Shown here one piece after another: positions 1 through 64,000 of a stretch of DNA of 64,000 nt (positions are counted from its first letter, which is position 1; every line of letters starts with the position of its first letter). The stretch comes from Elsinoe ampelina (taxonomy: Eukaryota): assembly GCA_010093995.1 (NCBI GenBank), contig ML992502.1, positions 1,171,001 through 1,235,000 on the forward strand. Direction: 5' to 3'. The notes below the pieces were generated by a model. The model was not told the origin of the DNA. It saw nothing but the letters and a program-made list of their open reading frames with translations, and did not search any database. The position numbers were made by a program, and so were the translations under genes.

Positions 1-604
1 AACGACAGTCTTGGTATGAGGCTAGAAAATGCTTGTAGATGCTTGATTGAGCTTGAAATGGTTGCAAAGTGGGTCGTGGATCTGAAGTGGGTGTCAATGG
101 CGCGCTCTACGGCTAGCGGAATCAGGCAGGTTGATTGCCATCTCCTTCGGTCTTCAATCCGTTTTCTTCTAGATCGCCTAAAGACGACCACAAGCGTCCA
201 ATGTCGCACGACCATAACCACGGACTTAGCCTTTGCAGGACGAACTTCATCATGCGCTATCGACGGCATGCAGCCCGATGGGACCACGACTACTGATCTA
301 CCCCTCAAAATTGTTCTATCTAGCAGATAGTGGGTGCAATTCGTCTTCGTCAATGGCGTCGGCTAGTTTGATGGCTCCATGCGGCAACCTCGAAAGATAG
401 CTAGACACATGCACAACGATTCATTCTCAGGTGGAATCGGCACACTTTTGGATGGTCGTCTACCAGCAGATCGCACGCGACTCTGGACGTAGACTGCCAC
501 AACAGGCAGGCGATCAAGCATGGCTCGCAAGAGAGGTCCGATAAATACCTCATGCTGCCCTCGAGAGCCTCATCGACCAGGGCAGTTTTGGATTCGTCCT
601 GATC

Positions 605-2729
605 ATGAGGTTCTCTACCATCTGCGCAGCTGCCTCGCTGGCGGCGACAGCATTCGCATCGCCGGTCGCACACTACACCCTTCATGAGAAGCGCAACAGT
701 GTACCCCATGGCTGGTCGAGACAACGGGAGCTTGACCGCAATGTCATACTGCCCATGCGTATCGCTCTGACGCAAGAGAACCTCGACAAGGCTTACGACC
801 ACCTCCTTGACATCTCTCACCCGGAGTCTGCCAATTACGGCAAGCATTGGACCTCCCAGCAGGTCGCAGAGACGTTCGCTCCTAGGTGGGACCATCGCTG
901 ATACTTAGCCGCGAGCCGGTGCTTGTAAGCTGTGATGCTGACCACTCAAAGTTCCGAAACTATCTCCGCCGTCAAGGAGTGGCTCGCATCGTCAGGCATC
1001 GACTCGGATCGTGTCTCTCAGTCTCAAAGCTTGAGCTGGCTGCACTTCGATGCTACAGTCGATGAAGCCGAGGCTTTACTCAAGACCAAGTACCACATCT
1101 TTGAACACACTACAGGTCAACCGCACGTTGCCTGTGATGAGTACAGTCTTCCAAGTCACATCAAAAAGCACATCGATTTCGTCACACCGTCGGTCCACTT
1201 TGATGCAAAGATTAGACCTCGCCAGCCCGACAACGAGGTGGCGAAGAGAGAAATACCCGACATTGCCAAATCGATTGGCAAGCCCGGCAGCGAGCCTGGT
1301 GCTGGGTCCCTACCAAAGCTTACCCAGAAGTTCGGCAAGGACAAGATCATCAAGCAGCTCGAGAACTGCGACACCCAGATTGTCCCCAACTGTCTCCGAG
1401 CCCTGTACGAGTTCCCACCGAACTTCCGAGCAAACCCAAAGAACTCTTATGGTATTGTCGAATACACTCCTCAAGCATACCTGCCTGGTGATCTTGACCT
1501 CTTCTTCGCCAACTTCTCGCCATCGCTGGTCGGAAGTCGACCAATCTTCGACTCTATCGATGGAGGAGTTCTTCAGAACACCACCCAGTCTTTCGGCTTC
1601 AATGGAGAGTCAGATCTCGATCTAGAATATGCCATGTCGCTGGTAGCACCGCAAAAGGTCGTACTTTACCAAGTAGGAGACCTTGTACAAGGCGCTTCAT
1701 TCAACAACTTCCTTGATGCGATCGACGGGAGTTACTGCAGCTACGAAGGTGGCGATGATCCAAGCCAGGATGGTGTCTACCCTGACCCGCTGCCCGGCGG
1801 ATACAAGGGACCACAGAACTGCGGCGGTTTTGCTGCCACCAAGGTCATCAGCACTTCCTATGGTTACAACGAGGCCGACCTCACTCCCTTCTATGAGCAA
1901 AGACAGTGCAACGAGTATGCCAAGCTAGGTCTGATGGGCGTCTCAGTCCTCTACTCTTCTGGTGACTATGGTGTTGCGGGTAACGGAGGCCAGTGCATCA
2001 ACCCGAACGGCACCTTCAACAGCGGTGCTAATGGGAGGTTCAACCCCAGCTTCCCAAGCACGTGTCCGTACGTGACAGCAGTGGGTGCCACCCAGGTCAT
2101 CCCTGGCACCAACATCATCAAGTCGCGTGCCACTGGCACCCAGCCTGAACAGGCATGCGAGACGGTCATCTACAGCGGTGGTGGCTTCAGCGAGAACTTT
2201 CCCCTCCCAAGCTACCAGGCCAAGGCCGTGAACAGCTGGTTCAAGAACTTCCCTCCTCCATACGGAGCAGATCGCTTCAACAACTCGAGGACAGTCCGAG
2301 CATACCCTGACATCTCTGCCAATGGAGCAAATTATGGTAGGTTTTGCCCAAGAACATCCTGAGTTGATACTGACTGTTGAAGTAATTGCCATCGACGGCA
2401 CGTTTGGTCTCGTCTTCGGAACCTCCGCCTCGTCACCGACTCTCGGTGCCATCCTCACCTTGATCAACCAAGCGCGTTTCGACCTCGGCAAGGGCCCTAT
2501 TGGCTTCATCAACCCGACCTTGTATGCCAACCCTTCGGCTCTGAACGATATCACTATGGGAGGAAACCAAGGCTGTGGTACTCCAGGCTTCTCCTCCGCG
2601 CCTGGCTGGGATCCTGTCACTGGACTCGGGGTAAGTGCTGGTCGCCGATGTTATCGAAGATCATTGCTGACAATTGTATAGACACCCAACTTCCCCAAGC
2701 TGCTCAAAGTCTTCCTGAGCTTGCCATAA
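605..2729 (+). CDS. Secreted sedolisin / tripeptidyl-peptidase (peptidase S53), 4 exons (605-885, 952-2336, 2383-2630, 2682-2729)
   Basis: Signal peptide and pro-domain (HPESANYGKHWT); catalytic motifs ESDLD, SSGD and GTSASSP; C-terminal GWDPVTGLG|TPNF; GT-AG introns restore the frame. Confidence 0.93.
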
Positions 2730-3404
2730 TGACAGCGTCCGAAGCCATGCCGCGTTGGTATATATGATAGCTTGCGGGACAGAGAAAGAAAGAGAAACAC
2801 GGTTGAGAATAGAGCAATTCACATCGTTATCTCCGACCGGAATTAAGCTCGGTATTAAGTTCACTCAAGAATGCTCCTCCATCCTGCCGCCCCTTCTCCA
2901 TGGCTTGTGATGTTGGAGCCGTGCGTGAGTCATCGATTTGATCCCTGCATTAGACCTGTATCTCAACCGCTTTTTTGCCTCCAGTAGTGATGAAGGGTGG
3001 TGTTCTTGGCGTTTTTCAGGAAGGTTTCGTTCGCTGTGAAGATCATCAGTCAGCATAGAAGTTGCGGGGATGCGACCTTGAATACACCACTTTCATCCTT
3101 CCGCTCTATTGAAACAATTGTTTCTGCTCCGACCCTACCAGCTGTCGCAAAGCTTTGTCGAAGTGCTAGCGAAAAGCACAGCGGACTGACACGACAGCCA
3201 TATTCGCAAACTGTCTCCAGGTCCCCTCTCCGCCTCTTCCAAGTCCGATTCGAGCTCCGTAGGCAATTACATCACATGCGCGACCAGAATACCGCAACTT
3301 GAACCGTCCGCAATCGACTCGATCTCGTCCCTGGAACCTTGATACGGCGTATCGCAGATCCTGCCTCAACATATCCGCGCTGTCACAGCGCATACCCGTC
3401 CAAA

Positions 3405-6321
3405 ATGAACCCCAATCGGCCAGTGCCGACCCCTCCCTCGACCAACTCCTCAACTGGCGCCTCTCCCAACGATGCACAATTCCGCGTGGTGCGCAAGAGG
3501 AATCGAGTCCCTCTGTCATGCGCACCATGTCGGCATCGCAAGTGGGTGGCTCGAGGCGTGTCTTGAGTTGGCGCATACTGACTGCAGCTAGACTAAAATG
3601 CAATCGCGGACATCCTTGCGACAATTGCACAAAACGAGGCGACACTCCGAATTGCACATATGCGTCCACTGCGACACGAAAGAGGCCAGGAGCAGGCGCA
3701 GGGTCTAATGGAACACCAGATGACATGCAGAACAGGATCGATAGGTTGGAGAGCTTGGTTCTATCTCTCATGTCAAATGGGAACTCCAGCGCGGCGGCGA
3801 GTGCACAAGCGGCGCTGAACAACGCGAGGAGTAGCAGCATTGCGGGCACATCACAAAGTGCAGGCAACTCCTACGATCAAGATGCGGACAATGCTATGGA
3901 GGAAGACCACGACGAGGACAGCGATGTTAATACCGTGTCACAAGGCTTGGGCATCATGAAGGTGGCAGAGGGGAAGACCATGTTCGTGTCCGAAGCGCAT
4001 TGGTATGCGATACTGGCAAATGTGAGTACTGGATTTATGGCCTTGAGAGTCAGAAGCTGACCCGACCAGATTGCAGAGGTCAAGAAGTTCTACGCCGAGC
4101 ACCTTGATGAGTACAAAGCACAGGTACGGAAGGTAGAAGCTTCGCAGGACGATGATGCTCCGGGTGGCACCCTCTTCTTCAAAGCGCCTCGACTGAGCAG
4201 CAGGGAGGAAGTGTTGGCCCACTTCCCCACCAAGCAGCAAACAGACACTCTCATTGGTCGCTACTTCAACTCCTACGATCCCTCCGTCCACATTATACAT
4301 GGTCCGACTTTCCAGAAGCAGTACGATGAGCATTGGAGCAATCCCTCCGAGTCGTCACTACCATTCGTCGCCATCATGTATGCAATGATGGCTCTTGCAT
4401 TACAGTCTTATGACCGAGCTGGTGACGAACCACCAGAGTATATCGGTCGTTCTTTGAGTGTGTCGGTAGTATTCCGGAGGTTGACGGCGCAAACGCTGGT
4501 GCTAGTGGGCATCACTGAGCCAGTTCCACAAATTGTCGAAGCCATGATCTTACATCTGCAAGCAGAGTACGCACGTGGTCGGGACACCGAGTCTGGCATC
4601 CTGATCCTCGTATCAATGACGGTCCGCATAGCGATGCGAATGGGATATCATCGAGACGCTGGACCACATCCGACTGTCACACCATTTCAAGCAGAGATGC
4701 GTCGTCGTGTCTGGATGATGATCCGGCAATCCGATCTTTTGTTCTCCTTCCAGGCTGGTCTGCCTTCTGTCAGCCGAGCAGATTGTAGCGATACGCAACT
4801 GCCGCGCAATCTGTACGACGATGAGCTATACGAGGACATGCCCGCGCTTCCACCTTCACGGCCCGAGAGCGAGCCAACGCCCATGTCATATATGATCGCC
4901 AAAGCCAGGTTATCACAGGTCTTTGGAGTTGTAGTTGACAGGCTCGGGTCGGTATCATCTCCACCTTCATATGATGAGATACTAGATATCGACAAGCAGC
5001 TGAAGGAGGTTCGAGCGAAACTACCACCTCATCTTCGCGTTCGACCACTGCACGAGTCCATGACGGAGCCGGCGAATATTCTCATGCAAAGACTCGGTCT
5101 GGAATTGCTGTATCTCAAGTCGCAATGCGTCCTTCATCGACGTTTCCTGTCTCGAGGTCGCGAGAGTGCTCGTTTTGACTACTCACGGCGTAGCTGTATC
5201 GACGCAAGTATGGACATGCTCACACACCAAGCTATGCTGCATCACGAGTCACAGCCAGGCGGTCGCCTTCATAGCGTGAAGTGGTACATCTCTTCTCTCA
5301 CCACACACGATTTCTTGCTGGCGGCTATGATAGTCTGCTTGGAATTGCACCATCTGGCCGAAGCAGAGCGTACTGGACGGAAGGGCAGCGCGACGTCGAG
5401 CCCCATGAATGACTTTGTGGATGAACGACGTGATGAGATGCTTTCTGCTATTCGACACTCTATGAACATTTGGGAGTCATTGCGTGATCGATCTATGGAG
5501 GCATGGAAGGCAAGCACAACTCTCCGCGTCATGCTGGAAAAGTTGATGGCCTTGCGTAATGTTCAGACCGAGGGACAAACACCTCCTGCCAATGGACTGG
5601 GGGCAATGGGACAGCGTCAGACCGGCAAAGCATACACACTCTCGCACGGCATGGCGTCGTTTGGCGGCGTTCCTATGGGCGACGACAAGGGAGCAGAACA
5701 GGCTGCGGCCATGACTCTCGGCCTTCTAAGCAGCGGCGGTGTCAGTCCAGGTCAATACCCTGCTCCTCAGCAAGGCCAGAATGGATCTCCCGCTGGGACG
5801 AGCACAATCGACAGCAAACCCTACCCAGCCAGTATGGCTGGCTTGCTGAACGATCCAGTCAGCCAAGAAGGTCGAACAGGTCTCACCCCTGGCTATACCG
5901 GCAATTTGGACGCCGCCAGCCCGTTTAGCCAAATGTTCGGCCAAGCAGGCAGTGTCTTCGACAATCTGACACAAGGCGGCAACGAAGTCGACTGGGCAAG
6001 TCTCATTACCCCCGTGCTCGCCAGGTCCAAAGGCTAACATCTCTCCAGGGCGCATGGGACTCTTTCATCCAAGGCACCGCCATGGATCCTGTGACGATGT
6101 GGCCGAGTGTACCTGACGTGGCGGGCGGTGCGCCGATTGATCCTGCTATCGGGGGGCAGGGTTCAAATCTTAATGGTATTGCGGTTGCTGCTCAGGGACT
6201 GGTGCAGGGTCAGGGTCAAAGCCAGGGGCAGAAGGATGGGCAGATCTCGGGCGTCGGATCGGGCAGTGCGACGACGTTCATGGGGGCGCAAGGGAATGGG
6301 TTGCAGTGGGTTGGCAAGTAG
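3405..6321 (+). CDS. Zn(II)2Cys6 fungal transcription factor with fungal-specific middle homology region; introns 3542-3591, 4022-4069, 5996-6048 (GC-AG)
   Basis: Spliced RKRNRVPLSCAPCRHRK|LKCNRGHPCDNCTKRG..C zinc cluster; AMRMGYHRD...EMRRRVW motif. Confidence 0.92.
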
Positions 6322-7256
6322 AAAACGCAGTAATCGGACGACGGCAGTACTGTCATTGCAAAGCGGCGTCTTGACGCATGAAGGGGAAAAGAGTCTTGCA
6401 AGAGTAGATATCCAAAATCACCAGGGGGACTTAGGTACTGTATGCTACGCACAGCTGGGAATGACGAGGATACGAATGACATCTTTACCCTTTGATTTTC
6501 CCCTCCTTCTTTCACTCCCATCCTCCATCTAGTCAGGACATCGTGGATGGGAAGAGTGAGAAGTATAAAATCAAGCTGTTCAGGAGAAGGCTGACAGCTC
6601 CGGTGGGGGTCTGACACCTCATCCTCCTTTATCACGTACTTCATCACTCTGCATGGCTGCAAGCCACCTAGAAGGACTGCAATTCCATGCGAAGATTCAA
6701 GCTCTTCAATTATGACGATTGTCACTGAGAATCGACGCAGTTCGCCATGTGCTGACACGGTGTTGACACGCAGATACCAAACCCCACGAATTCGCCACCT
6801 TGCCGCTGCGTCGACTCTACTCTTGTGATAGACGCTCCTCAACACACAGTTTATCGACAGGAATCAGCGACAACAATAGAGGAGTATGGTACGCGTCTTC
6901 CAGTGCACACTTGCATCATTGTTGCACAACACGTCTCGATTGTCGATGTCTACCTCTCCGGATCCCCTCAAGTCCGTTCGGAACTGCAAGCACCTTGCAC
7001 GTCAGTCGCCCGCAGGAACAGCATCCCATTGATCGAGGGACGAGCATTGCCCACAAACATTCGTCTGGTGACCAGAATTTACCAGAGGTTGACGACTGCC
7101 GACCCCGAGACTTACGCGGCAGCTGCTGTAATGCATCCTCATCGGAGTCGTGGATGGGTGGGTATGGTTTCTTTTGTCCATGTATTTCAGGACTGATCTT
7201 CTCTCTCTCTCTGAATTCTGATTGAAATCTCTCACACATCACACGTGCGCATCAAG

Positions 7257-8074
7257 ATGAAGTTCAATACAATCTCTAGCGCTATCCTTCTCTCCTCAGC
7301 CAGCGTGCTTGCTGATGGAGGACCGTGGGGCAACAGAGGCGGTCCCGGCGGCTGGGGAGGAGCAGGTCTACCTTCATGCTTCGTGAGACATTCGTTCTCA
7401 TCCTCGTACGCTCCACTGACCACTCCAGGACAACTGTGATGACGACCTCTCCACCATCAACTTCTCCCAAGGCGGTCTCACCACCCTCTGCGCCAACACC
7501 ACCCTCGTCGACACAGTCAACACCTGCATCTCCACCTCCAACTGCAGCACCACCGACAAGCAAAGTCTGTCCCCTCCCCCTACCAACACCTCTCCGCCCC
7601 CCCGCTGACCCTCCACAGACACCTACCAAGCCCTCGCCCAAATCTGCGCCAACGCCGGCTCCCCCCTCACCGCCTCCCCAGAAGCGACCTACTCCGCCAC
7701 CTCAGGCGGCACAAACTACCCCACAGGCACAGGCCAATGGGCCTCCTACGCCTCGGCCTTCAGCACCACGACCTCCCCGCCCTCCGGCCCCTGGCGTCCA
7801 GGCAACGGCTACGGCCCCTTCGGCCCCAACGCAGCAGACAACGGCTACGGCCCATGGGCGAACGACCACTCGGGCGCATGGACCAACGGACCCTGGACGC
7901 AATGGTGGGGTGGAAGCGCCTGTCCGCCGTCGAGTTGGTCGGGGTGGACGAGCGGGCCGTGGGGGACGCAGGCGCCGTGGACGAGTTGGACGGCGTGCGC
8001 GGCGAGCTCGACGCCGACTGGGGTGGTGACTCGTACGGTTACGACGGGGGGTGTGCGGAGTGTGGTTACGAGTA

Positions 8075-8124
<50 letters not shown>

Positions 8125-8170
8125 GGGAGCGTGTTTGGTGGGGGGGTTGGTGGGGATTGTAGGGTTGTGA
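7257..8170 (+). CDS. Secreted, probably GPI-anchored CFEM-like (6-Cys) protein with Trp/Gly/Pro-rich region; introns 7383-7428, 7565-7618; frame broken by poly-G
   Basis: Signal peptide MKFNTISSAILLSSASVLA; LPSCF|DNC..LC..TC..NC..IC Cys spacing; hydrophobic tail VGACLVGGLVGIVGL* after the G run, in a different frame. Confidence 0.65.
8076..8123. repeat. 48-nt poly-G homopolymer
   Basis: Direct count in sequence. Confidence 0.95.
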
Positions 8171-8682
8171 GATGGGAAGAAGGGGGACGGGGGTTGAGAG
8201 CGGGGGTCCGGTGGAGGTTTAGTGGGCTGTGATGCGAGATTGTGTGCTAGTAAAACAATGATGGCGGTTTTGCTATTTGGTTTCGATCGTCGAGAAGTTC
8301 TTTGAAATCGAACATACTTGTTCGACCTTACAAGTTCCAATCCATGTCGTCAAAGACACTGGATTGAACGCATGCACGACTCGTTCCCTCAGCCCCCATT
8401 CGCTGGTCCCATCTCCAGCTGAGAATGATCTGCGCTCCGTCACCACTATGATCTGCACCGGCGTATAAGTAGCACGAAGCTACCCACCCGAGCGGGGTCA
8501 GAGAACACCAACAACACAGCTCCGTTTCCCGCATGCATGAAGCTGAAAAGGGAGGTAAGACAATCTATCTTAACCGGTGCGGCACACTTTTTCATTCCTA
8601 AATAAACCCACTACCTCAACCACCTTGCTCCCCCTCCCTATCCCGCACTGCTCCCCCCAGCCCTCTACACAAATCCAACACC

Positions 8683-10227
8683 ATGCTCCCCCTCCCCCTC
8701 ACCACCACCCTCCTCCTCCTCCTCCTCCCACCCCTCTACCTCCTCCTCACAACCCTCCACACCCTCCTCCTCTCCCCGCTCCGCACCATCCCCGGCCCCC
8801 TCCCCGCCCGCCTCACCAACCTCTACCGCTTCCTCTCCGTCCTCCGCGGCCACCACCACCTGACCCAACGCGCCCTCCACGCCCGCCACGGCCCCTACAT
8901 CCTCCTCGGCCCAAACTGCATCTCCACAACCGACACATCCCTCATCAACGTCCTCTACCCCCTGCAGAAACCAAGGTGGATCAAGAGCGAGTACTTCCGG
9001 ACCTCGGACTTTTTGCACCCGGTCACGGGGGAGGTTCTGCACGCTTCTGTCTCGGTGAGGGACGAGGAGGAGCACACGCGGATGGTGAGACCGGTGGCGC
9101 GGTTCTACACCACGACGGGGGTGTTGCGGTACGAGAGCCGGATGGACGGGGTGGTGCGGCGGTTGCTTCTGGAGCTGGAAGGGAGGTTTGTGGCGCCGGG
9201 AAGGGAGAGGTGTGAGATTGGCGAGTGGTTGCATTACGCGGCGTGGGATTTGATTGCCAAGATCACGTTTGGGAGGGAGTTTGGGTTTTTGAGCGAGGGG
9301 AGGGATGTGAGGGGTTTGATCGGGCAGAGTGAGCGGAGTTTGGATTATATGGCTTCTGTTGGGCAGATTCCGTGGTTGGATGGGTGGGTGGGGAAGAATA
9401 GGTGGGTGAGGTTTCCTGTCGGGACGATGGCTGAGGGGGTGAGATTTGCGAAGGAGCAATTGGATGGGAGGCTGAGTGGGGAGGATGAGCATGATAGGGA
9501 GAAGGAACCGGATTTGTTGGATGATTTTCTTGGGTTGAGAGAGGAGGATCCGAGTATTACTGATGAGAGGTTGGTGCAGTGGGCGTTTAGGAATGTTGCT
9601 GCTGGCAGTGACACGACTGCGATAGAGATGCGGGCTGCTGTCTACTACCTGGCGAAAGACCAGGCAGCTCAGCGACAGCTGCAAGAGGAGCTGGACCAGA
9701 CAGGCGTGAGTGAGAAAGTGCGACGGGGCGACGGGCTCAAGTACAAGGATCTGTACACCTTGCCATACTTGGGAGCAGTGATACACGAGAGTCTCAGGAT
9801 GCATCCCGGCATTGCCTTGAGCTTGGAAAGATTGGTGCCGAGCGAGGGATACATCCTGCCTAATGGCACGTACCTGCCCCCGGGTACGATTGTTGGCATT
9901 AATCCGGCAGTGATCAATCGGTTGCCAGAAGTCTTTGGGGCCGATGCCGATACTTTCAATCCCGAGCGGTGGCTGCAACGGCCGGAGGAATCGAACGAAG
10001 AGTTCAAGGTGAGAATCGGCCGGATGAAGGAGACTGACATGACCTTCGGTCGTGGCAAGAGAGTATGTGCTGGCAGACACATTGCTATGGTAGAGATGTA
10101 CAAGGTCATCGCTCCATTGTTCTCAACCTTCGGGATTCGACTGGTCGATCCGAAGAAAGAGTGGAAGACCAAGAACAGTTTCTTTCATCGACAATGGGAC
10201 ATGGATGTGTACCTGGAGAAGAGATGA
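8683..10227 (+). CDS. Cytochrome P450 monooxygenase (intronless, 514 aa)
   Basis: N-terminal membrane anchor and PGP hinge, AGSDTT I-helix, ESLR (ExxR), PERW, heme motif FGRGKRVCAG. Confidence 0.96.
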   Translation: MLPLPLTTTLLLLLLPPLYLLLTTLHTLLLSPLRTIPGPLPARLTNLYRFLSVLRGHHHLTQRALHARHGPYILLGPNCISTTDTSLINVLYPLQKPRWIKSEYFRTSDFLHPVTGEVLHASVSVRDEEEHTRMVRPVARFYTTTGVLRYESRMDGVVRRLLLELEGRFVAPGRERCEIGEWLHYAAWDLIAKITFGREFGFLSEGRDVRGLIGQSERSLDYMASVGQIPWLDGWVGKNRWVRFPVGTMAEGVRFAKEQLDGRLSGEDEHDREKEPDLLDDFLGLREEDPSITDERLVQWAFRNVAAGSDTTAIEMRAAVYYLAKDQAAQRQLQEELDQTGVSEKVRRGDGLKYKDLYTLPYLGAVIHESLRMHPGIALSLERLVPSEGYILPNGTYLPPGTIVGINPAVINRLPEVFGADADTFNPERWLQRPEESNEEFKVRIGRMKETDMTFGRGKRVCAGRHIAMVEMYKVIAPLFSTFGIRLVDPKKEWKTKNSFFHRQWDMDVYLEKR

Positions 10228-10259
10228 TTCGAGTTCCTCTTTGGCGTGCTCCAAGTCAA

Positions 10260-11708
10260 CTACTCGACCAGGAAGCGATTTAATAGAGCCACGTTCCAGT
10301 CTTGGAAACGACGAGCATCATTCGGCAGAATACTGTTGGCTTGTCCCAGCTCATCGACAAGAGCGGCTTCCAGTGTTGCGGGCAATGTCAGCTCATCGAG
10401 GGATATGTTCTGTGAGTTCAGCTTGGTGGCTTCTGCTCTTGGCTGGATCAAATGTCGCTTGTAGAAAATCTTGACAGCGGGTTCGGGTTGCCCTGTATAG
10501 GTGGATAGAGAGTAATACACTAACGGAGAGAAGATCCAAATCTACGCTGTTCAGCATAAATGAGTGGTAGAGATTGAGAGTACATACGGTAAAGTCATTG
10601 TACCTGCCCTGAAACTTGCGAGCTCCAGAGGTATCAATGAGAGCTAGAAGATACGACGAGAGCCACTTTGACACTTGATAATGCTCTTCCGAGTTGTCAA
10701 CTTCGGACTTGATACGCTTAAGTAGTGGCTTGAAGAGTCTGATGCCCGAGCAAAGGCTGTCTACCTCTCCAAGTGGTGAGCCGCACTTGCTACAGGCAAC
10801 GCTGCCAGTAGTATCTGATACCTGAACCAGTCAGCCTTGGGGAGACTCTCGACCGTATCACGCAGGTCACGAGGCATGTATCTTTCCGAAATCCTTTGAA
10901 AGCCAATTCTCTAGCAGTCCAAGTGAAATGAAAGGACCAGATGGGGTAACCACGTCACGAGACGAAGCTCGGAGGGCTACCTAATCATCGTTGCTGTCGG
11001 GCGAATTGTATCGGAGTTGTTCCGTAGTAGCGGGTGTGGACCCAGGGAAGGCCTCCTTCTTATTGCCCATGATATGGATATTGGAGAATCCTAGATTATG
11101 AAACTTACTGTAATGTTCGTACAGTCCTCTTGTGACACCAGGATTGTCAGTGTGTCCACATACCCTACTCCGGACCTTGCCGTGAGCTTGCTGGAAGCAC
11201 TGTAGCCTTTGCCATTGACTTGATCGTGATCATGGTCTTCTTCGGGCTTGTGACAGTGCCAGAGATCCATCATCTCCGCCCACCCTTCCGAGGGGAGATC
11301 TTTATAGGACTTTACAGTCTGCCGATCCAATAAAGGACCGTTACATTCGTCTCCGTTAGCAGACTTGCCTCCACAACAGAAACACGAAGATTGTCCAAGT
11401 TGGCTAGCGGTCCATAAAATCTTGTTCTGTTCCGAAGTGGCCGTGGACCGTCTTGATCGTGATAGACCTACCAGCCGTGAAGTCCTTGAAGTGGCTGGCG
11501 GCGATGGCAAAAGCTTTGTGTCATGTTGCTCCGAGACAGGAGTGTAAAGTCTGATTCTCTCTTCCTGTCCATGATGTTGCAAGTTGATGGCATACCCAGA
11601 GTCAGTAATTTGTAATCTGGTGTTGCTGTCAAGGCCGGCTTCGATCTGGACGACCAGATTTGTGGACTTCACATATGGTAGATGTTCTGCGAATAGCACG
11701 ACCGCCAT
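10260..11708 (-). CDS. HECT_2 / E2C-binding protein (IPA1/UBE3D-like); exons 11708-11109, 10821-10588, 10541-10260
   Basis: DLPSEGWAEMMDLWHCHKP motif, CSKC, IWIFSP after splicing. Confidence 0.85.
10874..11070 (-). ncRNA. Intron-encoded box H/ACA guide RNA, predicted U2 snRNA Psi42 guide (snR81-like)
   Basis: Hairpin GGGC/GCCC, GGAG/CTCC, TTCC/GGAA with pocket strands AAGAA and GATAC complementary to U2 GUAUC-U-G-UUCUU; H box ACAGCA 15 nt below the pocket top; second hairpin followed by ACA+3 nt. Confidence 0.8.
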
Positions 11709-11948
11709 GGTCAATCGATTTGAGAATTGTCGATTATGTTCCGTGTCATAATGCCATCGCCATATTCGTATTAGATCAATCAGCGTCGCTCGCGTGTCAG
11801 GTGTAGGTTCGAGAGGTGAAGCTTAAGAGGCGAAGAAGTCATGACATGGATGCCAAGACAAAGATAGGGTTTCACATAGTAGCACTTTATCCGCAACCGT
11901 ATGGACGAAAGTATGATATTTCAGCTGGCTTGTCTGATCGTGATATAT

Positions 11949-13443
11949 CTAGTAGTACGAGCTTCGACTCGCACTATATTCGCGGCCGGTGCCCGGGAAT
12001 GCACCCACTGGCTCTGCTGAACTCCCTTCATCCCCACTGTCATCCTCATCGCCTGTGAAGACTTGCTGGGAAGGATCTACTGGACTTCTCATACTGCTCA
12101 AGATCTCTGGTGCCAGAGTTGGTGGTGTATACGGAGCCGGAGTGTGGTATTCTCGTCCCGATGGCATTTGCGCAAGCAGCGGCTCAAAGGCCGGAATGAC
12201 CTGTACGTTGACCTATGCCTTGTTAGCATCGTGATGTGTCGATGTCCGCGAGCCTTACAGTATCGTTCGACTTGACCCATTTCGCCTCCAACCACTCGAT
12301 GACCCTGGTCTCCTCAAACTTGCCAGCATCCATGCCCCAATCGTCCTTGCCCTTCTCCACTTTCCGATCCTCCCTCTTTTCTGTCCAGCTCTGCTTAAGA
12401 CCTTTGAAACCCTTTCGCTTCCCGCTGTCGTCGTCAGATAGAACACCAAGCTCCCTTTTAGCTCCTCGCAACCACGCGATAGCTTCTCCGGTCTTTCCAG
12501 TGTCCTCAGCGGCGATAGCGAACCATCGAGCGGCTTTGGCTCTTGCCGTCTTCCGAAGATCGTCAACGTATTTGACGAGATCATCATCGATCTTGTTTGA
12601 TCCAAAACCTCCAGACCTAGGAAGCAAGCCTGAAGCTTTCGCAGCATGATCAGCAGCGGCAATGCATATCCTGGCGTAGAGGTTCGCTCTCGTCTTCGGT
12701 ATACTCGGAGCTGAAATCATCCATGACTTGCTGTCCTTGTCTCTGTCATCTGCTACAGCTGCAGCATAAGGATCGTCTTTGAGTGTGACGGTGATGGTTG
12801 CTTCTGCAAGGGCCAGAGATGCGAGAGCTGAAGCAGTGGTAGTGGCGACATCAAGTGGTGGTGTGGCGTCCACCGTCGGGTTGAGTGAAGTGATGTAAGC
12901 ATGTATGCTATATGTATCCAACAAATGCTTCATTGCCGTTGCAAGGAACGAAGCTCGTACTTCCGAGGATGGTGAGATGGTACGTTGTAGCTGAAGCAGA
13001 CTTGATCGAGCCAGGTGACTGTACGTGTATGCTAGTGTCTGGAGCACGAATGCTAGCTCATTACGTAGGCCCTTGACTTTGGCTCGTTGTGGCTCGCGAC
13101 CTGGCACTCCGGCGCTGAGCGTGGTCCTCCATTCTGTGATGAGATCTTTGGTTTCTGTTATGGAGACCTGTACTTGACCTCCATAGCTTGTGATACTTTC
13201 AGCGTCTGGAGCGCTGTGATATATGCTTAACAGATAAGGTAAGTAAGAATTGAGTGCATCTTGTATGACGGCAATGTTCGTGGCTTGTGATGCAGGAGGA
13301 AGTCGTTTGTGTTTCTTCAAAACATCACGAACCAGTGCTCTTTGTGATGTGGCTGTCAAAAGCAGTGAAGGATGGCTGTCGCTCCTGAAAGATGTCGTCA
13401 AGGCTGTTGCAGATGTGGTTGGGAATGTGAATGGGAACGGCAT
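11949..13443 (-). CDS. palC: pH-response regulator PalC (Bro1-like domain); intron 12213-12258
   Basis: N-terminus MPFPFTFPTTS, KDDPY, GEAIAWL, KSNDT|VNVQ..MPSGRE and C-terminal YY, as recalled for PalC. Confidence 0.85.
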
Positions 13444-13806
13444 GGTTCAGTATTGTGATCCATCCAGTCAGGGTGTTGAGATCGGCGAGACAGGGATGGA
13501 ACGCATTCAAGGGGTCAAAGTGTCTAGACTGATCACCCACTGCAATTGGCATGCAATGATGGATGAAATGACAAGAGATGGTGATTTGATGGGAAGCACA
13601 CTTGGAAGAGTCGGTCATGTTTCACGTGCCCCTTGGCTGTCAAAGTCCAAGAAATGGGGTTGAAAGTCACACTTGTAGACCACACGGCACATGATCATCA
13701 AAATGTACTATTTATGGGTATCGCAATGCTCTAAAATAATCCTCTCCCATGCTTGATCGTGATTCCTGTGGCTGGTACACAGTGGTATCCGACCATGCCG
13801 TTCAAC

Positions 13807-14796
13807 CTACTTCTTCCAAGGCATCATCTCTCCTCTCTTCTCGTCCCACCGCAGCGGCTGGCCACTGCCGACATTGTATTGATAATAGTTCTCCGTGCCA
13901 CCCTTGACTAACGCCTTCCGAAATGTAATATTGATCCGCCCCAAATCAGCCTCGCCGCCTTTCCTCTTGGGGATGCTGTGAAGCCACAAGGACTGGGTCT
14001 TGCCACGCATGAGCACCATATCTCCAGAAGCCAAAGGGAGTTTCAGAGGTTTGGTCTCTGGTGGCTCGGCCCCATCTTTGACATTGAATGGCTTGTGCTT
14101 CATAAGAAAGTCTCGTTTGGCACCAAGTGAGAACGAGGCTATAGCCGGATTACTGCCGAGAAAGCGTTCATCGTCGCTGTGGTACGAAATGCTGTCGTTA
14201 CCAGAAGCGTAATAGTTGACAAGGCAGAAGTTATAGGTTTCGCCAGTACTGCCTTCTGTCAAGCGGCGTAAAAAGTCCAGGCATTCGGGAATCGGCCGAG
14301 GACTACATTTGTAGCGGTCTGCTGGAACAGGCAATTTGGCTGTCGTGTCGATCAAGCCACCATCAGGGGTGAATCTGGACGTCTCATCAACTCCGAAGAC
14401 TGTGGTGAATCGCGGCGTGTTGATCTGCGTTTCGACAGGTCCACGCTTAATCTTGTACTGAACACGGTAGAAGAAGAGCTCTTGGCGCAAGAAACGGAAC
14501 AGTGCCTTTTCGATTGCTTTTGGCACGTATGGCTGAAAATAGAGCAGGTCGAGGTCCGGCTGATCGTTGATGACTTTGCCTTCTGCGTCTGGCGCAAAGC
14601 CAAGGGCGTCTATGAGATCTGAAGGCAGATGTGGCACGGGGAAAGGGTAGGTCGCGTGGGATGACACCTTGTCGGATCCTGCCAGCGATTTGTCTGGGTC
14701 GAGTTTCTGCTTCTTGGGTTCGGGCGACTTGAAAAAGCCATCCAGTGTCTGAGTCCTCTTCTTCCCAGCATTCGCTTCCATGGTGGGCGGTTGCAT
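13807..14796 (-). CDS. AlkB-family 2OG-Fe(II) dioxygenase (ALKBH2-like DNA repair)
   Basis: NFCLVNYYASGNDSISYHSDDE (HxD), WLHSIPKR, RINITFR. Confidence 0.92.
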   Translation of the reverse strand: MQPPTMEANAGKKRTQTLDGFFKSPEPKKQKLDPDKSLAGSDKVSSHATYPFPVPHLPSDLIDALGFAPDAEGKVINDQPDLDLLYFQPYVPKAIEKALFRFLRQELFFYRVQYKIKRGPVETQINTPRFTTVFGVDETSRFTPDGGLIDTTAKLPVPADRYKCSPRPIPECLDFLRRLTEGSTGETYNFCLVNYYASGNDSISYHSDDERFLGSNPAIASFSLGAKRDFLMKHKPFNVKDGAEPPETKPLKLPLASGDMVLMRGKTQSLWLHSIPKRKGGEADLGRINITFRKALVKGGTENYYQYNVGSGQPLRWDEKRGEMMPWKK

Positions 14797-15612
14797 ATCA
14801 GGGCCAGGTGGCGCTAGCGGTGTGGTGAAATGAGCCGCCCATGCCGCAGGGAACGGCCTGCAGCTCGTAAATGTGCAGTAGTCCCGTGTGTAAATTTGTC
14901 ACTTGGGAGGAGGGAGGTAGTACAGGACGGGGCGAAGTGCATCTCGCAGAACGACACGAGGTGTTTGAGGAAGAAAAGGCATGGTTCTGACGTCAAGCTT
15001 GCCCAAGTGCATTTCTGGCGTTTCCTCCTCCAATCCTTCTCTTTGTCTCCTTCACTTCGCGCGCAGCAATCATGTCCATCTCGACCTACATAGAATGTGT
15101 CTGCCCCTGCCAATCACGATGGGCTGAGCCTAACTGTGCCTCCACCATGCATAGGAGACATATTCCTGATCGATCCCCACCAACCGGATCCCGTGCCAGA
15201 TTGCAGCTTGTTGCTCTTTCTGCGCCGTAGCGGCACCACGCATGTAACAAGTGCTGTTGATGATTCAAATGCAAATCCCTGTGTAACCGAAGATGATCTT
15301 GAAGTATTCCAAAGTGAAGTGCAGTACTGCCACCGCCAGGGTCTTGGTGCCGTCTTGATCTCAGGTGAGGGTGATGTCCTGCTTCCACCTTCTCCACCTC
15401 ACATTACCCTTCTTCACATGATCCCTTTACAAGTCCGACTATTCTTGGAAGAGGCTGGTCGATGATTCCTCTGTTTCATCGCTCCGTGCCGTCCAGCCAC
15501 CTGCTGCGCATCTCTTCTGTGTGTGACCGTCAAGCACATCTCATCGACTTCGATTCGATACTTTTAATTGCCGCATAGCACACCTCGAACGCTGTCACCG
15601 CCGTCGCCTATC

Positions 15613-17029
15613 ATGAAGGTCCTATACGTCCGTCAGGACTGTCCTCAAGGTTTCAACTTCTACTCATGCGGTAATGGCTTCAGGGGTTGTTGTGGTGTCG
15701 AGCCATGCAATCCAGGATCCACCTGTCCAGAAGAGGAGAGAGCTGCAGGAAGCTCGACAATCAGATCAACTCCCCCTACAACGACAACGAGATCACCACC
15801 TCCACCGACGACAACGAGGGTGACTCTGACAACTCCACCGCCATCAAGGACATCGTCGGATACCGATCCAACATCCTCGACGACTTTGCCCTCCACAGCT
15901 TCATCTAGCGCGTCAACCACCACCTCGTCTTCCGCAAGCACGACAAGTCCCACCACGACATCTGCGACTGCAACATCCACATCAGCTTCTCAACCCGAGA
16001 ATGAGACCCCAGCTCAAGTCGATGGAAGGAAGCCAAACACAGGTCTCATCGCGGGTTCCACGGTTGGAGGTGTCGTGGTCCTCATCATCTTGATCATACT
16101 GCTGTCATGCGTCCTCATTCGCCGCCGCAAGAAGGCCAATGCCATGCATCAAGCAACCCTCCACCGCCGGCAGAGCATGCAACCAATGGAAACTGCGGAC
16201 AAGCAGGGCATCTTCGCGCCTTTCGGTGGTAGGTACAGACAACACGGATCATAGTGCTTGGCTCACATTTGCAGGCTTCTACCGTGGCGTAAAGACCTTT
16301 TATGAAACCCCTGACACCTCGCGCACAGTAACGAACAACGACAAGGCTCCCACAGTCGAGGACGATCCCCTTACTCCCGAAAAGCGCAAGTACCACATCG
16401 TCAACGCCGACCCGTCGCCACTCTCATCTCCCGCATCTCCTCGCTTCCCCTCTACAATCCCCTCCATGAACTCCGACCCCATCCATCTCGACTCCCGCAG
16501 CCTCCACCCCCTCATCGAAATGCCCGACACCTCCCCGAGCACTACCAGCCGCCACAGCTTTAACGGCAGATGGGGCATTCCCCCTCAACAACTCCACGCC
16601 GACTCCCCCACCCTCGGCGTCCTCGGCCCAACAGTCTACAAGCCCTACCGCCCCGCCTCGAGCTCCACCGCAAAATCCACCCCACCCCTGCAACACCCCG
16701 CCAGCCTCAGCCCCGGCATGGGCATGGGAATGGGCACCCACCAACGCAGCTCGAGCGGTAGTGCCTGGGTCGAGATCCAAAACGACACTGGCTCGGCGAG
16801 CAAGGAAAGATCTTCTTCCGAAGCGAGACAGCACGTGATGAGCTGGAACGAGCACACTGCTGCGGCCGCCTTGAGCCCGCCGACGAGCTTGAGCCCGACT
16901 ATGGAGTCGAACACTTGCGTTAGTCCGATCGAGCCGATTGGGCAGGATTCGAAGCTTGGTCATGAGGAGGGGAAGGGGAAGGGAAAGAGGGAGAGTGCGG
17001 ATGCTGAGGGATTGTGGGGGAGGAAGTAG
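15613..17029 (+). CDS. Single-pass membrane protein: Cys-rich N-terminus, Ser/Thr stalk, TM helix, disordered cytoplasmic tail; intron 16229-16274
   Basis: CPQGFNFYSCGNGFRGCCGVEPC, T/S-rich region, IAGSTVGGVVVLIILIILLSCVLIRRRKK. Confidence 0.75.
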
Positions 17030-17413
17030 AGGTGATCGAATGGGATTAAACGGTGGAGGGTGGAAGGTAGCGCTGCTTAGAGGGGGCGGATTTGCTTTGC
17101 GTTTTATACTCCCTTGCTTCGCGTATGGCGTTCGCTCGTCGGCGCTGATGATCATGATGCACATAGTTGAGGTGTAGTAATATTCGAATTTCAAGAAACG
17201 GCTTCAACATGGCACCCTTATACATGCTGTTCGTGAGCGGTGTGTCCAGCATGTAGAATAATCAGGCGAGGACGAGTGAGCGGATGCTCGCAATGTTCTT
17301 GAAGATCTTCCATTCTGGTCGTCTAGTAAGTACTTTTCGCTGCTTTTGCAGTTTGTCGTGATCTTCCTCCCAAACGCCGAACGCTATGCATATGAGATGG
17401 TGGCATACGATGC

Positions 17414-18300
17414 TTAAACGAGCAGAACCCTGTGAAATGTCAGCATCAAGCGTTTTCCCTCACGGTCAGATAGCTTACGCGTTCTACGAAATAGTCAGTA
17501 ATTTGTCCAAAATGCTCGCCAGTCTCAAAACTTACAAGACACCCATCCACCTCTGGATTATTCATAACCTGCGCCCACCTCCCCCAAACCACCTTCCCTC
17601 CCGCCGTCACCATCCCCAACTCACTCACATTCACCTCGATAATCGTCCCCTTCGTCAACACGCCCAACTGCGTATACAACGGATTCTGCGGGTTCTTCTT
17701 GACACTGATAATCGGCAACTGCACCGTCACCCCCAACTCCTTGTGCGTCACATTCGCCTTCTTATACCTCAACCCCATCGGCCTGATGAAGCGCTCATAC
17801 TTGACCGGCCGCCTCGTGAAATCCGGCCCCACAAACGTCGGCTTCGTGATCATCCTCTTCCAACTCTTCTTGGCCGTCTTCTTCCCCGTCTTGACAACCT
17901 TGAACATTTCCTCCTCGCTGATGCCTCGTACCTTTGGCAAGGGCACCGAGAACTTGGCGGCCTTTTCGGCGCGTTTGTTCTTGATGGCGCTGGAGAGGGC
18001 TTTGGCGTTGGTCTGGTTGCTGCGGTCGAGGAGGTAGGACGGGAGGGGCGTGGTGGAGGGTTCGGCGGGTTCGCTGGATTTGACATTGCGTTCTTCGTGC
18101 GCCCGGATGGCTTTCTTCATTTGGATCTTCTCCTTGTGACGCTTCTGCTGGTGCAGTTTGGCGCGCAGACCGCGCAGGTTTTGCGCTTTGTAGGAGGCGT
18201 CATGGCCTTCTCGGGCGATGCGTTTGCGTTTGCGCTCTTCGTGGTCGAGGCGGCGACCGTGTTGCTTGGTGAAGCGTTCCATGTACTCATTTTGAGGCAT
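17414..18300 (-). CDS. NSA2: Ribosome biogenesis protein Nsa2; exons 18300-17536, 17483-17479 (5-nt microexon), 17429-17414
   Basis: [23 protein letters not shown]; splicing restores the conserved end DGCLNAVLLV*. Confidence 0.96.
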
Positions 18301-18509
18301 GGCGAAGGATGTGCCGCTGAGCGGGCTTGGTCGAATCTATGTGTGGTTGTCGTGATAGCGAAAGATCAATCGGTGGAGGGGGCGATATGGCTGGCAGAAA
18401 TCTTGGCATCAGAAAAAATGTTGCCGAGATTCAGCCGACCAGGATGGAGCTCCGCAAAAGTTCATGGGCCTCGAGACAAGCAACATCGTTCGATATTGAG
18501 CAACACACA

Positions 18510-19442
18510 ATGCTATCGCGCTCGCTCCGTCGAGCAGTCCTCGACACGCGATGGTCGCTTCCACCACCATACCTCCTCCCCTGGACGGCTAATCTTACAA
18601 CCACATCTCAACCTACGACCTCATCAACAATCCCTCCAGCCTCCATCTCGAGATCAGAACCCTCAACAGCCGACCAATCTACCCCATCCTCACCTCCAGC
18701 CTCTTCATCCCCAAACCCCGCCGCCTCACAACCAACCTCTCCAAACGCTCCTCGCAATGTGACTCCACCCAGCCCCCTCTCCCCCTCCATCCGCACCCTC
18801 CTCCCCCTCCTCCTCGCCCAACGCCAAATCTACATCAAATCCCACATCCACGCCCGCCCCTATCTCCTCACACAAGGCGACACGCTCCGCCTGCCCTTCC
18901 TCATGCCCGGCGTGCAACCAGGCGACATCCTCCGTCTCGACCGGGCAAGTCTCATCGGGTCACGAGACTTTACTCTCCGCGCGCCAGGGCTGGAACGAAG
19001 AGGGAAGAGCGCGACGGCCGGCACGATTAGGGTGGGAGAGGGGGATATGAGGGCCGCTGTTGCTGACAGGGCGTGGAGGGAGAGGGCGATGTTGGGGCGG
19101 ACGGGGGCGGAGGGGAAGGGCGAGGGGGTGGAGATGATCAGTGGACCGCAGGGAGACGGGGGCGAGGGGGAGAGTCAGGTGGTCGCGACGGGGAAGCAGC
19201 CTCCTGAGCCGTTCGTGTCGCATCTTGCCAAGGGGAGGGTGTCGTATTTGGATTCGAGGCTGTTTGTGTGTCGGGCTGTGGTCATGGGGACGGAGAGCGA
19301 GCCGATGCGTGTCATGGAGAAGACGAAGCGGAGACAGAGGCACACGAGGCATGTGAAGAGTAAGCACCGGTACACGGTGTTGAAGATCAAGGAGTTGCGG
19401 GTGAAGAGCGTGGAGGAGATAGAGAGTGTAAAGCAGGATTAG
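18510..19442 (+). CDS. Mitochondrial ribosomal protein bL21m (yeast MRPL49-like)
   Basis: Arg-rich presequence; HIHARPYLLTQGD, IGSRDFTL, KTKRRQRHTRHVKSKHRYTVLKIKEL. Confidence 0.88.
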   Translation: MLSRSLRRAVLDTRWSLPPPYLLPWTANLTTTSQPTTSSTIPPASISRSEPSTADQSTPSSPPASSSPNPAASQPTSPNAPRNVTPPSPLSPSIRTLLPLLLAQRQIYIKSHIHARPYLLTQGDTLRLPFLMPGVQPGDILRLDRASLIGSRDFTLRAPGLERRGKSATAGTIRVGEGDMRAAVADRAWRERAMLGRTGAEGKGEGVEMISGPQGDGGEGESQVVATGKQPPEPFVSHLAKGRVSYLDSRLFVCRAVVMGTESEPMRVMEKTKRRQRHTRHVKSKHRYTVLKIKELRVKSVEEIESVKQD

Positions 19443-19571
19443 ATATCGGAAAGCAGGAAAGGGGAATTGTATCATATGCATAGAGCAACCTGCTCGATAT
19501 CTAGACCCGCGTTGCATCGCAGCAGAGTAACGCCATCGCCATGCTTAGCCATCCATCATCACCACCCAGAT

Positions 19572-20813
19572 CTAATGCACCATGTTTTCCGCGTAGAACT
19601 CCGGCTCACTCGCCTGTATCATAGTCGTCACCCTCTCCACCTCCTCAGCCAATCTCCTCACATTATCATCCCAGACTCCCCTCTCCCCTGCCCCAGCCCC
19701 ATTGGCCCTCCCCCTCCCCTCGCTCTCAAACCAAATCAAACCCTCAATCTGATCGATCCACCCCTTCAGCCGCCCCTGCTCAATCATCTGCGCAGCATAC
19801 ACCTCCGCCCTCTCCTCATCCACCCCCAACATACCACCCAGCTGTCCCACGCCAATATTGCGGTACAACCTGCTCGCGGCAAGAAGGTTATGCTCCAACA
19901 CCGCCTTATCCAACACCGTACTCCCGTCACTCGTCAACGCCAACTGGTGCGGCTGCAACTTCTTCGCGAACGCAGCCACTTCGTCAGCCCTCAGCACGCG
20001 ATCGAGGAAAATCTTCTCCAGGATCCCATGCTCCTCGATCTGCGCGGCTCGTTCGTCGCGGAACAGGCGCGAAAGCTGCTGCGTGCGCTGCGGCCCGGCG
20101 GGGGTCAGGATAGCGCACGTCACTGCCGCGGAGAGGGCTTGCAGGCGCTCGTCCTCGTCGATGACGGTTTCCTGGCTGATGGTGTAGTAGGTCCTGCTTG
20201 CGTCGGAGAAGTTGCGTTGGGAGTCGGAGATGCGGGCTTGCGACAGTTGGAACTGGAGACGGGTGGCGGTGGAGGTGACGCCGTGGATGACGTTTTTGAT
20301 GCGGTTGAGGTAGGTGAGGGCCGAGGTGGGGTCGTCTTCTTCGAGGTAGCACCGCGTGATGCGGATCCAGGTGGCGGCTTTGTCGTCGTCCGAGACGGAG
20401 CGTTGGGAGGAGTCGAGGGTGATGGTTTGTAGGACTTTTGCGGAGGAAGTGAAGTCTTCGTTGGATTCGTGGGCGTCGGCGAGGATGAACTTGATGGCCG
20501 TGTCTTGTTCTTCGAAGGAGACGACTTTGGGGGCGAGCACGTCTAGGACTTGGGTGCCAACGGCGATGCGGGTTTCAGCGTTGGGTATGCTGCGGAGCTT
20601 GGTGACGAAGTTATTCATGAGAGACCGTGAGGTGACGATGCCGACTGATTCGGCGAGGATAGCACGGCAGTAGGCGACTAGCTCAGTGGCGATGCGGTCT
20701 TCTGGGATCTCAGCCAGCATCTTGTCGAGCAGCTCTGTGTAGCCAGCATTCTTTTGCGCTGGTGGAGCACTTTCCAGCGCATGCAGACGTTCTGCGACAA
20801 AAGAGACAACCAT
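19572..20813 (-). CDS. CSN4: COP9 signalosome subunit 4 (PCI domain)
   Basis: SFEEQD, PAGPQR, EHNLLAASRLYRNI, MIEQGRLKGWIDQIEG. Confidence 0.93.
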   Translation of the reverse strand: MVVSFVAERLHALESAPPAQKNAGYTELLDKMLAEIPEDRIATELVAYCRAILAESVGIVTSRSLMNNFVTKLRSIPNAETRIAVGTQVLDVLAPKVVSFEEQDTAIKFILADAHESNEDFTSSAKVLQTITLDSSQRSVSDDDKAATWIRITRCYLEEDDPTSALTYLNRIKNVIHGVTSTATRLQFQLSQARISDSQRNFSDASRTYYTISQETVIDEDERLQALSAAVTCAILTPAGPQRTQQLSRLFRDERAAQIEEHGILEKIFLDRVLRADEVAAFAKKLQPHQLALTSDGSTVLDKAVLEHNLLAASRLYRNIGVGQLGGMLGVDEERAEVYAAQMIEQGRLKGWIDQIEGLIWFESEGRGRANGAGAGERGVWDDNVRRLAEEVERVTTMIQASEPEFYAENMVH

Positions 20814-21461
20814 TGTAAGCAGTTATACTGGAAATTGGAGGAGTAAAAGCGATGTTGGGAGAGTGGATGAGGCGTGAGTGTTGTAGTTGATGCGGCTCTG
20901 GCGGGTGGAGCTTCAGATGGATGTCGAGCTCTTTATCGATAAGATCAGAGTGGTATGTGAAGCAGAGCTACTTGCAAAGCAATATTTCACTTGAAAGCAT
21001 TACTTTGGTGTAGACTGCAACCATGGACATGGTAGACACTGTCTCCGACCTTGTGAAGGAAGTGGTATCTAGTGCTCACAGGTGAGAAATCAACAAGTTC
21101 ACGAGTATCAGTGATCGCAAACAAGGCAGAGTGTTCAGAATGTCATCTCATTGCTCCATCGAGTAATTGCTAATCGCTAGCTACCAAACAGAGCTCAAGA
21201 GTAGGAAAAGTACATATCGTAGCACAAGCCCTGCTGCCAATCCCGAGCATGCATGCTATACTAGTACAAGTAGTGGTGATCAAAAGTCGCAGGGGTATCT
21301 ATGAAGACCGATGGTCCCGTTCGTCGTGCGTCGTCAAGTCTTGTCGAGCTCTTATGCTGGACAGATCAAGGTGATAGAGAGTAAAGATGCAAGGTAAGCG
21401 CCGAGGAGGTCTGGCGCTACGGCAATGTGCCGAAGAAGCAAAGAGTCAAGCACCTGACAGC

Positions 21462-22256
21462 CTAGTCGTCCCCATCGTCATCGTCATCGTTGTCACTGTT
21501 CTTTGCCTTTTTCGAAACGCCATTCGTCTCGTGGTCTTCCCTTGATCTCTTAGTGCCGCTGTTGGACGCGCCATCTGATTTGCTGTCATCCCCATTCTCT
21601 TTCCCTTCGTTCTTGGCCATGGCGGCGACCTCGTCCGCGGTCAAGAATCGTCCTCCGGGTCCTCTAGGCCTCCGCATCGCGTGGGCGTGACGCGACTCGT
21701 GCAGGTACGGCTTTCGACCCTTGGATGTCAACCTTAGAACTTCTTCGAGCTTTTGTCGCGCTGTTCTTCGCTTGAGGATCCGATGGAACTGTTTGGCGTT
21801 GACATAAAGTGGTGTCTCGTCCCCTCCTCCGCTGGGCTCGACGTGTTGCTGTGCCGGCTGTTGCTGCTGCGCGGCTTGAGGCGCTGCAGATGGCCGTCCC
21901 ATGTTCGCAACCTGAGGGCTGCTGACCGAACTCATCCGACGCGCATCAGGTATCGCCTGTGGTAGGGACACTGGTGGCATGCCCATCATGTGTCCTTGCG
22001 AGGGAGATCGCGGGGTTTGTCTGTCCGCTTGCGCTTGAGGCGGCGGTGCGCCATACGGGTAGCCACCGGCAGCGGCGGCAGTGGCCATGGCAGCAGCATG
22101 GCTCTGGTGGCTCATGTAGGGAGCCTGCATTGGCTGGTAATGTGGTGGGTAGACGCCCATGGGAGGTTGGGCAGGGAATTGTCCTTGCTGATTTATTACT
22201 GGGGAGACTTGGTTATAGCCAGAGTGGGCGTGATGGGTCTGGTGTCCGTACTCCAT
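21462..22256 (-). CDS. hapB: CCAAT-binding complex subunit HapB/Hap2 (NF-YA); probable 5' UTR intron 22278-22375
   Basis: [16 protein letters not shown] and [25 protein letters not shown]. Confidence 0.95.
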
Positions 22257-22332
22257 GGCTGGCGACGTGAAGTGATCCTGGTCGGGTCAGTACAGGTCGT
22301 GACTATTTGCTTGAAGCTTGCGGGTGAAGCTC

Positions 22333-22592
22333 ATTGGTGAAGTGCGGCGCAAGGATGATTTAGCAAAGGACTTACCGCGTCGCGAAAAGAGGCGGTGAGG
22401 ACGAATCAAATGCAGGCGCGACCGAGGCGGCAGCAGCGGTGGATGCGGGTCGTCTTGCGACGACGACCTGCAGATGTGTCGTTGTAGTATGTGATGGTAT
22501 TGCTCAAACGCGCACAGTCTCGCGCGCGGCAAGGATTCCAGGTAGACAAGATGATTGGGCAGGAGGATGAGGCGTTGTTATTGGGTGATTGG
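22333..22592 (-). promoter_or_regulatory. Cluster of four CCAAT boxes upstream of the hapB CDS
   Basis: ATTGG on + at 22333, 22554, 22580 and 22588 (two are CCAATC). Confidence 0.5.
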
Positions 22593-23608
22593 AGCGAGAA
22601 GGAAAGACAAATGAGAAGAGGGAAAGGGCGGGTGCACCCTCTGCAGAGAAAAGCTTGGACCCTTGATTCCAAAGCCGCTTGGAATCGTGCGCTGTTGCGA
22701 GCTTCTCATGTGCAAGTCATGCGCTGGCACGGGCACTTTACAGTCCAGGCACAAGTCCTGACAGCCAGCGAGGCTTTCAGTGTCACCTCATGCCGCCAGA
22801 GGAAATTGAGCGACACGCTGCCTGCTCAGCCGAGGGCTTTGTGAAGCATTTCAGCTCCAGCCGGACCGATCGAGTGGCCGAATTCGACTTCCTGATCCGG
22901 ATCAGCGTGGGCGAACCAGTGACCGCCATCATCTGTGCTCTGCATGAGAGATGCCTTTGCGCATCTTTTCCATGCATGTGTCGGTGCCTGTTCTATCACC
23001 TTCACCAGTGACACGGAAGAATACACCGCCCATGTCACTGTCACTAGCCCAGCCCTCCCACGTCGGACGCCGCCGTGGCCCTCAGTTCTGGAAGAGCTTT
23101 AATTAAGGTCCCACGTCTTGGCTGAGGTCTTAAGATCCAGGAAAGACCCTGTCGTCATCAGTTGGAAGCATGATCTTCAGACACCACACATGTGGGCGGG
23201 TCTGTGCCTGAGGGATCAACTTGCAGCGCCCGATACGACAGCAGGAATGCAAGTGCTGACTTGCTGCACGGCTGCTGCCCCGCTGCATCAATCGTGCGGC
23301 TGGAACTGCCATTGTCACATGAGTTCTGCCGAAGTTGGACCGGCAGATTTCCAATGCTGACATGAGCATTGAGCCAAGCCAGAACTTCACACGGCTCGGT
23401 CCCTGCTAGCCCAGCCAATGACATATTCCTCCACGGTCTGGACGTTGGGTGACAAGTGCTTGACAATCCCTTTGCAAGCACAAGGTAACTTCAGCTAAAG
23501 TGCATCTCCTTTTTTGAAGCAACTAGTATATTCTTATGTTTTCCTTGCGACCGATCAGGAAGACTACCAGACTGCTCAATTCCTATAAGAGTGGGTGATA
23601 GACACTTC

Positions 23609-24807
23609 ATGAAGTTCTATACATCTTTTCTGATTGCAATCCTCGCGATTACAGCATACTACGCCAGAGAACAGATACAAACAATTCTGAGACCAGCTCT
23701 GCACGCTATTAATACCAGAGGCACGAACCAGAGCTTCACTACCAGCGTCTCGCCCGAAATGTCCGCACCACAAAACTCATCTTTCGCTGGACTACCAGTC
23801 ATCCCGCCCAATGATCCTTCTCTCACATCTACCGCATCAAAACCACGAACTATCAAGAAAGTCTTCGAGGCCGTAGAACAAGCTGAAGGTGCCGGTGCCA
23901 GAGTCCGCCGCAGCGTGGGAACGCCACACCTTCGCAACCTCACACCTTTTCTGATGTGCGACAACTTCGCTATCGCCCCTGGCGCGGGCTTCCCCGATCA
24001 TCCTCATCGTGGTCAAGAAACCATCACTTATCTCCTCAAAGGTGCCGTCGACCACGAGGATTTTGCCGGGAACAAAGGCACTATCCACACGGGCGATCTG
24101 CAATTCATGACAGCAGGAAAAGGAATTGGTATGAGTGAAGTCCTCTGCTGGTAGCAGGTTCGTCCTGATGAACCCCTTCGCTAACTTTTGCAGTGCATGC
24201 CGAGATGCCTTCCCAGAACCCAGACGGATCAGAGAACGTCGGCATCCAACTCTGGGTCGACCTGCCTGAGCGCCTCAAGAATTGCGAGCCGAGGTACCGC
24301 GATCTCAAAGCCAGCGAGATTCCCACCGCGACCAGCCCAGACGGAAAGGTCACCGTGAAGGTCATCTCCGGACGATCATACGGTGTCGACTCTCTCCAGG
24401 AACTCGCCTACACTCCCGTGTGGTTCCTCGACGTGACTGTCCAACCAGGCGGCACATTCAGCGAAAACATCCCCAGCAAATGGAACAGCTTCATCTACAC
24501 CTTGAACGGGACAGCAACCTTCGGGTCCGGCAGCGAGGCACGGAAGGTCAACCAGTACCACAACATCGTCTGGAACCAAGAAGACGACACGATCGTCGCA
24601 GCCGTGGATGAATCGGCCAAGGAAGCAGCGAGATTCATCCTCGTGGCCGGATTGCCACTCGACCAGAAGATCATCCAATACGGCCCGTTTGTGGTCAGCA
24701 AGCAGGAAGACATTTACAAGGCCATGTTCGACTACCAGAGCTACAGCAATGGCTTCGAAAGGGCAAGGGATTGGGAGAGCGAGATCGGGAAGACGATGGT
24801 GCATTAG
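23609..24807 (+). CDS. Pirin family (bicupin) protein; intron 24129-24193
   Basis: EGAGARVRRS, GFPDHPHRGQETITY, MTAGKGI|VHAEMP, QLWVDLP, YGPFV. Confidence 0.93.
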
Positions 24808-25156
24808 TCCCGAGTGGAGCCACGAGGGGACTGAGTCATGATTGGATTCTGTGTATTATGTAAATCGGATTATTAGCGACCTGAGTATTGAGGCAGAAAT
24901 TAAGCAGATTCAGAGACACGCCTGTCCAGTGCCAAGTGAAACTCGTGCTTGCGCTACACCATTGATCAATAGCAAGGCATTGCTCTGATGTGTGTAACTC
25001 AACAGTGGTGCTGCGTTCAATTAGCTTTCGCCCTTCCATAAACGCCGCAGAAGCGGTAGTGCTCGATGTGGCAAGAGTCAGGGTGGAGGAAGAACACTGT
25101 CATTACGGGCTACAACACTGCTGGTAGGAATCTTGTGGGTCGCGCGTTGCAAACTG

Positions 25157-26821
25157 CTACACTGCCTTTGTTCTCGATCTCGTGAAGAGAGTTTTGCTCT
25201 TCTCAACAAGCTTGCCTATCCGCTTCGACCCGAGTCTCTTCACCCCGGATGATCTATGAGGAGTCTTCTCGACCCTCCCTGTCGATACTCGATTCAATGG
25301 CCGACCAGGAAGTGCTTTTCTTGTCGTAGATATAGTGCGACTTGTGCTTCGCGAGGAAGCTATTCTGGTTGGTGAAGCGACGGCATCGTTCTTTGACGGT
25401 GACGGGCCAACAGCTCTGCGACTCATTGTCGAGGTAGCTGTTGACTTGGCCGAACTCGTACTGACTTTGATCATGGTCGTTGTGAGCATACCTGTGGCGG
25501 TCGATTGAACCGTGGTTGCTTGTGCGGATGTGGCTTTGTTGTCCTTGGGTGGTACTGCGGGTGCGGGAGAGCTAAACCATGTCAGAGACATTTCTTCAAG
25601 GCAATCGGGTATTCTACAAGGTAGGGGAGGGGATGAATGCATGTCCATTTCTGCACCTATGAATAGACCGTACGATGCTCACCTCTCACACTGGGTTACG
25701 AAATGCTCACCCTCGTTTTCGGAGTGTTCGGCCACCAACGGTAGTCGTGCTCGAAGCATGTGTCACGGTCGCTGTCGGCGCTACAGCTGTGCCTTTCTTA
25801 CTGGCAAGACCTCGCTTGCTTCCTGTCAGACTGGAGAGGGCGTTCTTAAGCCCCTGTGTCCTGGACTTCGTGGCTGTTGCCGTGGCGGCTTTCTTTGCCG
25901 TAGCGGAGGTCGTGGTAGCCGTTGCCCTCGCGGCTGGTTTCTTAACGATCGTGGTGCCGTTGCTGTCGTCGCTGCCGGAGGACGGTCTGTTGTGAGCAGT
26001 CAAGCCAGATGACTCAGGGATCGTCCGGCTCGACATTGGTTGAGATGTGTTTGCGGCTGGACGCTTTGTCTGTCGCGATGCAGGTCGGACACTTTTCGAC
26101 GCTGCCGGGCCTAATGCTCTAGAAATGGGCTTGGGCAGGACCGACTCCTTGACTGGCGAAGCAGATTTGATTGGAGAAGTAGGGAAAGTCCGGGAGTTGT
26201 GCGATTTTGGTGAGAGGACCGCTGCAGGACCTGCTTTCCGTGATGCTGTCCGACTCGGCTTTGTCGCCACAGCGCTGATGCCGGCTGTAGTCTTGACACG
26301 CTTCTTGGGGTTTTCCAGGGCTCCCGCGGGGTGTTCATTCTCCTTGTCGTAGTTTGGCATTACGTCACTTGAGATATTTAGCGATAGATTCGCGACCTGG
26401 GCCACAGAGACATACCTTGTCCTTTTGATACCACGAGCATTGCCTGTCGTGGCTGATAGAGCTGGGTACGAGATCTTTTGTGGCGAAGGTGGTGCTGGAA
26501 GAGTCTTTGAAGGTTGTGGTTTGGAGTGCTTGTCGACCAAGTCCTGCATAGTCGTGTATCTGAGAGCCCGCGGAATTCTGTTGACGCGCAATTCTATGCG
26601 TGACTTGAGTCCTTGGGCTTGCAATGCATACTGGGCTCGTAGCTTCCTCGCCCTCTCCGTGACTTGACAAAGTCAGCATAACATACAAGATTTTTAAAAA
26701 AAAATACTACCATACTTTCGAGTTGTAAGTTGTCAATTAGCATCTGCTTTCGAGCCTCTGAGATCGCTATCGTTCCCATGGCTATCCCAACAGCCGGCAT
26801 TTGCTCTGGTGTTGACGCCAT
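25157..26821 (-). CDS. Borealin/Nbl1 N-terminal domain protein; ends at 25707 if the last intron (25572-25710) is retained
   Basis: KQMLIDNLQLE|ITERARKLRAQYALQAQGLKSRIELRVNRIP followed by a basic low-complexity region. Confidence 0.75.
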
Positions 26822-27187
26822 GCCGCGCAGACCTCTGTTGTTGTTCTGCTCGAGTTGCGATTGTAGAATGTCCTGTAGGGATGCGAGAGATACTGGGATC
26901 AAAATCTGGATGTGAGAGACGGGGCTATGCGGTTATATGCTCTAAGCGCTGTTCCTGGTATGCGATGTTTGGAGTTGCAAAGTACAAAGTAAACACGCGC
27001 CGCAAACTGCTGGCTGCGCGTCGCAACATCTCGGTCACCGTTGACCGAAGCAGAGCCGCACAGCTTGAGATCATCGGCCTCAGCTTGGTCCACCACTAAC
27101 CATCTCATCTTCATCATTTGGCGACCATACCACCGAGATAATCACTACCTTTGGGACGAAGCTCATCGCCGACTCGCGGAGCAACCC

Positions 27188-27196
27188 TTTGCCACT
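27188..27196 (-). promoter_or_regulatory. PACE-like (Rpn4) element upstream of RPN10
   Basis: AGTGGCAAA (PACE consensus GGTGGCAAA) about 100 nt upstream of a proteasome gene ATG. Confidence 0.5.
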
Positions 27197-27296
27197 CTTT
27201 CGCCCTCATTGCTCACAACTGCATCAAGGCCCCCCTCCAATCACTCGGACTTCAATAAGTGTACCCCAAGACTGTCAGACAGTCATCACCGCAGGC

Positions 27297-28266
27297 ATGG
27301 GGCTCGAAGCGACGATGATGATGTGAGCCATCTGTCAAAGACTTGTACTCTTTGTGCTGACCTTATTGCAGAGTGGATAATTCCGAGTCATCCAGGAACG
27401 GAGATTACGTCCCTTCAAGATGGGAAGCACAAGCAGACTGCGTCAACCTCATCTTCCAATACAAGAGTCAAGCGAATCCCGAAAGTAGTATAGGACTCAT
27501 GTCGATGGGCGGTAAAGGACCAGAAGTACTCACAACCCTCACCACGAATCCCGGCAAGATCCTTGATGGACTACATCGGACGAAGATCGGAGGCGAAGCG
27601 CATTTACACACAGCCATCATGATCGCACAGCTTGCGCTCAAGCACAGGCAGAACAAGAGTCAAAGAGCGCGTATCATTGTATTCACATGTTCAGCGTTGA
27701 CGGGAGAGAGCGAGAGTCAGAGCAGTCTGGTGAAGCTGGCCAAGAAGATGAAGAAGAACAACGTCAGTGTGGACATCGTGGCCCTGGGAGAGCTGGGAGA
27801 TGAGACGACATCAAAGCTCAAGGCTTTCAACGAGGCGGTCAAGGGTGGCGAGGGCTCGCATTTAGAGATTGTACATCCTGGACCAAATCTTCTGAGTGAT
27901 GTGGTCGTTGGAAGCCCGATCCTGGCAGGCGAAGGCGGTGGAGCGGCTGCCGCAGCCACGAATGGCGAGGGAGCTGGTACCGGAGGAGGCGGCGGAGACT
28001 TTGAGTTCGGCGTCGACCCTAGCATGGATCCCGAGCTTGCACTGGCTTTGCGAATGAGCATGGAAGAGGAGAACAACAGACAGGAGCGCGAGCGGAAGGC
28101 GCAGGAAGAGCGGGAGGGTAAGACACAGCTGGAAAGCGTGCCAGAAGGCAAAGAAGAGTCACAACCGCTGCTTGACCAAGACGGCCAGCCCAGTGCAAGC
28201 GGGAGCGGGAGTGCAGAGAAGAAGGACGACAAGAAGGATGATGGTGATAAGATGGACACTGCATGA
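27297..28266 (+). CDS. RPN10: 26S proteasome regulatory subunit Rpn10; intron 27323-27371
   Basis: MGLEATMMI|VDNSESSRNGDY vWA domain; UIM DPELALALRMSMEEE. Confidence 0.96.
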
Positions 28267-28418
28267 GCGGCATTCTGGTGTCAAAGGTTTATAGACCATC
28301 AACGTGGCATTCAGCGTTGCTACTCAAGTCCAGGGTATAGCTTCCATCAAAACATGTCAAACAACTCCAATGCGTGCAAGATCCGATCCAGAAATAACCA
28401 TCATCATCAAGTTCCCCA

Positions 28419-31164
28419 TCACCGTAACCTGTCAACATTCGCATAAGGTGTTGGCTCAGCCGTCCTCAACCACTCCCCATTGAAGGCATTCACCAGCCAA
28501 TCACTCAATTCTACAAGACATTAGCCTCATCCCAACCCTCGTCTCTGCAAGATACTTACTCCTGTAAACCACCTGATGCGCCCCATGAAAGTAAATACTA
28601 TGATCGCTATCCGGAAAGATCTGCATATCATAATTACTCACGCCCGCCATATCCAACTTGTCAATCAACGCCAACGTATTCTGCGTATGCACATTATCGT
28701 CCGACGCACCATGCACCACCAAGAACCTGACATTCTTCCCAAGCGCCGCCACGTCACTCACCGACGCATTCCTGTACCCCTCCTCGTTATGCTGCGGGGT
28801 CCGCATATACCGCTCCGTGTAGATCGAGTCGTAGAACCGCCAATCCGTCACCGGCGCGACGGCCATGCCGTACTTGAACGTCTGGCCCGCGTCCTGCTCG
28901 AGGGTTTTCAGCGTGAGGTACCCCCCGTACGACCATCCCCAGATGCAGAGGCGTTCGGCGTCGACGTATGGTTTCGCGGCCCACATCTTGGCAGCCGCGA
29001 TCTGGTCGTGCGATTCCCAGTAGCCGATGTTGCCGCGGATGATGGTGCGGGTGGCGCGGCCGCGGAAACCGGTGCCCCGGCCGTCGAGGGTGATGACGAT
29101 GTAGCCGAGGGAGGAGGCGACGTAGGATTGGAAGTTGATGGTGAAGCGGCGGTCGACTTCTTGGAAGCCAGGGCCGTTGTAGAGCATGAAGAGGACGGGA
29201 TATTTGCGTTTGGGGTTGAAGTGAGGGGGACGGCGCTCGACGAGGTTGAGTTCGTAGCCGTCGACGTTGATGGTCTGATATTGCTCGATGGGGAGCTCAG
29301 TGCGGGAGGCGAGGTCCGCGAGTTCGCGGTTGTCCTCGATGTGAATATCGATCTTGTCGGGGCTGGAGGGGGTATTGATGACTTTTTGCCAGGGGATGCT
29401 GGGTCCGTGGTAGGTGAGGAGAACAAAGCCGGCTGCTTTCGAGAATGAAATGCCATAGTAACCAATCTTGGATGTGTCCGTGATGGCTTTGAGATCAGTG
29501 CCATCTAGCTTGACGCTATAGACATGGCGTTGAGTAGAGTGCTCCTTTGTCGACACAAAGTACACTAGATTGTTCTTGAGATCGAGTGCTGAAGGGGCGT
29601 CCACGACTTCCCACTGCCCTGTCGTAAGCATCTTCGGCTTCGGGTTGTCCAATGGGGTGAAGTATGCCAAATGATCATAACCTTCGTGAATTACAGTGTC
29701 GATATATCCGTCGTCCGGTCTACCATTGTTCTCGTCTTTGGGCACGAATGTAGTCGTCTCAGAAACTTCAAACCAGCCTTTGTCGATGGCGTTGACATCT
29801 GTCGTCCTGATGACATGACCCTTCTGCTCACTTGCGTCCATTAATACGACTTTGAGTACGTCACTTTCGCGATTGGTCTCCTTCACCAACAGCTTGCCTG
29901 TGCTGCCGGCCCAGACCACCTCAGTGATCAGACGATCATCATCGGGAAAGTCATCATCCGTCTTGACTTCGAATTGTTGACCTTTCGCAATGTCGTAGAT
30001 CAGAAGCGACACTACCGACATGGGAGCACCGGCCTTCGGATATTTGATCTCTCGAACGTCAGGGTACGCCTCTTCGCCAGGTTTTGGAAAGTCGCCGCTC
30101 GGTCGAGAGAAGAAGTACTGAACCGGGAAGGTAGGCACCTTGGTCTCATTCGTCCGGAGGAATGCAACATACTTGCCATCTCCAGACCACCATGTACCAC
30201 TTGCTCCGTGAAAGACCTCCTCTTCATAAACCCAATCAGGAATCCCGTAGAAGTAATCCGGTCCGCCATCCTTGGTGATTTGTATGGGTGACTTGTCAGT
30301 GAGCTTCCTCAGGAAGAGGTTGTTGTCGCGAGTGAACACCACAGCATCACTCTGTGGCGACCAAGAAGCTAGCTGAATGCGCGCGTTTGGGTGTTTGGGG
30401 TCCAGAGGCTCTGCGACCTGATGCTCGACATTGAATATCCAGTACTTGGCCGTGCTAGAGTGTCGCCAATTCTTTGTTCGATGTGATTGAATCAGGACAT
30501 GCCTGTGATCCTTGCTGGGCCATGCTTCACTCGGTGTGATCATCTCATTGCCATAGGAGAAGGAAGGATCCTTCATAAGCGTCTTCCTCTTCTCCGCGGT
30601 CGCCGAGGCATCGTCCATATACCGAACGTCTTCGATGACCAAATAATCGCGCCCACCTTCACCTCCTCTTTGTAGCAGTAGCCCATCTTCTCCCTCGGCC
30701 CCTTCAGTCCATGAGATGGCATGTTGCCGCGGGTACCATTCTCCTTGCAGAACCTGTTGCAGCGTGACCTTCTTGCCTGATCCCCTTGTCGCAGTCGCGT
30801 CGGGGTCGTGTGGTCTACTTGACATGGGCTTGTGAGAGCCAGTCGAGATGAACAGACCCAACGCAGCTATCCAGCCTACCAAAGCTACAGCGGCCACAAT
30901 CCAGAACCACTTCCTGGCTTTTTTATCAGCAGGTCTGATCGTCTGCCATACTGCCTTTTCGTCCAGATCGGATTCGCTTTCGGGTGTTCTCGAATTGCGT
31001 TGCTCCCTGGCGCGTAATGTTGCAGCATCCGAGACCTTATCGAGAATAAGTGACGTAGTGGAGACCGAGGATGTGGAAACTCGTGGTCCTGGACCTTCCT
31101 CTATCCTAGAATCGTCGCGTGAGGAAGTCAGAGGCTGTGCCTCTTCATCCTTGTACTGACCCAT
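28419..31164 (-). CDS. DAP2: Dipeptidyl aminopeptidase B (S9B, type II membrane protein); intron 28511-28559
   Basis: TM anchor, DWVYEEE, GWSYGG nucleophile, DDNVH, DSDH. Confidence 0.93.
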
Positions 31165-31811
31165 CGCTAATGAGTGTGGACTAGAGGGCCTAGAGGGCAG
31201 TCCTGGTTGATTTCGAGCTGATTTTTAGGTCATGGTGAACCCAGCGACGTCCAGACTTCGGCAGAGGTCTTTCGAAGGGCAAATAGTCAGAGCACTGGTA
31301 GAAGACAATCGCCTTCAAGCAAAATGATGGTAGAAATTACATGTCCCTTTCACGTTGCAGATGGTAGGCCCTGGATGCCAAGACCTTGAAACGGTGCACG
31401 GGTCCTTTGTTCCGTGAATCCTATTCAGGGTCACTTGCGGCTCAAGCCCTGTGGATCCATGCTACCAAACATGCCCCTATCGAGAGGCAATTTCTTCAAA
31501 CGCGATCATAAGCTTCTATCCCAATGTGAGTCTCGTGCAAAGACGTTCGCTCACGAGTCTGCGCGCTGACATTACACAATGTCACAAGATCGACTGTCAA
31601 GTCTGAAAATCGAGAGCAGTGTGCTAAAAGCTCACGAAACCAAGGATGGCAAGTGAAATGGGTATCATCATTCTTCGCCTAGAGCTTCTCTGCCTGTGCC
31701 TTATCCAAAATGGTTTTGCCACGGGCTAGCGTCTGTGATTTGCTTCGTCATATCGTAAATGGCCGGACTGGTGATAATGCTAGCGGCATTCCCCCTCTAC
31801 TTCTGCCGTAA

Positions 31812-32428
31812 CTAGTTCTCAGGAAGAGGTCTGGGATGATTAGCGGGCGTAGGAACGCATATTCCCTGTAGACGTACCCCAGGTAGTCCTCTCTTATGGT
31901 CCCGACTGCGAACATTTGACCGACTTCGCTTCTGATACCCTTGATCTTCACCCTGATCTGTGTACCCTTTTCTATTACCTGATCCTCATTGTCGGTGAAT
32001 TGAGGTGGCGTGGCATTCCCGTCATACTTGATCTCCGGGGGTATCATCTGGACCTGTCAGTATTGCAAAGAGGTCGATTCCACCACCCGGCTTCTTACAG
32101 CTCTTGACACGAAAACATGCAATGGTCCAACATCCGCGAAGAAGCCCGATGGCGCGACCGAGACCACCATCCCGTCGCAGACCTCGCCCTTGAATGGCCT
32201 CCACACAACAGCATTGAAGGCCACGGTGAATTCCGCCAGCGAGCTCCCTGGCAACACTTTCGGTTCTGAGATGTCTGTGATGCTCACAACGCAGAGCACG
32301 AATTCAGTCCCGGTATTTGTTCCTTCAACATCGTGGTAGAGCTGGTTTTCCACATACTCGTGTGTCTTTTGATCAAAATATGAGGGGTGCAAAGTGATTG
32401 TCCGTTCAAGTTCCCGGAGGAAGAACAT
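31812..32428 (-). CDS. RPB7: RNA polymerase II subunit Rpb7 (2 introns)
   Basis: MFFLRELERTITLHPSYF, WRPFKGEV, GTIREDYLG|PL. Confidence 0.94.
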
Positions 32429-32994
32429 GTCGAGGAAGCGGCGAAGATCCACCCGAGCAGGAGATTGATGCTAACAGCTGCGGTCGACCTTCAGCAGCCG
32501 AAAAATGCTTTGGGTCGTCGAGGTCTGCACTCGGCGTGACAGGCGGGGGGCGCTCGAATCGGGCGTCTAGAGTTCGGAATGAGTGTCGCAAGTATCGCAA
32601 CGAGTGACGAATGGGCGATTCGAAACCAGATCAGCGAATGGACTGCCAGGGATCGGAAGCCTCCTGCGCTGTGCAAGAGGTCGACGGGGGAAGGAGAAAG
32701 TCGTGGTAGCTGAAGCTCGAAACTCACACGACCAACAAAAGTTTAGCCTTGGCATTGGCATTGCGATCTTGACCAGCCGAAGGCATCCTGAACTTTCCAT
32801 TACTTTCCCACCTTGTCTTACCACCCTCCCCCCGTCTGATCTACCTCTCACGTCTTCCGCGAGGATTCAACCATCCTTGTGAGATCTTTGGTCGAGCTCG
32901 TAGACCACCTTGAGACCTCGTCAGCTTCGCCGCAGAGGTCCGACAAAAAGTCCGAGAGCTTTTGAGGCTAGCAAGCCGAGCCATACTAATTACA

Positions 32995-33741
32995 ATGGCT
33001 TTGAACCTCGAGAAGCAGCTGCAATTCGTATGTCATGGTCGGCGCAATACTATTATATTTAGATGGCTGATATCTCACAGTATGGCTCGTACCATCATAA
33101 TCCTGTTCGTCGCCTAGTCAGAGCACTGGCGTCTAAGGAGTGCATTACCTTACGTATGACAGATTAATGTGGCCATTCACATCACCTGCGTTCCCATGAT
33201 ACTCATGACCGCCTTCCTTTTCGTACGCAAGCCCTTGACCATACTTCTACCACACCCGCTGACTCTTTAGGGGACCAATACACCTTCGATACCGATTCCA
33301 GAATGGCTATCGGTGCCAAATCTGCCACCCAATCTCGGCACGATAGCATGTGTGATATATGCATCACTTTATCTGCTGATGGAGCCGGTTGCAGGCGCCA
33401 TGCTTGCACCTCTACTCATTGGTGGCACAGCTGCTGCGAACTATCTCACAACCAATTATGGAGCTACTGCCAACAACTGGGCCATCGCCCTTCACGTCTT
33501 CAGTTGGATCGCCCAATTCGTCGGCCATGGCGTCTTCGAAGGTAGAGCCCCAGCCCTGCTGGACAACTTGGTGCAAGCGTTCTTCCTTGCGCCCTTCTTT
33601 GTATGGCTGGAGATTCTATTCTCGCTGGGATACAGACCAGAACTCAAGTCAAGGCTGGATACGGCTGTGGCGAAGAAGGTCAAGGAGTTTAGAGAGTCGA
33701 AGGCAAATGGCAGTGCTCAGAAGAATGGTGCTCCGAAATGA
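32995..33741 (+). CDS. DUF962 / Mpo1-like ER membrane protein; introns 33028-33080, 33104-33162, 33223-33270
   Basis: MALNLEKQLQF|YGSYHHNP|INVAIHITCVP, WIAQFVGHGVFEGRAPALLDNL. Confidence 0.88.
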
Positions 33742-34084
33742 GCATATCTTGATCGGTCAAGGAGGAGAGGAATATGTACAATTTGTGTGCAGTGACGCAC
33801 ATCTTCCAGTCACCTAACTATTCTGTCCATTAGCAAGCATATTGAATTTATTTCTTGAGTTGTCTTTGCATGATGCTGGTGAATGTGCCCAAGCCGCCCC
33901 AAGTTGATCGGCTCATTTCGGGAAGATGGGTCTTACATAATTTTCTTGGCAAGCTAGTGCCAGAGCTTTCTCTTGCTGTCTCAATCGCTGGAAAAGCGCT
34001 CAAGTGTCAATAGACTCTCTCTCCACTCAACAATCTACATACATACGGGCCGCGAAATCCTCTCGGACTTTCGAAAAGCCCATC

Positions 34085-37024
34085 ATGTTTCGCACCGCCC
34101 TTCGCTCGAGCACCCGAGCGGTGGCCGCCGCCTCTGCTACCTCAAGATTCGGAGTGGTACGTGACAAACCTGCCCGTGTCCACAACACCCACCAATGGAC
34201 CTTCAAACATCTCGAAAACGCCTCAATGGCTTTGCAATATCTATGACAGAGGCTGACAGAGGCATTGACAGACCCGCGCCACCCCAGCCGTCGTCCAGGC
34301 CACCCGAAGCTATGCTGAAGCGAAAGCTTCCCCGACCGAGGTGTCCTCCATCCTCGAGCAGCGCATCCGCGGTGTTCAGGAGGAGGCATCTCTCGCCGAG
34401 ACCGGTCGCGTTCTTTCAGTCGGGTGTGTACAAAATCGAAAAAGAATGGAAGAATAAGGACTGTTGTGCTGATGAACTACAGTGACGGTATCGCCCGTAT
34501 CCACGGCATGAGCAACGTCCAGGCTGAAGAGCTTGTCGAGTATGGCAAACCGACTCGGAATAAATGCTAGATTCTGACAGATGACCAGGTTCGCCTCAGG
34601 TGTCAAGGGAATGTGCATGAACCTCGAAGCCGGCCAAGTTGGTGTATGTCAAAGATCCTTGCATATCATGCCAAGCTCGAAGTTCTAACATCATCCAGGT
34701 CGTGCTTTTCGGTTCCGATCGTCTTGTCAGGGAAGGCGAGACTGTCAAGCGTACCGGCCAGATTGTGCGTTTCTACCATGTTCAGAGGACAGAACAAGTC
34801 TAATGTTTCCAGGTCGATGTCCCAGTCGGCGAGGCTATGCTTGGTCGTGTCGTTGACGCCCTCGGTCAGCCCATCGATGGCAAGGGACCCATCAAGACCA
34901 CCGAAAAGCGCCGTGCTCAGCTCAAGGCTCCTGGTATCCTGCCCCGCCGCTCCGTCAACCAGCCGGTGCAGACTGGTCTCAAGTCAGTCGACGCCATGGT
35001 GCCCATCGGCCGTGGTCAGCGCGAGTTGATCATTGGTGATCGTCAGACCGGAAAGACCGCTGTCGCCCTGGACGCCATCCTCAACCAGAAGCGTTTCAAC
35101 AACTCCAACGACGAAAACAAGAAGCTTTACTGCGTTTACGTTGCCGTCGGTCAGAAGCGTTCTACTGTCGCCCAGTTCGTCAAGACCCTCGAGGAGAACG
35201 ACGCCATGAAGTACTCCATCGTTGTCGCCGCCACTGCTTCCGAAGCCGCTCCTCTTCAGTACATCGCACCATTCACTGGAACATCGATCGCCGAATATTT
35301 CCGTGATAATGGCAAGCACGCCGTCATTGTCTTTGATGACTTGTCGAAACAAGTTAGTATTCATTTCCTTTCCCCTCCCTTAACATTACAGTTTCACCGA
35401 AATTCTTTCGAGGTCTGCCAACCAGTCGAGGTCTGCCGAGCAAGAAACACTACCACACAAAGTCCACTTGCCATTCTGTCTGGGCTGCTGTCACATTTTC
35501 TGGAAGACACTTACCATTATGGTCACCACGCGATGGCTACGTGCTGGTAGTTTTGCACGCCCGGAAGGTTTGCTTACAACACTCCCGCCATAGAATGCAA
35601 GTCCACCTCCTTGCAACCGCCTTGGACGACTCGATTTAACAGGGACGTCAAGACTGCAATCCTACCAGAAAGCGTAACGTCCATTCTACCGCTTGAATCA
35701 CCAAGTCTCCAGTGGTAGTGTTGAGCCTTGCACACTACCAGGATACATATTCCAGCTTCTCTCCACAATTCGCAATATGTCAAGTGGTAGTGCCAACCCT
35801 TGCACGCTACCGATCCCCCAATCCCTGATTCCCGCTGTCTCTGGTTGAGACTCGTTGGTAGTATCAAGTCTTGTATACTACCAGGATCCGCGCCTTCCAA
35901 TCCGTCCTCGGATTTTGTCAGCTGGCAGATGGTAGCACCAAGTGTTTCAACACTGTCAGACTTCTGAGTGATGGCAGTTCCGTCAGTCCGTGGTAGTGTT
36001 CGGCTTCGCATACTACCAGGGCTCATGGTCTTTGTCTGCTTCTGGAGTTATAGGTTTACCAACACGCACGGACGGGCCAAACTACCAGTCCGTTGTGGCT
36101 TCCTCAACATGTTCGCCTCTCCTTTTACAAATTGGAAGTTTCCACATCGAATGGCAGACCTTCTGGACTGGCAGACCGCAGACCTCGGGATACAAAGGCA
36201 GACCTCTGACAGCCATTCCATTTGCACTTACTACCAAACTTTCGAACGTGACTAACAAAATCCCAGGCCGTTGCCTACCGTCAAATGTCTCTCCTGCTCC
36301 GTCGTCCTCCTGGACGTGAGGCCTACCCTGGTGATGTCTTCTACCTTCACTCTCGTCTCCTGGAGCGTGCCGCGAAGATGAACGACAAGCTCGGTGGCGG
36401 CTCGCTCACTGCCCTTCCCATCATTGAGACCCAGGGTGGTGATGTGTCCGCTTACATCCCCACCAACGTCATTTCGATCACTGATGGCCAGATCTTCTTG
36501 GAATCCGAACTCTTCTACAAGGGTGTCCGCCCAGCCATCAACGTCGGTCTTTCTGTCTCCCGTGTCGGTTCCGCTGCTCAGCTCAAGGCCATGAAGCAAG
36601 TCGCTGGTTCCCTCAAGCTATTCTTGGCCCAGTACCGTGAGGTCGCCGCCTTCGCCCAGTTCGGTTCCGATTTGGATGCCGCCACCAAGCAGACCCTGAA
36701 CCGTGGTGAGAGGTTAACTGAGCTCCTCAAGCAGAAGCAGTACAGCCCAATGGCCGTCAACGAAATGGTTCCTCTCATCTACGCTGGTGTCAATGGTCAT
36801 CTCGACAGCGTACCGGTCGCAAAGATTCTCCAATGGGAGTCTGACTTCCTCGCTCAGTACGTATACCCATGCTTGATATGTGCTCCACTCGCTAACACGT
36901 CTACAGCCTCAAGAGCGACCAGGCTGATCTCCTAGCCACCATCGACAAGGAGGGTGCCCTCAGCAAGGACCTTGAGGCCAAGCTCAAGGATGTCGTCTCC
37001 ACTTTCACCAAGAACTTCTCCTAG
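34085..37024 (+). CDS. ATP1: Mitochondrial F1 ATP synthase alpha subunit; 8 exons (34085-34156, 34272-34423, 34483-34539, 34589-34643, 34699-34764, 34813-35352, 36267-36856, 36907-37024)
   Basis: GDRQTGKT P-loop, [42 protein letters not shown]. Confidence 0.98.
35713..36018 (+). repeat. Array of five ~28-nt hairpin repeats with unique spacers inside ATP1 intron 6
   Basis: TGGTAG..CTACCA-type inverted repeats start at 35713, 35785, 35856, 35930 (degenerate) and 35991. Confidence 0.85.
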
Positions 37025-37474
37025 ATTAAAAGGGTGTGCAGACGAGCTGGCGAGGTAGATAGATGAAGTAGCGGCAGCTTGTATTGTAAAGAAGTAAGGT
37101 GGTCCACATAGTCATGTCTCTCCGCGTACGCGTGTCTGTGAATTCGTGGCCCGGAAACGCCTCAGCACTGCCATCCCCGCAGGCTGTCAGCCAAGTGTGA
37201 TGACGATCAGCACATTTCCGAGCGCCTCACGTGAAATTACATGAAGACATTCATGTGAAGACATTCATGGGTGCCTTTTCTTTCGCATTACTGTCCTTCA
37301 CTGGTGGATCGCCTAGACTCTTCCGACACTCGTCGAAGATCCACTGACAACGGGTTCCAGTCAGACACAGCTTGTCCAACCGCCGATTCGCTTATACAGA
37401 ACTACTACAACTTCAGCCTCGCACAACACCTGCGCTTTCGCGCTTACGCCTCGAAGCATAGCACAACAAGCACC

Positions 37475-38722
37475 ATGACGCTCCGAGACTTACTCAAGAA
37501 GAAGCATGACATTGAGAAGAATGGCCACGACATCTCCGCAAAGAGCTCGGACGAAAAGGCAGTACCATACCAGACAGAATTCACCTTTCTTCGAACCACC
37601 ACCTCCGACCAAGAAGTAATACAGCCGCCGTCCTACCCTGGGGATCAAGAGAAGGTTGCACACAAGTTACCTGCTCCCGCCTCGCCTGATCCATCACGAA
37701 AACGCCGCTCATTCTTCCACCCTAAACGCTCCTCCTCCCCACCATCCGGCAACCCACCTCCACCAGCCTCGTCCTCCCCTCCTACCCGCCCAAAGACCGA
37801 CCGCAAGCTCTCCGACCGCTTCTCCACCCTCCGCCTCTCTTCCTCCCGCCAATCCTCACGAGAGAGCGTCCACCTCCCCACCTCCCCGGCCCCCGACCCC
37901 ATCCCCGCGCCTCTCTCCCCCGATGTCCTGAGCGCCAAAAAGTCCAACCCCCTCGACTCCACCGCCCTGACCCAACAAGAAGCCCAATGGGAAGCGCGCG
38001 CGACCCAACTGGCCCTCTCCTCAGCCGTCCTCCCCAACGCCTCCCGCACCCCCAGCCCCAACCCCAGCGCCGCCACCTCCTCCGCCCTCCGCGGCGTAGC
38101 CTCCCAAATCGGCAGCGTAGCCGGCTCCTCCTCGCCCGGCACAGCAACCTCGGCCCGCACAGAAGCCGAGCAGACCTCGGACGAGGAAACGCTCCACCGC
38201 GCCATCACGCTGCACGAAACCGGCGAACTGGCAGAGAGCACCGCCCTATTCGGCCTCCTCGCGAGCCCATCCGGCGCCAACTCTGCCCTCGCACAGGTCC
38301 TCTACGGCCTCGCCCTGCGCCACGGATGGGGCTGCGCCGTCTCCCCTGAAGAAGGTGTGCACTTCCTCTCGCTCGCGGCCAAGAACTCGGCCGGCGTCGA
38401 GTCCCAAGCGCTGAAGGCGGGGATGCACAGGGGCGGCGCGGCCAAGGGGGAGCTGGTGCTCGCGATCTTCGAGCTGGCGAATTGCTACAGGTATGGTTGG
38501 GGGGTGGGCAAGGACGCGCGGGCGGCGAGGGAGTTTTACGAGACGGCGGCGAATTTGGGGGATTTGGACGCCATGGAGGAGGCGGCGTGGTGTTTCATGG
38601 AGGGGTTCGGTGGGGGGAAGGATAAGGGGGTTGCGGCGAGGTATCTTAGGAGGGCCGAGGAGGGGGGCAGGAAGAGGGTCGGGGAGAGTTGGATTTGGAA
38701 GGAGAAGTATAATCCCAAGTGA
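37475..38722 (+). CDS. Sel1-like repeat protein (Nif1/Dsf2-like)
   Basis: AITLHETGEL, LYGLALRHGWGC, IFELANCYRYGWGV, YETAANLGD. Confidence 0.82.
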   Translation: MTLRDLLKKKHDIEKNGHDISAKSSDEKAVPYQTEFTFLRTTTSDQEVIQPPSYPGDQEKVAHKLPAPASPDPSRKRRSFFHPKRSSSPPSGNPPPPASSSPPTRPKTDRKLSDRFSTLRLSSSRQSSRESVHLPTSPAPDPIPAPLSPDVLSAKKSNPLDSTALTQQEAQWEARATQLALSSAVLPNASRTPSPNPSAATSSALRGVASQIGSVAGSSSPGTATSARTEAEQTSDEETLHRAITLHETGELAESTALFGLLASPSGANSALAQVLYGLALRHGWGCAVSPEEGVHFLSLAAKNSAGVESQALKAGMHRGGAAKGELVLAIFELANCYRYGWGVGKDARAAREFYETAANLGDLDAMEEAAWCFMEGFGGGKDKGVAARYLRRAEEGGRKRVGESWIWKEKYNPK

Positions 38723-39339
38723 TGGGGGATGGCTGGGCCTGCTGGACGGGTCGCATTGGAAGAGGAGGAGTGGCATTGTGGGTTTAGCATGGCGTTCTTG
38801 GGATATATAATGAGGGTGACATCTTGGATCGCTCAGGTTGGTTGGGCGAAAAAGTTCATTATGTACTATCAACATCATAGGCCGTGTCCTGTCATGCTCC
38901 GTGTCATGTCTGGTCTTGTGAACTGGCTTGAGATTGAAGGGAAAAGAGAATCATATATCATATTCCATAAAGACATATATCCGAAAGATCCACGAGTCGT
39001 AGATGAGTGTGGTGGTATGCAAGGATCGTGTCATCCTAGTTGAGATGGTATGCAAAAGAGATTCGTTCGTATGCAAGGAAATTCGTAATTCCCAGATTGG
39101 GGCCGCTCTTCATGCAATGTTGGACAAAGGGAATCGTCGCTGTCCGGTTATCGTAATCCATCCCATGTCATGGTCGTGAGACGTATCGTGAGATCGGTGT
39201 ACTTCTTCCCTCCGAGAGAAGGGGCTCGTTAGTCGTTATTGCTTATGCAGTTGTGTTCGTGGTTCGTTATGCTGACTCCGTTGACATGAAGGAGATGAAG
39301 GAACGGTGCTGGAGACCAGCAATGTCGTGGGTATCATGA

Positions 39340-41356
39340 TCAGTTGTTCAGGCTGAATCCCCAGTGGTGGGCGTCGGTTTGTTCATGTTTGTGGTCTCTC
39401 ATCTGTCCGCCCGAATCGCCTCCCTGTTCCGCTGCTTTGCTCTCTCTTACCAGCTCTTTGAACTGCTTGACGACGTCGGCAGGGATCTGGTCCCAAAGCA
39501 GCGATCGAGTGTAGACTTCAGCGGGAGGAGCTTTGGAAATGCTTTCTTCGCGGACGGTAGCTAGGGTCTGGGCAAGATTGCGGCGTGGTGCCATGGTTTG
39601 TTGTGGGTGGTATGCAGCATAGTTGTCAGCAGAGGTCAGACTGTTGTACTCTGACGGGGTGAGTTGGAAGAGCTGTTCGGCCTCTTGCTGATTCGTCGGC
39701 ATTGTCAAGGATCGATATAATGTTTGACGGTTGTCCTGCTGAGGGACATGCTGCTGCCAAGGGTTATGAGCTTGCTGCATGTTCCGCATTTGTTGAGGGT
39801 GCGGCATGTTTTGCAATTGCTGAGGTGGATGTATGGCAGGCGGTTGCATATTGCCGGTAAGTATGTCTGCCCTCGAGTCCTTCAACAAGCTGTCCAGTAC
39901 AGTGTTTGATGCCACCCTGACTTCTTCCGGTAAGCGGGGGATGAAAGGCTTGCTGTTACCCTTGGAAGCCACAAAGGCGCCGCACAAGAGGATCATGAAC
40001 AAGACCCCCGAAGCGATGGGTGGGTCGGTCTCTGTCTTGGCAGGTTTGATGTCTTGTTGGCCCATGACGGGACGTGCCTGTTCAGGCTCGGTAGTAAACT
40101 GACCAGCGTTGCCGGCCATCCACGGCTGATTATTCACGCTCAAAGCGTTCATGTCGGATGTAAAGTCGTTAAAGTTCGTGTTGGTATTCATCATGTATTC
40201 GTTGCCATGGGGGTTGTCGAGTTGCTGTTGCAGGTATGCGATCTTGCGACGGAGGTTGCCAGTGTCCTCGGTATACTTCATGGTAAGTTCCTCCTTCTCC
40301 ATGTCTCGAGCCTCGAGCAAATGAAGAGCATTGGCGTGCTTTTCGTGGAGCTGACGGAACTCGTTCTCCATGTTGCCATGACGGTGTGCCAGGTCGGCAA
40401 TCTCACCCTTGAGACTATTAATCTGCTTCATGTAGCGCTGCTCCTTGACCTCGAGGTCTTCGGTGTGCTGCTTCTTGCGCTGACGTGAAGCGAGACTGCG
40501 ATACATTAGCTCGAACCATACGGTGGACCATGGTGACTTACGCGGCCTCCCTGTTGCGCAGGAGCCTCCTCTGCGCCTTCAACTCCTTAATTTCATCGTC
40601 GTCATGCGCCTGCTCGATGAGCTCCTCGATGTTGTTCAGATTACGATCAGCGGGAATGTCGATACGGGTGTTCTTCTTCCTGACGCCATCCGAAATTGCT
40701 CTGTTTGGCCCGGGACGTGGTGGGCGACTGCCCGGTCTCATGTGACGTGGCAGAGCAGCACGGTTCGGGTACTCTTGTGCGGTCATTGCCATATGGTCCG
40801 GGTTCGAGTAAGGGGACACGGGCGTGTGTACAGTCTGTCCGTCGACATGCTGGTCGATCGAGACAAACCCCGCAGGGACACTGATCTGATGGCCAGGGTG
40901 GACAGCACCAGAGGCTTCACCAATGCTGGCTCCATAGTCGGTCACGTCAAAGTCGTCGCCAGAGGTCTGGTAGGGGTCGAAAGTGAGCGGACTTGCCGTT
41001 CCCGAAGCGTGGTCAAGGTTCCAGCCCGGTTGGTGGTGAACGTGGGCTGATGACGACGACGGGGCAGAGGCCGAGATGGAATTGCGATAGTAATCATCTC
41101 GAAAGGGATTCGTCGAAGCGAATGATGTTTTCCTGTTGATATCGATGGCATGCGAGTGGTGATCCCATTTTTGCTCTGAGCGAGGTGACAGAGCTGCGCT
41201 ATTCATTGAGTCGCGGCGGAAATGGCCATCTTCGGCCATATCTCTCGAATCAGCGCCACCTGTCTCGAGGGAGAAATCATTAGCATCAGCTTCGTCGAAG
41301 AGTGGCAGTGATTCTTCTGGGCCGGATCCGTGGTTGAAGAGATGGGAACGGTCCAT
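39340..41356 (-). CDS. bZIP transcription factor with a C-terminal hydrophobic segment (ada-1/Zif1-like); intron 40496-40541
   Basis: RRLLRNREAA|LASRQRKKQH basic region plus zipper; SGVLFMILLCGAFVAS. Confidence 0.88.
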
Positions 41357-43319
41357 GGTACGAAGGTGAGAGGTCGTGACGAATTGGCGGTGAAGGAGGG
41401 TTTTTTTTGGATAGGCGGGATCAAAGTCCGTGGCGGGAGGCTGGGTCGACAGAATATCAAGCCTTGATCGCCAACAATAATAACATCATGGTCGATTGAT
41501 TCCTCGAGAATAAGCGAATGACTGACGTGGATGATTCAGAGATGCAGAGACGGGTGCGTAGAGGATATGTGGTCCGGATCAGGATGCGGCGTGGTTGCTC
41601 ACAAGGACGAACGGGCAGACGGCAGCATCAGGTACAGAAACACACAGGATGGGGACTCGCAGGGCACAGGAAGACCGGAAGAATTGTCAACAGAGTGCAC
41701 TGCGGCAGGGCACGATCATGTGTAGGAGTCGGGTAGATATGCAGCAAGAATGGGAGGGCGAGAACCAATCGAGGGGAATAGCGTGCTGCCACTCTGGATA
41801 GTGCGAACACAGTGCCTAGACCGAGGGAACCAAGAGGGTACACATGACTGCACGCGCTGCAAGCTCCTCCAATTGTGGTGCGGCCGAGGTGCCATGATGC
41901 GACCGGTTGTTGATGGGCACAGGTGACCTCGACCATTCTCGGATGCGACGCCTGCATTCGAGTCTTGTCCAAGGAATCCTGCTCCTGTACAGAACTACTG
42001 TAGTACATAGTCTTCAAGTTGGCAGAGTGGTCGTCTTTGAGTGCAGCGCGAGTCATTTTCTGATCATGTCCTAGTTGACCTGGCTGCAGATCTCGACGCC
42101 AGACCCGGGTCGCTGTCCAGATGACTTTGGTCTTCATCGGGCGCCATCAAAACATCGAGATCTGCCGTCACCATAAATTTCATCATGAATCCTACCAGGC
42201 CCTGATGATGTTTTGTCGTGGTAATCAAGGTTGACGGGCGAAGGAGGCCCGTACCGCCAAACAAGACAGTGTCTGATAGCGCCTGGACGCAAGGGAGAAG
42301 AAAGCCGGTTGAACAACGCAGGTAAAACCATATACGCGGCCGTGTGGTTTTTGACCAGTCCGAACATGCCTTCAACGCCTGGGCCGCGTAAACTTCCTGT
42401 GTTGAAGTCTGGTACCTGTGGTAATTTATTCTCAGGCATAAACATGTCACCTCGGTCCGCAGCACGTTGCCGCGCACTGCACCTTAATCTCACACAGCGA
42501 ACAAAGGGGATCCTGTCGGTATACAGAGCTTGATCTGGACATGGCGTAACGTCGACGAGGACCAGTCCGTACAGTCTGTGGTACTACAGTGGCTCGACAC
42601 ACACTGCCTGGCAGTTGACGCTGTCTGGTAGTTGGCGTCGCCTGGCAGTAACACTCTTCTCGTCCACCACCCCTCACCTCCATGCACAACGAAGAGTAGC
42701 TGCGCGCGCATCCCTCGTTGTCCATTTCCACATACACCCGTCCGCGGTCGTCAATACCACCCATCTGCTACAATATATTAACATTGACAAGCTCGCAAGG
42801 TTGTGCAATTTTCGGGTCATGCGACGGCGATACTCCGGCTCTTGCACCACAAAGCGTCGTATGCCTCGACGCCTCTCTCGGGACCATGTGGAGGGTGGTA
42901 TACATTAGTATTCACCACACGTCAATTACATCGTTGCCAAGAGCGCATCGTTCCCGGCCGCGCAAGCATTCTGGCCTCATAGCTTAATCACGTTTGCCGT
43001 TGAGGTCAGTGCGGTCCAAAAAACATCCAGACCACATTGTACCTGCGCACGACAAGCATTACCGACGCACGAACTCTTTCAGCGTAATCTCCTCCAATTT
43101 GTTTGGCTGTCCTCGTTTCATCTGCCTGTCTCGTTACGACGACTTGTCGTCCGTCAAACGTCAATCGCCGAGGGGTTGTAGTGTTGTCGTTGTACGTGGC
43201 CTACGCTGCTGTTGATGCTCTGTCAATTATAAGAGGCACGGTAAGTCCTGGTATGATCAAACCATCCAAGCATTCCCAAGCTCTCCAAGCAATCGGCCAA
43301 GCTCTATCATACTACCACA

Positions 43320-45057
43320 ATGGTTAAGATCAACACCTCCTTACTACTAGGTGCAGGCCTCGCTGGCTTTGCTGCCGCACATCCTGGCGAGCACGAACAT
43401 CACGATGAAGCTGCCGTCGCAGCCCAGATCGAATACGGCAAGATGATCAAGAGGGGTCTTCAGAACTGCGAAAGCTCCCCTGCCTACCAGGCTATCCACG
43501 CTCGCGCTCAAGAGCGTCGCTGGGAGAAGGCCCAGAAGCTTCGCCAGAAGAGGGGCATCGCTCTCGAAACCCCATACAAGGCTCGCCTACGAAAGCGTGA
43601 CTCGGCATCCCTCAACACCTTCGCTGCGGAGAACCACAACAAGACTGGAGAGGGCTACACCACCGACACCTCCTCGTCCGACCTCTTCGCTAGCTACAAG
43701 AATTCCTCTTGTATCTTGACTCCCGAAGTCACTTACGGTCCCTACTATGTCTCCGGTGAGCACTATCGCACCAACGTCGTTGAGGACCAGGAGGGTGTTC
43801 CCGTTCATATCGAGTATCAATACATCGACGTCGAGACCTGCGAGGTCGCTACCGGTCTTTACATCGAAACCTGGTCCACCAACGCAACCGGTGTCTATGC
43901 TGGTGTTGTCGCTTCTGGCAACGGTGATCAGTCCGATACCTCAAACTTGAATAAGACCTTCCAGCGTGGTGTCACTAAGGTCGACTCCGACGGCGTTGGA
44001 TTCTTCGTAAGTACTACCAGAAATCTCAAGTCTGGTAGTTCTTGACCACTAATACTACCAGGACGTGCTCTTCCCTGGCTATTACACCGGTCGTACCACC
44101 CACATTCATCTCATGACCCACCTCAACGGTACCGTCTTCGAGAACAAGACCTTCCAATCCGACAATGTTGTCCACGTCGGCCAATTGTTCTTCGACGAAG
44201 ATCTGATTGACGCCGTCAACGCCGTCGCCCCTTACAACACCAACACGCAAACCCGTACCTACAACGCAGACGACTCCATCGCCCAGCAAGGTGCCGACAA
44301 CAACTACGACCCCTTCCCCGACTGGACCTACCTCGGCTCCGACATCTCCGACGGCATCCTCGCCTGGATCGCCATCGGCATCAACAAAACCGCGAGCACC
44401 CAAGTCACCCCCGCCGCCTACCTCACCTCCTCCGGCGGCGTCGCCAACACCAACAGCGGCATGGGCGGCGGCTCCGGCGGCCCTCCCTCGGGCGGCAACG
44501 GCACCTCAGGCGGTCCCCCCTCCGGTACGCCCCCCAACGGCACCGGGTCCCCCGCCAGCGGCAGCGGCAGCGGCAACGGCAGCACGGCCACCGTCTCCGG
44601 GGCCGCCGTCTCCGCCACCGGCGGTAGCACAGGTCAATCCGGCGCAGGTGGGCCACCCAGCGGCACTGCCCCGTCAGGCGGAGCAGGCGCTGACGGTCCC
44701 AGTGGCACAGGCGGCATGGGCGGGCCCAGCGGTGTTGGCTCTAGCGGGCCTAGCGCTCCTGGGAGCAGCTCTGTAGCCACCTCCTCCTCCTCGGTCGCGC
44801 CCACCACGACTTCCGCGCGCGCCAGCACGACGACGACCAAGGCTGGGAAGGCGAAGACGACGACGACGACGACGAAGAAGGTGAAGAGTAAGACCACGAA
44901 GAAGGGGAAGAAGGGCAAGACGACCACCATCACTACGAAGACGAAGAAGGGGAAGAAGACGACTACCAAGACGAAGAAGGGGAAGACTACCAAGACGAAG
45001 AAGGGCAAGACGACGGCGAAGAAGACTAAGGCTACTGCGGCTGCTGGGAAGCAGTAG
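43320..45057 (+). CDS. Secreted intradiol ring-cleavage dioxygenase-like protein with G/S/P linker and K/T-rich tail; intron 44007-44061
   Basis: Signal peptide plus HPGEH, GPYY, GVY, PGYYTGRTTHIH, GQLFFDE. Confidence 0.9.
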
Positions 45058-45354
45058 GGGTGAGCAGGATCGGTGCATCATTTGACAAGCGACAGTGTAC
45101 TGAGAGCATAGCTGGCGTTGTATGGGATATACTGTAGCAGTATCGAGGAAGAGCATTGGACAGGGGCGAGAGCAACAGTATTGCATGGGAGAGTTCTGAG
45201 TCTGGTAGTCATCATTTCATCGTTTGTAGTACGCGTCTTTGAAGCGCCTTAATCACTCCTTTTGGGCGTTTCCCTGAAAAATGTTATTCCCCCTCCGATG
45301 TCCAACGCCGTGCCGTCTACGAAATCTCAGTCCCTGATTAAACCTAAATGGATC

Positions 45355-46422
45355 CTACTCCAGCCCTTCCATCTTCACGTCCTCAAAGTCTGCCTCATCG
45401 TCGTCATCATCGTCGTCCTCCTCGAAATCTTCTGCGGCTGCCTCCTCCTTGATATCGCTTGTCCCGCCCGTCAGAGTGGCTTCATACTCGGGTCGCAATT
45501 TCCACTGTCCTGTAAATGGCCCGGAGCGTATCAACGTGGCTATGCGCTCCATTTCTGATTTGATGAATGCTTCCGGCTGCTTTAGACGACCTTTCAGCGC
45601 CTTCAAGCTCCAGTATCTGTACTCCTTGAAGCATTCCGTGAGCATATCCATAAGCTCCGTAGTCGACACGCGCACGGCCTTGTCCGTCTGTGGCTTCTTC
45701 TTGCCCTTGAGTGAAGGCTTCGACACGAATGTTGCAAACTTCTGACTCGCTGCTAGACCTGGGTGCATTCTGTGATCTACACCGTGGCTGAAGGTCGTGG
45801 TGTGTTTCGGTTGAGCGAGAGCGGCGAAGCGTTTGGCGGTAAGACGGCGATACTCTTCGTTCTCGACGGCGGTGAGGGTCACTTCGTGCTGGAGGTAGCC
45901 CGCAAGCGCGGTCTGTTTTGGGATGCTGGATTTGTAGGGTCGCTTGTTGACTCTGTTGCTATCGTACCGCGAGTCCCTGTCTCGTTGCTGCATCGGTCGC
46001 TTGTCACGGTTCCAGACTGCCTGTCCACCTCGGAATCCTGGCTGATCCTTTTCGCTGAATACGACGGTGTTGTTGTATTGCGTGCGTTGCATGTGCATAT
46101 CGTAGCGTTTCGGCACCTCTGCGTGGCCGGGAATATCATTCAACACAATCTTGAGTTTCTGTGCGCCATTTGGTAGATTATTGTTGTACACGCGCACCTT
46201 TCCCAGCTCAATCTCTTCGTCTTCGGCGATGTTGGCCCAGGCCTCCCAAAGCCATTTCGGAAGTTTTGCTAACCACGCTCCGTTGGTCTCCTCCGAGCCA
46301 TTGATGTGGAGTTCACCAGTATCCTCGTATTCATCCTCGTCAACGGCCATAGGTGTAAGCGCATTCGCCGGATCCGGCTTGATCTTGACGTCCTCCTCCA
46401 TCTTCATGCCGTTGGATGCCAT
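45355..46422 (-). CDS. TFG2: TFIIF beta subunit (Tfg2/RAP30)
   Basis: WLAKLPKWL, IPKQTALAG, winged helix YWSLKALKGRLKQPEAFIK..WKLRPEY. Confidence 0.92.
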   Translation of the reverse strand: MASNGMKMEEDVKIKPDPANALTPMAVDEDEYEDTGELHINGSEETNGAWLAKLPKWLWEAWANIAEDEEIELGKVRVYNNNLPNGAQKLKIVLNDIPGHAEVPKRYDMHMQRTQYNNTVVFSEKDQPGFRGGQAVWNRDKRPMQQRDRDSRYDSNRVNKRPYKSSIPKQTALAGYLQHEVTLTAVENEEYRRLTAKRFAALAQPKHTTTFSHGVDHRMHPGLAASQKFATFVSKPSLKGKKKPQTDKAVRVSTTELMDMLTECFKEYRYWSLKALKGRLKQPEAFIKSEMERIATLIRSGPFTGQWKLRPEYEATLTGGTSDIKEEAAAEDFEEDDDDDDDEADFEDVKMEGLE

Positions 46423-46918
46423 GGCTGTGTTGGCGGACGACGCTTTGATTCGTGACGAATGGAGGGACCGGGTGAAGGATACAGATGGTCTTGGTGGTTC
46501 TTTTATGAGCGCATTCTGAAGCGAGGAATGTAGGGAATGTGGGTCAAGCAACAAAGAAGCCTCGTGAGAAGCTATCTAGCTCTGCTGTGATATATTTGTC
46601 GAGGTCGATCGTATATCGTTCCGCAAAGGTGTTGGAAGAGTACAGATCGAGCTGGTGATTGTTGGTCGAGGAATGTATCGCAGTGCAGGGTAAAGTTGTG
46701 TCTGATAGACGACGAGGCGCACATCCAGCCATGAGGTTCATACTACCAGGCCTGCCCTTATCGATAAGCTTTGCCAAGCTCGCAGAGCCGCATCTGTCAT
46801 TCAAAGACATGACTCTCACCTTCGGCCATTTCTTTCCGTCACAACAAACTATTGATTCACATTTCACCATCTGCGAAATTCTATCAGCTCTTCTCACTTC
46901 GTCACTGCTTTGCTGAGG

Positions 46919-48477
46919 ATGAGTGAAGACGCAGAGCTACAAGCCAAGATCGCTGCCTTGTCTGGTAAGTCAGATTCTAAGCGCCGGATTCACCATTTTG
47001 ACAGAGATGACAGCACGCATCAATCGTGAGAAGCAAAGCAGTGCTCCTGCTAATGCCTCGACTTATCAGCAACCCCCGCGCTGGTCTCCGTATGGTCGTG
47101 GCGGCACTCATCATGCGCCACCATATCGTGGTGGCTATCACAGCAGTCCGCGCGGCGGCATTCACAAGACGGGCTTTCGTCACCGCACACTTGTAAACAA
47201 CAACGGCACAAGCAGCGACAATAAGAGCGGCACGGCGACACCAGAACCGGACGAGAAGCTCAGCGCAGGAATCACCACGCACGATCGCGGGCACATGCAA
47301 TGGACAAACGCAGCAGTATTCGACAAAAAGGTCCAGGCGAAGGTGCAGGCCATGGAAGAGACCGCAAAGGCCAAGCGACAAGCCAAAGATGACTCGCTCA
47401 AGAACAGGGTCGTGGAACATGTGTACGGCGTTCAGACTCCAAGCGCGAGCGTCGCACCAAGCACCGCATCACGAGAGATCATTGTTAACGATCTTCGTTT
47501 CCGCGTTGCACACGATGGGAGCAAGCTAATACGTATCTTTGGTGAGGAACACAATCAGAACACAAACCGCACGTCTCTGAGCAGAACAGACGGGTCAAAC
47601 AAAGATCCCCACAGCACACCCAAAGAGACCAAGGTTGCAGGCGTGAGCTTTGTGCGCACCAAGAATGGGAACCTTCTTCGACAAGGCCTACTTAGAAACA
47701 AGAGGTCCGATCCACAAACTATCTTCCTTTCCAACCATTACTCACGAGACAACAACAGGGTTGACTCCGGAAAGATCCAGAAGAAGCTCTGTGCCGACTT
47801 CACATCAACGGGTACAAGGACATCATCTACACGCATCACCCATCCTGGCAGCCGCTACGCTGGCTGACGTGCTCTCCTACTTGCTACGACTGTACTGACA
47901 TATCTCAGGATCATGCACACACGGCAATCGCTGTCGCTTCAAACACGACATCACTAAACTCGCCATCTGCAAAGATTTCCTTCGACACGGCCAGTGTGCC
48001 GCTGGTGAGGACTGCAATCTTTCCCATGAACCTTCGCCCCACCGCGTTCCTACCTGCCTTCATTTCCTTCGCAATGCTTGCACCAAGCCTGACTGTCCTT
48101 ACTCTCATGCATGTGCTGATCCCAATGCGCCGGTCTGCAAAGACTTTGGTCGCATGGGCTACTGCGAGAAGGGAGCCACATGCACCGACCGTCATGTGAA
48201 CGAATGTCCGGACTATACTAACACAGGCGTTTGCCGTAACAAGAAATGCCGTCTGCCGCACATCGATAGAGCTGGCACTTTGCGAAAGGCAGCGGCCGCA
48301 AAAGCAGCAAAGGGAGAAGACGAGGTGGCATTTGACGTCTCGAGTGACGAGGAAGATTATGATGAGATTGACTCTGATGATGCCGACTCTGAGGAGATTG
48401 AAGACGATGTTGTCATGTCTGGCAATGGTGATGGTCATGAGCTGTCTCAGCAACAAGACTTCATCCCATTTGCCTGA
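46919..48477 (+). CDS. Tandem CCCH zinc-finger protein (ZC3H3/Red5-like), multi-exon
   Basis: MSEDAELQAKIAALS|ARINR N-terminus; five C-x7/8-C-x4/5-C-x3-H-type fingers near the C-terminus; acidic tail. Confidence 0.8.
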
Positions 48478-49110
48478 GATGAACGACAGCAAGATGAAAA
48501 CGGGAAAAATAACGACGAGACGTCATTTCGATTGGTGTCGATTTGCACAAGACATGCCGCTTGTTTTAGTATACCCGTGCAGCACTGTGGTATAGACCAC
48601 ATTTGTAAGATGTCACGAATGGAAGAAAAAGTAATCTGCACTGAACTCTGAAGCATCTTCTGTGGTATAAATATGCAAATTTTGTTAACAGCGAAATCCA
48701 CCTCAAGCTACTACTACCAAGCTACTGCTACCACGCCACTGACCCCGAAGCAGATATCGATATTGAACTCGGCAAACCTGCCTTGTTCAAGTATCGCGGG
48801 GTAATCAGATTGATCACCCCGCGCCTCCAAACTCTGCCACGTCCCCGGTGGCCATCCGGACTACCCATCTTGGAAACGCCTCTGCTCCAGCAGTGACGAA
48901 ATGCGGTCATTGTTGATTTGGTCTGGACAGATGTTTCAATTCTTCGGTCGACCATGTACCTATGTGGCTATGGGATTTAAGAGGTAGGACGTTTTTCTTC
49001 TACACACCACTATTCCACTCTTCACACAATTTACCATATCGGTTGCGAGCCAATAACTCTCCCGATTTGTCACAATCCCAATTCTACAGAACACTACATA
49101 AAGAGACAAC

Positions 49111-51336
49111 ATGGCTGCAGTCCAGTCAGCACCCCAAGTCAATGGCCATGGAACTTATGGAAAGAATGTCACAGAAGCGCTCCTGAAAGAAGAGGACAAG
49201 GAGCGTTCGAGCGTGGAGAAGTTGAGCAAAGAGCATGATATCACACTCAAGACGATCAGATTACTGATTGCGGATCTCTGCTCGCAATACAAAGCGGGCC
49301 ATCCAGGGTGGGTACTTACATGACATGTTCAGTATGCTGGCTAACACCATCTTAGAGGAGCAATGGGCATGGCCGCGATAGGAGTAGCGCTCTGGAAATA
49401 CGCCATGAGATACAGTCCGACTCAAGCAGACTGGTTCAACAGAGATCGCTTTGTCCTCTCAAACGGACATGCTTGTCTCTTCCAGTACTGCTTCCTCCAC
49501 TTTGCCGGCTACCCTGCCTTCGACTTCGACATGCTCAAGACCTACCACAGCGAGAAACCCGAGAGCTTATGTCCGGGGCATCCTGAGATAGAAGCAGAGG
49601 GTATCGAAGTCACAACAGGCCCGCTTGGTCAAGGAATTACCAATGCTGTCGGTCTAGCTATGGCTACTAAGCATCTTGCGGCTCAGTACAATCGGGATGG
49701 TTTCGAGGTCGTAAACAACCACACCTGGTGTATGATCGGAGACGCATGCCCACAGGAGGGGATCGGACAAGAGGCTATCAGCTTGGCCGGCCACTGGAAG
49801 CTTAACAACCTGACGGTCATCTACGATAATAACCAAATCACCTGTGATGGATCAGTAGATATGACAAACTCAGAAGACATCAATGCCCGCTTCCGCGCAG
49901 CGAAATGGGATGTCATCGACGTCTACGATGGATGCTTCAACGTAGACGGCATAGTCGAAGCCCTCAAAAAGGCGAAGCAAAGTCGAGACAAACCTACCCT
50001 TGTCAACGTTCGTACCATCATTGGCGTCGGCAGTGCAGTGGCAGGCCAAGCAGTCGCTCATGGTGTTCCCTTCAAAGCGGATGATGTCGAGCAGATGAAG
50101 AAGGCGTATGGTTTCGACCCCTCTCAGACCTTCATCATCCCCGAGATCGTTCGTAACTTCTTCTCGGACCTCCCTTCGAAGGGTCGTCAGCACGTCAAGG
50201 AATGGGACGAGCTCGTCGCCTCTTACTCTCGCGCCCACCCCAAGATCGCCGCCGAGTTTCAGTCCCGCCGTGAAGGTAACTTACCGTCAGACTGGGAGTC
50301 CCTCATCCCATCCAGCTTCCCCAACGAAGCTACCGCCTCCCGAAAATCCTCAGGACTCACCTTTCAACCTATTGCTGACAAGCACAATCAATTCATGATC
50401 GGCACCGCCGATCTTTCCCCGTCCGTCAACCTCCTCTACCCATCCAAGGTCGCGTTCCAAAACCCCCACCTCGAGACCACGTGCGGCATCAACGGCACTT
50501 ACGCGGGCCGCTACATCCACTACGGCGTTCGTGAGCACGCCATGGCCGCCATCTCGAATGGCCTGGCGGCGTACAACCCAGGCACGATCATCCCCATCAC
50601 CTCGTCCTTCTTCATGTTCTACCTCTACGCCGCCCCAGCAGTGCGCATGGGTGCTCTCCAGAAGCTCCAAGTGATCCACGTCGCAACCCACGACAGCATC
50701 GGCATGGGCGAAGATGGACCAACGCATCAGCCCATCGAGCTAGCGGCACTCTTCAGAGCCATGCCGGAGCTGCTCTACATCCGGCCGGGAGACAGCGAAG
50801 AAGTCGCCGGCGCCTGGTCGGTGGCAATCAAGCACCGCCACGGCCCCACCATCATATCCTGCTCCAGACACGCCCTGAAGCAATACCCCGGCAAGACCGA
50901 CCGGTCCTCGGTAGCCAAGGGGGCCTACGTCCTCGAAGAAAGCGACGGCAAGCCCGACGTGACCATGATCGGCGTCGGCGCCGAACTCTCCTTCGCCGTG
51001 GACGTGGCCGAGGAACTCGAGACCAAAGGCTTCAAGACGCGCGTGGTCAGCTTCCCTTGCATGAGACTCTTCGAGCAGCAGAGCGTCGAGTACAAGCGGG
51101 GCGTGCTCAAGCGGAACGAAGCGCCGGCCGTGGTGATTGAGCCGTATGCGGCGCTGGGGTGGGAGAGGTACGCGGATGCTGGCGTCAATATGAAGACGTT
51201 TGGGCATTCGTTGACGAACGAGTATGTTTATAAGCATTTTGGGTATGAGGTGGGGAGTATGGCGGAGAGGGTGGAGGGGTTTTTGCAGGCGAGGAAGAGG
51301 GGGGAGATTTTGCAGGGGGAGTATGCGGATCTGTGA
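49111..51336 (+). CDS. Transketolase family, dihydroxyacetone-synthase-like; intron 49308-49355
   Basis: GHPG|GAMGM, NRDRFVLSNGH, TTGPLGQG, GDAC..YDNN, THDSIGMGEDGPTHQP. Confidence 0.93.
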
Positions 51337-54300
51337 GGTGGTGATGTGGTTGGTGGGTGGTTTGTACATACATTTCCATGTCTCGATTGTTGTTCATGCT
51401 CACAGCTCGTGCCTGGTCTTGCGTTGTTTGTTGTGATTGTGATCTGGTCTGACGGTCTGTGTTCGGTGGGACCTTTTTGCAAATAGAGCAATGTAGAAGA
51501 CGCAGGCACTTTTGGGTCTTGACCTTCAATTGTCCAAGGTGCATGAGCACGAGCTAGTGCGGTTGGCACGCAAAATGATCAGCTTGAGTTCACCTTTGCA
51601 TTATTTGTTGTGACCCTGCTTCTGCTGCACCTACCGAATGGTGAAAATGTCCTGAACTTAGATGCCCAATTGTTTACCATCCCCAATTCAAAGCGCTGGA
51701 GCAGGACGTCGCTGCATTCCGCCTGCATTTCGTAGTCAGGCTCGTGCTCGGCATTGCATGTTCATGACAGCCATGCCTCTGCAGGTACGAAAAGGCAGAC
51801 TGTGCATCGCATCTGCCAACACGAGGCAGACGAACGCTTGTCACAGCTCGTGACCGCAGTGGGGACAAGCCATAGCTCCTCAACAGCGGGTGTACGGATA
51901 GCTGGAGAGTTCAAGAGTGAGGGGCAAGGGCAAATTCCTCTCAACGAGCATCGCGACGTCGGCCTCAAGATGAGGGGTCAAGCAGCATGACAAGCTCTCG
52001 TCAATTCAGGTCGGAAATAGATTATGACAGCTACTCGTGGTAGAGACCCTAGGCGTCAGAGATTTCGACCCGTGAAAATTGACATCTTTACAGGGTTGAT
52101 GGGAAGTGGAATTAGACACATTGTGGGACCAGGGAGAGGGCATCTGTCTTCATCAATCACCGACACGGACAAGACGGGGAGTGCTCTTCCAGACGTGAGC
52201 CCAGTCAAGGGCATCGGGACCTCCTTTCAGGCACTATGGGGCACTGGGGCATTGCACATCGGGCCTACCTATTTCCAACAAAACAGTCTTGACGACCGAC
52301 AGTAATTTCAAGAAGCTGGCCAATCATCTCGCTTGCAGTTCAGCAGCATCCGATCCTGTTGAGCATTTGTCACCAACAAATTGATTAGCGAAGCTGCCAT
52401 TGCAAAGATAGTAGTACTGCCTACACTGTGGAAGACTGTCGTCAGATCTTGGATAGGCTATTCCAACGGCGACAAGCCATCGGCAAATCTGCAGGTGACT
52501 CCCACGACCAAAACGCCTTCTTCGCTACTCACAAAAGTCAAGAAACATTTGCGTGGGCAATGGCTTCACCCCGTCCAGATGGCTGGGAGCCTAGGAAGGA
52601 CAAGACGAGCTGAGACCTCTCTGACCTGCATGGCTGCATGCATGGATGCAGCCCAGAGGCCAGTCGTAAGGTCTGACACGGGTTTGTCTTCGGCATGCTT
52701 TTTTCGTCTTGCATATGCACGCTCCCGTCAATAAACACTCGTCAGACTCTCAAGCGTCAAGCGTGGCCCCTTTCCCGCCATTCCTTTCTCACCAGTGCAT
52801 GAGAGTGTAACAAGCGGGCATCGAGAACAAGATCTGCCAGCTTGTGGCGCCTGGACATGACAAGCCGCAAAAGAATCAAGAACGAGACGCCATGTGGGAG
52901 CAATTCTTTGGATCGGGACCATTTTGACAGGGGGAATTTGCCGGCCAGCACGATCGAGCAATCTTCTTTTTCCAGCACGCGAGCTTCCGTCTCTAGCTGT
53001 CCAAGCCGGATCCTGAGGACGGAACGACCTGGTGAAAAGCTAGACGCAAGCCTAATTTTTCGACCTGCAGCGGGATCCACAAGACCGTCGTGATCGGTCT
53101 CGTTGATCGGCTAGACGAACTCTGCGCCTCTGCAGTTCTCTCACACGCCTCTTCATGCAGCCCAGCGAGCGTCCCGGAAACCCGGGAGAAACTTGGTGAT
53201 GAACACCCTTGCATCGACAAGTGCCCGTCTCGTATGCACTCAGCTGACTCTCTGTCGTGGCGGGCTGCCGAGCTGTAGCCCGGTTCGAAACATCAACAAC
53301 AGCAACATTTACGATTGTAAAGGTCCAACTACCATGGCGGATCTCCAATGTTTTGATGTTTACACCTGTTGTCAAGAACCCCAGACCAAGTGGAACCAAG
53401 ATCCTTTCCCGAGACCAAATTTTTTGACGTCCCGGAGCTCATTTTGGTTCGTTTCACGTAGCCTCGGCCACTCTGACAGACCGCCCTGATCTTTGACACG
53501 AGACCATTCCCGAAACGTACGAGGGCGCCCGAGGTGGAGCAGTGGTCGAGAGCATCTGGAGAACACGTGTGGGTTTCCTGGTCACTCTACCTGCATCAAA
53601 TTTCGTGCTGCATCAATAGCAACACTGTGGCTGTCAGATGGCGGCTCTGTGACCAAAGAAAGCAACGACTTGTGCCAATCGTTGCCTCTTCTTTCGTGTT
53701 CGTCCACACGCTCAGGCCTTCTGGGTTGCTTCTTTTGACGGCGGGACTTTGATGAGATCTGCAGGAACCAGCAGGGAACCTTTTTTTTTTGCTCCCCGGC
53801 GCTAGACTCACCAACCTTGGCGGTCACAGAGAGTTGGCACAAGTGGATGCAGCTCTAGCTGGCACGCTAGCCATGGGTACCACCACAAACTCTGACACTC
53901 GTCCGCGGTTCGCCCTAGCCTCTCACGCAATTGTTTCTGCTGTTCCCGGATGCAAGCTGCTGACGACCCGCGCCGTCGTACAGAAACACACAGGCCCCGA
54001 TGCACTTCAAGTCCTGTGTGCAACAAAACCTGGCGAGCCCGCTCGAGTCTTTGCGGCCTGCACTCCCACACGCTCTCTTTTCAATATTCGACACTGGCAC
54101 TTCTTTGACCAAAGTCATTCGCTTCTAACCACGCTCCACCAGCCCTGAAAGTCCTGAAACGCGCGCTCTGCCTTAACTCGCGACGTGCGACACGACTCGG
54201 TAATATAAGCCACAGCCGCGACGACAATTCTCATCTATATTGAACGACCAGACTCTGCGCCTCGAGTCTCAGGTCCCTTGTGAAATCCTTCCAAAGTCCC

Positions 54301-54346
54301 CTCGACTGGCTCGAGAGGGGAGAATGAATAAGACTGCCCGACAGTC

Positions 54347-56614
54347 ATGGCACCTAAATGGCTTCAGTTCACCGACGAATCTGGAAAACGAGCTTCCATG
54401 TTGTCCGTCGTGAGCAATCGGCGTACTACTTATGACGATTCCGATCAAGTCGCAAACGCTTTCGCTCATCCATTCTTCGACCAAGACTCGGTTCATGAGG
54501 CTCTGGACGGCAGCGAGCGGGAGCCGGCAGTAGATCGTGCTCCCTCCAAAAAACGATATTCTTTGTTTGCTCGCAGCATCGCAGCTACTTCCGACGGTGA
54601 TTCTGAGCGACCAAGTCCTGAACCTTCACGACACTGGCCTCGTCTTCCTTTTCAGGACAAGCAAGTTGACGAGATCGAGGATGACGACCCTGCCTTTGGT
54701 ATAAAGCGCAACCAGTCGAGAAAATCCATGGCGCCTCGCTCCACCAGACACGAGCCTATCCTTCGATGGATGCGTCGCGTTGAACGCAGCGCTTCGACCA
54801 GACCGTCCACGCCTTTCGGATTCGGTGAGAGGGCAAGGCCAAAGGAAGAGGGTACGTTACTATTCCGCCACGCATGTGAGACAACGCTAACGACCTCTAT
54901 TGTAGACAGAGAACTGAAGAAGGCTAGCATTTCTTCTCCGTTCAACTTCCAGCATGTTGCCCACACCGCTCCTCAACAGCTGCCAGAGCTAGACCTCGTC
55001 AGCGATCGCGATCTGACTCTCTCCTTCTGGGCAGCTTCGGCTCACCAACAACCTCAAGGTGATCTTCGTGGCATCAAGGCCGAGGAGATTGAGAATGTAC
55101 AACGACAATCACGACCTCCTTCGTCACTGATTGAGTCGAGGCCCATCAGCAGCAGTGATAGCGTCAACTTCAGCCGCATTCGGAGTTCATCAATCGGTCG
55201 CGAAGCTGCACCCCGACTTCGGGCTTCTCGCAGTCTGTCCAATGCGTCCGCCACATCGAACGACGAAGGCAGACGGACTGGAGCAATCTCACGGTCCGCT
55301 TCGCTTGCCTCGCTCATCGCTGAGCCTCGTAGCCCCCCGACAATGTTGCATCCGGCTTTCCGCACTGCCACAGATGCACCACCTCTTCCTCAACCACCTA
55401 TGCCTTGGATGCAACCGTCTGGCATTCAGACGCCATGTAGCGAGATGAATCGCAACCTCGACGTTGTGCCAGAAGAGATTGAAAGCCAGTCGCCACGGAA
55501 GACTGACGCTTTTGAGAAGCTCGACAAGTCTCCCGTCAGCCGCAATAGGACAAATGTCAATCCCAAGGATTCGCATCTATCGGTATCAACCGTCAGCTCT
55601 GACGGTCAGGACACCAACACCATGTCGCAGTACGACATGAGTGTTCCCAGTCTGTCATCTGGTGAGACCTGGGAAGAGGACGTCGATTTCTGCTACAACA
55701 TGGAAGCAGAGTCTACCTGCGACTTCAGCTATGGACAGAACCCTTTCGGGTCTCCCAATCCTCACGATTCCGTTCTCGCACCGACCCGCAAAGCTCAGAT
55801 TGAGAGCGACAACTTCTTCGATGTCTCACCACGCGTGTCGATTGCTGCTCATCAGCGCAACAGGAGCTCCATGACCATGACTCCGTTCTTGGCATCCGCT
55901 TCCAAGCTGGACCTCGATGCTGCTTTTGAGAACCCTCGTAGCGCTCCAGATGCGCCACTTCCAGAGATCAACCGCCTGTCGTCTCTGCTTGACCTTCCTA
56001 TGCTGAGAACGCCGCACTCGGAAGCGGAAGCAGTCAGTCCTGGCAAGATCTCTGATCAGACAGTCACAGACCTCCGCTCTTCCTCAGCCTTCAAGCCAGA
56101 GGACCTGTCGAATGCTCTGTCAAATTATACTCTGGTCGGCTCCGCCCACCATGCCCGTGGCAATTCCATGGATGGAACAGTACGTTCAGATAGCCCAGAC
56201 GCCCACCGCCTCTCGGCCGCTACGCAGGTCTCTGGCCTACCGTCCAGACCTACCTCAGCAGCTCTTGCTCCCTCGCCACCACCAAGTGTCCCACTCCCAC
56301 CTATTCCCAAGGACATTACAAAGACCAAGTCCTTCATCGCTGCTAAGCGCAACACAGTCGCTGCAGCTCCCAGCGAGGAGATTGTCATGCGACGTCCCCA
56401 AACCGCCGAGGACAGATCACTGTTGCAAGCAGCCGGACGAAACGTGCAGCACACCAGGACTGCAACTCCCCCACGCCTCGTCACCAGCCGAAGCGTCGAG
56501 ACTCCTTCCCTGCGAGCCCTCATGAAGAGGTCTCAGAGCTCACCCAGCGTGAACGACCTTTACAAGGCACACGCCCTGCCCAAGACGGCCGAGAAGTTCC
56601 CTGTCTGGATCTGA
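54347..56614 (+). CDS. CRIB (Cdc42/Rac-binding) motif protein, largely disordered; probable in-frame intron 54852-54905
   Basis: ISSPFNFQHVAH CRIB motif within a 755-aa Ser/Pro-rich ORF. Confidence 0.78.
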   Translation: MAPKWLQFTDESGKRASMLSVVSNRRTTYDDSDQVANAFAHPFFDQDSVHEALDGSEREPAVDRAPSKKRYSLFARSIAATSDGDSERPSPEPSRHWPRLPFQDKQVDEIEDDDPAFGIKRNQSRKSMAPRSTRHEPILRWMRRVERSASTRPSTPFGFGERARPKEEGTLLFRHACETTLTTSIVDRELKKASISSPFNFQHVAHTAPQQLPELDLVSDRDLTLSFWAASAHQQPQGDLRGIKAEEIENVQRQSRPPSSLIESRPISSSDSVNFSRIRSSSIGREAAPRLRASRSLSNASATSNDEGRRTGAISRSASLASLIAEPRSPPTMLHPAFRTATDAPPLPQPPMPWMQPSGIQTPCSEMNRNLDVVPEEIESQSPRKTDAFEKLDKSPVSRNRTNVNPKDSHLSVSTVSSDGQDTNTMSQYDMSVPSLSSGETWEEDVDFCYNMEAESTCDFSYGQNPFGSPNPHDSVLAPTRKAQIESDNFFDVSPRVSIAAHQRNRSSMTMTPFLASASKLDLDAAFENPRSAPDAPLPEINRLSSLLDLPMLRTPHSEAEAVSPGKISDQTVTDLRSSSAFKPEDLSNALSNYTLVGSAHHARGNSMDGTVRSDSPDAHRLSAATQVSGLPSRPTSAALAPSPPPSVPLPPIPKDITKTKSFIAAKRNTVAAAPSEEIVMRRPQTAEDRSLLQAAGRNVQHTRTATPPRLVTSRSVETPSLRALMKRSQSSPSVNDLYKAHALPKTAEKFPVWI

Positions 56615-57546
56615 GATCGACAACGACGACAACTCTCGAATGAATCTCCTTCTCGATGAATCCCTTTCCACCCCACTGGTCCTCCCGACCATGACCGCCA
56701 CCCACCGTCCTCCGACCTTTCCTATGTCAACCAACCATTGAAACCCATTCAACCAACCCACTTCTTCACTTCGACCTACCCTTCACGAACTGAATGCTAT
56801 ATGCCAAAAAATCACCTTTACAAGAGCGAGATACCCTATCCAATACACATTCTTCTTTCTTTGGAAACACAATCAGAAGGATGGGAAAGCGACGGCGTTG
56901 CTGGACAACTGCCCCTTGTCTTTGAGGCTGGAGATGCTAGGACATCGTTACGGTCACTTGCAAGAGCAGATGTATACTTACCTCCTTACTTGACTTTAAG
57001 CTGCTGCGGCTTTTGTAGGATAGTCGATGTGCTGTACTACTTGGTCTGAGAGCGCGAATGAAATGAGTCAAGATTAATTGCGTCTGTGATAGTGTGTGCG
57101 TACTGTGCGAGATGTGATTGTCAGTGCCCGTGACCGTTGACAGGCGTGTTTCATGCATGGGGCTTCTGTAAGATTGTTCAAGCAGAACAACATGGTGTAC
57201 GAGACAGGGATCAAATCCTCACTGGCAACGGGCATCAAGCAAAAACAGGGCTAGGGCAGTTCGTGGGCAGCCACAGGGGCCTGATTTTCAACAAAGGCCG
57301 AAAAACCGGGGGCGCCTCATCGGGACATGACAAGCCAGTGTTGATTTGTTTGTTCCCGACCTCACGCCGAAGCTTCGTGATTGTTTCCCTACGAGAGAAT
57401 ATTCCTGGATACTCTTCTATTTATTCAACAATTCTACGTCAAGCATACCAAGTAGCAGCATCAGATCCAGCAAAAGGAGATTATATATCGGCAGCCTTCT
57501 CCACCTGCATGCTTAGCATCGACACGGCACATTTCCACAGCATGGT

Positions 57547-59680
57547 ATGGCGGTCCTCGAGCAGAGCTGGGTGAAGGTCCAAGAGAAGACCTTTGGGAAA
57601 TGGTGCACCTTTTCCCCTCCTCCTCACCCCTCCTGTATCATCTAACATGGTCCCAGGCTCAATAGTAAGCTCAAAGTCCGCGACGTCGAAATCAAAGACC
57701 TAGTCAAAGACCTCTCCGACGGCGTACCTCTCCCCCACCCCCCCCCCTGATCCCCTTCTCTCTTTCCTCCCCAGCTAACCCCCCACCCCAGGTCATCCTC
57801 ATCCACCTCCTCGAAATCCTCTCCTCCGAATCCCTCGGCCGCTACGCCTCGCGGCCCAAACTCCGGGTCCAACGCTTCGAAAACGCCAACCGCGCCCTCG
57901 ACTTCATCAAAGGCCGCAAGATCCAACTCACCAACATCGGCGCCGAGGACATCGTCGACGGCAACCGCAAGATCATCCTCGGGCTGATATGGACGCTGAT
58001 CCTCCGCTTCACCATCAGCGACATCAACGAGGAGGGACTGTCCGCCAAAGAAGGGTTGTTGCTGTGGTGTCAGCGCAAGACGGCGTGTTATGACGAGGTG
58101 GACGTGAGGGATTTCAGCGCGAGTTGGAACGATGGGTTGGCGTTTTGTGCGTTGTTGGATATTCACAGGCCGGACTTGATTGATTATGACAAGTTGGACA
58201 AGAGTGATCATAGGGGGAATATGGCGTTGGCGTTTGAGATTGCGTCGAGGGAGATTGGGATTCCGGATCTGTTGGACGTGGAGGACGTGTGTGATGTGCC
58301 GCGTCCGGATGAGAGGTCGTTGATGACGTACATCGCGTATTGGTTTCATGCGTTTAGTCAGATGGAGAGGGTGGAGAATGCGGGGAGGAGGGTGGAGAAG
58401 TTTGTGGCGAATATGCATGGGGCGTGGGAGATGCAGAATAGTTTCGAGGAGAGGATGAGGGAGTTGTTGAGGCAGATTGGGGAGCAGATGAGGGTGTGGA
58501 GGGAGGCGAGGTTTAGTGGGAGTTATTTGGATGCGAAGACGCAGGCGGGGGATTTTACTGGGTATAAGAGGACGAGGAAGAGGGATTGGGTGGCGGAGAA
58601 GAGTGAATTGGTGAGTCTGTTGGGGAATATCAAGACAAAGTTGAGCACGTATCGGTTGAGGCCGTATGAGCCATCACGGGAGCTGAGTCTGGAAGCGTTG
58701 GACGAGGTGTGGGGGCAGCTGATGGGGGCGGAGAGGGAGAGGAGCAAGGTCATTAATGAGACGATTAGGGACATCAAGAATGCTCTGAGGAGAGGGTTTG
58801 CGGACAAGGCGAACGATTTTGCTCTGGCTCTACACACACTGAGCACGGGTATCTCTGGTCTCGAAGGGGATGTGGAGGACCAGCTCAGCCACACGACCAA
58901 GATCTCCGAATCACTTCCGCCACTGGACGAGTACCTCAAACTCATTGAGAGTCTGGACCGGCAATGTCAGGAGGCCAACATTGAGGAGAACGACTTTACG
59001 ACATATACCTACGATGAACTTTCTTACGAGCTGGGACTGGTCAAGTCGAGTGTTCAGAAGAAGCTGGCATTCCTGGAGAATCAGATGGTCGCAAGAAACA
59101 TGACGAACCTCACACCAATTCAGCTGGAGGAGTTCGAGTCAGTCTTCCGGCACTTTGACAGAGATGGTACCAACACACTGCAAGAGCTGGAGTTCTCGGC
59201 GGCACTGGCGAGTCTGGGACTGGTCTACGATGAAGGAGAGATGCATGACCGCTTCATTGAAGTTAGTGGAGGTGGAAGAATGGGCACAGTCACCTTTGAG
59301 CAATTCATTCGATTCATGGTCAATGTCACGGAAGATCAAAACACAGCTCAGCAAGTGTTTGAGAGTTTCAGAGAAGTTGCTGACGGCAAGGTGAGTACAT
59401 CCGCGGGCTTTCTTTGGAGAGAAGGCGGCAATGGAACGGGTTCAACGGAGAATGAATAGCTGACGGCGTTCCACAACAGCCTTATGTCACCGAGCTTGAC
59501 CTACGACATTCTCTGATCCCGGACGATCTGATCGATGAAATGGTAAAGACAATGCCTGAGCACCGCGGGCCGGACATGCAGGAGGACAGAGACCTGAAGA
59601 AGTATGACTATGTCACTTTCATGGGCAAATTTGTCGAAGAGCCAGACGAGCATCCTGGAGGGGTCAATGGCAGGCTATAG
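57547..59680 (+). CDS. Alpha-actinin (Ain1-like); introns 57603-57656, 57724-57791, 59391-59479
   Basis: QEKTFGKW|LN, DLSDG|VILIHLLE and DIVDGNRKIILGLIWTLILRF CH domains, spectrin-like region, EF-hand FDRDGTNTL. Confidence 0.94.
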
Positions 59681-60994
59681 CAGGGCTCTACTGCCTTTAT
59701 CTGATTGTCTAGAGAAGCACACACCTGGTAATGATGGACAGGGATTTGACTAGACGACAGTTGGACAGGAACGACGGACAGGCTCACCTGAGTGCAGGCG
59801 TAGAATATTCCAACTAGCAGCATCATACAAGAAATGACGATTGTACAGACACAGTACTATTATTCTGAACAGAGGCAGGTCGGGCGGGCGGCGGATTCCA
59901 TTGCGGGATACCGTTTCATGTTTCCTAGATGGTCGCCCGGTTGTGCTTGTAGTACGGCTATCGAAGCTGGAATAAAGGCCGTTGGAGCATCGAGACAATC
60001 GAACAACCGCTACAGTGACGCAAGGTGGGTGGGTGTATATTGTTGTCCGGCGACATCAGAGAGGCGTAGTATCAGGCTTGTCAGGCAAACAGCCTCATTC
60101 ATGCCCCAATTCCACCACTGGCGCCAGCTCATTGGATAGCGGAGGTCGTGTATGATCGACAAAAAGACAGGCGGGCTTCGGTGGTTAGCGCCATCTGGAA
60201 GAGGCCCTCCAACGCATCAGAGTGCAGGGAAGATGGAGGGAAGCCTCCTTGGGGACACGCTAGAGCGTTTCAAGAAAGCTAAAGGATCATGACCTGCGAT
60301 GGTTCTGGAGGGATCAACTCGTCCCCTGAAGAGCCCCAGGGTTGGTATTTTTGTAGAGTGCGCTGTGCAATTGTTCGTCCTGTCAACAGATCTGACAGGT
60401 CAAGCAAAGGATGAAGTCCTCGCCACATGTGAATACCTAGACATTGCAACTACAATAACTTCACATTCTCCACCACTTCCTCCCTTGGCTCGACCCCTCC
60501 ATCACATATCACACATCGCCCATCATCTCTGCCGACATTCTTCACGTGGCCCTACACCACCGTCGCAACCCCAAAAGCAGTATCTCGCACCGTTGTAGAC
60601 GGACAGCAAACACCACTAAACAACCGTTGTCGCCGTCTCGGCTCACCGTCCTGTTGCCGTCGGCGTCCCTCCATATTCTGGCGCTCGAGAGCAGAGAGGG
60701 TACAACCGCCGTGAGGCTGGTCGTGCAAACGTCGACTCGATTCGTCTTCCTTCTCTAGACGATCCATCTTCTCTTCTCAGCTGTCACTCACTGCCGCGAC
60801 GCCATTGCTCGACACACTTCAACAATACCAACCAGCTCCAGCCAGACCGCTTCTGCGCCCAACTCGACAGGGGTCTGTGGGGGAGTTTTGAGAGCGGCGA
60901 CAAGTCAGCGTCCGCCGCCAACAGAGGCCGCGCCGCATTGCATTCCGTCCGCTGAAAGAGAAGCGCAAGAAATCACACATACACATCCGTCGCA

Positions 60995-63785
60995 ATGGCG
61001 ACAAATCCGTAAGTTTGTATCCCGTACTCTCACGAAACACGAGGTGTTTCTGAGATCCCCCAAACACGCCGTGTTTTTGCCCCGCTACCTCCTCCGCCTT
61101 GGGCCTGAAGTCTGGTTCAGGAGCCCGCCCCAGCAGTTCGACCTTGCCGACACGTCGCAATCCTGATCTCCTTCTCCCGCGGACGTGCTGTCCAATTTCA
61201 CCGACGACAAGAAGCTGACAGAATGTCCTACAACAGTATCTACACGCCGGGTCAGTTCGTGACAGATCGCCCGGCGCCGCGTCCGCCAGGAGCAGGCGGG
61301 AAAATGAACGGCATGCCCCCCTCGATGAGCAGTCTCCCAAATAACATGTCGGTCATGAGCCTGAAGACCGCGAGCGCCAATTCGTCGACCACATCTCTCG
61401 GGTTGAATAGATCAATGACTTCTTTTGATCAACTCGGGAACAGCTCCAGCCTCGTTAAGGAGGGCTGGTCGAAAGTCAAAGAGGAGGGCGGGTTCATGAA
61501 GAGTGTGTTTTGGTCGGATAAATACCTCGTCCTCAGAGAGACGCAGCTCGACTTCCACAAGAACCAGACGACGTCGAAAATCTCGCAGAGCATCAAGATG
61601 ACCGACGTTATCAACATCACCCGATCGGATTCATACCCATACGCTTTCGAGCTTACGAAGGGTGTTGGTGGCAACAACAACCAGTCACCGGCAAAAGAAG
61701 GTCCACAGAAGGTCATAGTCTGCAGATTCGAGACGGACAAGGATGTCTACGATTGGATTGACGCCATCTACGACCGCAGCATGGGAGGTGTCAGTGCGCC
61801 AACTGGCTTCACTCACCGCGTTCACGTTGGCTTTGACCCGATCAATGGTGGTTTCACTGGACTTCCACCAGAGTGGCAGAGACTGCTCAACTCATCTGCT
61901 CTGACGAAAGATGATATGGCGAAGAACCCACAGGCAGTCGTCGAGGTCCTGCAATTTTACACAGACAAGATGCAGAAGCAACCAGATGTAAGAGCTCCAG
62001 CTGGTGTCAATAAGAGAGACATGCAGATGGGCTACAGCAACAACGTGGCCCCACCACGACAGCAGCCTGCTGGATACAATACACCACAATCAAATTCGCC
62101 AGCGGGTCACCCGGTGCAACGAAGCAACACCGGTCTCTCGCAGCAAGACTATTTTCGTGAAGAAGAGAGGAAGCAGCAAGAGGCCGATGCTAGGCGGAGA
62201 GAAGACGATCTCAGGCGGAGAGAGCAAGAAGAGTACAATGCTTCAATCCCTCAGAAGAAGACTCCTCTGGCTCAGCAAGAGGTAGGAGGCAGCTTTGGCG
62301 GTCCCGATCACAGTCCAGGACGATACAATGCGCAGCGACAAGCACCTTCAGCGCCGTCTGGATCGCCTAGAATGCAACAAGGTCAAACGCCGAAGCCGAT
62401 GCAAGCACAGCGACAGGCGCCACCTCCACCACAGCAACAAGGCATGAAGAAGATGCCATCACAAGCACAGCTTAACGGCGCCATGGCAGCACAACAAGCA
62501 CAACCTCCAGCACAACCACCTGTCAAGAAGTCGACGATGCCGACCGGTATCGAGTACCAGAGCAGAGGTACCAAGCCGACCAAGAATAATCTGCCGGGTG
62601 CCATGCCGCAACAGCAACAACAAGCGCTGCCACCTCAACAGCAGCAGCAACAGCAGCAGCAGATCAAGCCACTGAATGTTACGCCCAAGCAAGGTGGCAC
62701 GTCACCTGTCATTGACCACGTCAAGAAGGCAGAGATGATGCTTACAGCCAAGCCGACGAAGGAGGAGAAAAAGGAGCAGCGCATGTCAAGCATGACTGAC
62801 GCACAAGTCATGGAGCGTCTGCGAGAAGTTGTCTCGAAAGAGCGGCCGCTCGATTCATACAACAAGCAGAAGAAGATCGGTCAAGGTGCTTCTGGGTCAG
62901 TCTACGTTGCTCGCATCCGCGAGAGCGCAACATCGCCAATGGCGAGACAACTGCTTCGCGAAAATGGTCCGAGAGCGCAGGTTGCCATCAAGCAGATGGA
63001 CTTGCGCAACCAGCCGAGGAAGGAGCTGATCGTCAACGAGATTATCGTCATGAAGGACAGCAAGCACCCTAACATTGTCAACTTCTTGGATTCCTTCTTG
63101 CAAGAAGAATCGAATGAGTTGTGGGTGGTTATGGAGTTCATGGAGGGAGGTGCTTTGACTGATGTGATTGATAACAACCCGTCGATTGGCGAGGATCAGA
63201 TTGCGACGATCTGCTTGGAGGTAAGCATTGAGAAAGCAGAATATTTCAAGTCGCGTACTAACATGTTCACAGGTCTGCAAGGGTCTCATCCATCTACACG
63301 GCCAACAAATCATTCACCGTGATATCAAATCCGATAACGTCCTCCTCTCCTCCCGCGGCCATGTCAAGATTACCGATTTCGGTTTCTGCGCCAAGCTGAC
63401 CGATAACCGTGCCAAACGCGCCACCATGGTCGGTACACCCTACTGGATGGCCCCCGAAGTGGTCAAGCAGAAGGAGTACGGTAGCAAGGTCGATATTTGG
63501 TCGCTCGGTATCATGGCAATCGAGATGATCGAGTCCGAGCCGCCATACCTCAACGAAGAACCACTGAAGGCTCTATACCTCATCGCCACAAACGGTACTC
63601 CTCGCCTCAAGAAGCCAGAGAAGCTCAGCAAGGAGCTCAAGGCATTCTTGTCCGTATGTCTCTGTGTGGACGTCAAGAGTCGTGCGACAGCGGAGGAGCT
63701 CGCTAGGCATGAGTTCTTGAGACATGGATGCAGTTTGAGTGGTCTGGCAGAGCTGCTCAGATTCAGGAAGCAGAGCACGCATTGA
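60995..63785 (+). CDS. CLA4: PAK-family kinase Cla4 (PH, CRIB, kinase); introns 61009-61236, 63221-63273
   Basis: PH domain, [51 protein letters not shown]. Confidence 0.95.
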
Positions 63786-64000
63786 GAAGCGTGATTCGGA
63801 AATAAATTTGCAAACACGGAGGGACGCGGCGCCGAGCTGAGGCTCAAGTGTACAGGGGAGGATACTTTCTGGACGTTTCAGCGCCTCGAGGGATGGATAC
63901 TTCGACGTCGGCCCAAGATGCATTCCAGAAGCGAGCCCGCAGCATCGACACGGGTCCCCATACAATCTTTTCAAGTTTGGATCACAGCGAGACACCAATT

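Follow-up and report, generated by a model that had tools for sequence, protein, structure and literature searches.

Pseudouridine at position 41/42 of U2 snRNA adjoins the branch-point recognition sequence and is common to yeasts and animals. Dedicated H/ACA guides for this U2 site are described for yeast, flies and vertebrates in the available text of two reports (PMC5733568, PMC6049503). The guide of Saccharomyces cerevisiae, snR81, is a box H/ACA RNA in which the 5' pocket directs U2 Psi42 and the 3' pocket directs 25S Psi1051. According to the accessible part of PMC6049503, snR81 leaves U42 and G43 of U2 unpaired, a duplex of 8 bp was experimentally set as the functional minimum, and a yeast duplex mutant with two disrupted pairs keeps 12. 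Yeast cells deleted for snr81 regain Psi42 when they express SCARNA4 of human or Xenopus (PMC5733568). In Schizosaccharomyces pombe, the U2 guide pugU2-43/44 was discovered by a search for the guide complement, and its guide strands, as quoted in PMC5473140, imply the U2 sequence GUAUCUGU-UC-UUUUCA. As far as the available text of the two papers goes, a survey of fungal snoRNAomes places snR81 in the genus Saccharomyces only (PMC5824354) and none of the pseudouridine guides predicted in a Neurospora survey is directed to an snRNA (PMC2780460), so that among fungi a guide for U2 Psi41/42 is reported in Saccharomyces only.

A box H/ACA RNA is located at approximately 11070-10874 on the minus strand of the window, the whole 64-kb stretch of Elsinoe ampelina DNA that was analysed, within the intron 10822-11108. 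Judged from the sequence, this would be an intron-encoded guide RNA of ~200 nt, and a probability of roughly 0.8 was assigned to the reading that the pocket of its first hairpin directs the formation of Psi42/41 in U2.

The host gene lies on the minus strand. Its exon 1 (11109..11708) is an open frame of 200 codons with the ATG at 11708 and matched the Pfam family HECT_2 (PF09814) with an E of 1.6e-40, and exon 2 (10588..10821) matched HECT_2 with an E of 1.2e-10. This family, which is of the UBE3D/IPA1 type, was found in 3/3 exon pieces of the gene, in agreement with the IPA1/UBE3D-like host proposed in the initial annotation. The protein encoded by exon 1 was 100% identical over 200 aa to the protein P0001, which is labelled ubiquitin-conjugating enzyme E2-binding protein of Elsinoe ampelina. 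Intron 1 (10822..11108) begins with GTAAGT, ends with CAG and contains a branch site CTGAC at 10834-10830. The previously proposed 287-nt length of this minus-strand intron was confirmed by these ends, by P0001, which continues from exon 1 to exon 2 with no break at the intron, and by one contig of run X3, a run considered to be RNA by guess only, which omits precisely the 287 nt. Besides the spliced joint, the contigs of that run also included an intron-spanning piece at the same intron.

The whole predicted H/ACA RNA occupies 10874..11070 on the minus strand, as do all features given below, and is ~197 nt long, with an approximate 5' end and a 3' end set at the ACA box plus three nucleotides. 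It folds into the hairpin-hinge-hairpin-tail arrangement, with one internal loop enclosed by the stems P1 and P2 and another by P1' and P2'; the deviation from this arrangement is a third hairpin, which has no pocket. In the first hairpin, the lower stem P1 is formed by GGGC (11065..11068) and GCCC (10999..11002), and the upper stem P2 by GGAG (11053..11056) and CUCC (11013..11016). The strands of pocket 1 are AAGAA (11057..11061) on the 5' side and GAUAC (11008..11012) on the 3' side. The H box, ACAGCA (10992..10997), has the form ANANNA and immediately follows the first hairpin, in the hinge, 15 nt past the upper stem; it reads ACAUCA, still of the same form, in a close relative, hereafter relative B, that is 89% identical overall. 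The strict ANANNA form was present in about two thirds of the family, while ~23/77 copies had ANANNG followed by A. Every piece of the element quoted in the initial annotation, including the pocket strands at 11061-11057 and 11012-11008 and their 15-nt distance to the H box, was found on the minus strand at the coordinates given there. The separate middle hairpin, GGUAGCC...GGUUACC (about 10945..10981), which separates the H box from the last hairpin, had been overlooked in that annotation. It folds in the window and in 23/23 family members examined, with a recurrent apical motif ACCCUC..GAUGGGU. A hairpin of this kind is not canonical for H/ACA RNAs.

The last hairpin (10880..10942) was recognized by the model R2 with an E of 3.4e-5. 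Its lower stem pairs AUCU (10942-10939) with AGAU (10883-10880), and its pocket 2 consists of the 5' strand UUUCAC (10923..10928), near-invariant in 34 aligned copies, and the 3' strand GGAUU (10890..10894), conserved in the family. The nearly invariant ACA box (10877..10879) follows, with TGC reaching to 10874, and in most well-parsed copies this box lies 14-16 nt past P2'. The lower stem and the ACA-TGC end had been described before. The upper stem described with them, TCCTTT/AAAGGA, was replaced by a conserved closing stem supported by the family, which starts at the C of UUUCAC (10923) and has its partner strand immediately 5' of GGAUU (10894-10890). Covariance-model matches covered 10985-11073 for the first hairpin and 10874-10948 for the last one. 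In relative B, dense substitutions restart at 11075 on one side and 4 nt past 10874 on the other, that is, conservation ends 4 nt after the predicted 3' end. The minimum-free-energy fold was not unusually stable against shuffled sequence (z = 0.20). The fold-energy z-score was judged uninformative for the H/ACA class.

Conservation was investigated in the same intron of relatives. A metagenome scan yielded 419 matched stretches, 231 of which encode relatives of the host protein, and the best 80 of these 231 loci were kept, with 25-39% protein identity to the host. The model R1 was searched against the window and the 80 loci (442,226 nt, both strands) and gave 77 strong matches with E from 4e-17 to 6e-6, which corresponded to the window and 76/80 loci; the sole further match had an E of 0.68. 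All strong matches were on the sense strand of the host, in the same intron, immediately past the exon-1 homology. Among the four loci without a match, L028, L065 and L067 extend at most 27 nt past exon 1, and L058 is intronless. The 5' guide strand AAGAA was present in 77/77 copies, and the 3' guide strand was GAUAC in 66/77, GAUAU, which makes a U-G wobble, in 8/77 and UAUAC in 3/77. Hence, the pocket sequences are conserved in orthologous introns, a property that had been set beforehand as a test of the proposed element. Substitutions listed for relative B numbered 16 in 182 nt of exon 2, 12 in 52 nt of the intron tail and 10 in 197 nt of the RNA, i.e., a difference of ~5% in the RNA versus 23% in the adjoining intron. 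None of them fell within P1, P2 or the guide strands, and one turned a U-A pair into U-G.

Pocket 1 was compared with a U2 sequence taken from the literature and general knowledge, not from the Elsinoe ampelina genome, and the pairs GAUAC-GUAUC and AAGAA-UUCUU gave 5+5 bp with UG unpaired. The 10 bp are above the 8-bp minimum, and both closing pairs are intact, according to the rule in the available part of PMC6049503. The letters that stay invariant in the family are those of the guide strands, and this, together with the length of the duplex, upholds the assignment of U2 made earlier. The duplex is short and A/U-rich. In L076, L078 and L080 a U stands opposite C41, adjoining the target, and a reduced activity is expected from the yeast data at such a duplex length. 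If U2 is the target, GUAUCUGUUCUU should be present in the U2 snRNA of Elsinoe and of the other carriers. A U2 gene was found neither in the 64-kb window by the Rfam search nor in ten prokaryote assemblies contaminated with eukaryote rDNA. Three viral contigs matched by a 17-nt U2 motif were rejected as not being U2.

From these data we infer the U2 target, RNP assembly, processing and modification. By analogy with yeast and animal H/ACA RNPs, the RNA would be transcribed within the HECT_2 host pre-mRNA, the Cbf5, Nop10, Nhp2 and Gar1 proteins would bind to it, and exonucleolytic trimming would free it from the spliced intron. Pocket 1 would place its 3' strand GAUAC on U2 GUAUC and its 5' strand AAGAA on UUCUU, and pseudouridine would then form at the U2 uridine that immediately follows the branch-point recognition sequence, which is Psi42 in yeast U2 and Psi41 in vertebrates and S. 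pombe.

Pocket 1 of a genuine H/ACA RNA might instead serve another rRNA, snRNA or mRNA containing GUAUC-UN-UUCUU or a wobble variant of it, with the match to U2 being coincidental. Such a possibility draws on the short duplex of 10 bp and on the scope of the comparison, which used a U2 sequence from the literature and rDNA-carrying contigs that cover 18S, 5.8S and the 5' part of 25S. However, the GUAUC-UN-UUCUU site occurred 0 times in the 79.7 kb of these contigs, whereas the 12-nt stretch of U2 is near-universal and holds a known pseudouridine site. Moreover, the guide letters do not change even between strongly diverged hosts, as would be expected of a guide whose target, like U2, is itself invariant, and another target is regarded as improbable. 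Somewhat less probable still is a conserved structured element that controls the splicing or expression of its own HECT_2 mRNA in cis and is not a trans-acting guide. The strictly fixed position within a single intron of a single gene, the coexistence of spliced and intron-containing forms in the X3 contigs and the middle hairpin with its conserved apical motif are all compatible with it, but it leaves unexplained why the H and ACA boxes stand at the canonical 14-16 nt from two internal loops and why covarying stems enclose loops whose unpaired letters do not vary.

An ordinary long intron that resembles an H/ACA RNA by chance would account for the fold energy, which was not significant, and for the Rfam results: no family reached the gathering score in the window, no match fell on the element in 20 loci, and nothing relevant was found in 10700-11250 at E up to 10. 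Against it stands the composite motif AAGAA / 20-75 nt / GATAC / 7-13 nt / ANANNA, which was sought on both strands of the 64-kb window and occurred once, at the predicted RNA, with both flanking stems. First-order Markov sequences of 64 kb, simulated 100 times, contained 0.23 bare matches on average; 0/100 simulations had the upper stem and 0/100 had both stems. The model R3, made from 53 loci with the window left out, recorded a single site in the window, 10985-11073 on the minus strand (50.1 bits, E 7.3e-12), and nothing else to an E of 10. The stems P1 and P2 covary: 84.7% of cells were paired compared to 66.0% in shuffled data, and the covariation score was 0.496, which 0/500 shuffles reached, versus 0.195 in shuffled data and at most 0.144 with the partners slid. 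Two-sided changes were recorded in 8/10 pairs of P1 and P2, including 4/4 pairs of P2. In the last hairpin, the upper stem P2' was 91.6% paired, with 5/5 pairs changed on both sides. Its lower stem was only 57.7% paired by column-wise counting, since copies differ by 0-2 nt in the length of the spacer that precedes ACA, and per-sequence parses, which were selected for pairing, gave many differing complementary versions. The occurrence in 76/80 orthologous loci, the covariation and the leave-out model rule out a chance resemblance, the probability of which is negligible.

The target of pocket 2 was searched for in the rDNA contigs L081-L142, which are from other eukaryotes and reach at most ~2.2 kb into 25S from its 5' end, by using both open and closed versions of the pocket. 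The pocket-2 consensus had no convincing 25S site, including Psi1051, within this part of 25S. The best site was GGGUAAUC[UU]GU(G/U)AAAC in 18S, ~281 nt from its 3' end. It was perfect only with 18S of the GUGAAAC type (L121, L130, L133); 18S of the GUUAAAC type (L085, L097, L120, L124, L140, L142), which is putatively Pezizomycotina-like, left one internal position mismatched. The 18S site was not adopted as the target. A 5.8S site, CGAAUC[UU]UGAAC, was rejected as well, as it offered just 4+4 to 5 bp. The 5' strand of pocket 2 (..UUUCA) is constant, and the 3' strand varies between lineages (GAUU, GAUA, GUUU, UGAUAG, AGAAAG). NGAG was present apically in the last hairpin of 26/46 distinct copies, while 500 shuffles averaged 9.9 and reached 20 at most; the window reads CUAGAGA. 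The consensus of the CAB box is ugAG, in a terminal loop.

It is possible, albeit rather doubtful, that both pockets of the RNA are dedicated to U2, a double guide that would correspond in fungi to the scaRNAs of animals. In that case pocket 2 would bind U2 stem IIa at its 3' strand, UGAAA, which is complementary to the UUUUCA stretch of U2, together with the final part of the loop, and its target would be a uridine equivalent to human U2 Psi60. Such a double guide would explain a constant ..UUUCA strand beside a lineage-variable 3' strand. The NGAG-rich apical loop and the conserved middle hairpin might act as localisation or assembly signals, and the whole unit would have resided in one HECT_2 intron since the early radiation of filamentous ascomycetes. 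If pocket 2 does target U2, the family bears on the existence of scaRNA-like dedicated snRNA guides in fungi.

With U2 as the target of pocket 1, the family would close the gap of a U2 Psi41/42 guide for filamentous ascomycetes and make U2 modification open to testing in fungi with tractable genetics. The covariance model is ready for annotating the family, which is also a clear example of a guide RNA that has stayed with its host intron while the host protein diverged to ~30% identity.

Among described RNAs, two from Neurospora crassa offer a lead based on size and, for one of them, location. In Table 2 of PMC2780460, Nc ACA9 is an orphan, intron-encoded RNA of 201 nt, the size and intronic site of which fit a Neurospora copy of the family, and Nc ACA8, with 192 nt, fits in size and has an ACA pocket directed to 18S Psi1509. 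The S. pombe pugU2-43/44 (SPNCRNA.1709) is likewise a fungal H/ACA guide specific for the branch-point region of U2, but it targets the next two uridines by the strands ACAGAUAC / UGAAAA of its 3' pocket (PMC5473140), and it is located downstream of RPC10 and is not intronic. In animals, H/ACA guides directed to this position of U2 are SCARNA4/ACA26 of vertebrates, SCARNA15 of non-eutherian vertebrates with its 5' stem, and scaRNA:PsiU2-38.40.42 of Drosophila; these are Cajal-body RNAs with CAB boxes and have no demonstrable homology to the Elsinoe RNA. The pocket of SCARNA4 may also be placed differently, the 3'-terminal one being named for a related test in PMC5733568.

The Elsinoe RNA differs from snR81 in its shorter duplex, 10 bp versus ~14 bp in yeast, the latter value inferred from the accessible part of PMC6049503. 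It also has an extra middle hairpin, and its last pocket has no 25S match in the rDNA scanned. Similarity in sequence or to a covariance model was not detectable, and the proposed Infernal search against Rfam gave no match to the snR81 model. Unlike snR81, which is an independent gene, the Elsinoe RNA is intronic. The absence of an Rfam match and of a 25S match of the last pocket does not favour homology, whereas the designation of a functional equivalent of snR81 in the initial annotation is apt. As in snR81, the RNA is of the H/ACA class, is ~200 nt long and carries in its first hairpin a predicted U2-specific pocket that would leave U42 and G43 unpaired.

It was concluded that the element at 11070-10874 (minus strand) in intron 1 of the HECT_2 gene is a real, deeply conserved and previously unannotated H/ACA guide RNA family. 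Most probably, this family serves filamentous fungi as the guide for U2 Psi42/41 (yeast/vertebrate numbering).

The host gene was read on the minus strand of the window. Exon 1 (11708-11109) followed from the sequence and its open frame, the 287-nt intron (11108-10822, GTAAGT..CAG) carried a CTGAC branch site at 10834-10830, and exon 2 started at 10821. All three exon pieces matched Pfam HECT_2, the UBE3D/E2C-binding-protein family (E 1.6e-40, 1.2e-10 and 3.3e-10), of which we take yeast IPA1 to be a member. The exon 1 protein was 100% identical to a 371-aa protein of Elsinoe ampelina, named "ubiquitin-conjugating enzyme E2-binding protein" at NCBI. The intron was considered real because a contig of sequencing run X3, presumably of RNA, joined exactly across the 287 nt; a second X3 contig spanned the entire intron, and the contig depths in this run give no basis for abundance arguments. 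A long open frame at 8602-10227 (plus strand), with the C-terminal end FGRGKRVCAGRHIAM, which resembles a cytochrome P450 haem-binding motif, was convergent with the host gene, the stop codons being only ~35 nt apart. The upstream neighbour at 12223-13446 (minus strand), with more coding sequence to ~11949, aligned with P0005 over its N-terminal half; P0005 comes from a further Dothideomycete and is a model of 818 aa in which a BRO1-type domain (PF03097) was fused to HECT_2. The two genes therefore lie side by side in both fungi, and the P0005 model has probably merged them.

Read 5'->3' from 11068 on the minus strand, hairpin 1 was GGGC-AAUAAGAA-GGAG ... CUCC-GAUACAAUUC-GCCC-G-ACAGCA. The coordinates assigned by the initial annotation to the pocket strands AAGAA (11061-11057) and GAUAC (11012-11008) and to the H box (10997-10992) were exact; the upper stem was 15 nt away from the H box. 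Under the standard H/ACA geometry, substrate sequence 5' of the target is bound by the 3' strand of the pocket, and sequence 3' of it by the 5' strand; GAUAC together with AAGAA therefore calls for 5'-GUAUC-[U N]-UUCUU-3'. A U2 sequence of GUAUCUGU-UC-UUUUCA, which includes GUAUC-UG-UUCUU, is implied by ACAGAUAC and UGAAAA, the strands of the U2 guide in S. pombe (PMC5473140). Yeast snR81 leaves exactly U42 and G43 unpaired, and to function a guide needs at least 8 base pairs to its substrate, with both closing pairs unbroken (PMC6049503). Pocket 1 is predicted to form 5+5 bp, including both closing pairs, with the U2 sequence inferred from the S. pombe guide. The composite pocket motif occurred once on both strands of the window, at the RNA site, and that copy had both flanking stems; 100 Markov simulations of 64 kb gave a mean of 0.23 bare matches, with the upper stem in 0 of 100. 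From this motif alone a few chance matches per genome are still expected, and it is conservation that decides the question.

In an alignment of 18 HECT_2 homologues, three metagenome-derived gene calls carried ~100-120 extra residues placed precisely where exons 1 and 2 meet, which is a long intron read through. A metagenome scan with this alignment matched 419 stretches, 231 of them encoding relatives, and the best 80 of the 231 were kept (loci L001-L080; 25-39% identity to the window's host protein). By tblastn, a gap of ~300-450 nt separated exon-1 from exon-2 homology in nearly all loci extending far enough, and in almost every locus it contained AAGAA, followed 30-50 nt on by GAUAC or a one-letter variant. 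The flanking stems varied in sequence between loci with complementarity kept (GGGCAAC/GUUGCCC, GGGUAUC/AUACCC, GGAUGG/CCAUCC, GGAG/CUCC, CCGA/UCGG).

Covariance model R1, built from 54 distinct copies of hairpin 1 with the lower (P1) and upper (P2) stems as its only structure, was run against both strands of the window and the 80 loci (442,226 nt). It matched the window and 76 of the loci once each and always in sense orientation (77 matches, E 4e-17 to 6e-6); the sole further match had an E of 0.68. Pocket conservation in orthologous introns, whose absence would have counted against the initial annotation, was found in 76 of 80 loci. Three of the other four (L028, L065, L067) end at most 27 nt past exon 1, and L058 is intronless there; L063, with a short intron (~185 nt), gave a weak match only (32 bits, E 6e-6). 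L058, which encodes the host protein, and L063 are possible cases of RNA loss or decay. Model R3, built from 53 loci with the window excluded, returned a single window site, 10985-11073 (minus strand; 50.1 bits, E 7.3e-12), and nothing else there up to E 10.

In an alignment of 58 distinct rows, which included the E 0.68 match and, being fitted to the model structure, was somewhat favourable, 84.7% of P1/P2 cells were paired (66.0% shuffled). The covariation score was 0.496, reached by 0 of 500 shuffles (0.195 shuffled), and at most 0.144 with partners slid by 1-3 columns; both sides had changed in 8 of 10 pairs. The guide letters were the best-conserved part of hairpin 1: AAGAA was present in 77/77 copies, and the 3' strand was GAUAC in 66, GAUAU in 8, where G37 would be met by a U-G wobble, and UAUAC in 3, mismatched right next to the target. 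Position six of the H box was G, followed by A, in ~23 of 77 copies (alignment A4, columns 95-103), and this ANANNG-A departs from the textbook ANANNA.

Public runs of three other organisms contained 8-20% of the intron's 31-mers, and window 10640-11300 was compared with their contigs. In the close relative, organism B, this whole stretch of 661 nt was covered, with 70 differing letters and 4 gap letters (89% identity). Of 91 difference rows, 40 were listed, all from organism B in positional order and ending at 11077, and we infer that they are complete for B to that point. The substitutions listed comprised 16 over 182 nt of exon 2, 12 over the 52 intron nt that separate the 3' splice site from the predicted end of the RNA, 10 over the RNA's own 197 nt and 2 over the 7 nt immediately upstream of the RNA; dense substitutions started again 4 nt past ACA+3. 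None of the 10 listed RNA changes affected P1, P2 or the guide strands. One apical-stem U-A pair had become U-G, two changes at or beside the H box gave ACAUCA, retaining the ANANNA form, and a 4-nt C insertion lay between the middle and last hairpins.

The earlier anatomy held for the quoted hairpin-1 elements but missed a long pocket-less hairpin after the H box. This middle hairpin (10945-10981, minus strand) preceded the last hairpin and folded in 23/23 members examined, with a recurrent apical stem ACCCUC..GAUGGGU; its sequence was conserved and not covarying, which suggests that it may be a protein-binding or localisation element. The last hairpin, 3' of it, bears a pocket and ends in ACA. 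Model R2, built from 34 copies, matched the window at 10874-10948 (minus strand, E 3.4e-5) and 55 loci (E 2.3e-4 or better), all sense and downstream of hairpin 1, with no stray matches in that search. The upper stem was 91.6% paired, with both-side changes in 5/5 pairs. In fixed columns the lower stem showed only 57.7% pairing, owing to the variable spacer ahead of ACA; parses of the individual sequences, selected for pairing, gave many complementary versions, such as UCUAG/CUAGA, CCUCG/CGAGG, GUCUU/AAGAU and GCCAGAUCUU/AAGAUCUGGC. Of 46 distinct copies, 26 had NGAG in the apical part, against an average of 9.9 and at most 20 over 500 shuffles, and the window's apical loop (10905-10915, minus strand) carried CUAGAGA; the motif resembles the CAB box of animal scaRNAs.

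Pocket 2, at 14-16 nt from ACA, had ..UUUCA(C) as the consensus of its 5' strand and (G)GAU(U/A).. as that of its 3' strand. It differed in ~20 loci with hairpin 1 constant, which points to the U2 pocket as the putative core function of the family. Variants (L008, L011, L012, L014, L015, L018; L027, L043, L052, L077; L004, L041, L047; L059, L062, L075) included lineage-specific classes such as ACUCAUUCGUC/GUAUAUCA, UUUUC../AGAAAGUGU and CUUUCA/UGAUAG; either the second target may have been switched or the target itself may be variable. Ribosomal targets were sought in contaminant eukaryote contigs of prokaryote assemblies, which supplied 18S, 5.8S and at most 2.2 kb of 25S. At least 62 loci (L081-L142; 61 distinct contigs) in species-representative assemblies of prokaryotes carry eukaryote rDNA fragments, with plant-like, yeast-like and filamentous-fungus-like 18S types, and their presence there points to contamination. 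No pocket 1 site was found in these 18S, 5.8S and partial 25S sequences. The best pocket 2 site, 18S GGGUAAUC[UU]GU(G/U)AAAC, was perfect only where 18S reads GUGAAAC; it was not adopted as the target, since 18S of the GUUAAAC type, presumably the typical Pezizomycotina form, would leave a C-U mismatch inside the pairing. U2 itself would be an attractive alternative: UUUCA, the constant strand, has the same sequence as the 5' strand of stem IIa in U2 and would thus pair with the 3' strand of that stem, and the variable strand would track a lineage-specific U2 loop.

Judging by the named proteins closest to those of the hosts, several lineages may be represented. Those of L076 and L078 (99%) and L080 (91%) were closest to Friedmanniomyces endolithicus entries and that of L006 (96%) to a Dothideomycetes sp. 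entry; other loci showed 56-70% identity to Aureobasidium, Podospora, Lasiosphaeria or Neurospora entries, and further ones 47-51% to Sclerotinia or Golovinomyces. By these identities, the predicted family is certain to be widespread in Dothideomycetes; relatives of Sordariomycetes and Leotiomycetes, where protein identities are modest, probably have it as well. The Aureobasidium-like locus L027 also carried a box C/D snoRNA at 2512-2614 (minus strand; Rfam snoZ13_snr52, 79.6 bits), ~1 kb upstream of the host gene.

In the literature searched, no guide for a pseudouridine of U2 was described from filamentous fungi; the supplements of a pan-fungal and a Neurospora survey may list the RNA under another name. 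The pan-fungal survey places snR81 in Saccharomyces only (PMC5824354), and the Neurospora survey predicts no snRNA pseudouridine sites and describes Nc ACA9 as an orphan, intron-encoded RNA of 201 nt (PMC2780460). A 2021 screen for conserved fungal RNAs describes another intronic H/ACA RNA, hosted by the gene of a vacuolar sorting protein; its text passages and Table 1 make no mention of U2 snRNA (PMC8216456).

The RNA matched no Rfam family, snR81, the comparison proposed in the initial annotation, included. The intronic RNA also differs from snR81 in its last pocket, extra hairpin and intronic home, and it is not a detectable homologue. The function ascribed to the predicted pocket 1 is that of the snR81 5' pocket, and vertebrate SCARNA4, which restores Psi42 in yeast (PMC5733568), is a functional likeness acting at the same U2 position. 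The family adds to the known H/ACA guides and involves no new mechanism.

Follow-up and report, generated by a model that had tools for sequence, protein, structure and literature searches.

The 64-kb window, that is, the whole stretch of DNA analysed here, comes from an Elsinoe-like Dothideomycete and carries on its forward strand ATP1, the gene encoding the alpha subunit of the F1 ATPase, which is interrupted by an intron of unusual length. The exon on the 5' side of this intron (34813..35352; 180 codons, ending ...DDLSKQ) was delimited by translation, by tblastn to relatives and by contig joints, and the exon on its 3' side (36267..36856), which starts AVAYRQMS..., by contig joints and tblastn. 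The intron itself (35353..36266) is a spliceosomal GT..AG intron of 914 nt, which is inserted in phase 0 between the codons for ...DDLSKQ and AVAYRQ.... Its existence had been claimed in the first-pass annotation from the letters alone and is borne out by RNA-derived contigs, in which 35353-36266 is removed exactly, with the joint 35352->36267, in all four runs. The six remaining ATP1 introns, as defined by contig joints, are 48-115 nt long. The donor of the long intron, GTTAGT (35353..35358), is the sole one among the seven ATP1 donors to have T at position +3, and it is the exact reverse complement of the ACTAAC in the presumed branch-point sequence GACTAAC (36250..36256), which was recognized by sequence consensus rather than mapped and would place the branch A 11 nt 5' of the acceptor G.

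The splicing data consist of contigs from four runs, none of which is recorded as RNA, and they carry no expression levels, splicing ratios or efficiency. No alternative joint for the long intron is present in the contigs of these runs, on which ground nested or recursive splicing was rejected, although contigs lose rare variants and the single joint is to be read accordingly. An unspliced contig in run X3 had a word depth of 88.8, as compared with 6600-13000 for the exon and joint contigs. As to what the intron encodes, a Pfam search of three intronic open reading frames yielded no match, and Rfam returned nothing at the gathering score in the 64-kb window and just two chance-level matches (E 0.72 and 2.3) in 35200-36400, so that a known structured RNA family, snoRNAs included, was discarded as a candidate. 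Inspection of 35916-36142 by eye also revealed no H box and no C/D boxes of an H/ACA or C/D snoRNA. Apart from the repeat module described below, the intron is ordinary.

The six repeat copies on which the first-pass annotation had drawn were all located, as was GACTAAC. Close to the donor, TCGAGGTCTGCC occurs as copy A (35408..35419) and again as copy B (35426..35437), while the stretch 5' of the branch-point sequence holds C1 (TGGCAGACCT, 36152..36161), C2 (TGGCAGACC, 36169..36177), C3 (GCAGACCTCGG, 36178..36188) and C4 (GGCAGACCTC, 36197..36206). The stretch 35440..35478 adds two more members of this ~18-nt family, both degenerate (..ACACTACCAC.., ..CACTTGCCATTC..). Further inverted repeats are found inwards, the second-tier arms at 35469..35483 and 36142..36156 (15 nt, 80% complementary) and the third-tier arms at 35539..35563 and 36069..36093 (25 nt, 80% complementary), and the interior contains a tandem array of five ~71-nt units (35695..36043) detected by a repeat search of the sequence. 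Four of the five units contain a 9-bp hairpin, TGGTAGTRT..10 nt..AYACTACCA, and the fifth (35909-35972) is degenerate.

The complementarity between the two ends of the intron is far beyond chance. When its first 130 nt were compared with the 130 nt 5' of the branch point, 21, 12 and 5 perfectly complementary pairs of 8-, 9- and 10-mers, respectively, were counted, whereas the maxima among 1652 pairs of 130-nt window segments at the same spacing were 12, 5 and 3, and none of these controls reached the intron's count at any k. The exact k-mer statistic was adopted because RNAduplex proved uninformative on the 130-nt end segments: although the intron ends (-59.9 kcal/mol) scored better than 300 of 300 mononucleotide shuffles, 162 of 290 real pairs from the window scored as low or lower. 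The motif GGCAGACC occurs six times in the window, five of these copies lying inside the intron, where the two at the 5' end are in minus and the three at the 3' end in plus orientation. Its number is not significant window-wide (7 of 100 shuffles reach six), and what is striking about it is clustering and orientation rather than count.

As a rival reading, the repeats could be binding sites rather than pairing partners, with the CTGG(C/T)AG-type cluster serving as an intronic DNA enhancer or as a site for an RNA-binding protein, or the hairpins could feed a small-RNA pathway. Related motifs are frequent in the window, which holds 16 copies of ACTACCAG as against 1.2 expected and 20 of ACTRCCAG as against 4.0; three CTGG(C/T)AGT copies with 17-nt spacing lie in the intergenic stretch 42608-42649, and the same hairpin recurs in another intron (44009-44063). 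However, several of the ACTACCAG matches are in-frame GAC-TAC-CAG coding sequence, GGCAGACC is not enriched outside the intron (one other copy, as against 2.9 expected window-wide), and the region around 42.5 kb (42450-42750) matches the intron with scores of 22-25.5 over a background of 21.2 +/- 2.9, which is not significant. The strict split in orientation would, moreover, be unexpected for DNA sites, and a binding-site role is considered improbable.

The arrangement of the copies points instead to a fold-back. The left 300 nt of the intron and the reverse complement of its right 300 nt form a colinear chain with a score of 41.3, as compared with 19.6 +/- 3.6 (maximum 30.7) in 200 shuffles, and ten units can be aligned to a single consensus. 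The intron ends are thus probably, judging by their sequence, the colinear and decayed arms of one fold-back composed of ~18-nt units. The presence of two copies at one end and four at the other looks like the uneven decay of an array of roughly 4+4 units, since the two degenerate units of the left arm align, in the same order, with C2 and C1 once these are reverse-complemented. A fold-back module of ~800 nt (35404-36212) is accordingly envisaged, in which inverted arms of ~18-nt units with the core GAGGTCTGCCA would surround the tandem hairpin array. The complementarity of the intron ends would then originate at the DNA level, as the arms would be inverted copies of one another. TRF detected no tandem array at a score of at least 30 because the arrays are too diverged.

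Such an origin accounts for the complementarity without selection, and it is quite possible that the repeats are a neutral relic, left behind by a fold-back or MITE-like insertion or else by a local duplication, both inverted and tandem, with splicing independent of them and pairing incidental. The colinear and decayed state of the arms would fit this explanation, as would the tandem periodicities of ~18 nt and ~71 nt in the unit family, inverted terminal repeats with internal repetition being typical of Foldback-like transposons (PMC3573991), and the insertion of repetitive elements into regular fungal introns has been reported (PMC3609843). On the other hand, a target-site duplication of at least 4 nt abutting the arms was not seen on inspection of the flanks (...CGAAATT / CCATTCC...), although decay could have removed one; the sole direct repeat flanking the arms, CTTTCGA at 35405 and 36239, is estimated to be at chance level, and its borders carry no inverted ends. 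The 64-kb window contains no second copy of the intron, the best match to the unit profile elsewhere in it having an E value of 0.062. The pattern of decay is also uneven, in that the 7-8-nt cores are intact in all six outer copies while the remaining arm sequence is far less alike, which fits constraint or, equally well, a recent duplication. The orientation split is complete, with the two copies at the 5' end running one way and the four at the 3' end the other.

None of seven related fungal-like loci has an intron at this ATP1 site, which speaks for a neutral relic, and given this absence from relatives the intron or its content is lineage-specific as far as these sequences indicate. A metagenome scan for orthologs revealed no intron at the site in the first 30 of at least 80 loci. 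When prokaryote genome contigs were scanned for stray fungal contigs, all 80 loci among the matches listed were bacterial, and the open reading frames of one locus (L009) had no informative Pfam match.

The fold of the whole intron, which the first-pass annotation had called for, yields the pairs A-C4 and B-C3 with a probability of about 0.9 (up to 0.90) for either, and the same pairs appear in the minimum free energy (MFE) and centroid structures. The resulting predicted helix is bipartite, with 10-12 + 11 bp. The MFE of the intron is -278.2 kcal/mol, as compared with -245.4 +/- 7.6 kcal/mol for 20 shuffles (z -4.3), none of which was as stable. All eight duplexes of A or B with C1-C4 range from -18 to -25 kcal/mol. 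In modelled transcripts ending at 35700 or 35900, the local partners of A and B are weak (mean probability of being paired 0.5-0.6), and transcription past 35955-35977 supplies both with an internal competitor.

It had further been proposed that two 5' copies facing four 3' copies could act as a switch. In such a switch, changes of register would shift the helix-to-branch distance or expose or hide signals and so tune ATP1 splicing. As isolated duplexes, A+B with C1+C2 (-43.1 kcal/mol) and A+B with C3+C4 (-42.1 kcal/mol) are isoenergetic, and a precedent has been described in yeast RPL7B, where a zipper stem competes with another structure (PMC12311795). In the full-intron ensemble, however, A-C4 and B-C3 are thermodynamically preferred and the alternative registers have a probability of 0.10 or less, which is also the upper value for C1 as the minor partner of B; moreover, the decay of the two left-arm units is sufficient to explain the copy-number asymmetry, a single joint was recovered in the four runs, and no effector is known. 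The asymmetry is not taken as evidence of a switch, which is regarded as highly improbable.

Whether the predicted helix brings the donor and the branch point unusually close is a separate matter. The unconstrained fold pairs the donor GTTAGT with the branch sequence ACTAAC, and the donor-to-branch graph distance calculated from it was for this reason rejected as meaningless. Donor and branch-to-acceptor stretch were consequently held unpaired in a constrained fold, in which the MFE path from donor to branch measured 74 nt for the intron, as compared with 7-47 nt for 11 shuffles and 11-60 nt for 11 other 914-nt segments of the window, all 22 controls having a shorter path. End-to-end pairs with a probability above 0.75 were also present in 3 of the 11 shuffles and 6 of the 11 window segments. 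The predicted proximity of donor and branch is thus generic and does not distinguish the long intron in these models, which agrees with PMC3017586 and favours the neutral-relic explanation. The proposal that end-to-end pairing leaves an effective donor-to-branch distance close to that of an ordinary intron consequently stands only in part: the pairing is predicted, and the 57 nt separating the donor G and the helix, together with the 49 nt that follow the helix up to the branch A, add up to ~106 nt, in keeping with the distance proposed, but the constrained path is longer than in every control.

The closest known counterparts are the zipper stems of long S. cerevisiae introns (RPS17B and others; Rangan et al. 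2025, PMC12350175), for which a total linker of 42-85 nt, a distance of at least 10 nt from the donor and one of 20 nt or more to the branch point are given as criteria. As in those introns, complementary segments lie just 3' of the donor and just 5' of the branch point in an intron far above the species norm, and the predicted helix is stable and would cut the donor-to-branch path. Helices of 10-12 + 11 bp with a probability of about 0.9 are of the kind required of a zipper stem, albeit by prediction only, and the linkers of 46-51 nt on the donor side and 37-43 nt on the branch side exceed both minimum distances. The total linker is 94 nt for the strong helix, which by itself exceeds 85 nt, and 83 nt when the weak outer pairs 35405-35409 / 36208-36212 (probability about 0.4) are included. 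Unlike the yeast stems, the predicted helix belongs to a Dothideomycete with introns of 48-115 nt, is bipartite, being assembled from amplified repeat units of which some are spare, and would enclose ~740 nt.

Other fungal introns offer looser parallels. The symmetrical sister (stw)introns of Hypoxylaceae (Fekete et al. 2021, PMC8469720) are described as multi-copy elements of 93-207 nt, similar across genes, with inverted repeats of 45-55 nt reaching the termini and, in many of them, nested donors, and their authors state that symmetry is not required for splicing. They too belong to filamentous ascomycetes and possess inverted repeats able to make the intron RNA largely double-stranded, and they also lack flanking target-site duplications and an Rfam family. 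The ATP1 intron differs in being one 914-nt intron whose arms begin ~50 nt inside each end, and, with a single joint in four runs and no sister copy in the window, it was not classified as a stwintron of this type. The introner-like elements (ILEs) of Dothideomycetes (Collemare et al. 2013, PMC3609843) are recognized by occurring as numerous near-identical copies in genes unrelated to one another, and have approximately twice the length of regular introns. The fungal class, a length above the regular one, an unusually stable predicted structure (here z -4.3) and an association with lineage-specific positions are common to ILEs and the long intron, which, at 914 nt, is nevertheless 8-19 times the regular length and is not repeated elsewhere in the 64-kb window. 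The literature search found no paper that mentions both Elsinoe and introners.

In Foldback-like DNA transposons and MITEs of the internally repetitive kind, the inverted arms consist of short tandem subrepeats, are unequal from one end to the other and surround a non-coding middle. The module shares this organization, and its internally repetitive inverted arms are typical of such elements as described for Galileo/Foldback (PMC3573991), whereas no target-site duplication, transposase or further copy was seen in the 64-kb window.

The reading we favour, at somewhat less than even confidence, is that the intron harbours a fold-back repeat whose arms serve as a zipper-like bridge. Those units that are best preserved (A and B on one side, C3 and C4 on the other) would pair in the pre-mRNA and enclose ~740 nt, leaving ~51 nt between donor and helix and ~43 nt between helix and branch sequence, and the insert would thereby be folded away, such that a spliceosome accustomed to introns of 48-115 nt meets a donor-to-branch path of ~100 nt. 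C1 and C2 may provide redundancy, because any 3' copy could capture A or B during transcription. What we infer is that such a helix arises in vivo and aids splicing. A stronger form of the zipper-like bridge, in which selection acts on the amplified GAGGTCTGCCA units as a redundant zipper of several registers, enabling an intron-definition fungus to retain a structured insert of 800 nt in a gene that is essential and highly expressed, appears unlikely.

If the helix is irrelevant to splicing, the module is an ordinary repeat relic within an intron. If it matters, the ATP1 intron would be a clear case from nature, and from outside Saccharomyces, in which RNA structure rescues an intron of excessive size, and the arms of a fold-back insertion would supply the splicing structure for free. 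Should the multi-register form hold, it would represent a zipper stem outside the budding yeasts that originated in the arms of a fold-back repeat, and a mobile or duplicated palindrome would bring its own 'splice me out' structure. A role of the helix in splicing would bear on how insertions are tolerated in fungal introns and how these introns lengthen.

The long intron of ATP1, the gene for the mitochondrial F1 ATPase alpha subunit, begins with the GT at 35353, ends with the AG at 36265-36266 and is 914 nt long, as read directly from the sequence; it separates the codons for ...DDLSKQ from those for AVAYRQ... and contains a putative branch sequence, GACTAAC, starting at 36250. Its removal is seen in the contigs of four sequencing runs (X3, X4, X5 and X8, out of 23 listed, none recorded as RNA), each of which contains the GT..AG joint 35352 -> 36267. 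These contigs are regarded as transcript-derived assemblies because the joint contigs also skip the six further ATP1 introns (115, 59, 49, 55, 48 and 50 nt), compared with which the long intron is 8-19 times longer. Run X3 additionally holds an unspliced 973-nt contig (35324-36296, zero differences) at a word depth of 88.8, versus 6600-13000 for its exon and joint contigs. No alternative joint within the intron is listed in the contigs of the four runs, which drop rare forms and give no splicing ratios. The signal of an isolated 227-nt contig in X4 (35916-36142, depth 2.4, one G>A at 35986), around which the remainder of the intron is uncovered, is too weak to be called a stable intron-derived RNA, and this interval has no Rfam match and, by eye, no snoRNA boxes. 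The X4, X5 and X8 contigs also include a second spliced ATP1 transcript, from another organism, at lower depth and about 85 % alike (window 34541-36450). The donor GTTAGT (35353-35358), the sole one among the seven of ATP1 with T at +3, matches exactly, as its reverse complement, the ACTAAC of the branch sequence (36251-36256). At its 5' end the intron has a 39-nt stretch (35353-35391) that resembles a complete miniature intron (GTTAGT ... CTTAAC ... ACAG), and no joint using it is seen in the run contigs.

The first-pass annotation had described two copies of TCGAGGTCTGCC near the donor (A, 35408-35419; B, 35426-35437) and four complementary copies ahead of the branch sequence (C1, 36152-36161; C2, 36169-36177; C3, 36178-36188; C4, 36197-36206). 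Direct reading and a repeat scan locate all of them, as well as GACTAAC, where it had placed them, and the observation is both correct and non-random. The sequence GGCAGACC occurs six times in the window, five of them within the long intron and oriented such that every 5' copy complements the 3' copies; by itself, its frequency in the window is not significant (six were reached in 7 of 100 shuffles). A comparison of the 130-nt ends by RNAduplex is uninformative, as 162 of 290 real control pairs score as low or lower. The decisive evidence comes from a geometry-matched k-mer test, in which 12 perfectly complementary 9-mer pairs connect the first 130 nt of the intron with a segment of equal length that precedes the branch sequence, against a mean of 0.09 and a maximum of 5 in same-spacing controls across the window (0/1652 reaching 12); k=8 and k=10 give the same outcome.

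When the 300 nt at the 5' end are aligned with the reverse-complemented 300 nt at the 3' end, a single colinear chain results (approximately 35404-35570 against 36212-36060), with a score of 41.3, compared with 19.6 +/- 3.6 and a maximum of 30.7 in 200 shuffles. Along this chain C4 lies opposite A and C3 opposite B, while a degenerate left unit (..ACACTACCAC.., 35447-35456) faces C2 and a further left unit (..CTTGCCATTC.., 35463-35477) faces C1; the repeat scan adds inner inverted pairs at 35469-35483/36142-36156 and 35539-35563/36069-36093. Together with two additional units from within the intron, ten units share the consensus GAGGTCTGCCA; the spacings are 18 nt on the left and 17, 9 and 19 nt on the right. 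The interior is occupied by a tandem array of five units of about 71 nt each (35695-36043), which TRF does not detect and four of whose units carry the 9-bp hairpin TGGTAGTRT..10 nt..AYACTACCA; more half-sites of this hairpin lie at 35447, 35545, 36081 and 36230. To judge from these colinear arms, tandem units and hairpin array, the intron holds a fold-back, in which inverted arms of short tandem units surround the array, and the complementarity of the ends is due to the inverted homology of the arms. Inspection of the sequence adjoining the arms revealed no target-site duplication, the 64-kb window contains no further copy, neither window nor intron matched an Rfam family, and the intronic ORFs had no Pfam match.

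The hairpin motif recurs in a neighbouring gene, which presumably encodes an intradiol dioxygenase, within an intron of 55 nt (44009-44063, …GVGFF followed by DVLFPGYYTGRTTHIHLM…). This intron reads GTAAGT-ACTACCAG-..-CTGGTAGT-..CACTAAT-ACTACCAG and matches the repeat-unit profile with E 0.062; the pattern GGTAGT-N8-24-ACTACC has four matches against 0.03 expected. An intergenic stretch at 42603-42649 contains the palindrome ACTGCC-TGGCAGT followed by CTGGCAGT, CTGGTAGT and CTGGCAGT at an exact 17-nt spacing, a period it has in common with the 3' units in the ATP1 intron, and its overall similarity to that intron is not above background. Across the whole window there are 16 copies of ACTACCAG, where 1.2 are expected; certain copies are in-frame GAC-TAC-CAG coding sequence, and others are found directly ahead of probable start codons (23738, 43311, 53328) or within non-coding DNA. 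ACTACCAG may represent either a cis element or a short repeat that has dispersed. We regard it as improbable that the intronic repeats act as binding motifs or through small RNAs.

The upstream exon served as query for a scan of metagenomes, which gave 80 loci; the first 30 were examined by tblastn, and the eight most similar of those (79-91 % identity) were inspected visually and compared by blastn. Five (L001-L005) cross the intron site without interruption, and two (L006 and L029) are likewise uninterrupted there and have an intron of 58 and 53 nt, respectively, 32 nt upstream and in a different phase. None of these seven spanning loci has an intron at the ATP1 site, and the presence of other short introns marks L002, L005, L006 and L029 as clearly genomic; the intron position therefore appears, as far as seen, lineage-specific among the loci examined. 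The eighth locus, L009 (448-4455; 91 % identical over the exon), ends before the site, interrupted after ..PFTG by a GTAAGT-like sequence with no downstream ATP1 exon in the next 4 kb; the break may reflect a chimeric contig, a pseudogene or an intron of great length, and Pfam searches of its ORFs were uninformative. The closest metagenome relative, L001 (3661-5242 of a 28.7-kb contig; 91 and 98 % identity on two exons), is without any of the seven ATP1 introns. A search for stray fungal contigs among those of prokaryote genomes returned bacteria alone. The product of an 887-aa ORF in the window shares 97 % identity with a protein that NCBI assigns to Elsinoe batatas, its next named matches being from other Dothideomycetes, which places the window in an Elsinoe-like Dothideomycete.

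Folding of the whole intron gives an MFE of -278.2 kcal/mol, compared with -245.4 +/- 7.6 kcal/mol in 20 shuffles (z -4.3), and end-to-end helices are present in the MFE and centroid structures alike. The end repeats are predicted to pair, as the annotation had supposed, with A-C4 and B-C3 each reaching P up to 0.90 in the partition function. The annotation had also read the imbalance of two versus four copies as a possible switch between alternative registers, for which the one argument is that the isolated bipartite duplexes are isoenergetic (A+B with C3+C4, -42.1 kcal/mol; with C1+C2, -43.1 kcal/mol); all eight single duplexes of A or B with C1-C4 lie at -18 to -25 kcal/mol. However, the colinear arms contain two decayed left units, whose decay is the best reading of the imbalance, and the alternative registers attain at most 0.10 (B-C1), 0.07 (A-C3) and 0.03 (A-C2), which makes such a switch very improbable. 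In transcripts truncated at 35700 or 35900, A and B are only weakly paired (mean P 0.5-0.6), and in one truncated at 36140 they acquire a partner inside the intron, at 35955-35977.

The proposal that this pairing shortens the distance from donor to branch sequence is supported in part. An unconstrained path measure was discarded as useless, since the donor pairs with its exact complement ACTAAC, and the measurement was repeated under constraints that kept both the donor and the stretch from branch to acceptor unpaired. The constrained MFE path is 74 nt in the real intron, against 7-47 nt in eleven interior shuffles and 11-60 nt in eleven other 914-nt segments of the window, and end-to-end pairs with P>0.75 occur in 3/11 shuffles and 6/11 segments. 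These controls agree with the closeness of ends predicted in general for any large RNA (PMC3017586). The thermodynamic fold therefore cannot show the intron as special: the repeats are predicted to be paired, but a short path is not distinctive. What is special is the exact, GC-rich and repeated complementarity.

Between GTTAGT and the strong helix lie 51 nt, and between that helix and GACTAAC 43 nt; these linkers shrink to 46 and 37 nt with weak outer pairs counted. Compared with the zipper stems of long yeast introns described in PMC12350175, the predicted ATP1 helix agrees with them in its stability and in its distances from donor and branch point, and its total linker of 83-94 nt is borderline against their 42-85 nt; according to the same paper, not every zipper stem promotes splicing, and their sequence conservation is poor. 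Dothideomycete introner-like elements, according to PMC3609843, are multi-copy and only about twice the length of regular introns, a length that the ATP1 intron exceeds; insertions of repetitive elements into regular introns of other fungi are also on record there. The symmetrical (stw)introns of Hypoxylaceae, as outlined in PMC8469720, have inverted terminal repeats of 45-55 nt without target-site duplication and a symmetry stated to be unnecessary for splicing, but are short, multi-copy and in many cases nested, unlike the ATP1 intron. Foldback-like transposons are characterized in PMC3573991 by long, internally repetitive inverted repeats. A literature search joining 'Elsinoe' with 'introner' found no paper.

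Each of the six outer copies retains an intact core, whereas other arm sequence is much less alike; in this small sample, the pattern is compatible with either constraint or recent local duplication. The main rival explanation, that the repeats are a neutral relic, is a serious if somewhat doubtful possibility. We tentatively prefer, at slightly less than even confidence, a fold-back repeat module whose best-preserved arm units would zip the insert shut within the intron, acting as a zipper stem does.

Follow-up and report, generated by a model that had tools for sequence, protein, structure and literature searches.

The 55-nt intron of an intradiol dioxygenase gene in Elsinoe ampelina has 49 of its 55 nt, the interior, filled by CTGGTAG[T/G] (extended form KYCTGGTAGTWT), a word in strong excess in this DNA that is present there three times, and includes an inverted doublet of it, TGGTAGT-N14-ACTACCA, that recurs with the same geometry in the intron of the ATP1 gene within the same 64,000-nt stretch of DNA (the window). 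The intron resembles a small repeat or a docking site more than it does a splicing switch. The best reading, held tentatively and at rather less than even probability, is that the doublet is a docking site on double-stranded DNA and that the RNA hairpin is a by-product of it.

The intron (44007..44061, + strand) is spliceosomal and of phase 0, reads GTAAGT...CACTAAT...CAG with its terminal dinucleotides GT and AG at 44007-8 and 44060-1, and is delimited by the frame and stop, an RNA joint and PDB matches. Read-through of the exon 1 frame (43257-44006) meets a TGA at 44043. Genes in the window were called on the basis of ORF log-odds and Pfam; when the two dioxygenase exons were searched separately, Pfam returned a weak Dioxygenase_C match alone (E 0.09), and the identity of the gene was settled by a PDB sequence search, in which both exons match intradiol ring-cleavage dioxygenases of solved structure (5vg2 and 6bdj; E 2.4e-9 and 3e-11). 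A contig from the RNA-derived run X4 covers 43277-44006 and 44062-45657 at adjoining coordinates of the record, with exactly 44007-44061 missing, and a piece of one contig from run X6 stops at 44006; these contigs are taken to derive from spliced RNA on account of the many GT..AG joints in them. In the four RNA-derived runs, contig cover is little or absent across 42342-43008. Sixteen introns with RNA support between 27 and 47 kb of the window constitute the confirmed set, among which a CTRAY branch consensus is present. On the strength of this consensus, the branch site of the dioxygenase intron is predicted to be ACTAAT (44048..44053, + strand), with A44052 as the branching nucleotide 9 nt upstream of the acceptor G; the site falls within the 14-nt spacer of the doublet. 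The other short confirmed introns (n=14) measure 46-59 nt as compared with 55 nt here, and the exon flanks, TTC upstream and GAC downstream, display no target-site duplication. The dioxygenase intron is an ordinary short intron that is normally spliced out.

Inspection of the intron sequence places the first word copy at 44013..44021 on the - strand (ACTACCAGA on the + strand, equivalent to TCTGGTAGT on the - strand), where it supplies the upstream arm of the hairpin predicted for the RNA (the MFE helix). The second copy, TCTGGTAGT at 44031..44039 on the + strand, is the central arm common to both possible pairings, and the third, at 44054..44061 on the - strand (ACTACCAG on the + strand), has the acceptor CAG as its final three bases. 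The initial annotation had located all three arms at these positions, and it had likewise described a 28-nt span followed by GGA as in ATP1 units 1 and 3, which is matched exactly: the doublet occupies 44033..44060 (+ strand), the 28 nt run from TGGTAGT at 44033 to ACTACCA at 44060, the next G (44061) is the acceptor base, and the GA beyond it belongs to the exon. Given 23 words in the window, the presence of three within 60 nt has a probability of 0.005.

The ATP1 intron, which is 914 nt long and situated mid-gene, contains five doublet units on the + strand at a spacing of 61-74 nt. Three have exact arms, namely U1 (35713..35740) and U3 (35856..35883), each then followed by GGA, and U5 (35991..36018), followed by GGG; U2 (35785..35812) has the 3' arm GCTACCG, with two changes, and U4 (35930..35958) is decayed, reading TGGTAGC...ACTGTCA with a spacer of 15. 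Four of the five changes in the decayed arms fall on the 3' arm, which is rich in A and C and in which transitions preserve G-U pairing in the sense RNA; these changes would fit a constraint at the RNA level, in a count too small for significance. The spacers of the units are related (6-10 of 14 positions), the inter-unit DNA is partly alignable, and the units are related by tandem duplication, so that the window holds only two independent doublet loci. Tandem Repeats Finder reported 0 rows for this intron, the units being too diverged for it. The base preceding the 5' arms is G, G, T, A and G in the five units rather than the C of the word, which the 3' arms keep, and the ATP1 doublets are hence not fully symmetric. 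No target-site duplication was found around U1, U3 or U5.

Comparison of the dioxygenase doublet with U1, U3 and U5 shows identity at 14 of 14 arm positions, whereas its 14-nt spacer agrees with the ATP1 spacers at 3-6 of 14 positions, i.e., at the random level, leaving the arms, the spacing and GGA as the only common features; the consensus in its extended form, ATACTACCAGG, is found at 35875, 36010, 44052 and 46740. The pattern TGGTAGT-N14-ACTACCA has four matches without mismatch in the window (35713, 35856, 35991 and 44033) and 0 in each of 100 shuffles. When the spacer is varied over k=0-40, exact pairs are found in the 64-kb window at k=14 only; with up to 2 mismatches allowed, k=14 gains 35785 and 42626, and every other k has 0-2 such pairs. 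The probability of a second independent k=14 locus arising by chance, computed from the copies that are not in the ATP1 intron (4 of TGGTAGT, 16 of ACTACCA), is 0.001 for the whole window and 0.004 for the local cluster only. Within the window, therefore, the proposal of a dispersed element of fixed geometry holds, with its single peak at k=14, albeit from two independent loci only; the flat spacer-length distribution that the initial annotation had associated with chance co-occurrence is not what the window displays. Beyond the words themselves, the dioxygenase intron and ATP1 35661-35744 share the order CTACCAGAAA .. CAAGTC .. TGGTAGT-N14-ACTACCAGGA, and their local alignment scores 34.5 against 26.7 +/- 3.8 when the non-word parts are shuffled, a marginal result (p=0.04).

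The word extends well outside these two introns. CTGGTAG occurs in 28 copies in the window as against a mean of 5.4 (sd 2.4, largest 11) over 100 shuffles, T or G comes next in 23 of these 28, and CTGGTAGT has 16 copies where a third-order Markov model predicts 2.1, which ranks it first among the 8-mers of the window other than homopolymers. Copies are found on either strand in introns, in UTRs including a 5' leader, in exons (in three different frames) and in intergenic DNA between both divergent and convergent genes. Across the 13 tabulated non-coding copies, the flanks have K at -2 (12/13), Y at -1 (11/13), W at +8 (11/13), T at +9 (9/13) and K at +10 (12/13), and they are informative in the same sense whichever strand carries the copy. 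Clusters form at three loci, namely the ATP1 intron, the dioxygenase locus (8 words over 4.6 kb around and within the gene, P=0.001) and the pirin gene (5 words over 1.6 kb, P=0.007), and the last 17 kb of the window contain zero words (P=0.0007). At the dioxygenase locus and beyond it, the copies comprise the solo word CTGGTAGG at 42191..42198 (- strand), in the gap separating the dioxygenase from its divergent upstream neighbor; the solo word CTGGTAGT at 42625..42632 (+ strand), between divergent genes and 695 nt before the dioxygenase ATG, which forms the middle of three direct 17-nt repeats, with CTGGCAGT at 42608 and 42642; a copy in exon 1 at 43483..43490 (- strand) that codes A-Y-Q; the solo word CTGGTAGT at 45202..45209 (+ strand), in the stretch from the dioxygenase stop to the TFIIF-beta gene, which is convergent with the dioxygenase; and a solo copy at 46742..46749 (- strand; ATACTACCAGG on the + strand), in the space that separates the TFIIF-beta gene from the one after it, the two being divergent. 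At the pirin gene, a solo word lies at 23564, 47 nt before the ATG, and CTGGTAGC lies at 24148. The scattered single words earlier reported near 23565, 24148, 42625, 45202 and 46743 are accordingly all present, the one at 24148 in a predicted pirin intron. An enrichment in introns, which had been put forward as support for a real element, is not seen, for 2 of the 16 confirmed introns (27-47 kb) hold the word and other copies are intergenic, in UTRs or in exons; the exonic excess is explained in part by preferred codons (TAC-CAG, ACC).

Searches further afield returned no relative of the doublet: among at least 116 metagenome loci with CTGGTAGT-N8-20-ACTACCAGG, none was found, and their spacer distribution is flat, with 10 loci at k=14 as compared with 21 at k=17 and 14 at k=8, the two largest classes. 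The few of these loci, again among at least 116, with 4-6 words lie in GTAC/TAC-rich low-complexity DNA from one sample series. Among the literature matches listed, the items holding both CTGGTAGT and ACTACCAG are unrelated by title and are read as oligonucleotide matches, and those on the E. ampelina genome or its introns name no such motif in the title or the opening of the abstract. Over the whole window, Rfam 15 yields 0 matches at the gathering score and ARAGORN 0 tRNA genes. A likeness of TGGTAG to the tRNA D-arm or primer-binding site was dropped, as were likenesses to PacC (GCCARG), Swi5/Ace2 and the plant-MYB AC-box, no consensus among these four suiting every copy.

At the RNA level, the three arms could be seen as a two-state pre-mRNA switch, or as a regulatory hairpin that masks the acceptor or donor to control removal of the intron. 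Both helices are conceivable (upstream 9 bp, downstream 8-9 bp), and the part of the initial annotation that described two competing pairings stands to this extent, on paper. The predicted energies separate them: the upstream hairpin has -14.7 kcal/mol and the downstream one -9.4, and the partition function gives the central arm a pairing probability of 0.875-1.0 with the upstream copy and of 0.0 with the downstream one. The downstream, ATP1-like pairing thus has close to zero predicted occupancy owing to the greater stability of the upstream hairpin, and the acceptor-masked state, the other part of that description, is not expected. In the predicted fold, the favored helix reaches the 5' splice site (UAAG/CUUG) and leaves the acceptor untouched. 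The intron is unusually well folded: its z is -3.04, equaled by 1 of 200 shuffles (z -2.84 by a separate script), whereas the 14 other short confirmed introns range from -0.89 to +1.43, making it a structural outlier. This structural distinctness and the run of the MFE helix into the donor speak for a switch, as does the TGA at 44043, at which a retained intron would truncate the dioxygenase. There is also a precedent in the yeast COF1 intron, where structure is reported to be needed for acceptor recognition and 3' splice-site use to depend on it (PMC3239191); what the two cases have in common is a short fungal intron with a helix near its acceptor and branch site, and the difference is that the acceptor helix of the dioxygenase intron is predicted not to form. 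A switch, however, requires two helices of comparable stability, and here they are 5.3 kcal/mol apart; transcription makes the upstream arm first, and, in view of this order and the stability gap, the ATP1-like doublet would not be expected to form. Further, the word occurs on both strands and outside transcribed introns, and the RNA-derived contigs show the spliced form. The splicing switch offered by the initial annotation is therefore not borne out, and judged from modeled folds and sequence it is quite unlikely.

The other option offered there, a dimeric DNA-binding site, is the preferred reading and is plausible from the sequence. We infer that the word is bound by a protein and acts at the level of DNA. 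Under this mechanism, the lineage-specific word CTGGTAG[T/G] would be a docking site in duplex DNA for a putative sequence-specific factor, and the inverted doublet TGGTAGT-N14-ACTACCA its cooperative or dimeric form, with half-site centers 21 bp apart, i.e., two helical turns, which would present them on the same face. The copies might have been placed in the intron because it is the sole unconstrained DNA amid the locus-wide cluster (8 words over 4.6 kb). Once transcribed, the central arm would be engaged by the upstream copy, neither the acceptor nor the branch site would be covered, and the hairpins would be by-products of the word copies in the DNA. Recognition of duplex DNA fits better than recognition of one RNA strand, given that the word occurs on both strands and in every feature class. 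A comparable arrangement is the UAS1 of the yeast ADH2 gene, where paired inverted half-sites are bound by two monomers of Adr1. As in homotypic binding-site clusters generally, a short asymmetric word is here found on both strands, clustered and with informative flanks, and inverted pairs stand at a constant distance with the spacer sequence free; unlike in such clusters, the word also occurs in a mid-gene intron and in exons, besides promoters, and the distance between half-sites is long (a 14-bp spacer). The points counted in favor of docking are the word excess, the informative flanks, the conserved spacing with a free spacer, the homotypic clusters and the weakness of the RNA alternative. 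Counted against it are the incomplete symmetry of the ATP1 doublets, the odd placement of a regulatory-site cluster in the mid-gene ATP1 intron, the occurrence of the doublet at two independent loci only, the lean of the changes in the decayed ATP1 arms toward the 3' arm (4 of 5, too few for significance), and the partial origin of the coding copies in preferred codons. Additionally, the marginal similarity beyond the words (p=0.04) favors common descent, i.e., a repeat, over docking.

Such a repeat is a close rival, and a possible one at a somewhat lower probability: the doublet would be a small hairpin-forming dispersed element, selfish or duplicative (MITE-like or introner-like), without a dedicated function, which underwent tandem duplication in the ATP1 intron and a copy of which forms or overwrote the dioxygenase intron, with the solo words as decayed half-copies. 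The five regularly spaced and mutually related ATP1 units and the same-order alignment of the dioxygenase intron to ATP1 35661-35744 are in keeping with it. However, the dioxygenase spacer is unrelated to those of ATP1, so that, under common descent, the arms and spacing would still need constraint; ATP1-type units contain neither a 5' splice site nor a branch site and could not alone have created an intron; target-site duplications are absent around the dioxygenase intron and at U1, U3 and U5, unlike in introns derived from DNA transposons or MITEs; and 8-mer words lie inside ORFs in three frames, where remnants of insertions would disrupt the frame. The introner-like elements of Dothideomycetes are described as whole introns in hundreds of copies that decay into ordinary-looking introns and exceed regular introns in length (PMC3609843, PMC4457414), and as having stable predicted structures (PMC3609843). 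The good fold of the dioxygenase intron matches the last of these features, and this Dothideomycete-type fungus has in it an intron that shares sequence with another intron of its genome. Unlike those elements, the shared part is an 8-13-bp word with its spacing, common to two loci in the window; the intron has an ordinary 55 nt and is not longer than local ones; and the word lies on both strands and outside introns rather than being confined to introns in sense orientation. The symmetrical sister (stw)introns of Hypoxylaceae, as described in PMC8469720, have terminal inverted repeats of 45-55 nt, have spread within genomes, form hairpins and sit seamlessly in exons without flanking duplications. 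The dioxygenase intron shares the inverted-repeat symmetry, the hairpin and the lack of a flanking duplication, but its arms are 7-9 nt, internal and common to non-intronic DNA, and its donor GTAAGT is outside the repeat.

The remaining readings are less probable. It is unlikely, though conceivable, that CTGGTAGK and the N14 doublet are the recognition unit of a lineage-specific word-spreading system that seeds the introns, flanks and exons of chosen loci, one possibility being a zinc-finger/GIY-YIG nuclease family riding spliceosomal introns. Mirusviruses are described as having spliceosomal introns that carry homing endonuclease genes (PMC12768974). In contrast to these, no nuclease-gene remnant was found by Pfam in 16 reading frames of the 914-nt ATP1 intron, where all matches fall below the cut-offs (the best being DUF3553, E 0.13, and a zinc-finger model, E 0.56), and none is present in the 55-nt intron. 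Very unlikely is a look-alike of splice signals at the RNA level, by which the words would be decoys or sponges for spliceosome parts or be derived from intron ends. ACUACCAG indeed reads as a branch-like UACUAC plus an acceptor CAG, its complement contains GUAGUA, the branch-binding sequence of the U2 snRNA, the third intron copy is a real acceptor, and the extended consensus ATACTACCAGG recurs at four places. Against this, no U2 gene is present in the window (Rfam, 0 matches), the word serves as acceptor in 1 of 16 confirmed introns and as donor in 0 of 16, GUAGU is without the donor +5 G that 15 of 16 local donors have, and the copies at 42191, 42625 and 46742 lie between divergent genes, on the 5' side of either start codon. 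Least credible is an account by chance, in which copies of a frequent word happen to co-occur and the spacing means nothing. It could appeal to the commonness of the word in the window, the contribution of preferred codons and the flat metagenome distribution, yet it has to contend with the k=14 coincidence (P=0.001-0.004), the grouping of three words within 60 nt and the absence of any match in 100 shuffles.

In practical terms the outcome is negative for the splicing switch, which the predicted energetics do not support. If the docking site is real, the word would define, for a pathogen of grapevine, a regulator specific to its lineage together with the loci targeted, which in the window are a secreted ring-cleaving dioxygenase and a pirin, and regulatory DNA would be packed within a 55-nt intron. 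Ring-cleaving dioxygenases and pirins are enzyme types tied to the breakdown of phenolics. If instead a word-spreading system were at work, its footprints would include the introns of ATP1 and the dioxygenase, and the hairpin doublet would be a marker of mobile DNA associated with introns. If the repeat reading is correct, a very small hairpin element would be colonizing introns, which would bear on the gain and remodeling of introns in fungi.

The window carries fungal nuclear DNA with short GT..AG introns, its Pfam genes including ATP synthase alpha, TFIIF-beta, pirin, transketolase and others. The dioxygenase gene lies on the forward strand as exon 1 (an open frame, 43257-44006) and exon 2 (44062-45054). 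Pfam returns only a weak Dioxygenase_C match for exon 1 (E 0.09); both exons match intradiol ring-cleavage dioxygenases of solved structure, 5vg2 and 6bdj, with E 3e-11 for exon 1 and 2.4e-9 for exon 2, and the dioxygenase label therefore stands. The gene ends in a long low-complexity tail (44430-45054), Gly/Ser/Pro-rich and then with Thr/Lys-rich, TTKKGKK-like repeats, which is unusual for this family. An ACTACCA is found 2 nt 5' of the start codon (ACTACCAcaATG, 43311-43322), and the upstream region holds three direct 17-nt repeats (42608-42649), each beginning CTGG(C/T)AGT: CTGGCAGT at 42608, CTGGTAGT at 42625 and CTGGCAGT at 42642.

The intervening 55-nt, phase 0 intron (44007-44061, donor GTAAGT) contains three copies of the word CTGGTAG(T/G), which a reading of the sequence places precisely where the initial annotation had them: ACTACCAGA at 44013-44021, TCTGGTAGT at 44031-44039 and ACTACCAG at 44054-44061, the last terminating in the acceptor. 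The ACTAAT in the 14-nt spacer between the last two copies is likely, from its sequence, the branch site, with the branch A at 44052. Splicing was checked by aligning RNA-derived contigs of four runs (X3, X4, X6 and X8) to 27001-47000. In an X4 contig, the segments matching 43277-44006 and 44062-45657 adjoin in record coordinates, so that splicing excises precisely the predicted 55 nt; further, one piece of an X6 contig stops at 44006. Altogether, contigs confirm 16 introns in this region, namely those of the dioxygenase and ATP1 genes and 14 further ones of 46-115 nt. Across the TFIIF-beta gene (45304-46915), 22 single-base differences from the window are listed for the X4, X6 and X8 contigs, while X3 is identical; the former three runs are therefore of a different strain or a close relative.

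The dioxygenase intron has a predicted fold of -14.7 kcal/mol (z -3.04; equalled by 1 of 200 shuffles), and in a comparison of the 15 short confirmed introns, two of them delimited one base off, it is the sole structural outlier (z -2.84, the others lying between -0.89 and +1.43). The favoured fold is the upstream pairing ACUACCAGA/UCUGGUAGU, prolonged into the donor by UAAG/CUUG. It had been proposed that the central arm switches between this pairing and a downstream one masking the acceptor, for which the nearest model is the structure-dependent acceptor use reported for COF1 (PMC3239191). However, the two pairings are unbalanced: with the upstream arm blocked, the downstream helix attains just -9.4 kcal/mol, improving to about -11 (-10.8 to -11.1) when a few flanking bases are included, and the ensemble gives the central arm a pairing probability of 0.875-1.0 with the upstream copy and 0.0 with the downstream one. 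As the upstream arm is additionally the first transcribed, the downstream helix, the one with the ATP1 geometry and the counterpart of that relevant in COF1, should not form in the transcript, and the branch site and acceptor are predicted to remain unpaired. The splicing switch thus lacks support, and RNA regulation of this intron in general appears improbable.

The geometry itself fares better. Exact TGGTAGT-N14-ACTACCA doublets occur four times in the window (35713, 35856 and 35991 in the ATP1 intron, and 44033) as against none in 100 shuffles, and a scan of spacer lengths (k) from 0 to 40 recovers exact pairs at k=14 only. Allowing up to two mismatches, k=14 gains another ATP1 unit at 35785 and, less convincingly, a pair at 42626, with 0-2 pairs at each other spacer. 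The three exact ATP1 copies are tandem relatives, and the independent evidence therefore comes from two loci. Conditioned on the copies present outside the ATP1 intron (4 of TGGTAGT, 16 of ACTACCA), pairing at exactly k=14 would arise by chance with P=0.001 in the whole window and P=0.004 within the local cluster, making coincidental spacing a very remote prospect. Hence, the fixed doublet geometry is real, albeit in a small sample, and the suggestion of a dispersed fixed-geometry element holds on those two loci.

The ATP1 intron (35353-36266), spliced in all four runs, is 914 nt long, compared with 46-59 nt for 14 of the other 15 confirmed introns and 115 nt for the remaining one. In the 16 reading frames scanned with Pfam it shows no recognisable protein remnant. 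Its ends are zipped, in the predicted fold, by GAGGTCTGCC/GGCAGACCTC repeats, with GAGGTCTGCC twice in the 5' part (35410, 35428) and the complement GGCAGACC(TC) three times in the 3' part (36153, 36170, 36197), a pairing that would draw the splice sites together. This entire intron is strongly structured (-278 kcal/mol, z -4.3; equalled by 0 of 20 shuffles). TGGCAG, a one-letter variant of the word, is also frequent in it.

What the dioxygenase doublet and ATP1 units 1, 3 and 5 have in common are the arms (14/14), the spacing and a trailing GGA. The dioxygenase spacer is identical to the ATP1 spacers at 3-6 of 14 positions, the random level, the latter agreeing with one another at 6-10 of 14; therefore arms and distance are kept while the spacer is free. 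This is the pattern predicted for DNA docking at two half-sites with centres 21 bp apart, and we tentatively regard the element as a putative docking doublet; among the readings in the initial annotation, the dimeric DNA site ranks first, yet unproven. A small hairpin-forming repeat, though somewhat doubtful, is a close rival on account of three observations. The dioxygenase intron is colinear with ATP1 35661-35744 (CTACCAGAAA, CAAGTC, doublet, GGA), aligning slightly above shuffled non-word versions (34.5 versus 26.7 +/- 3.8; p=0.04); the word's C is missing from the 5' arms in ATP1, which counts against a docking site; and the ATP1 unit spacers self-pair (CAAG/CTTG), extending the helices to imperfect hairpins of 12-13 bp (-9.4 to -14.1 kcal/mol) within that strongly structured intron. 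Nevertheless, common descent would still have to explain the kept arms and distance with a free spacer, an ATP1-type unit has neither donor nor branch site and could not alone make an intron, and no target-site duplication flanks the dioxygenase intron. Introner-like elements are described as having a stable fold, exceeding regular introns in length and being confined to introns (PMC3609843, PMC4457414); the dioxygenase intron shares the fold and taxon-level setting but not the length, and the word is not confined to introns. Symmetrical sister (stw)introns (PMC8469720) are likewise seamless and hairpin-forming, but their repeats are terminal and 45-55 nt long, in contrast to the internal 7-9-nt arms here.

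The word itself is in marked excess: CTGGTAG is present in 28 copies where 5.4 would be expected, with T or G following in 23 of the 28, and no other 8-mer of the window, homopolymers aside, is as over-represented as CTGGTAGT (16 copies versus 2.1 expected). G or C runs of at least 8 are very common (e.g., ~7580-7640; homopolymer 8-mer 44 versus 2.8 expected). The flanks are informative, giving an extended form KYCTGGTAGTWT. Both strands and every DNA class carry the word: besides three copies in the dioxygenase intron, and six strict copies with five TGGTAGT/TGGTAGC arms in the ATP1 intron, it lies between divergent genes (42191, 42625, 46742) and convergent ones (45202), bearing out the reported recurrence in non-coding DNA, in the pirin leader (23563), and in exons (23738, 23791, 24731, 43483), there spanning three reading frames. 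Just 2 of the 16 confirmed introns contain it; it is therefore no general intron feature, and the intron enrichment envisaged at the outset is not seen. Mimicry of splice signals by the word seems quite unlikely. Copies cluster around the dioxygenase gene (8 in 4.6 kb, P=0.001) and at the pirin gene (5 in 1.6 kb, P=0.007), and the final 17 kb are devoid of them (P=0.0007). Among known kinds of element, homotypic binding-site clusters best fit these statistics, the factor here being putative. Four of the five strict pirin copies (23563-25128) share one orientation (ACTACCAG, sense strand): the leader has one, the poorly conserved N-terminal part two, in two frames, and a C-terminal D-Y-Q the fourth; CTGGTAGC lies within a predicted 65-nt pirin intron (24129-24193).

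A metagenome scan for CTGGTAGT-N8-20-ACTACCAGG gave at least 116 loci; among the matches listed, k=14 accounts for 10 of 116 in a flat spacer distribution, and word clusters are absent except in low-complexity DNA, so the element is not widespread. Among the papers listed by a literature search for the word, none deals with it, the matches being of oligonucleotide type, and those listed by one on the E. ampelina genome and introns include nothing on such a motif. The wider interest lies in the dense coverage of chosen E. ampelina loci by a single eight-letter word.
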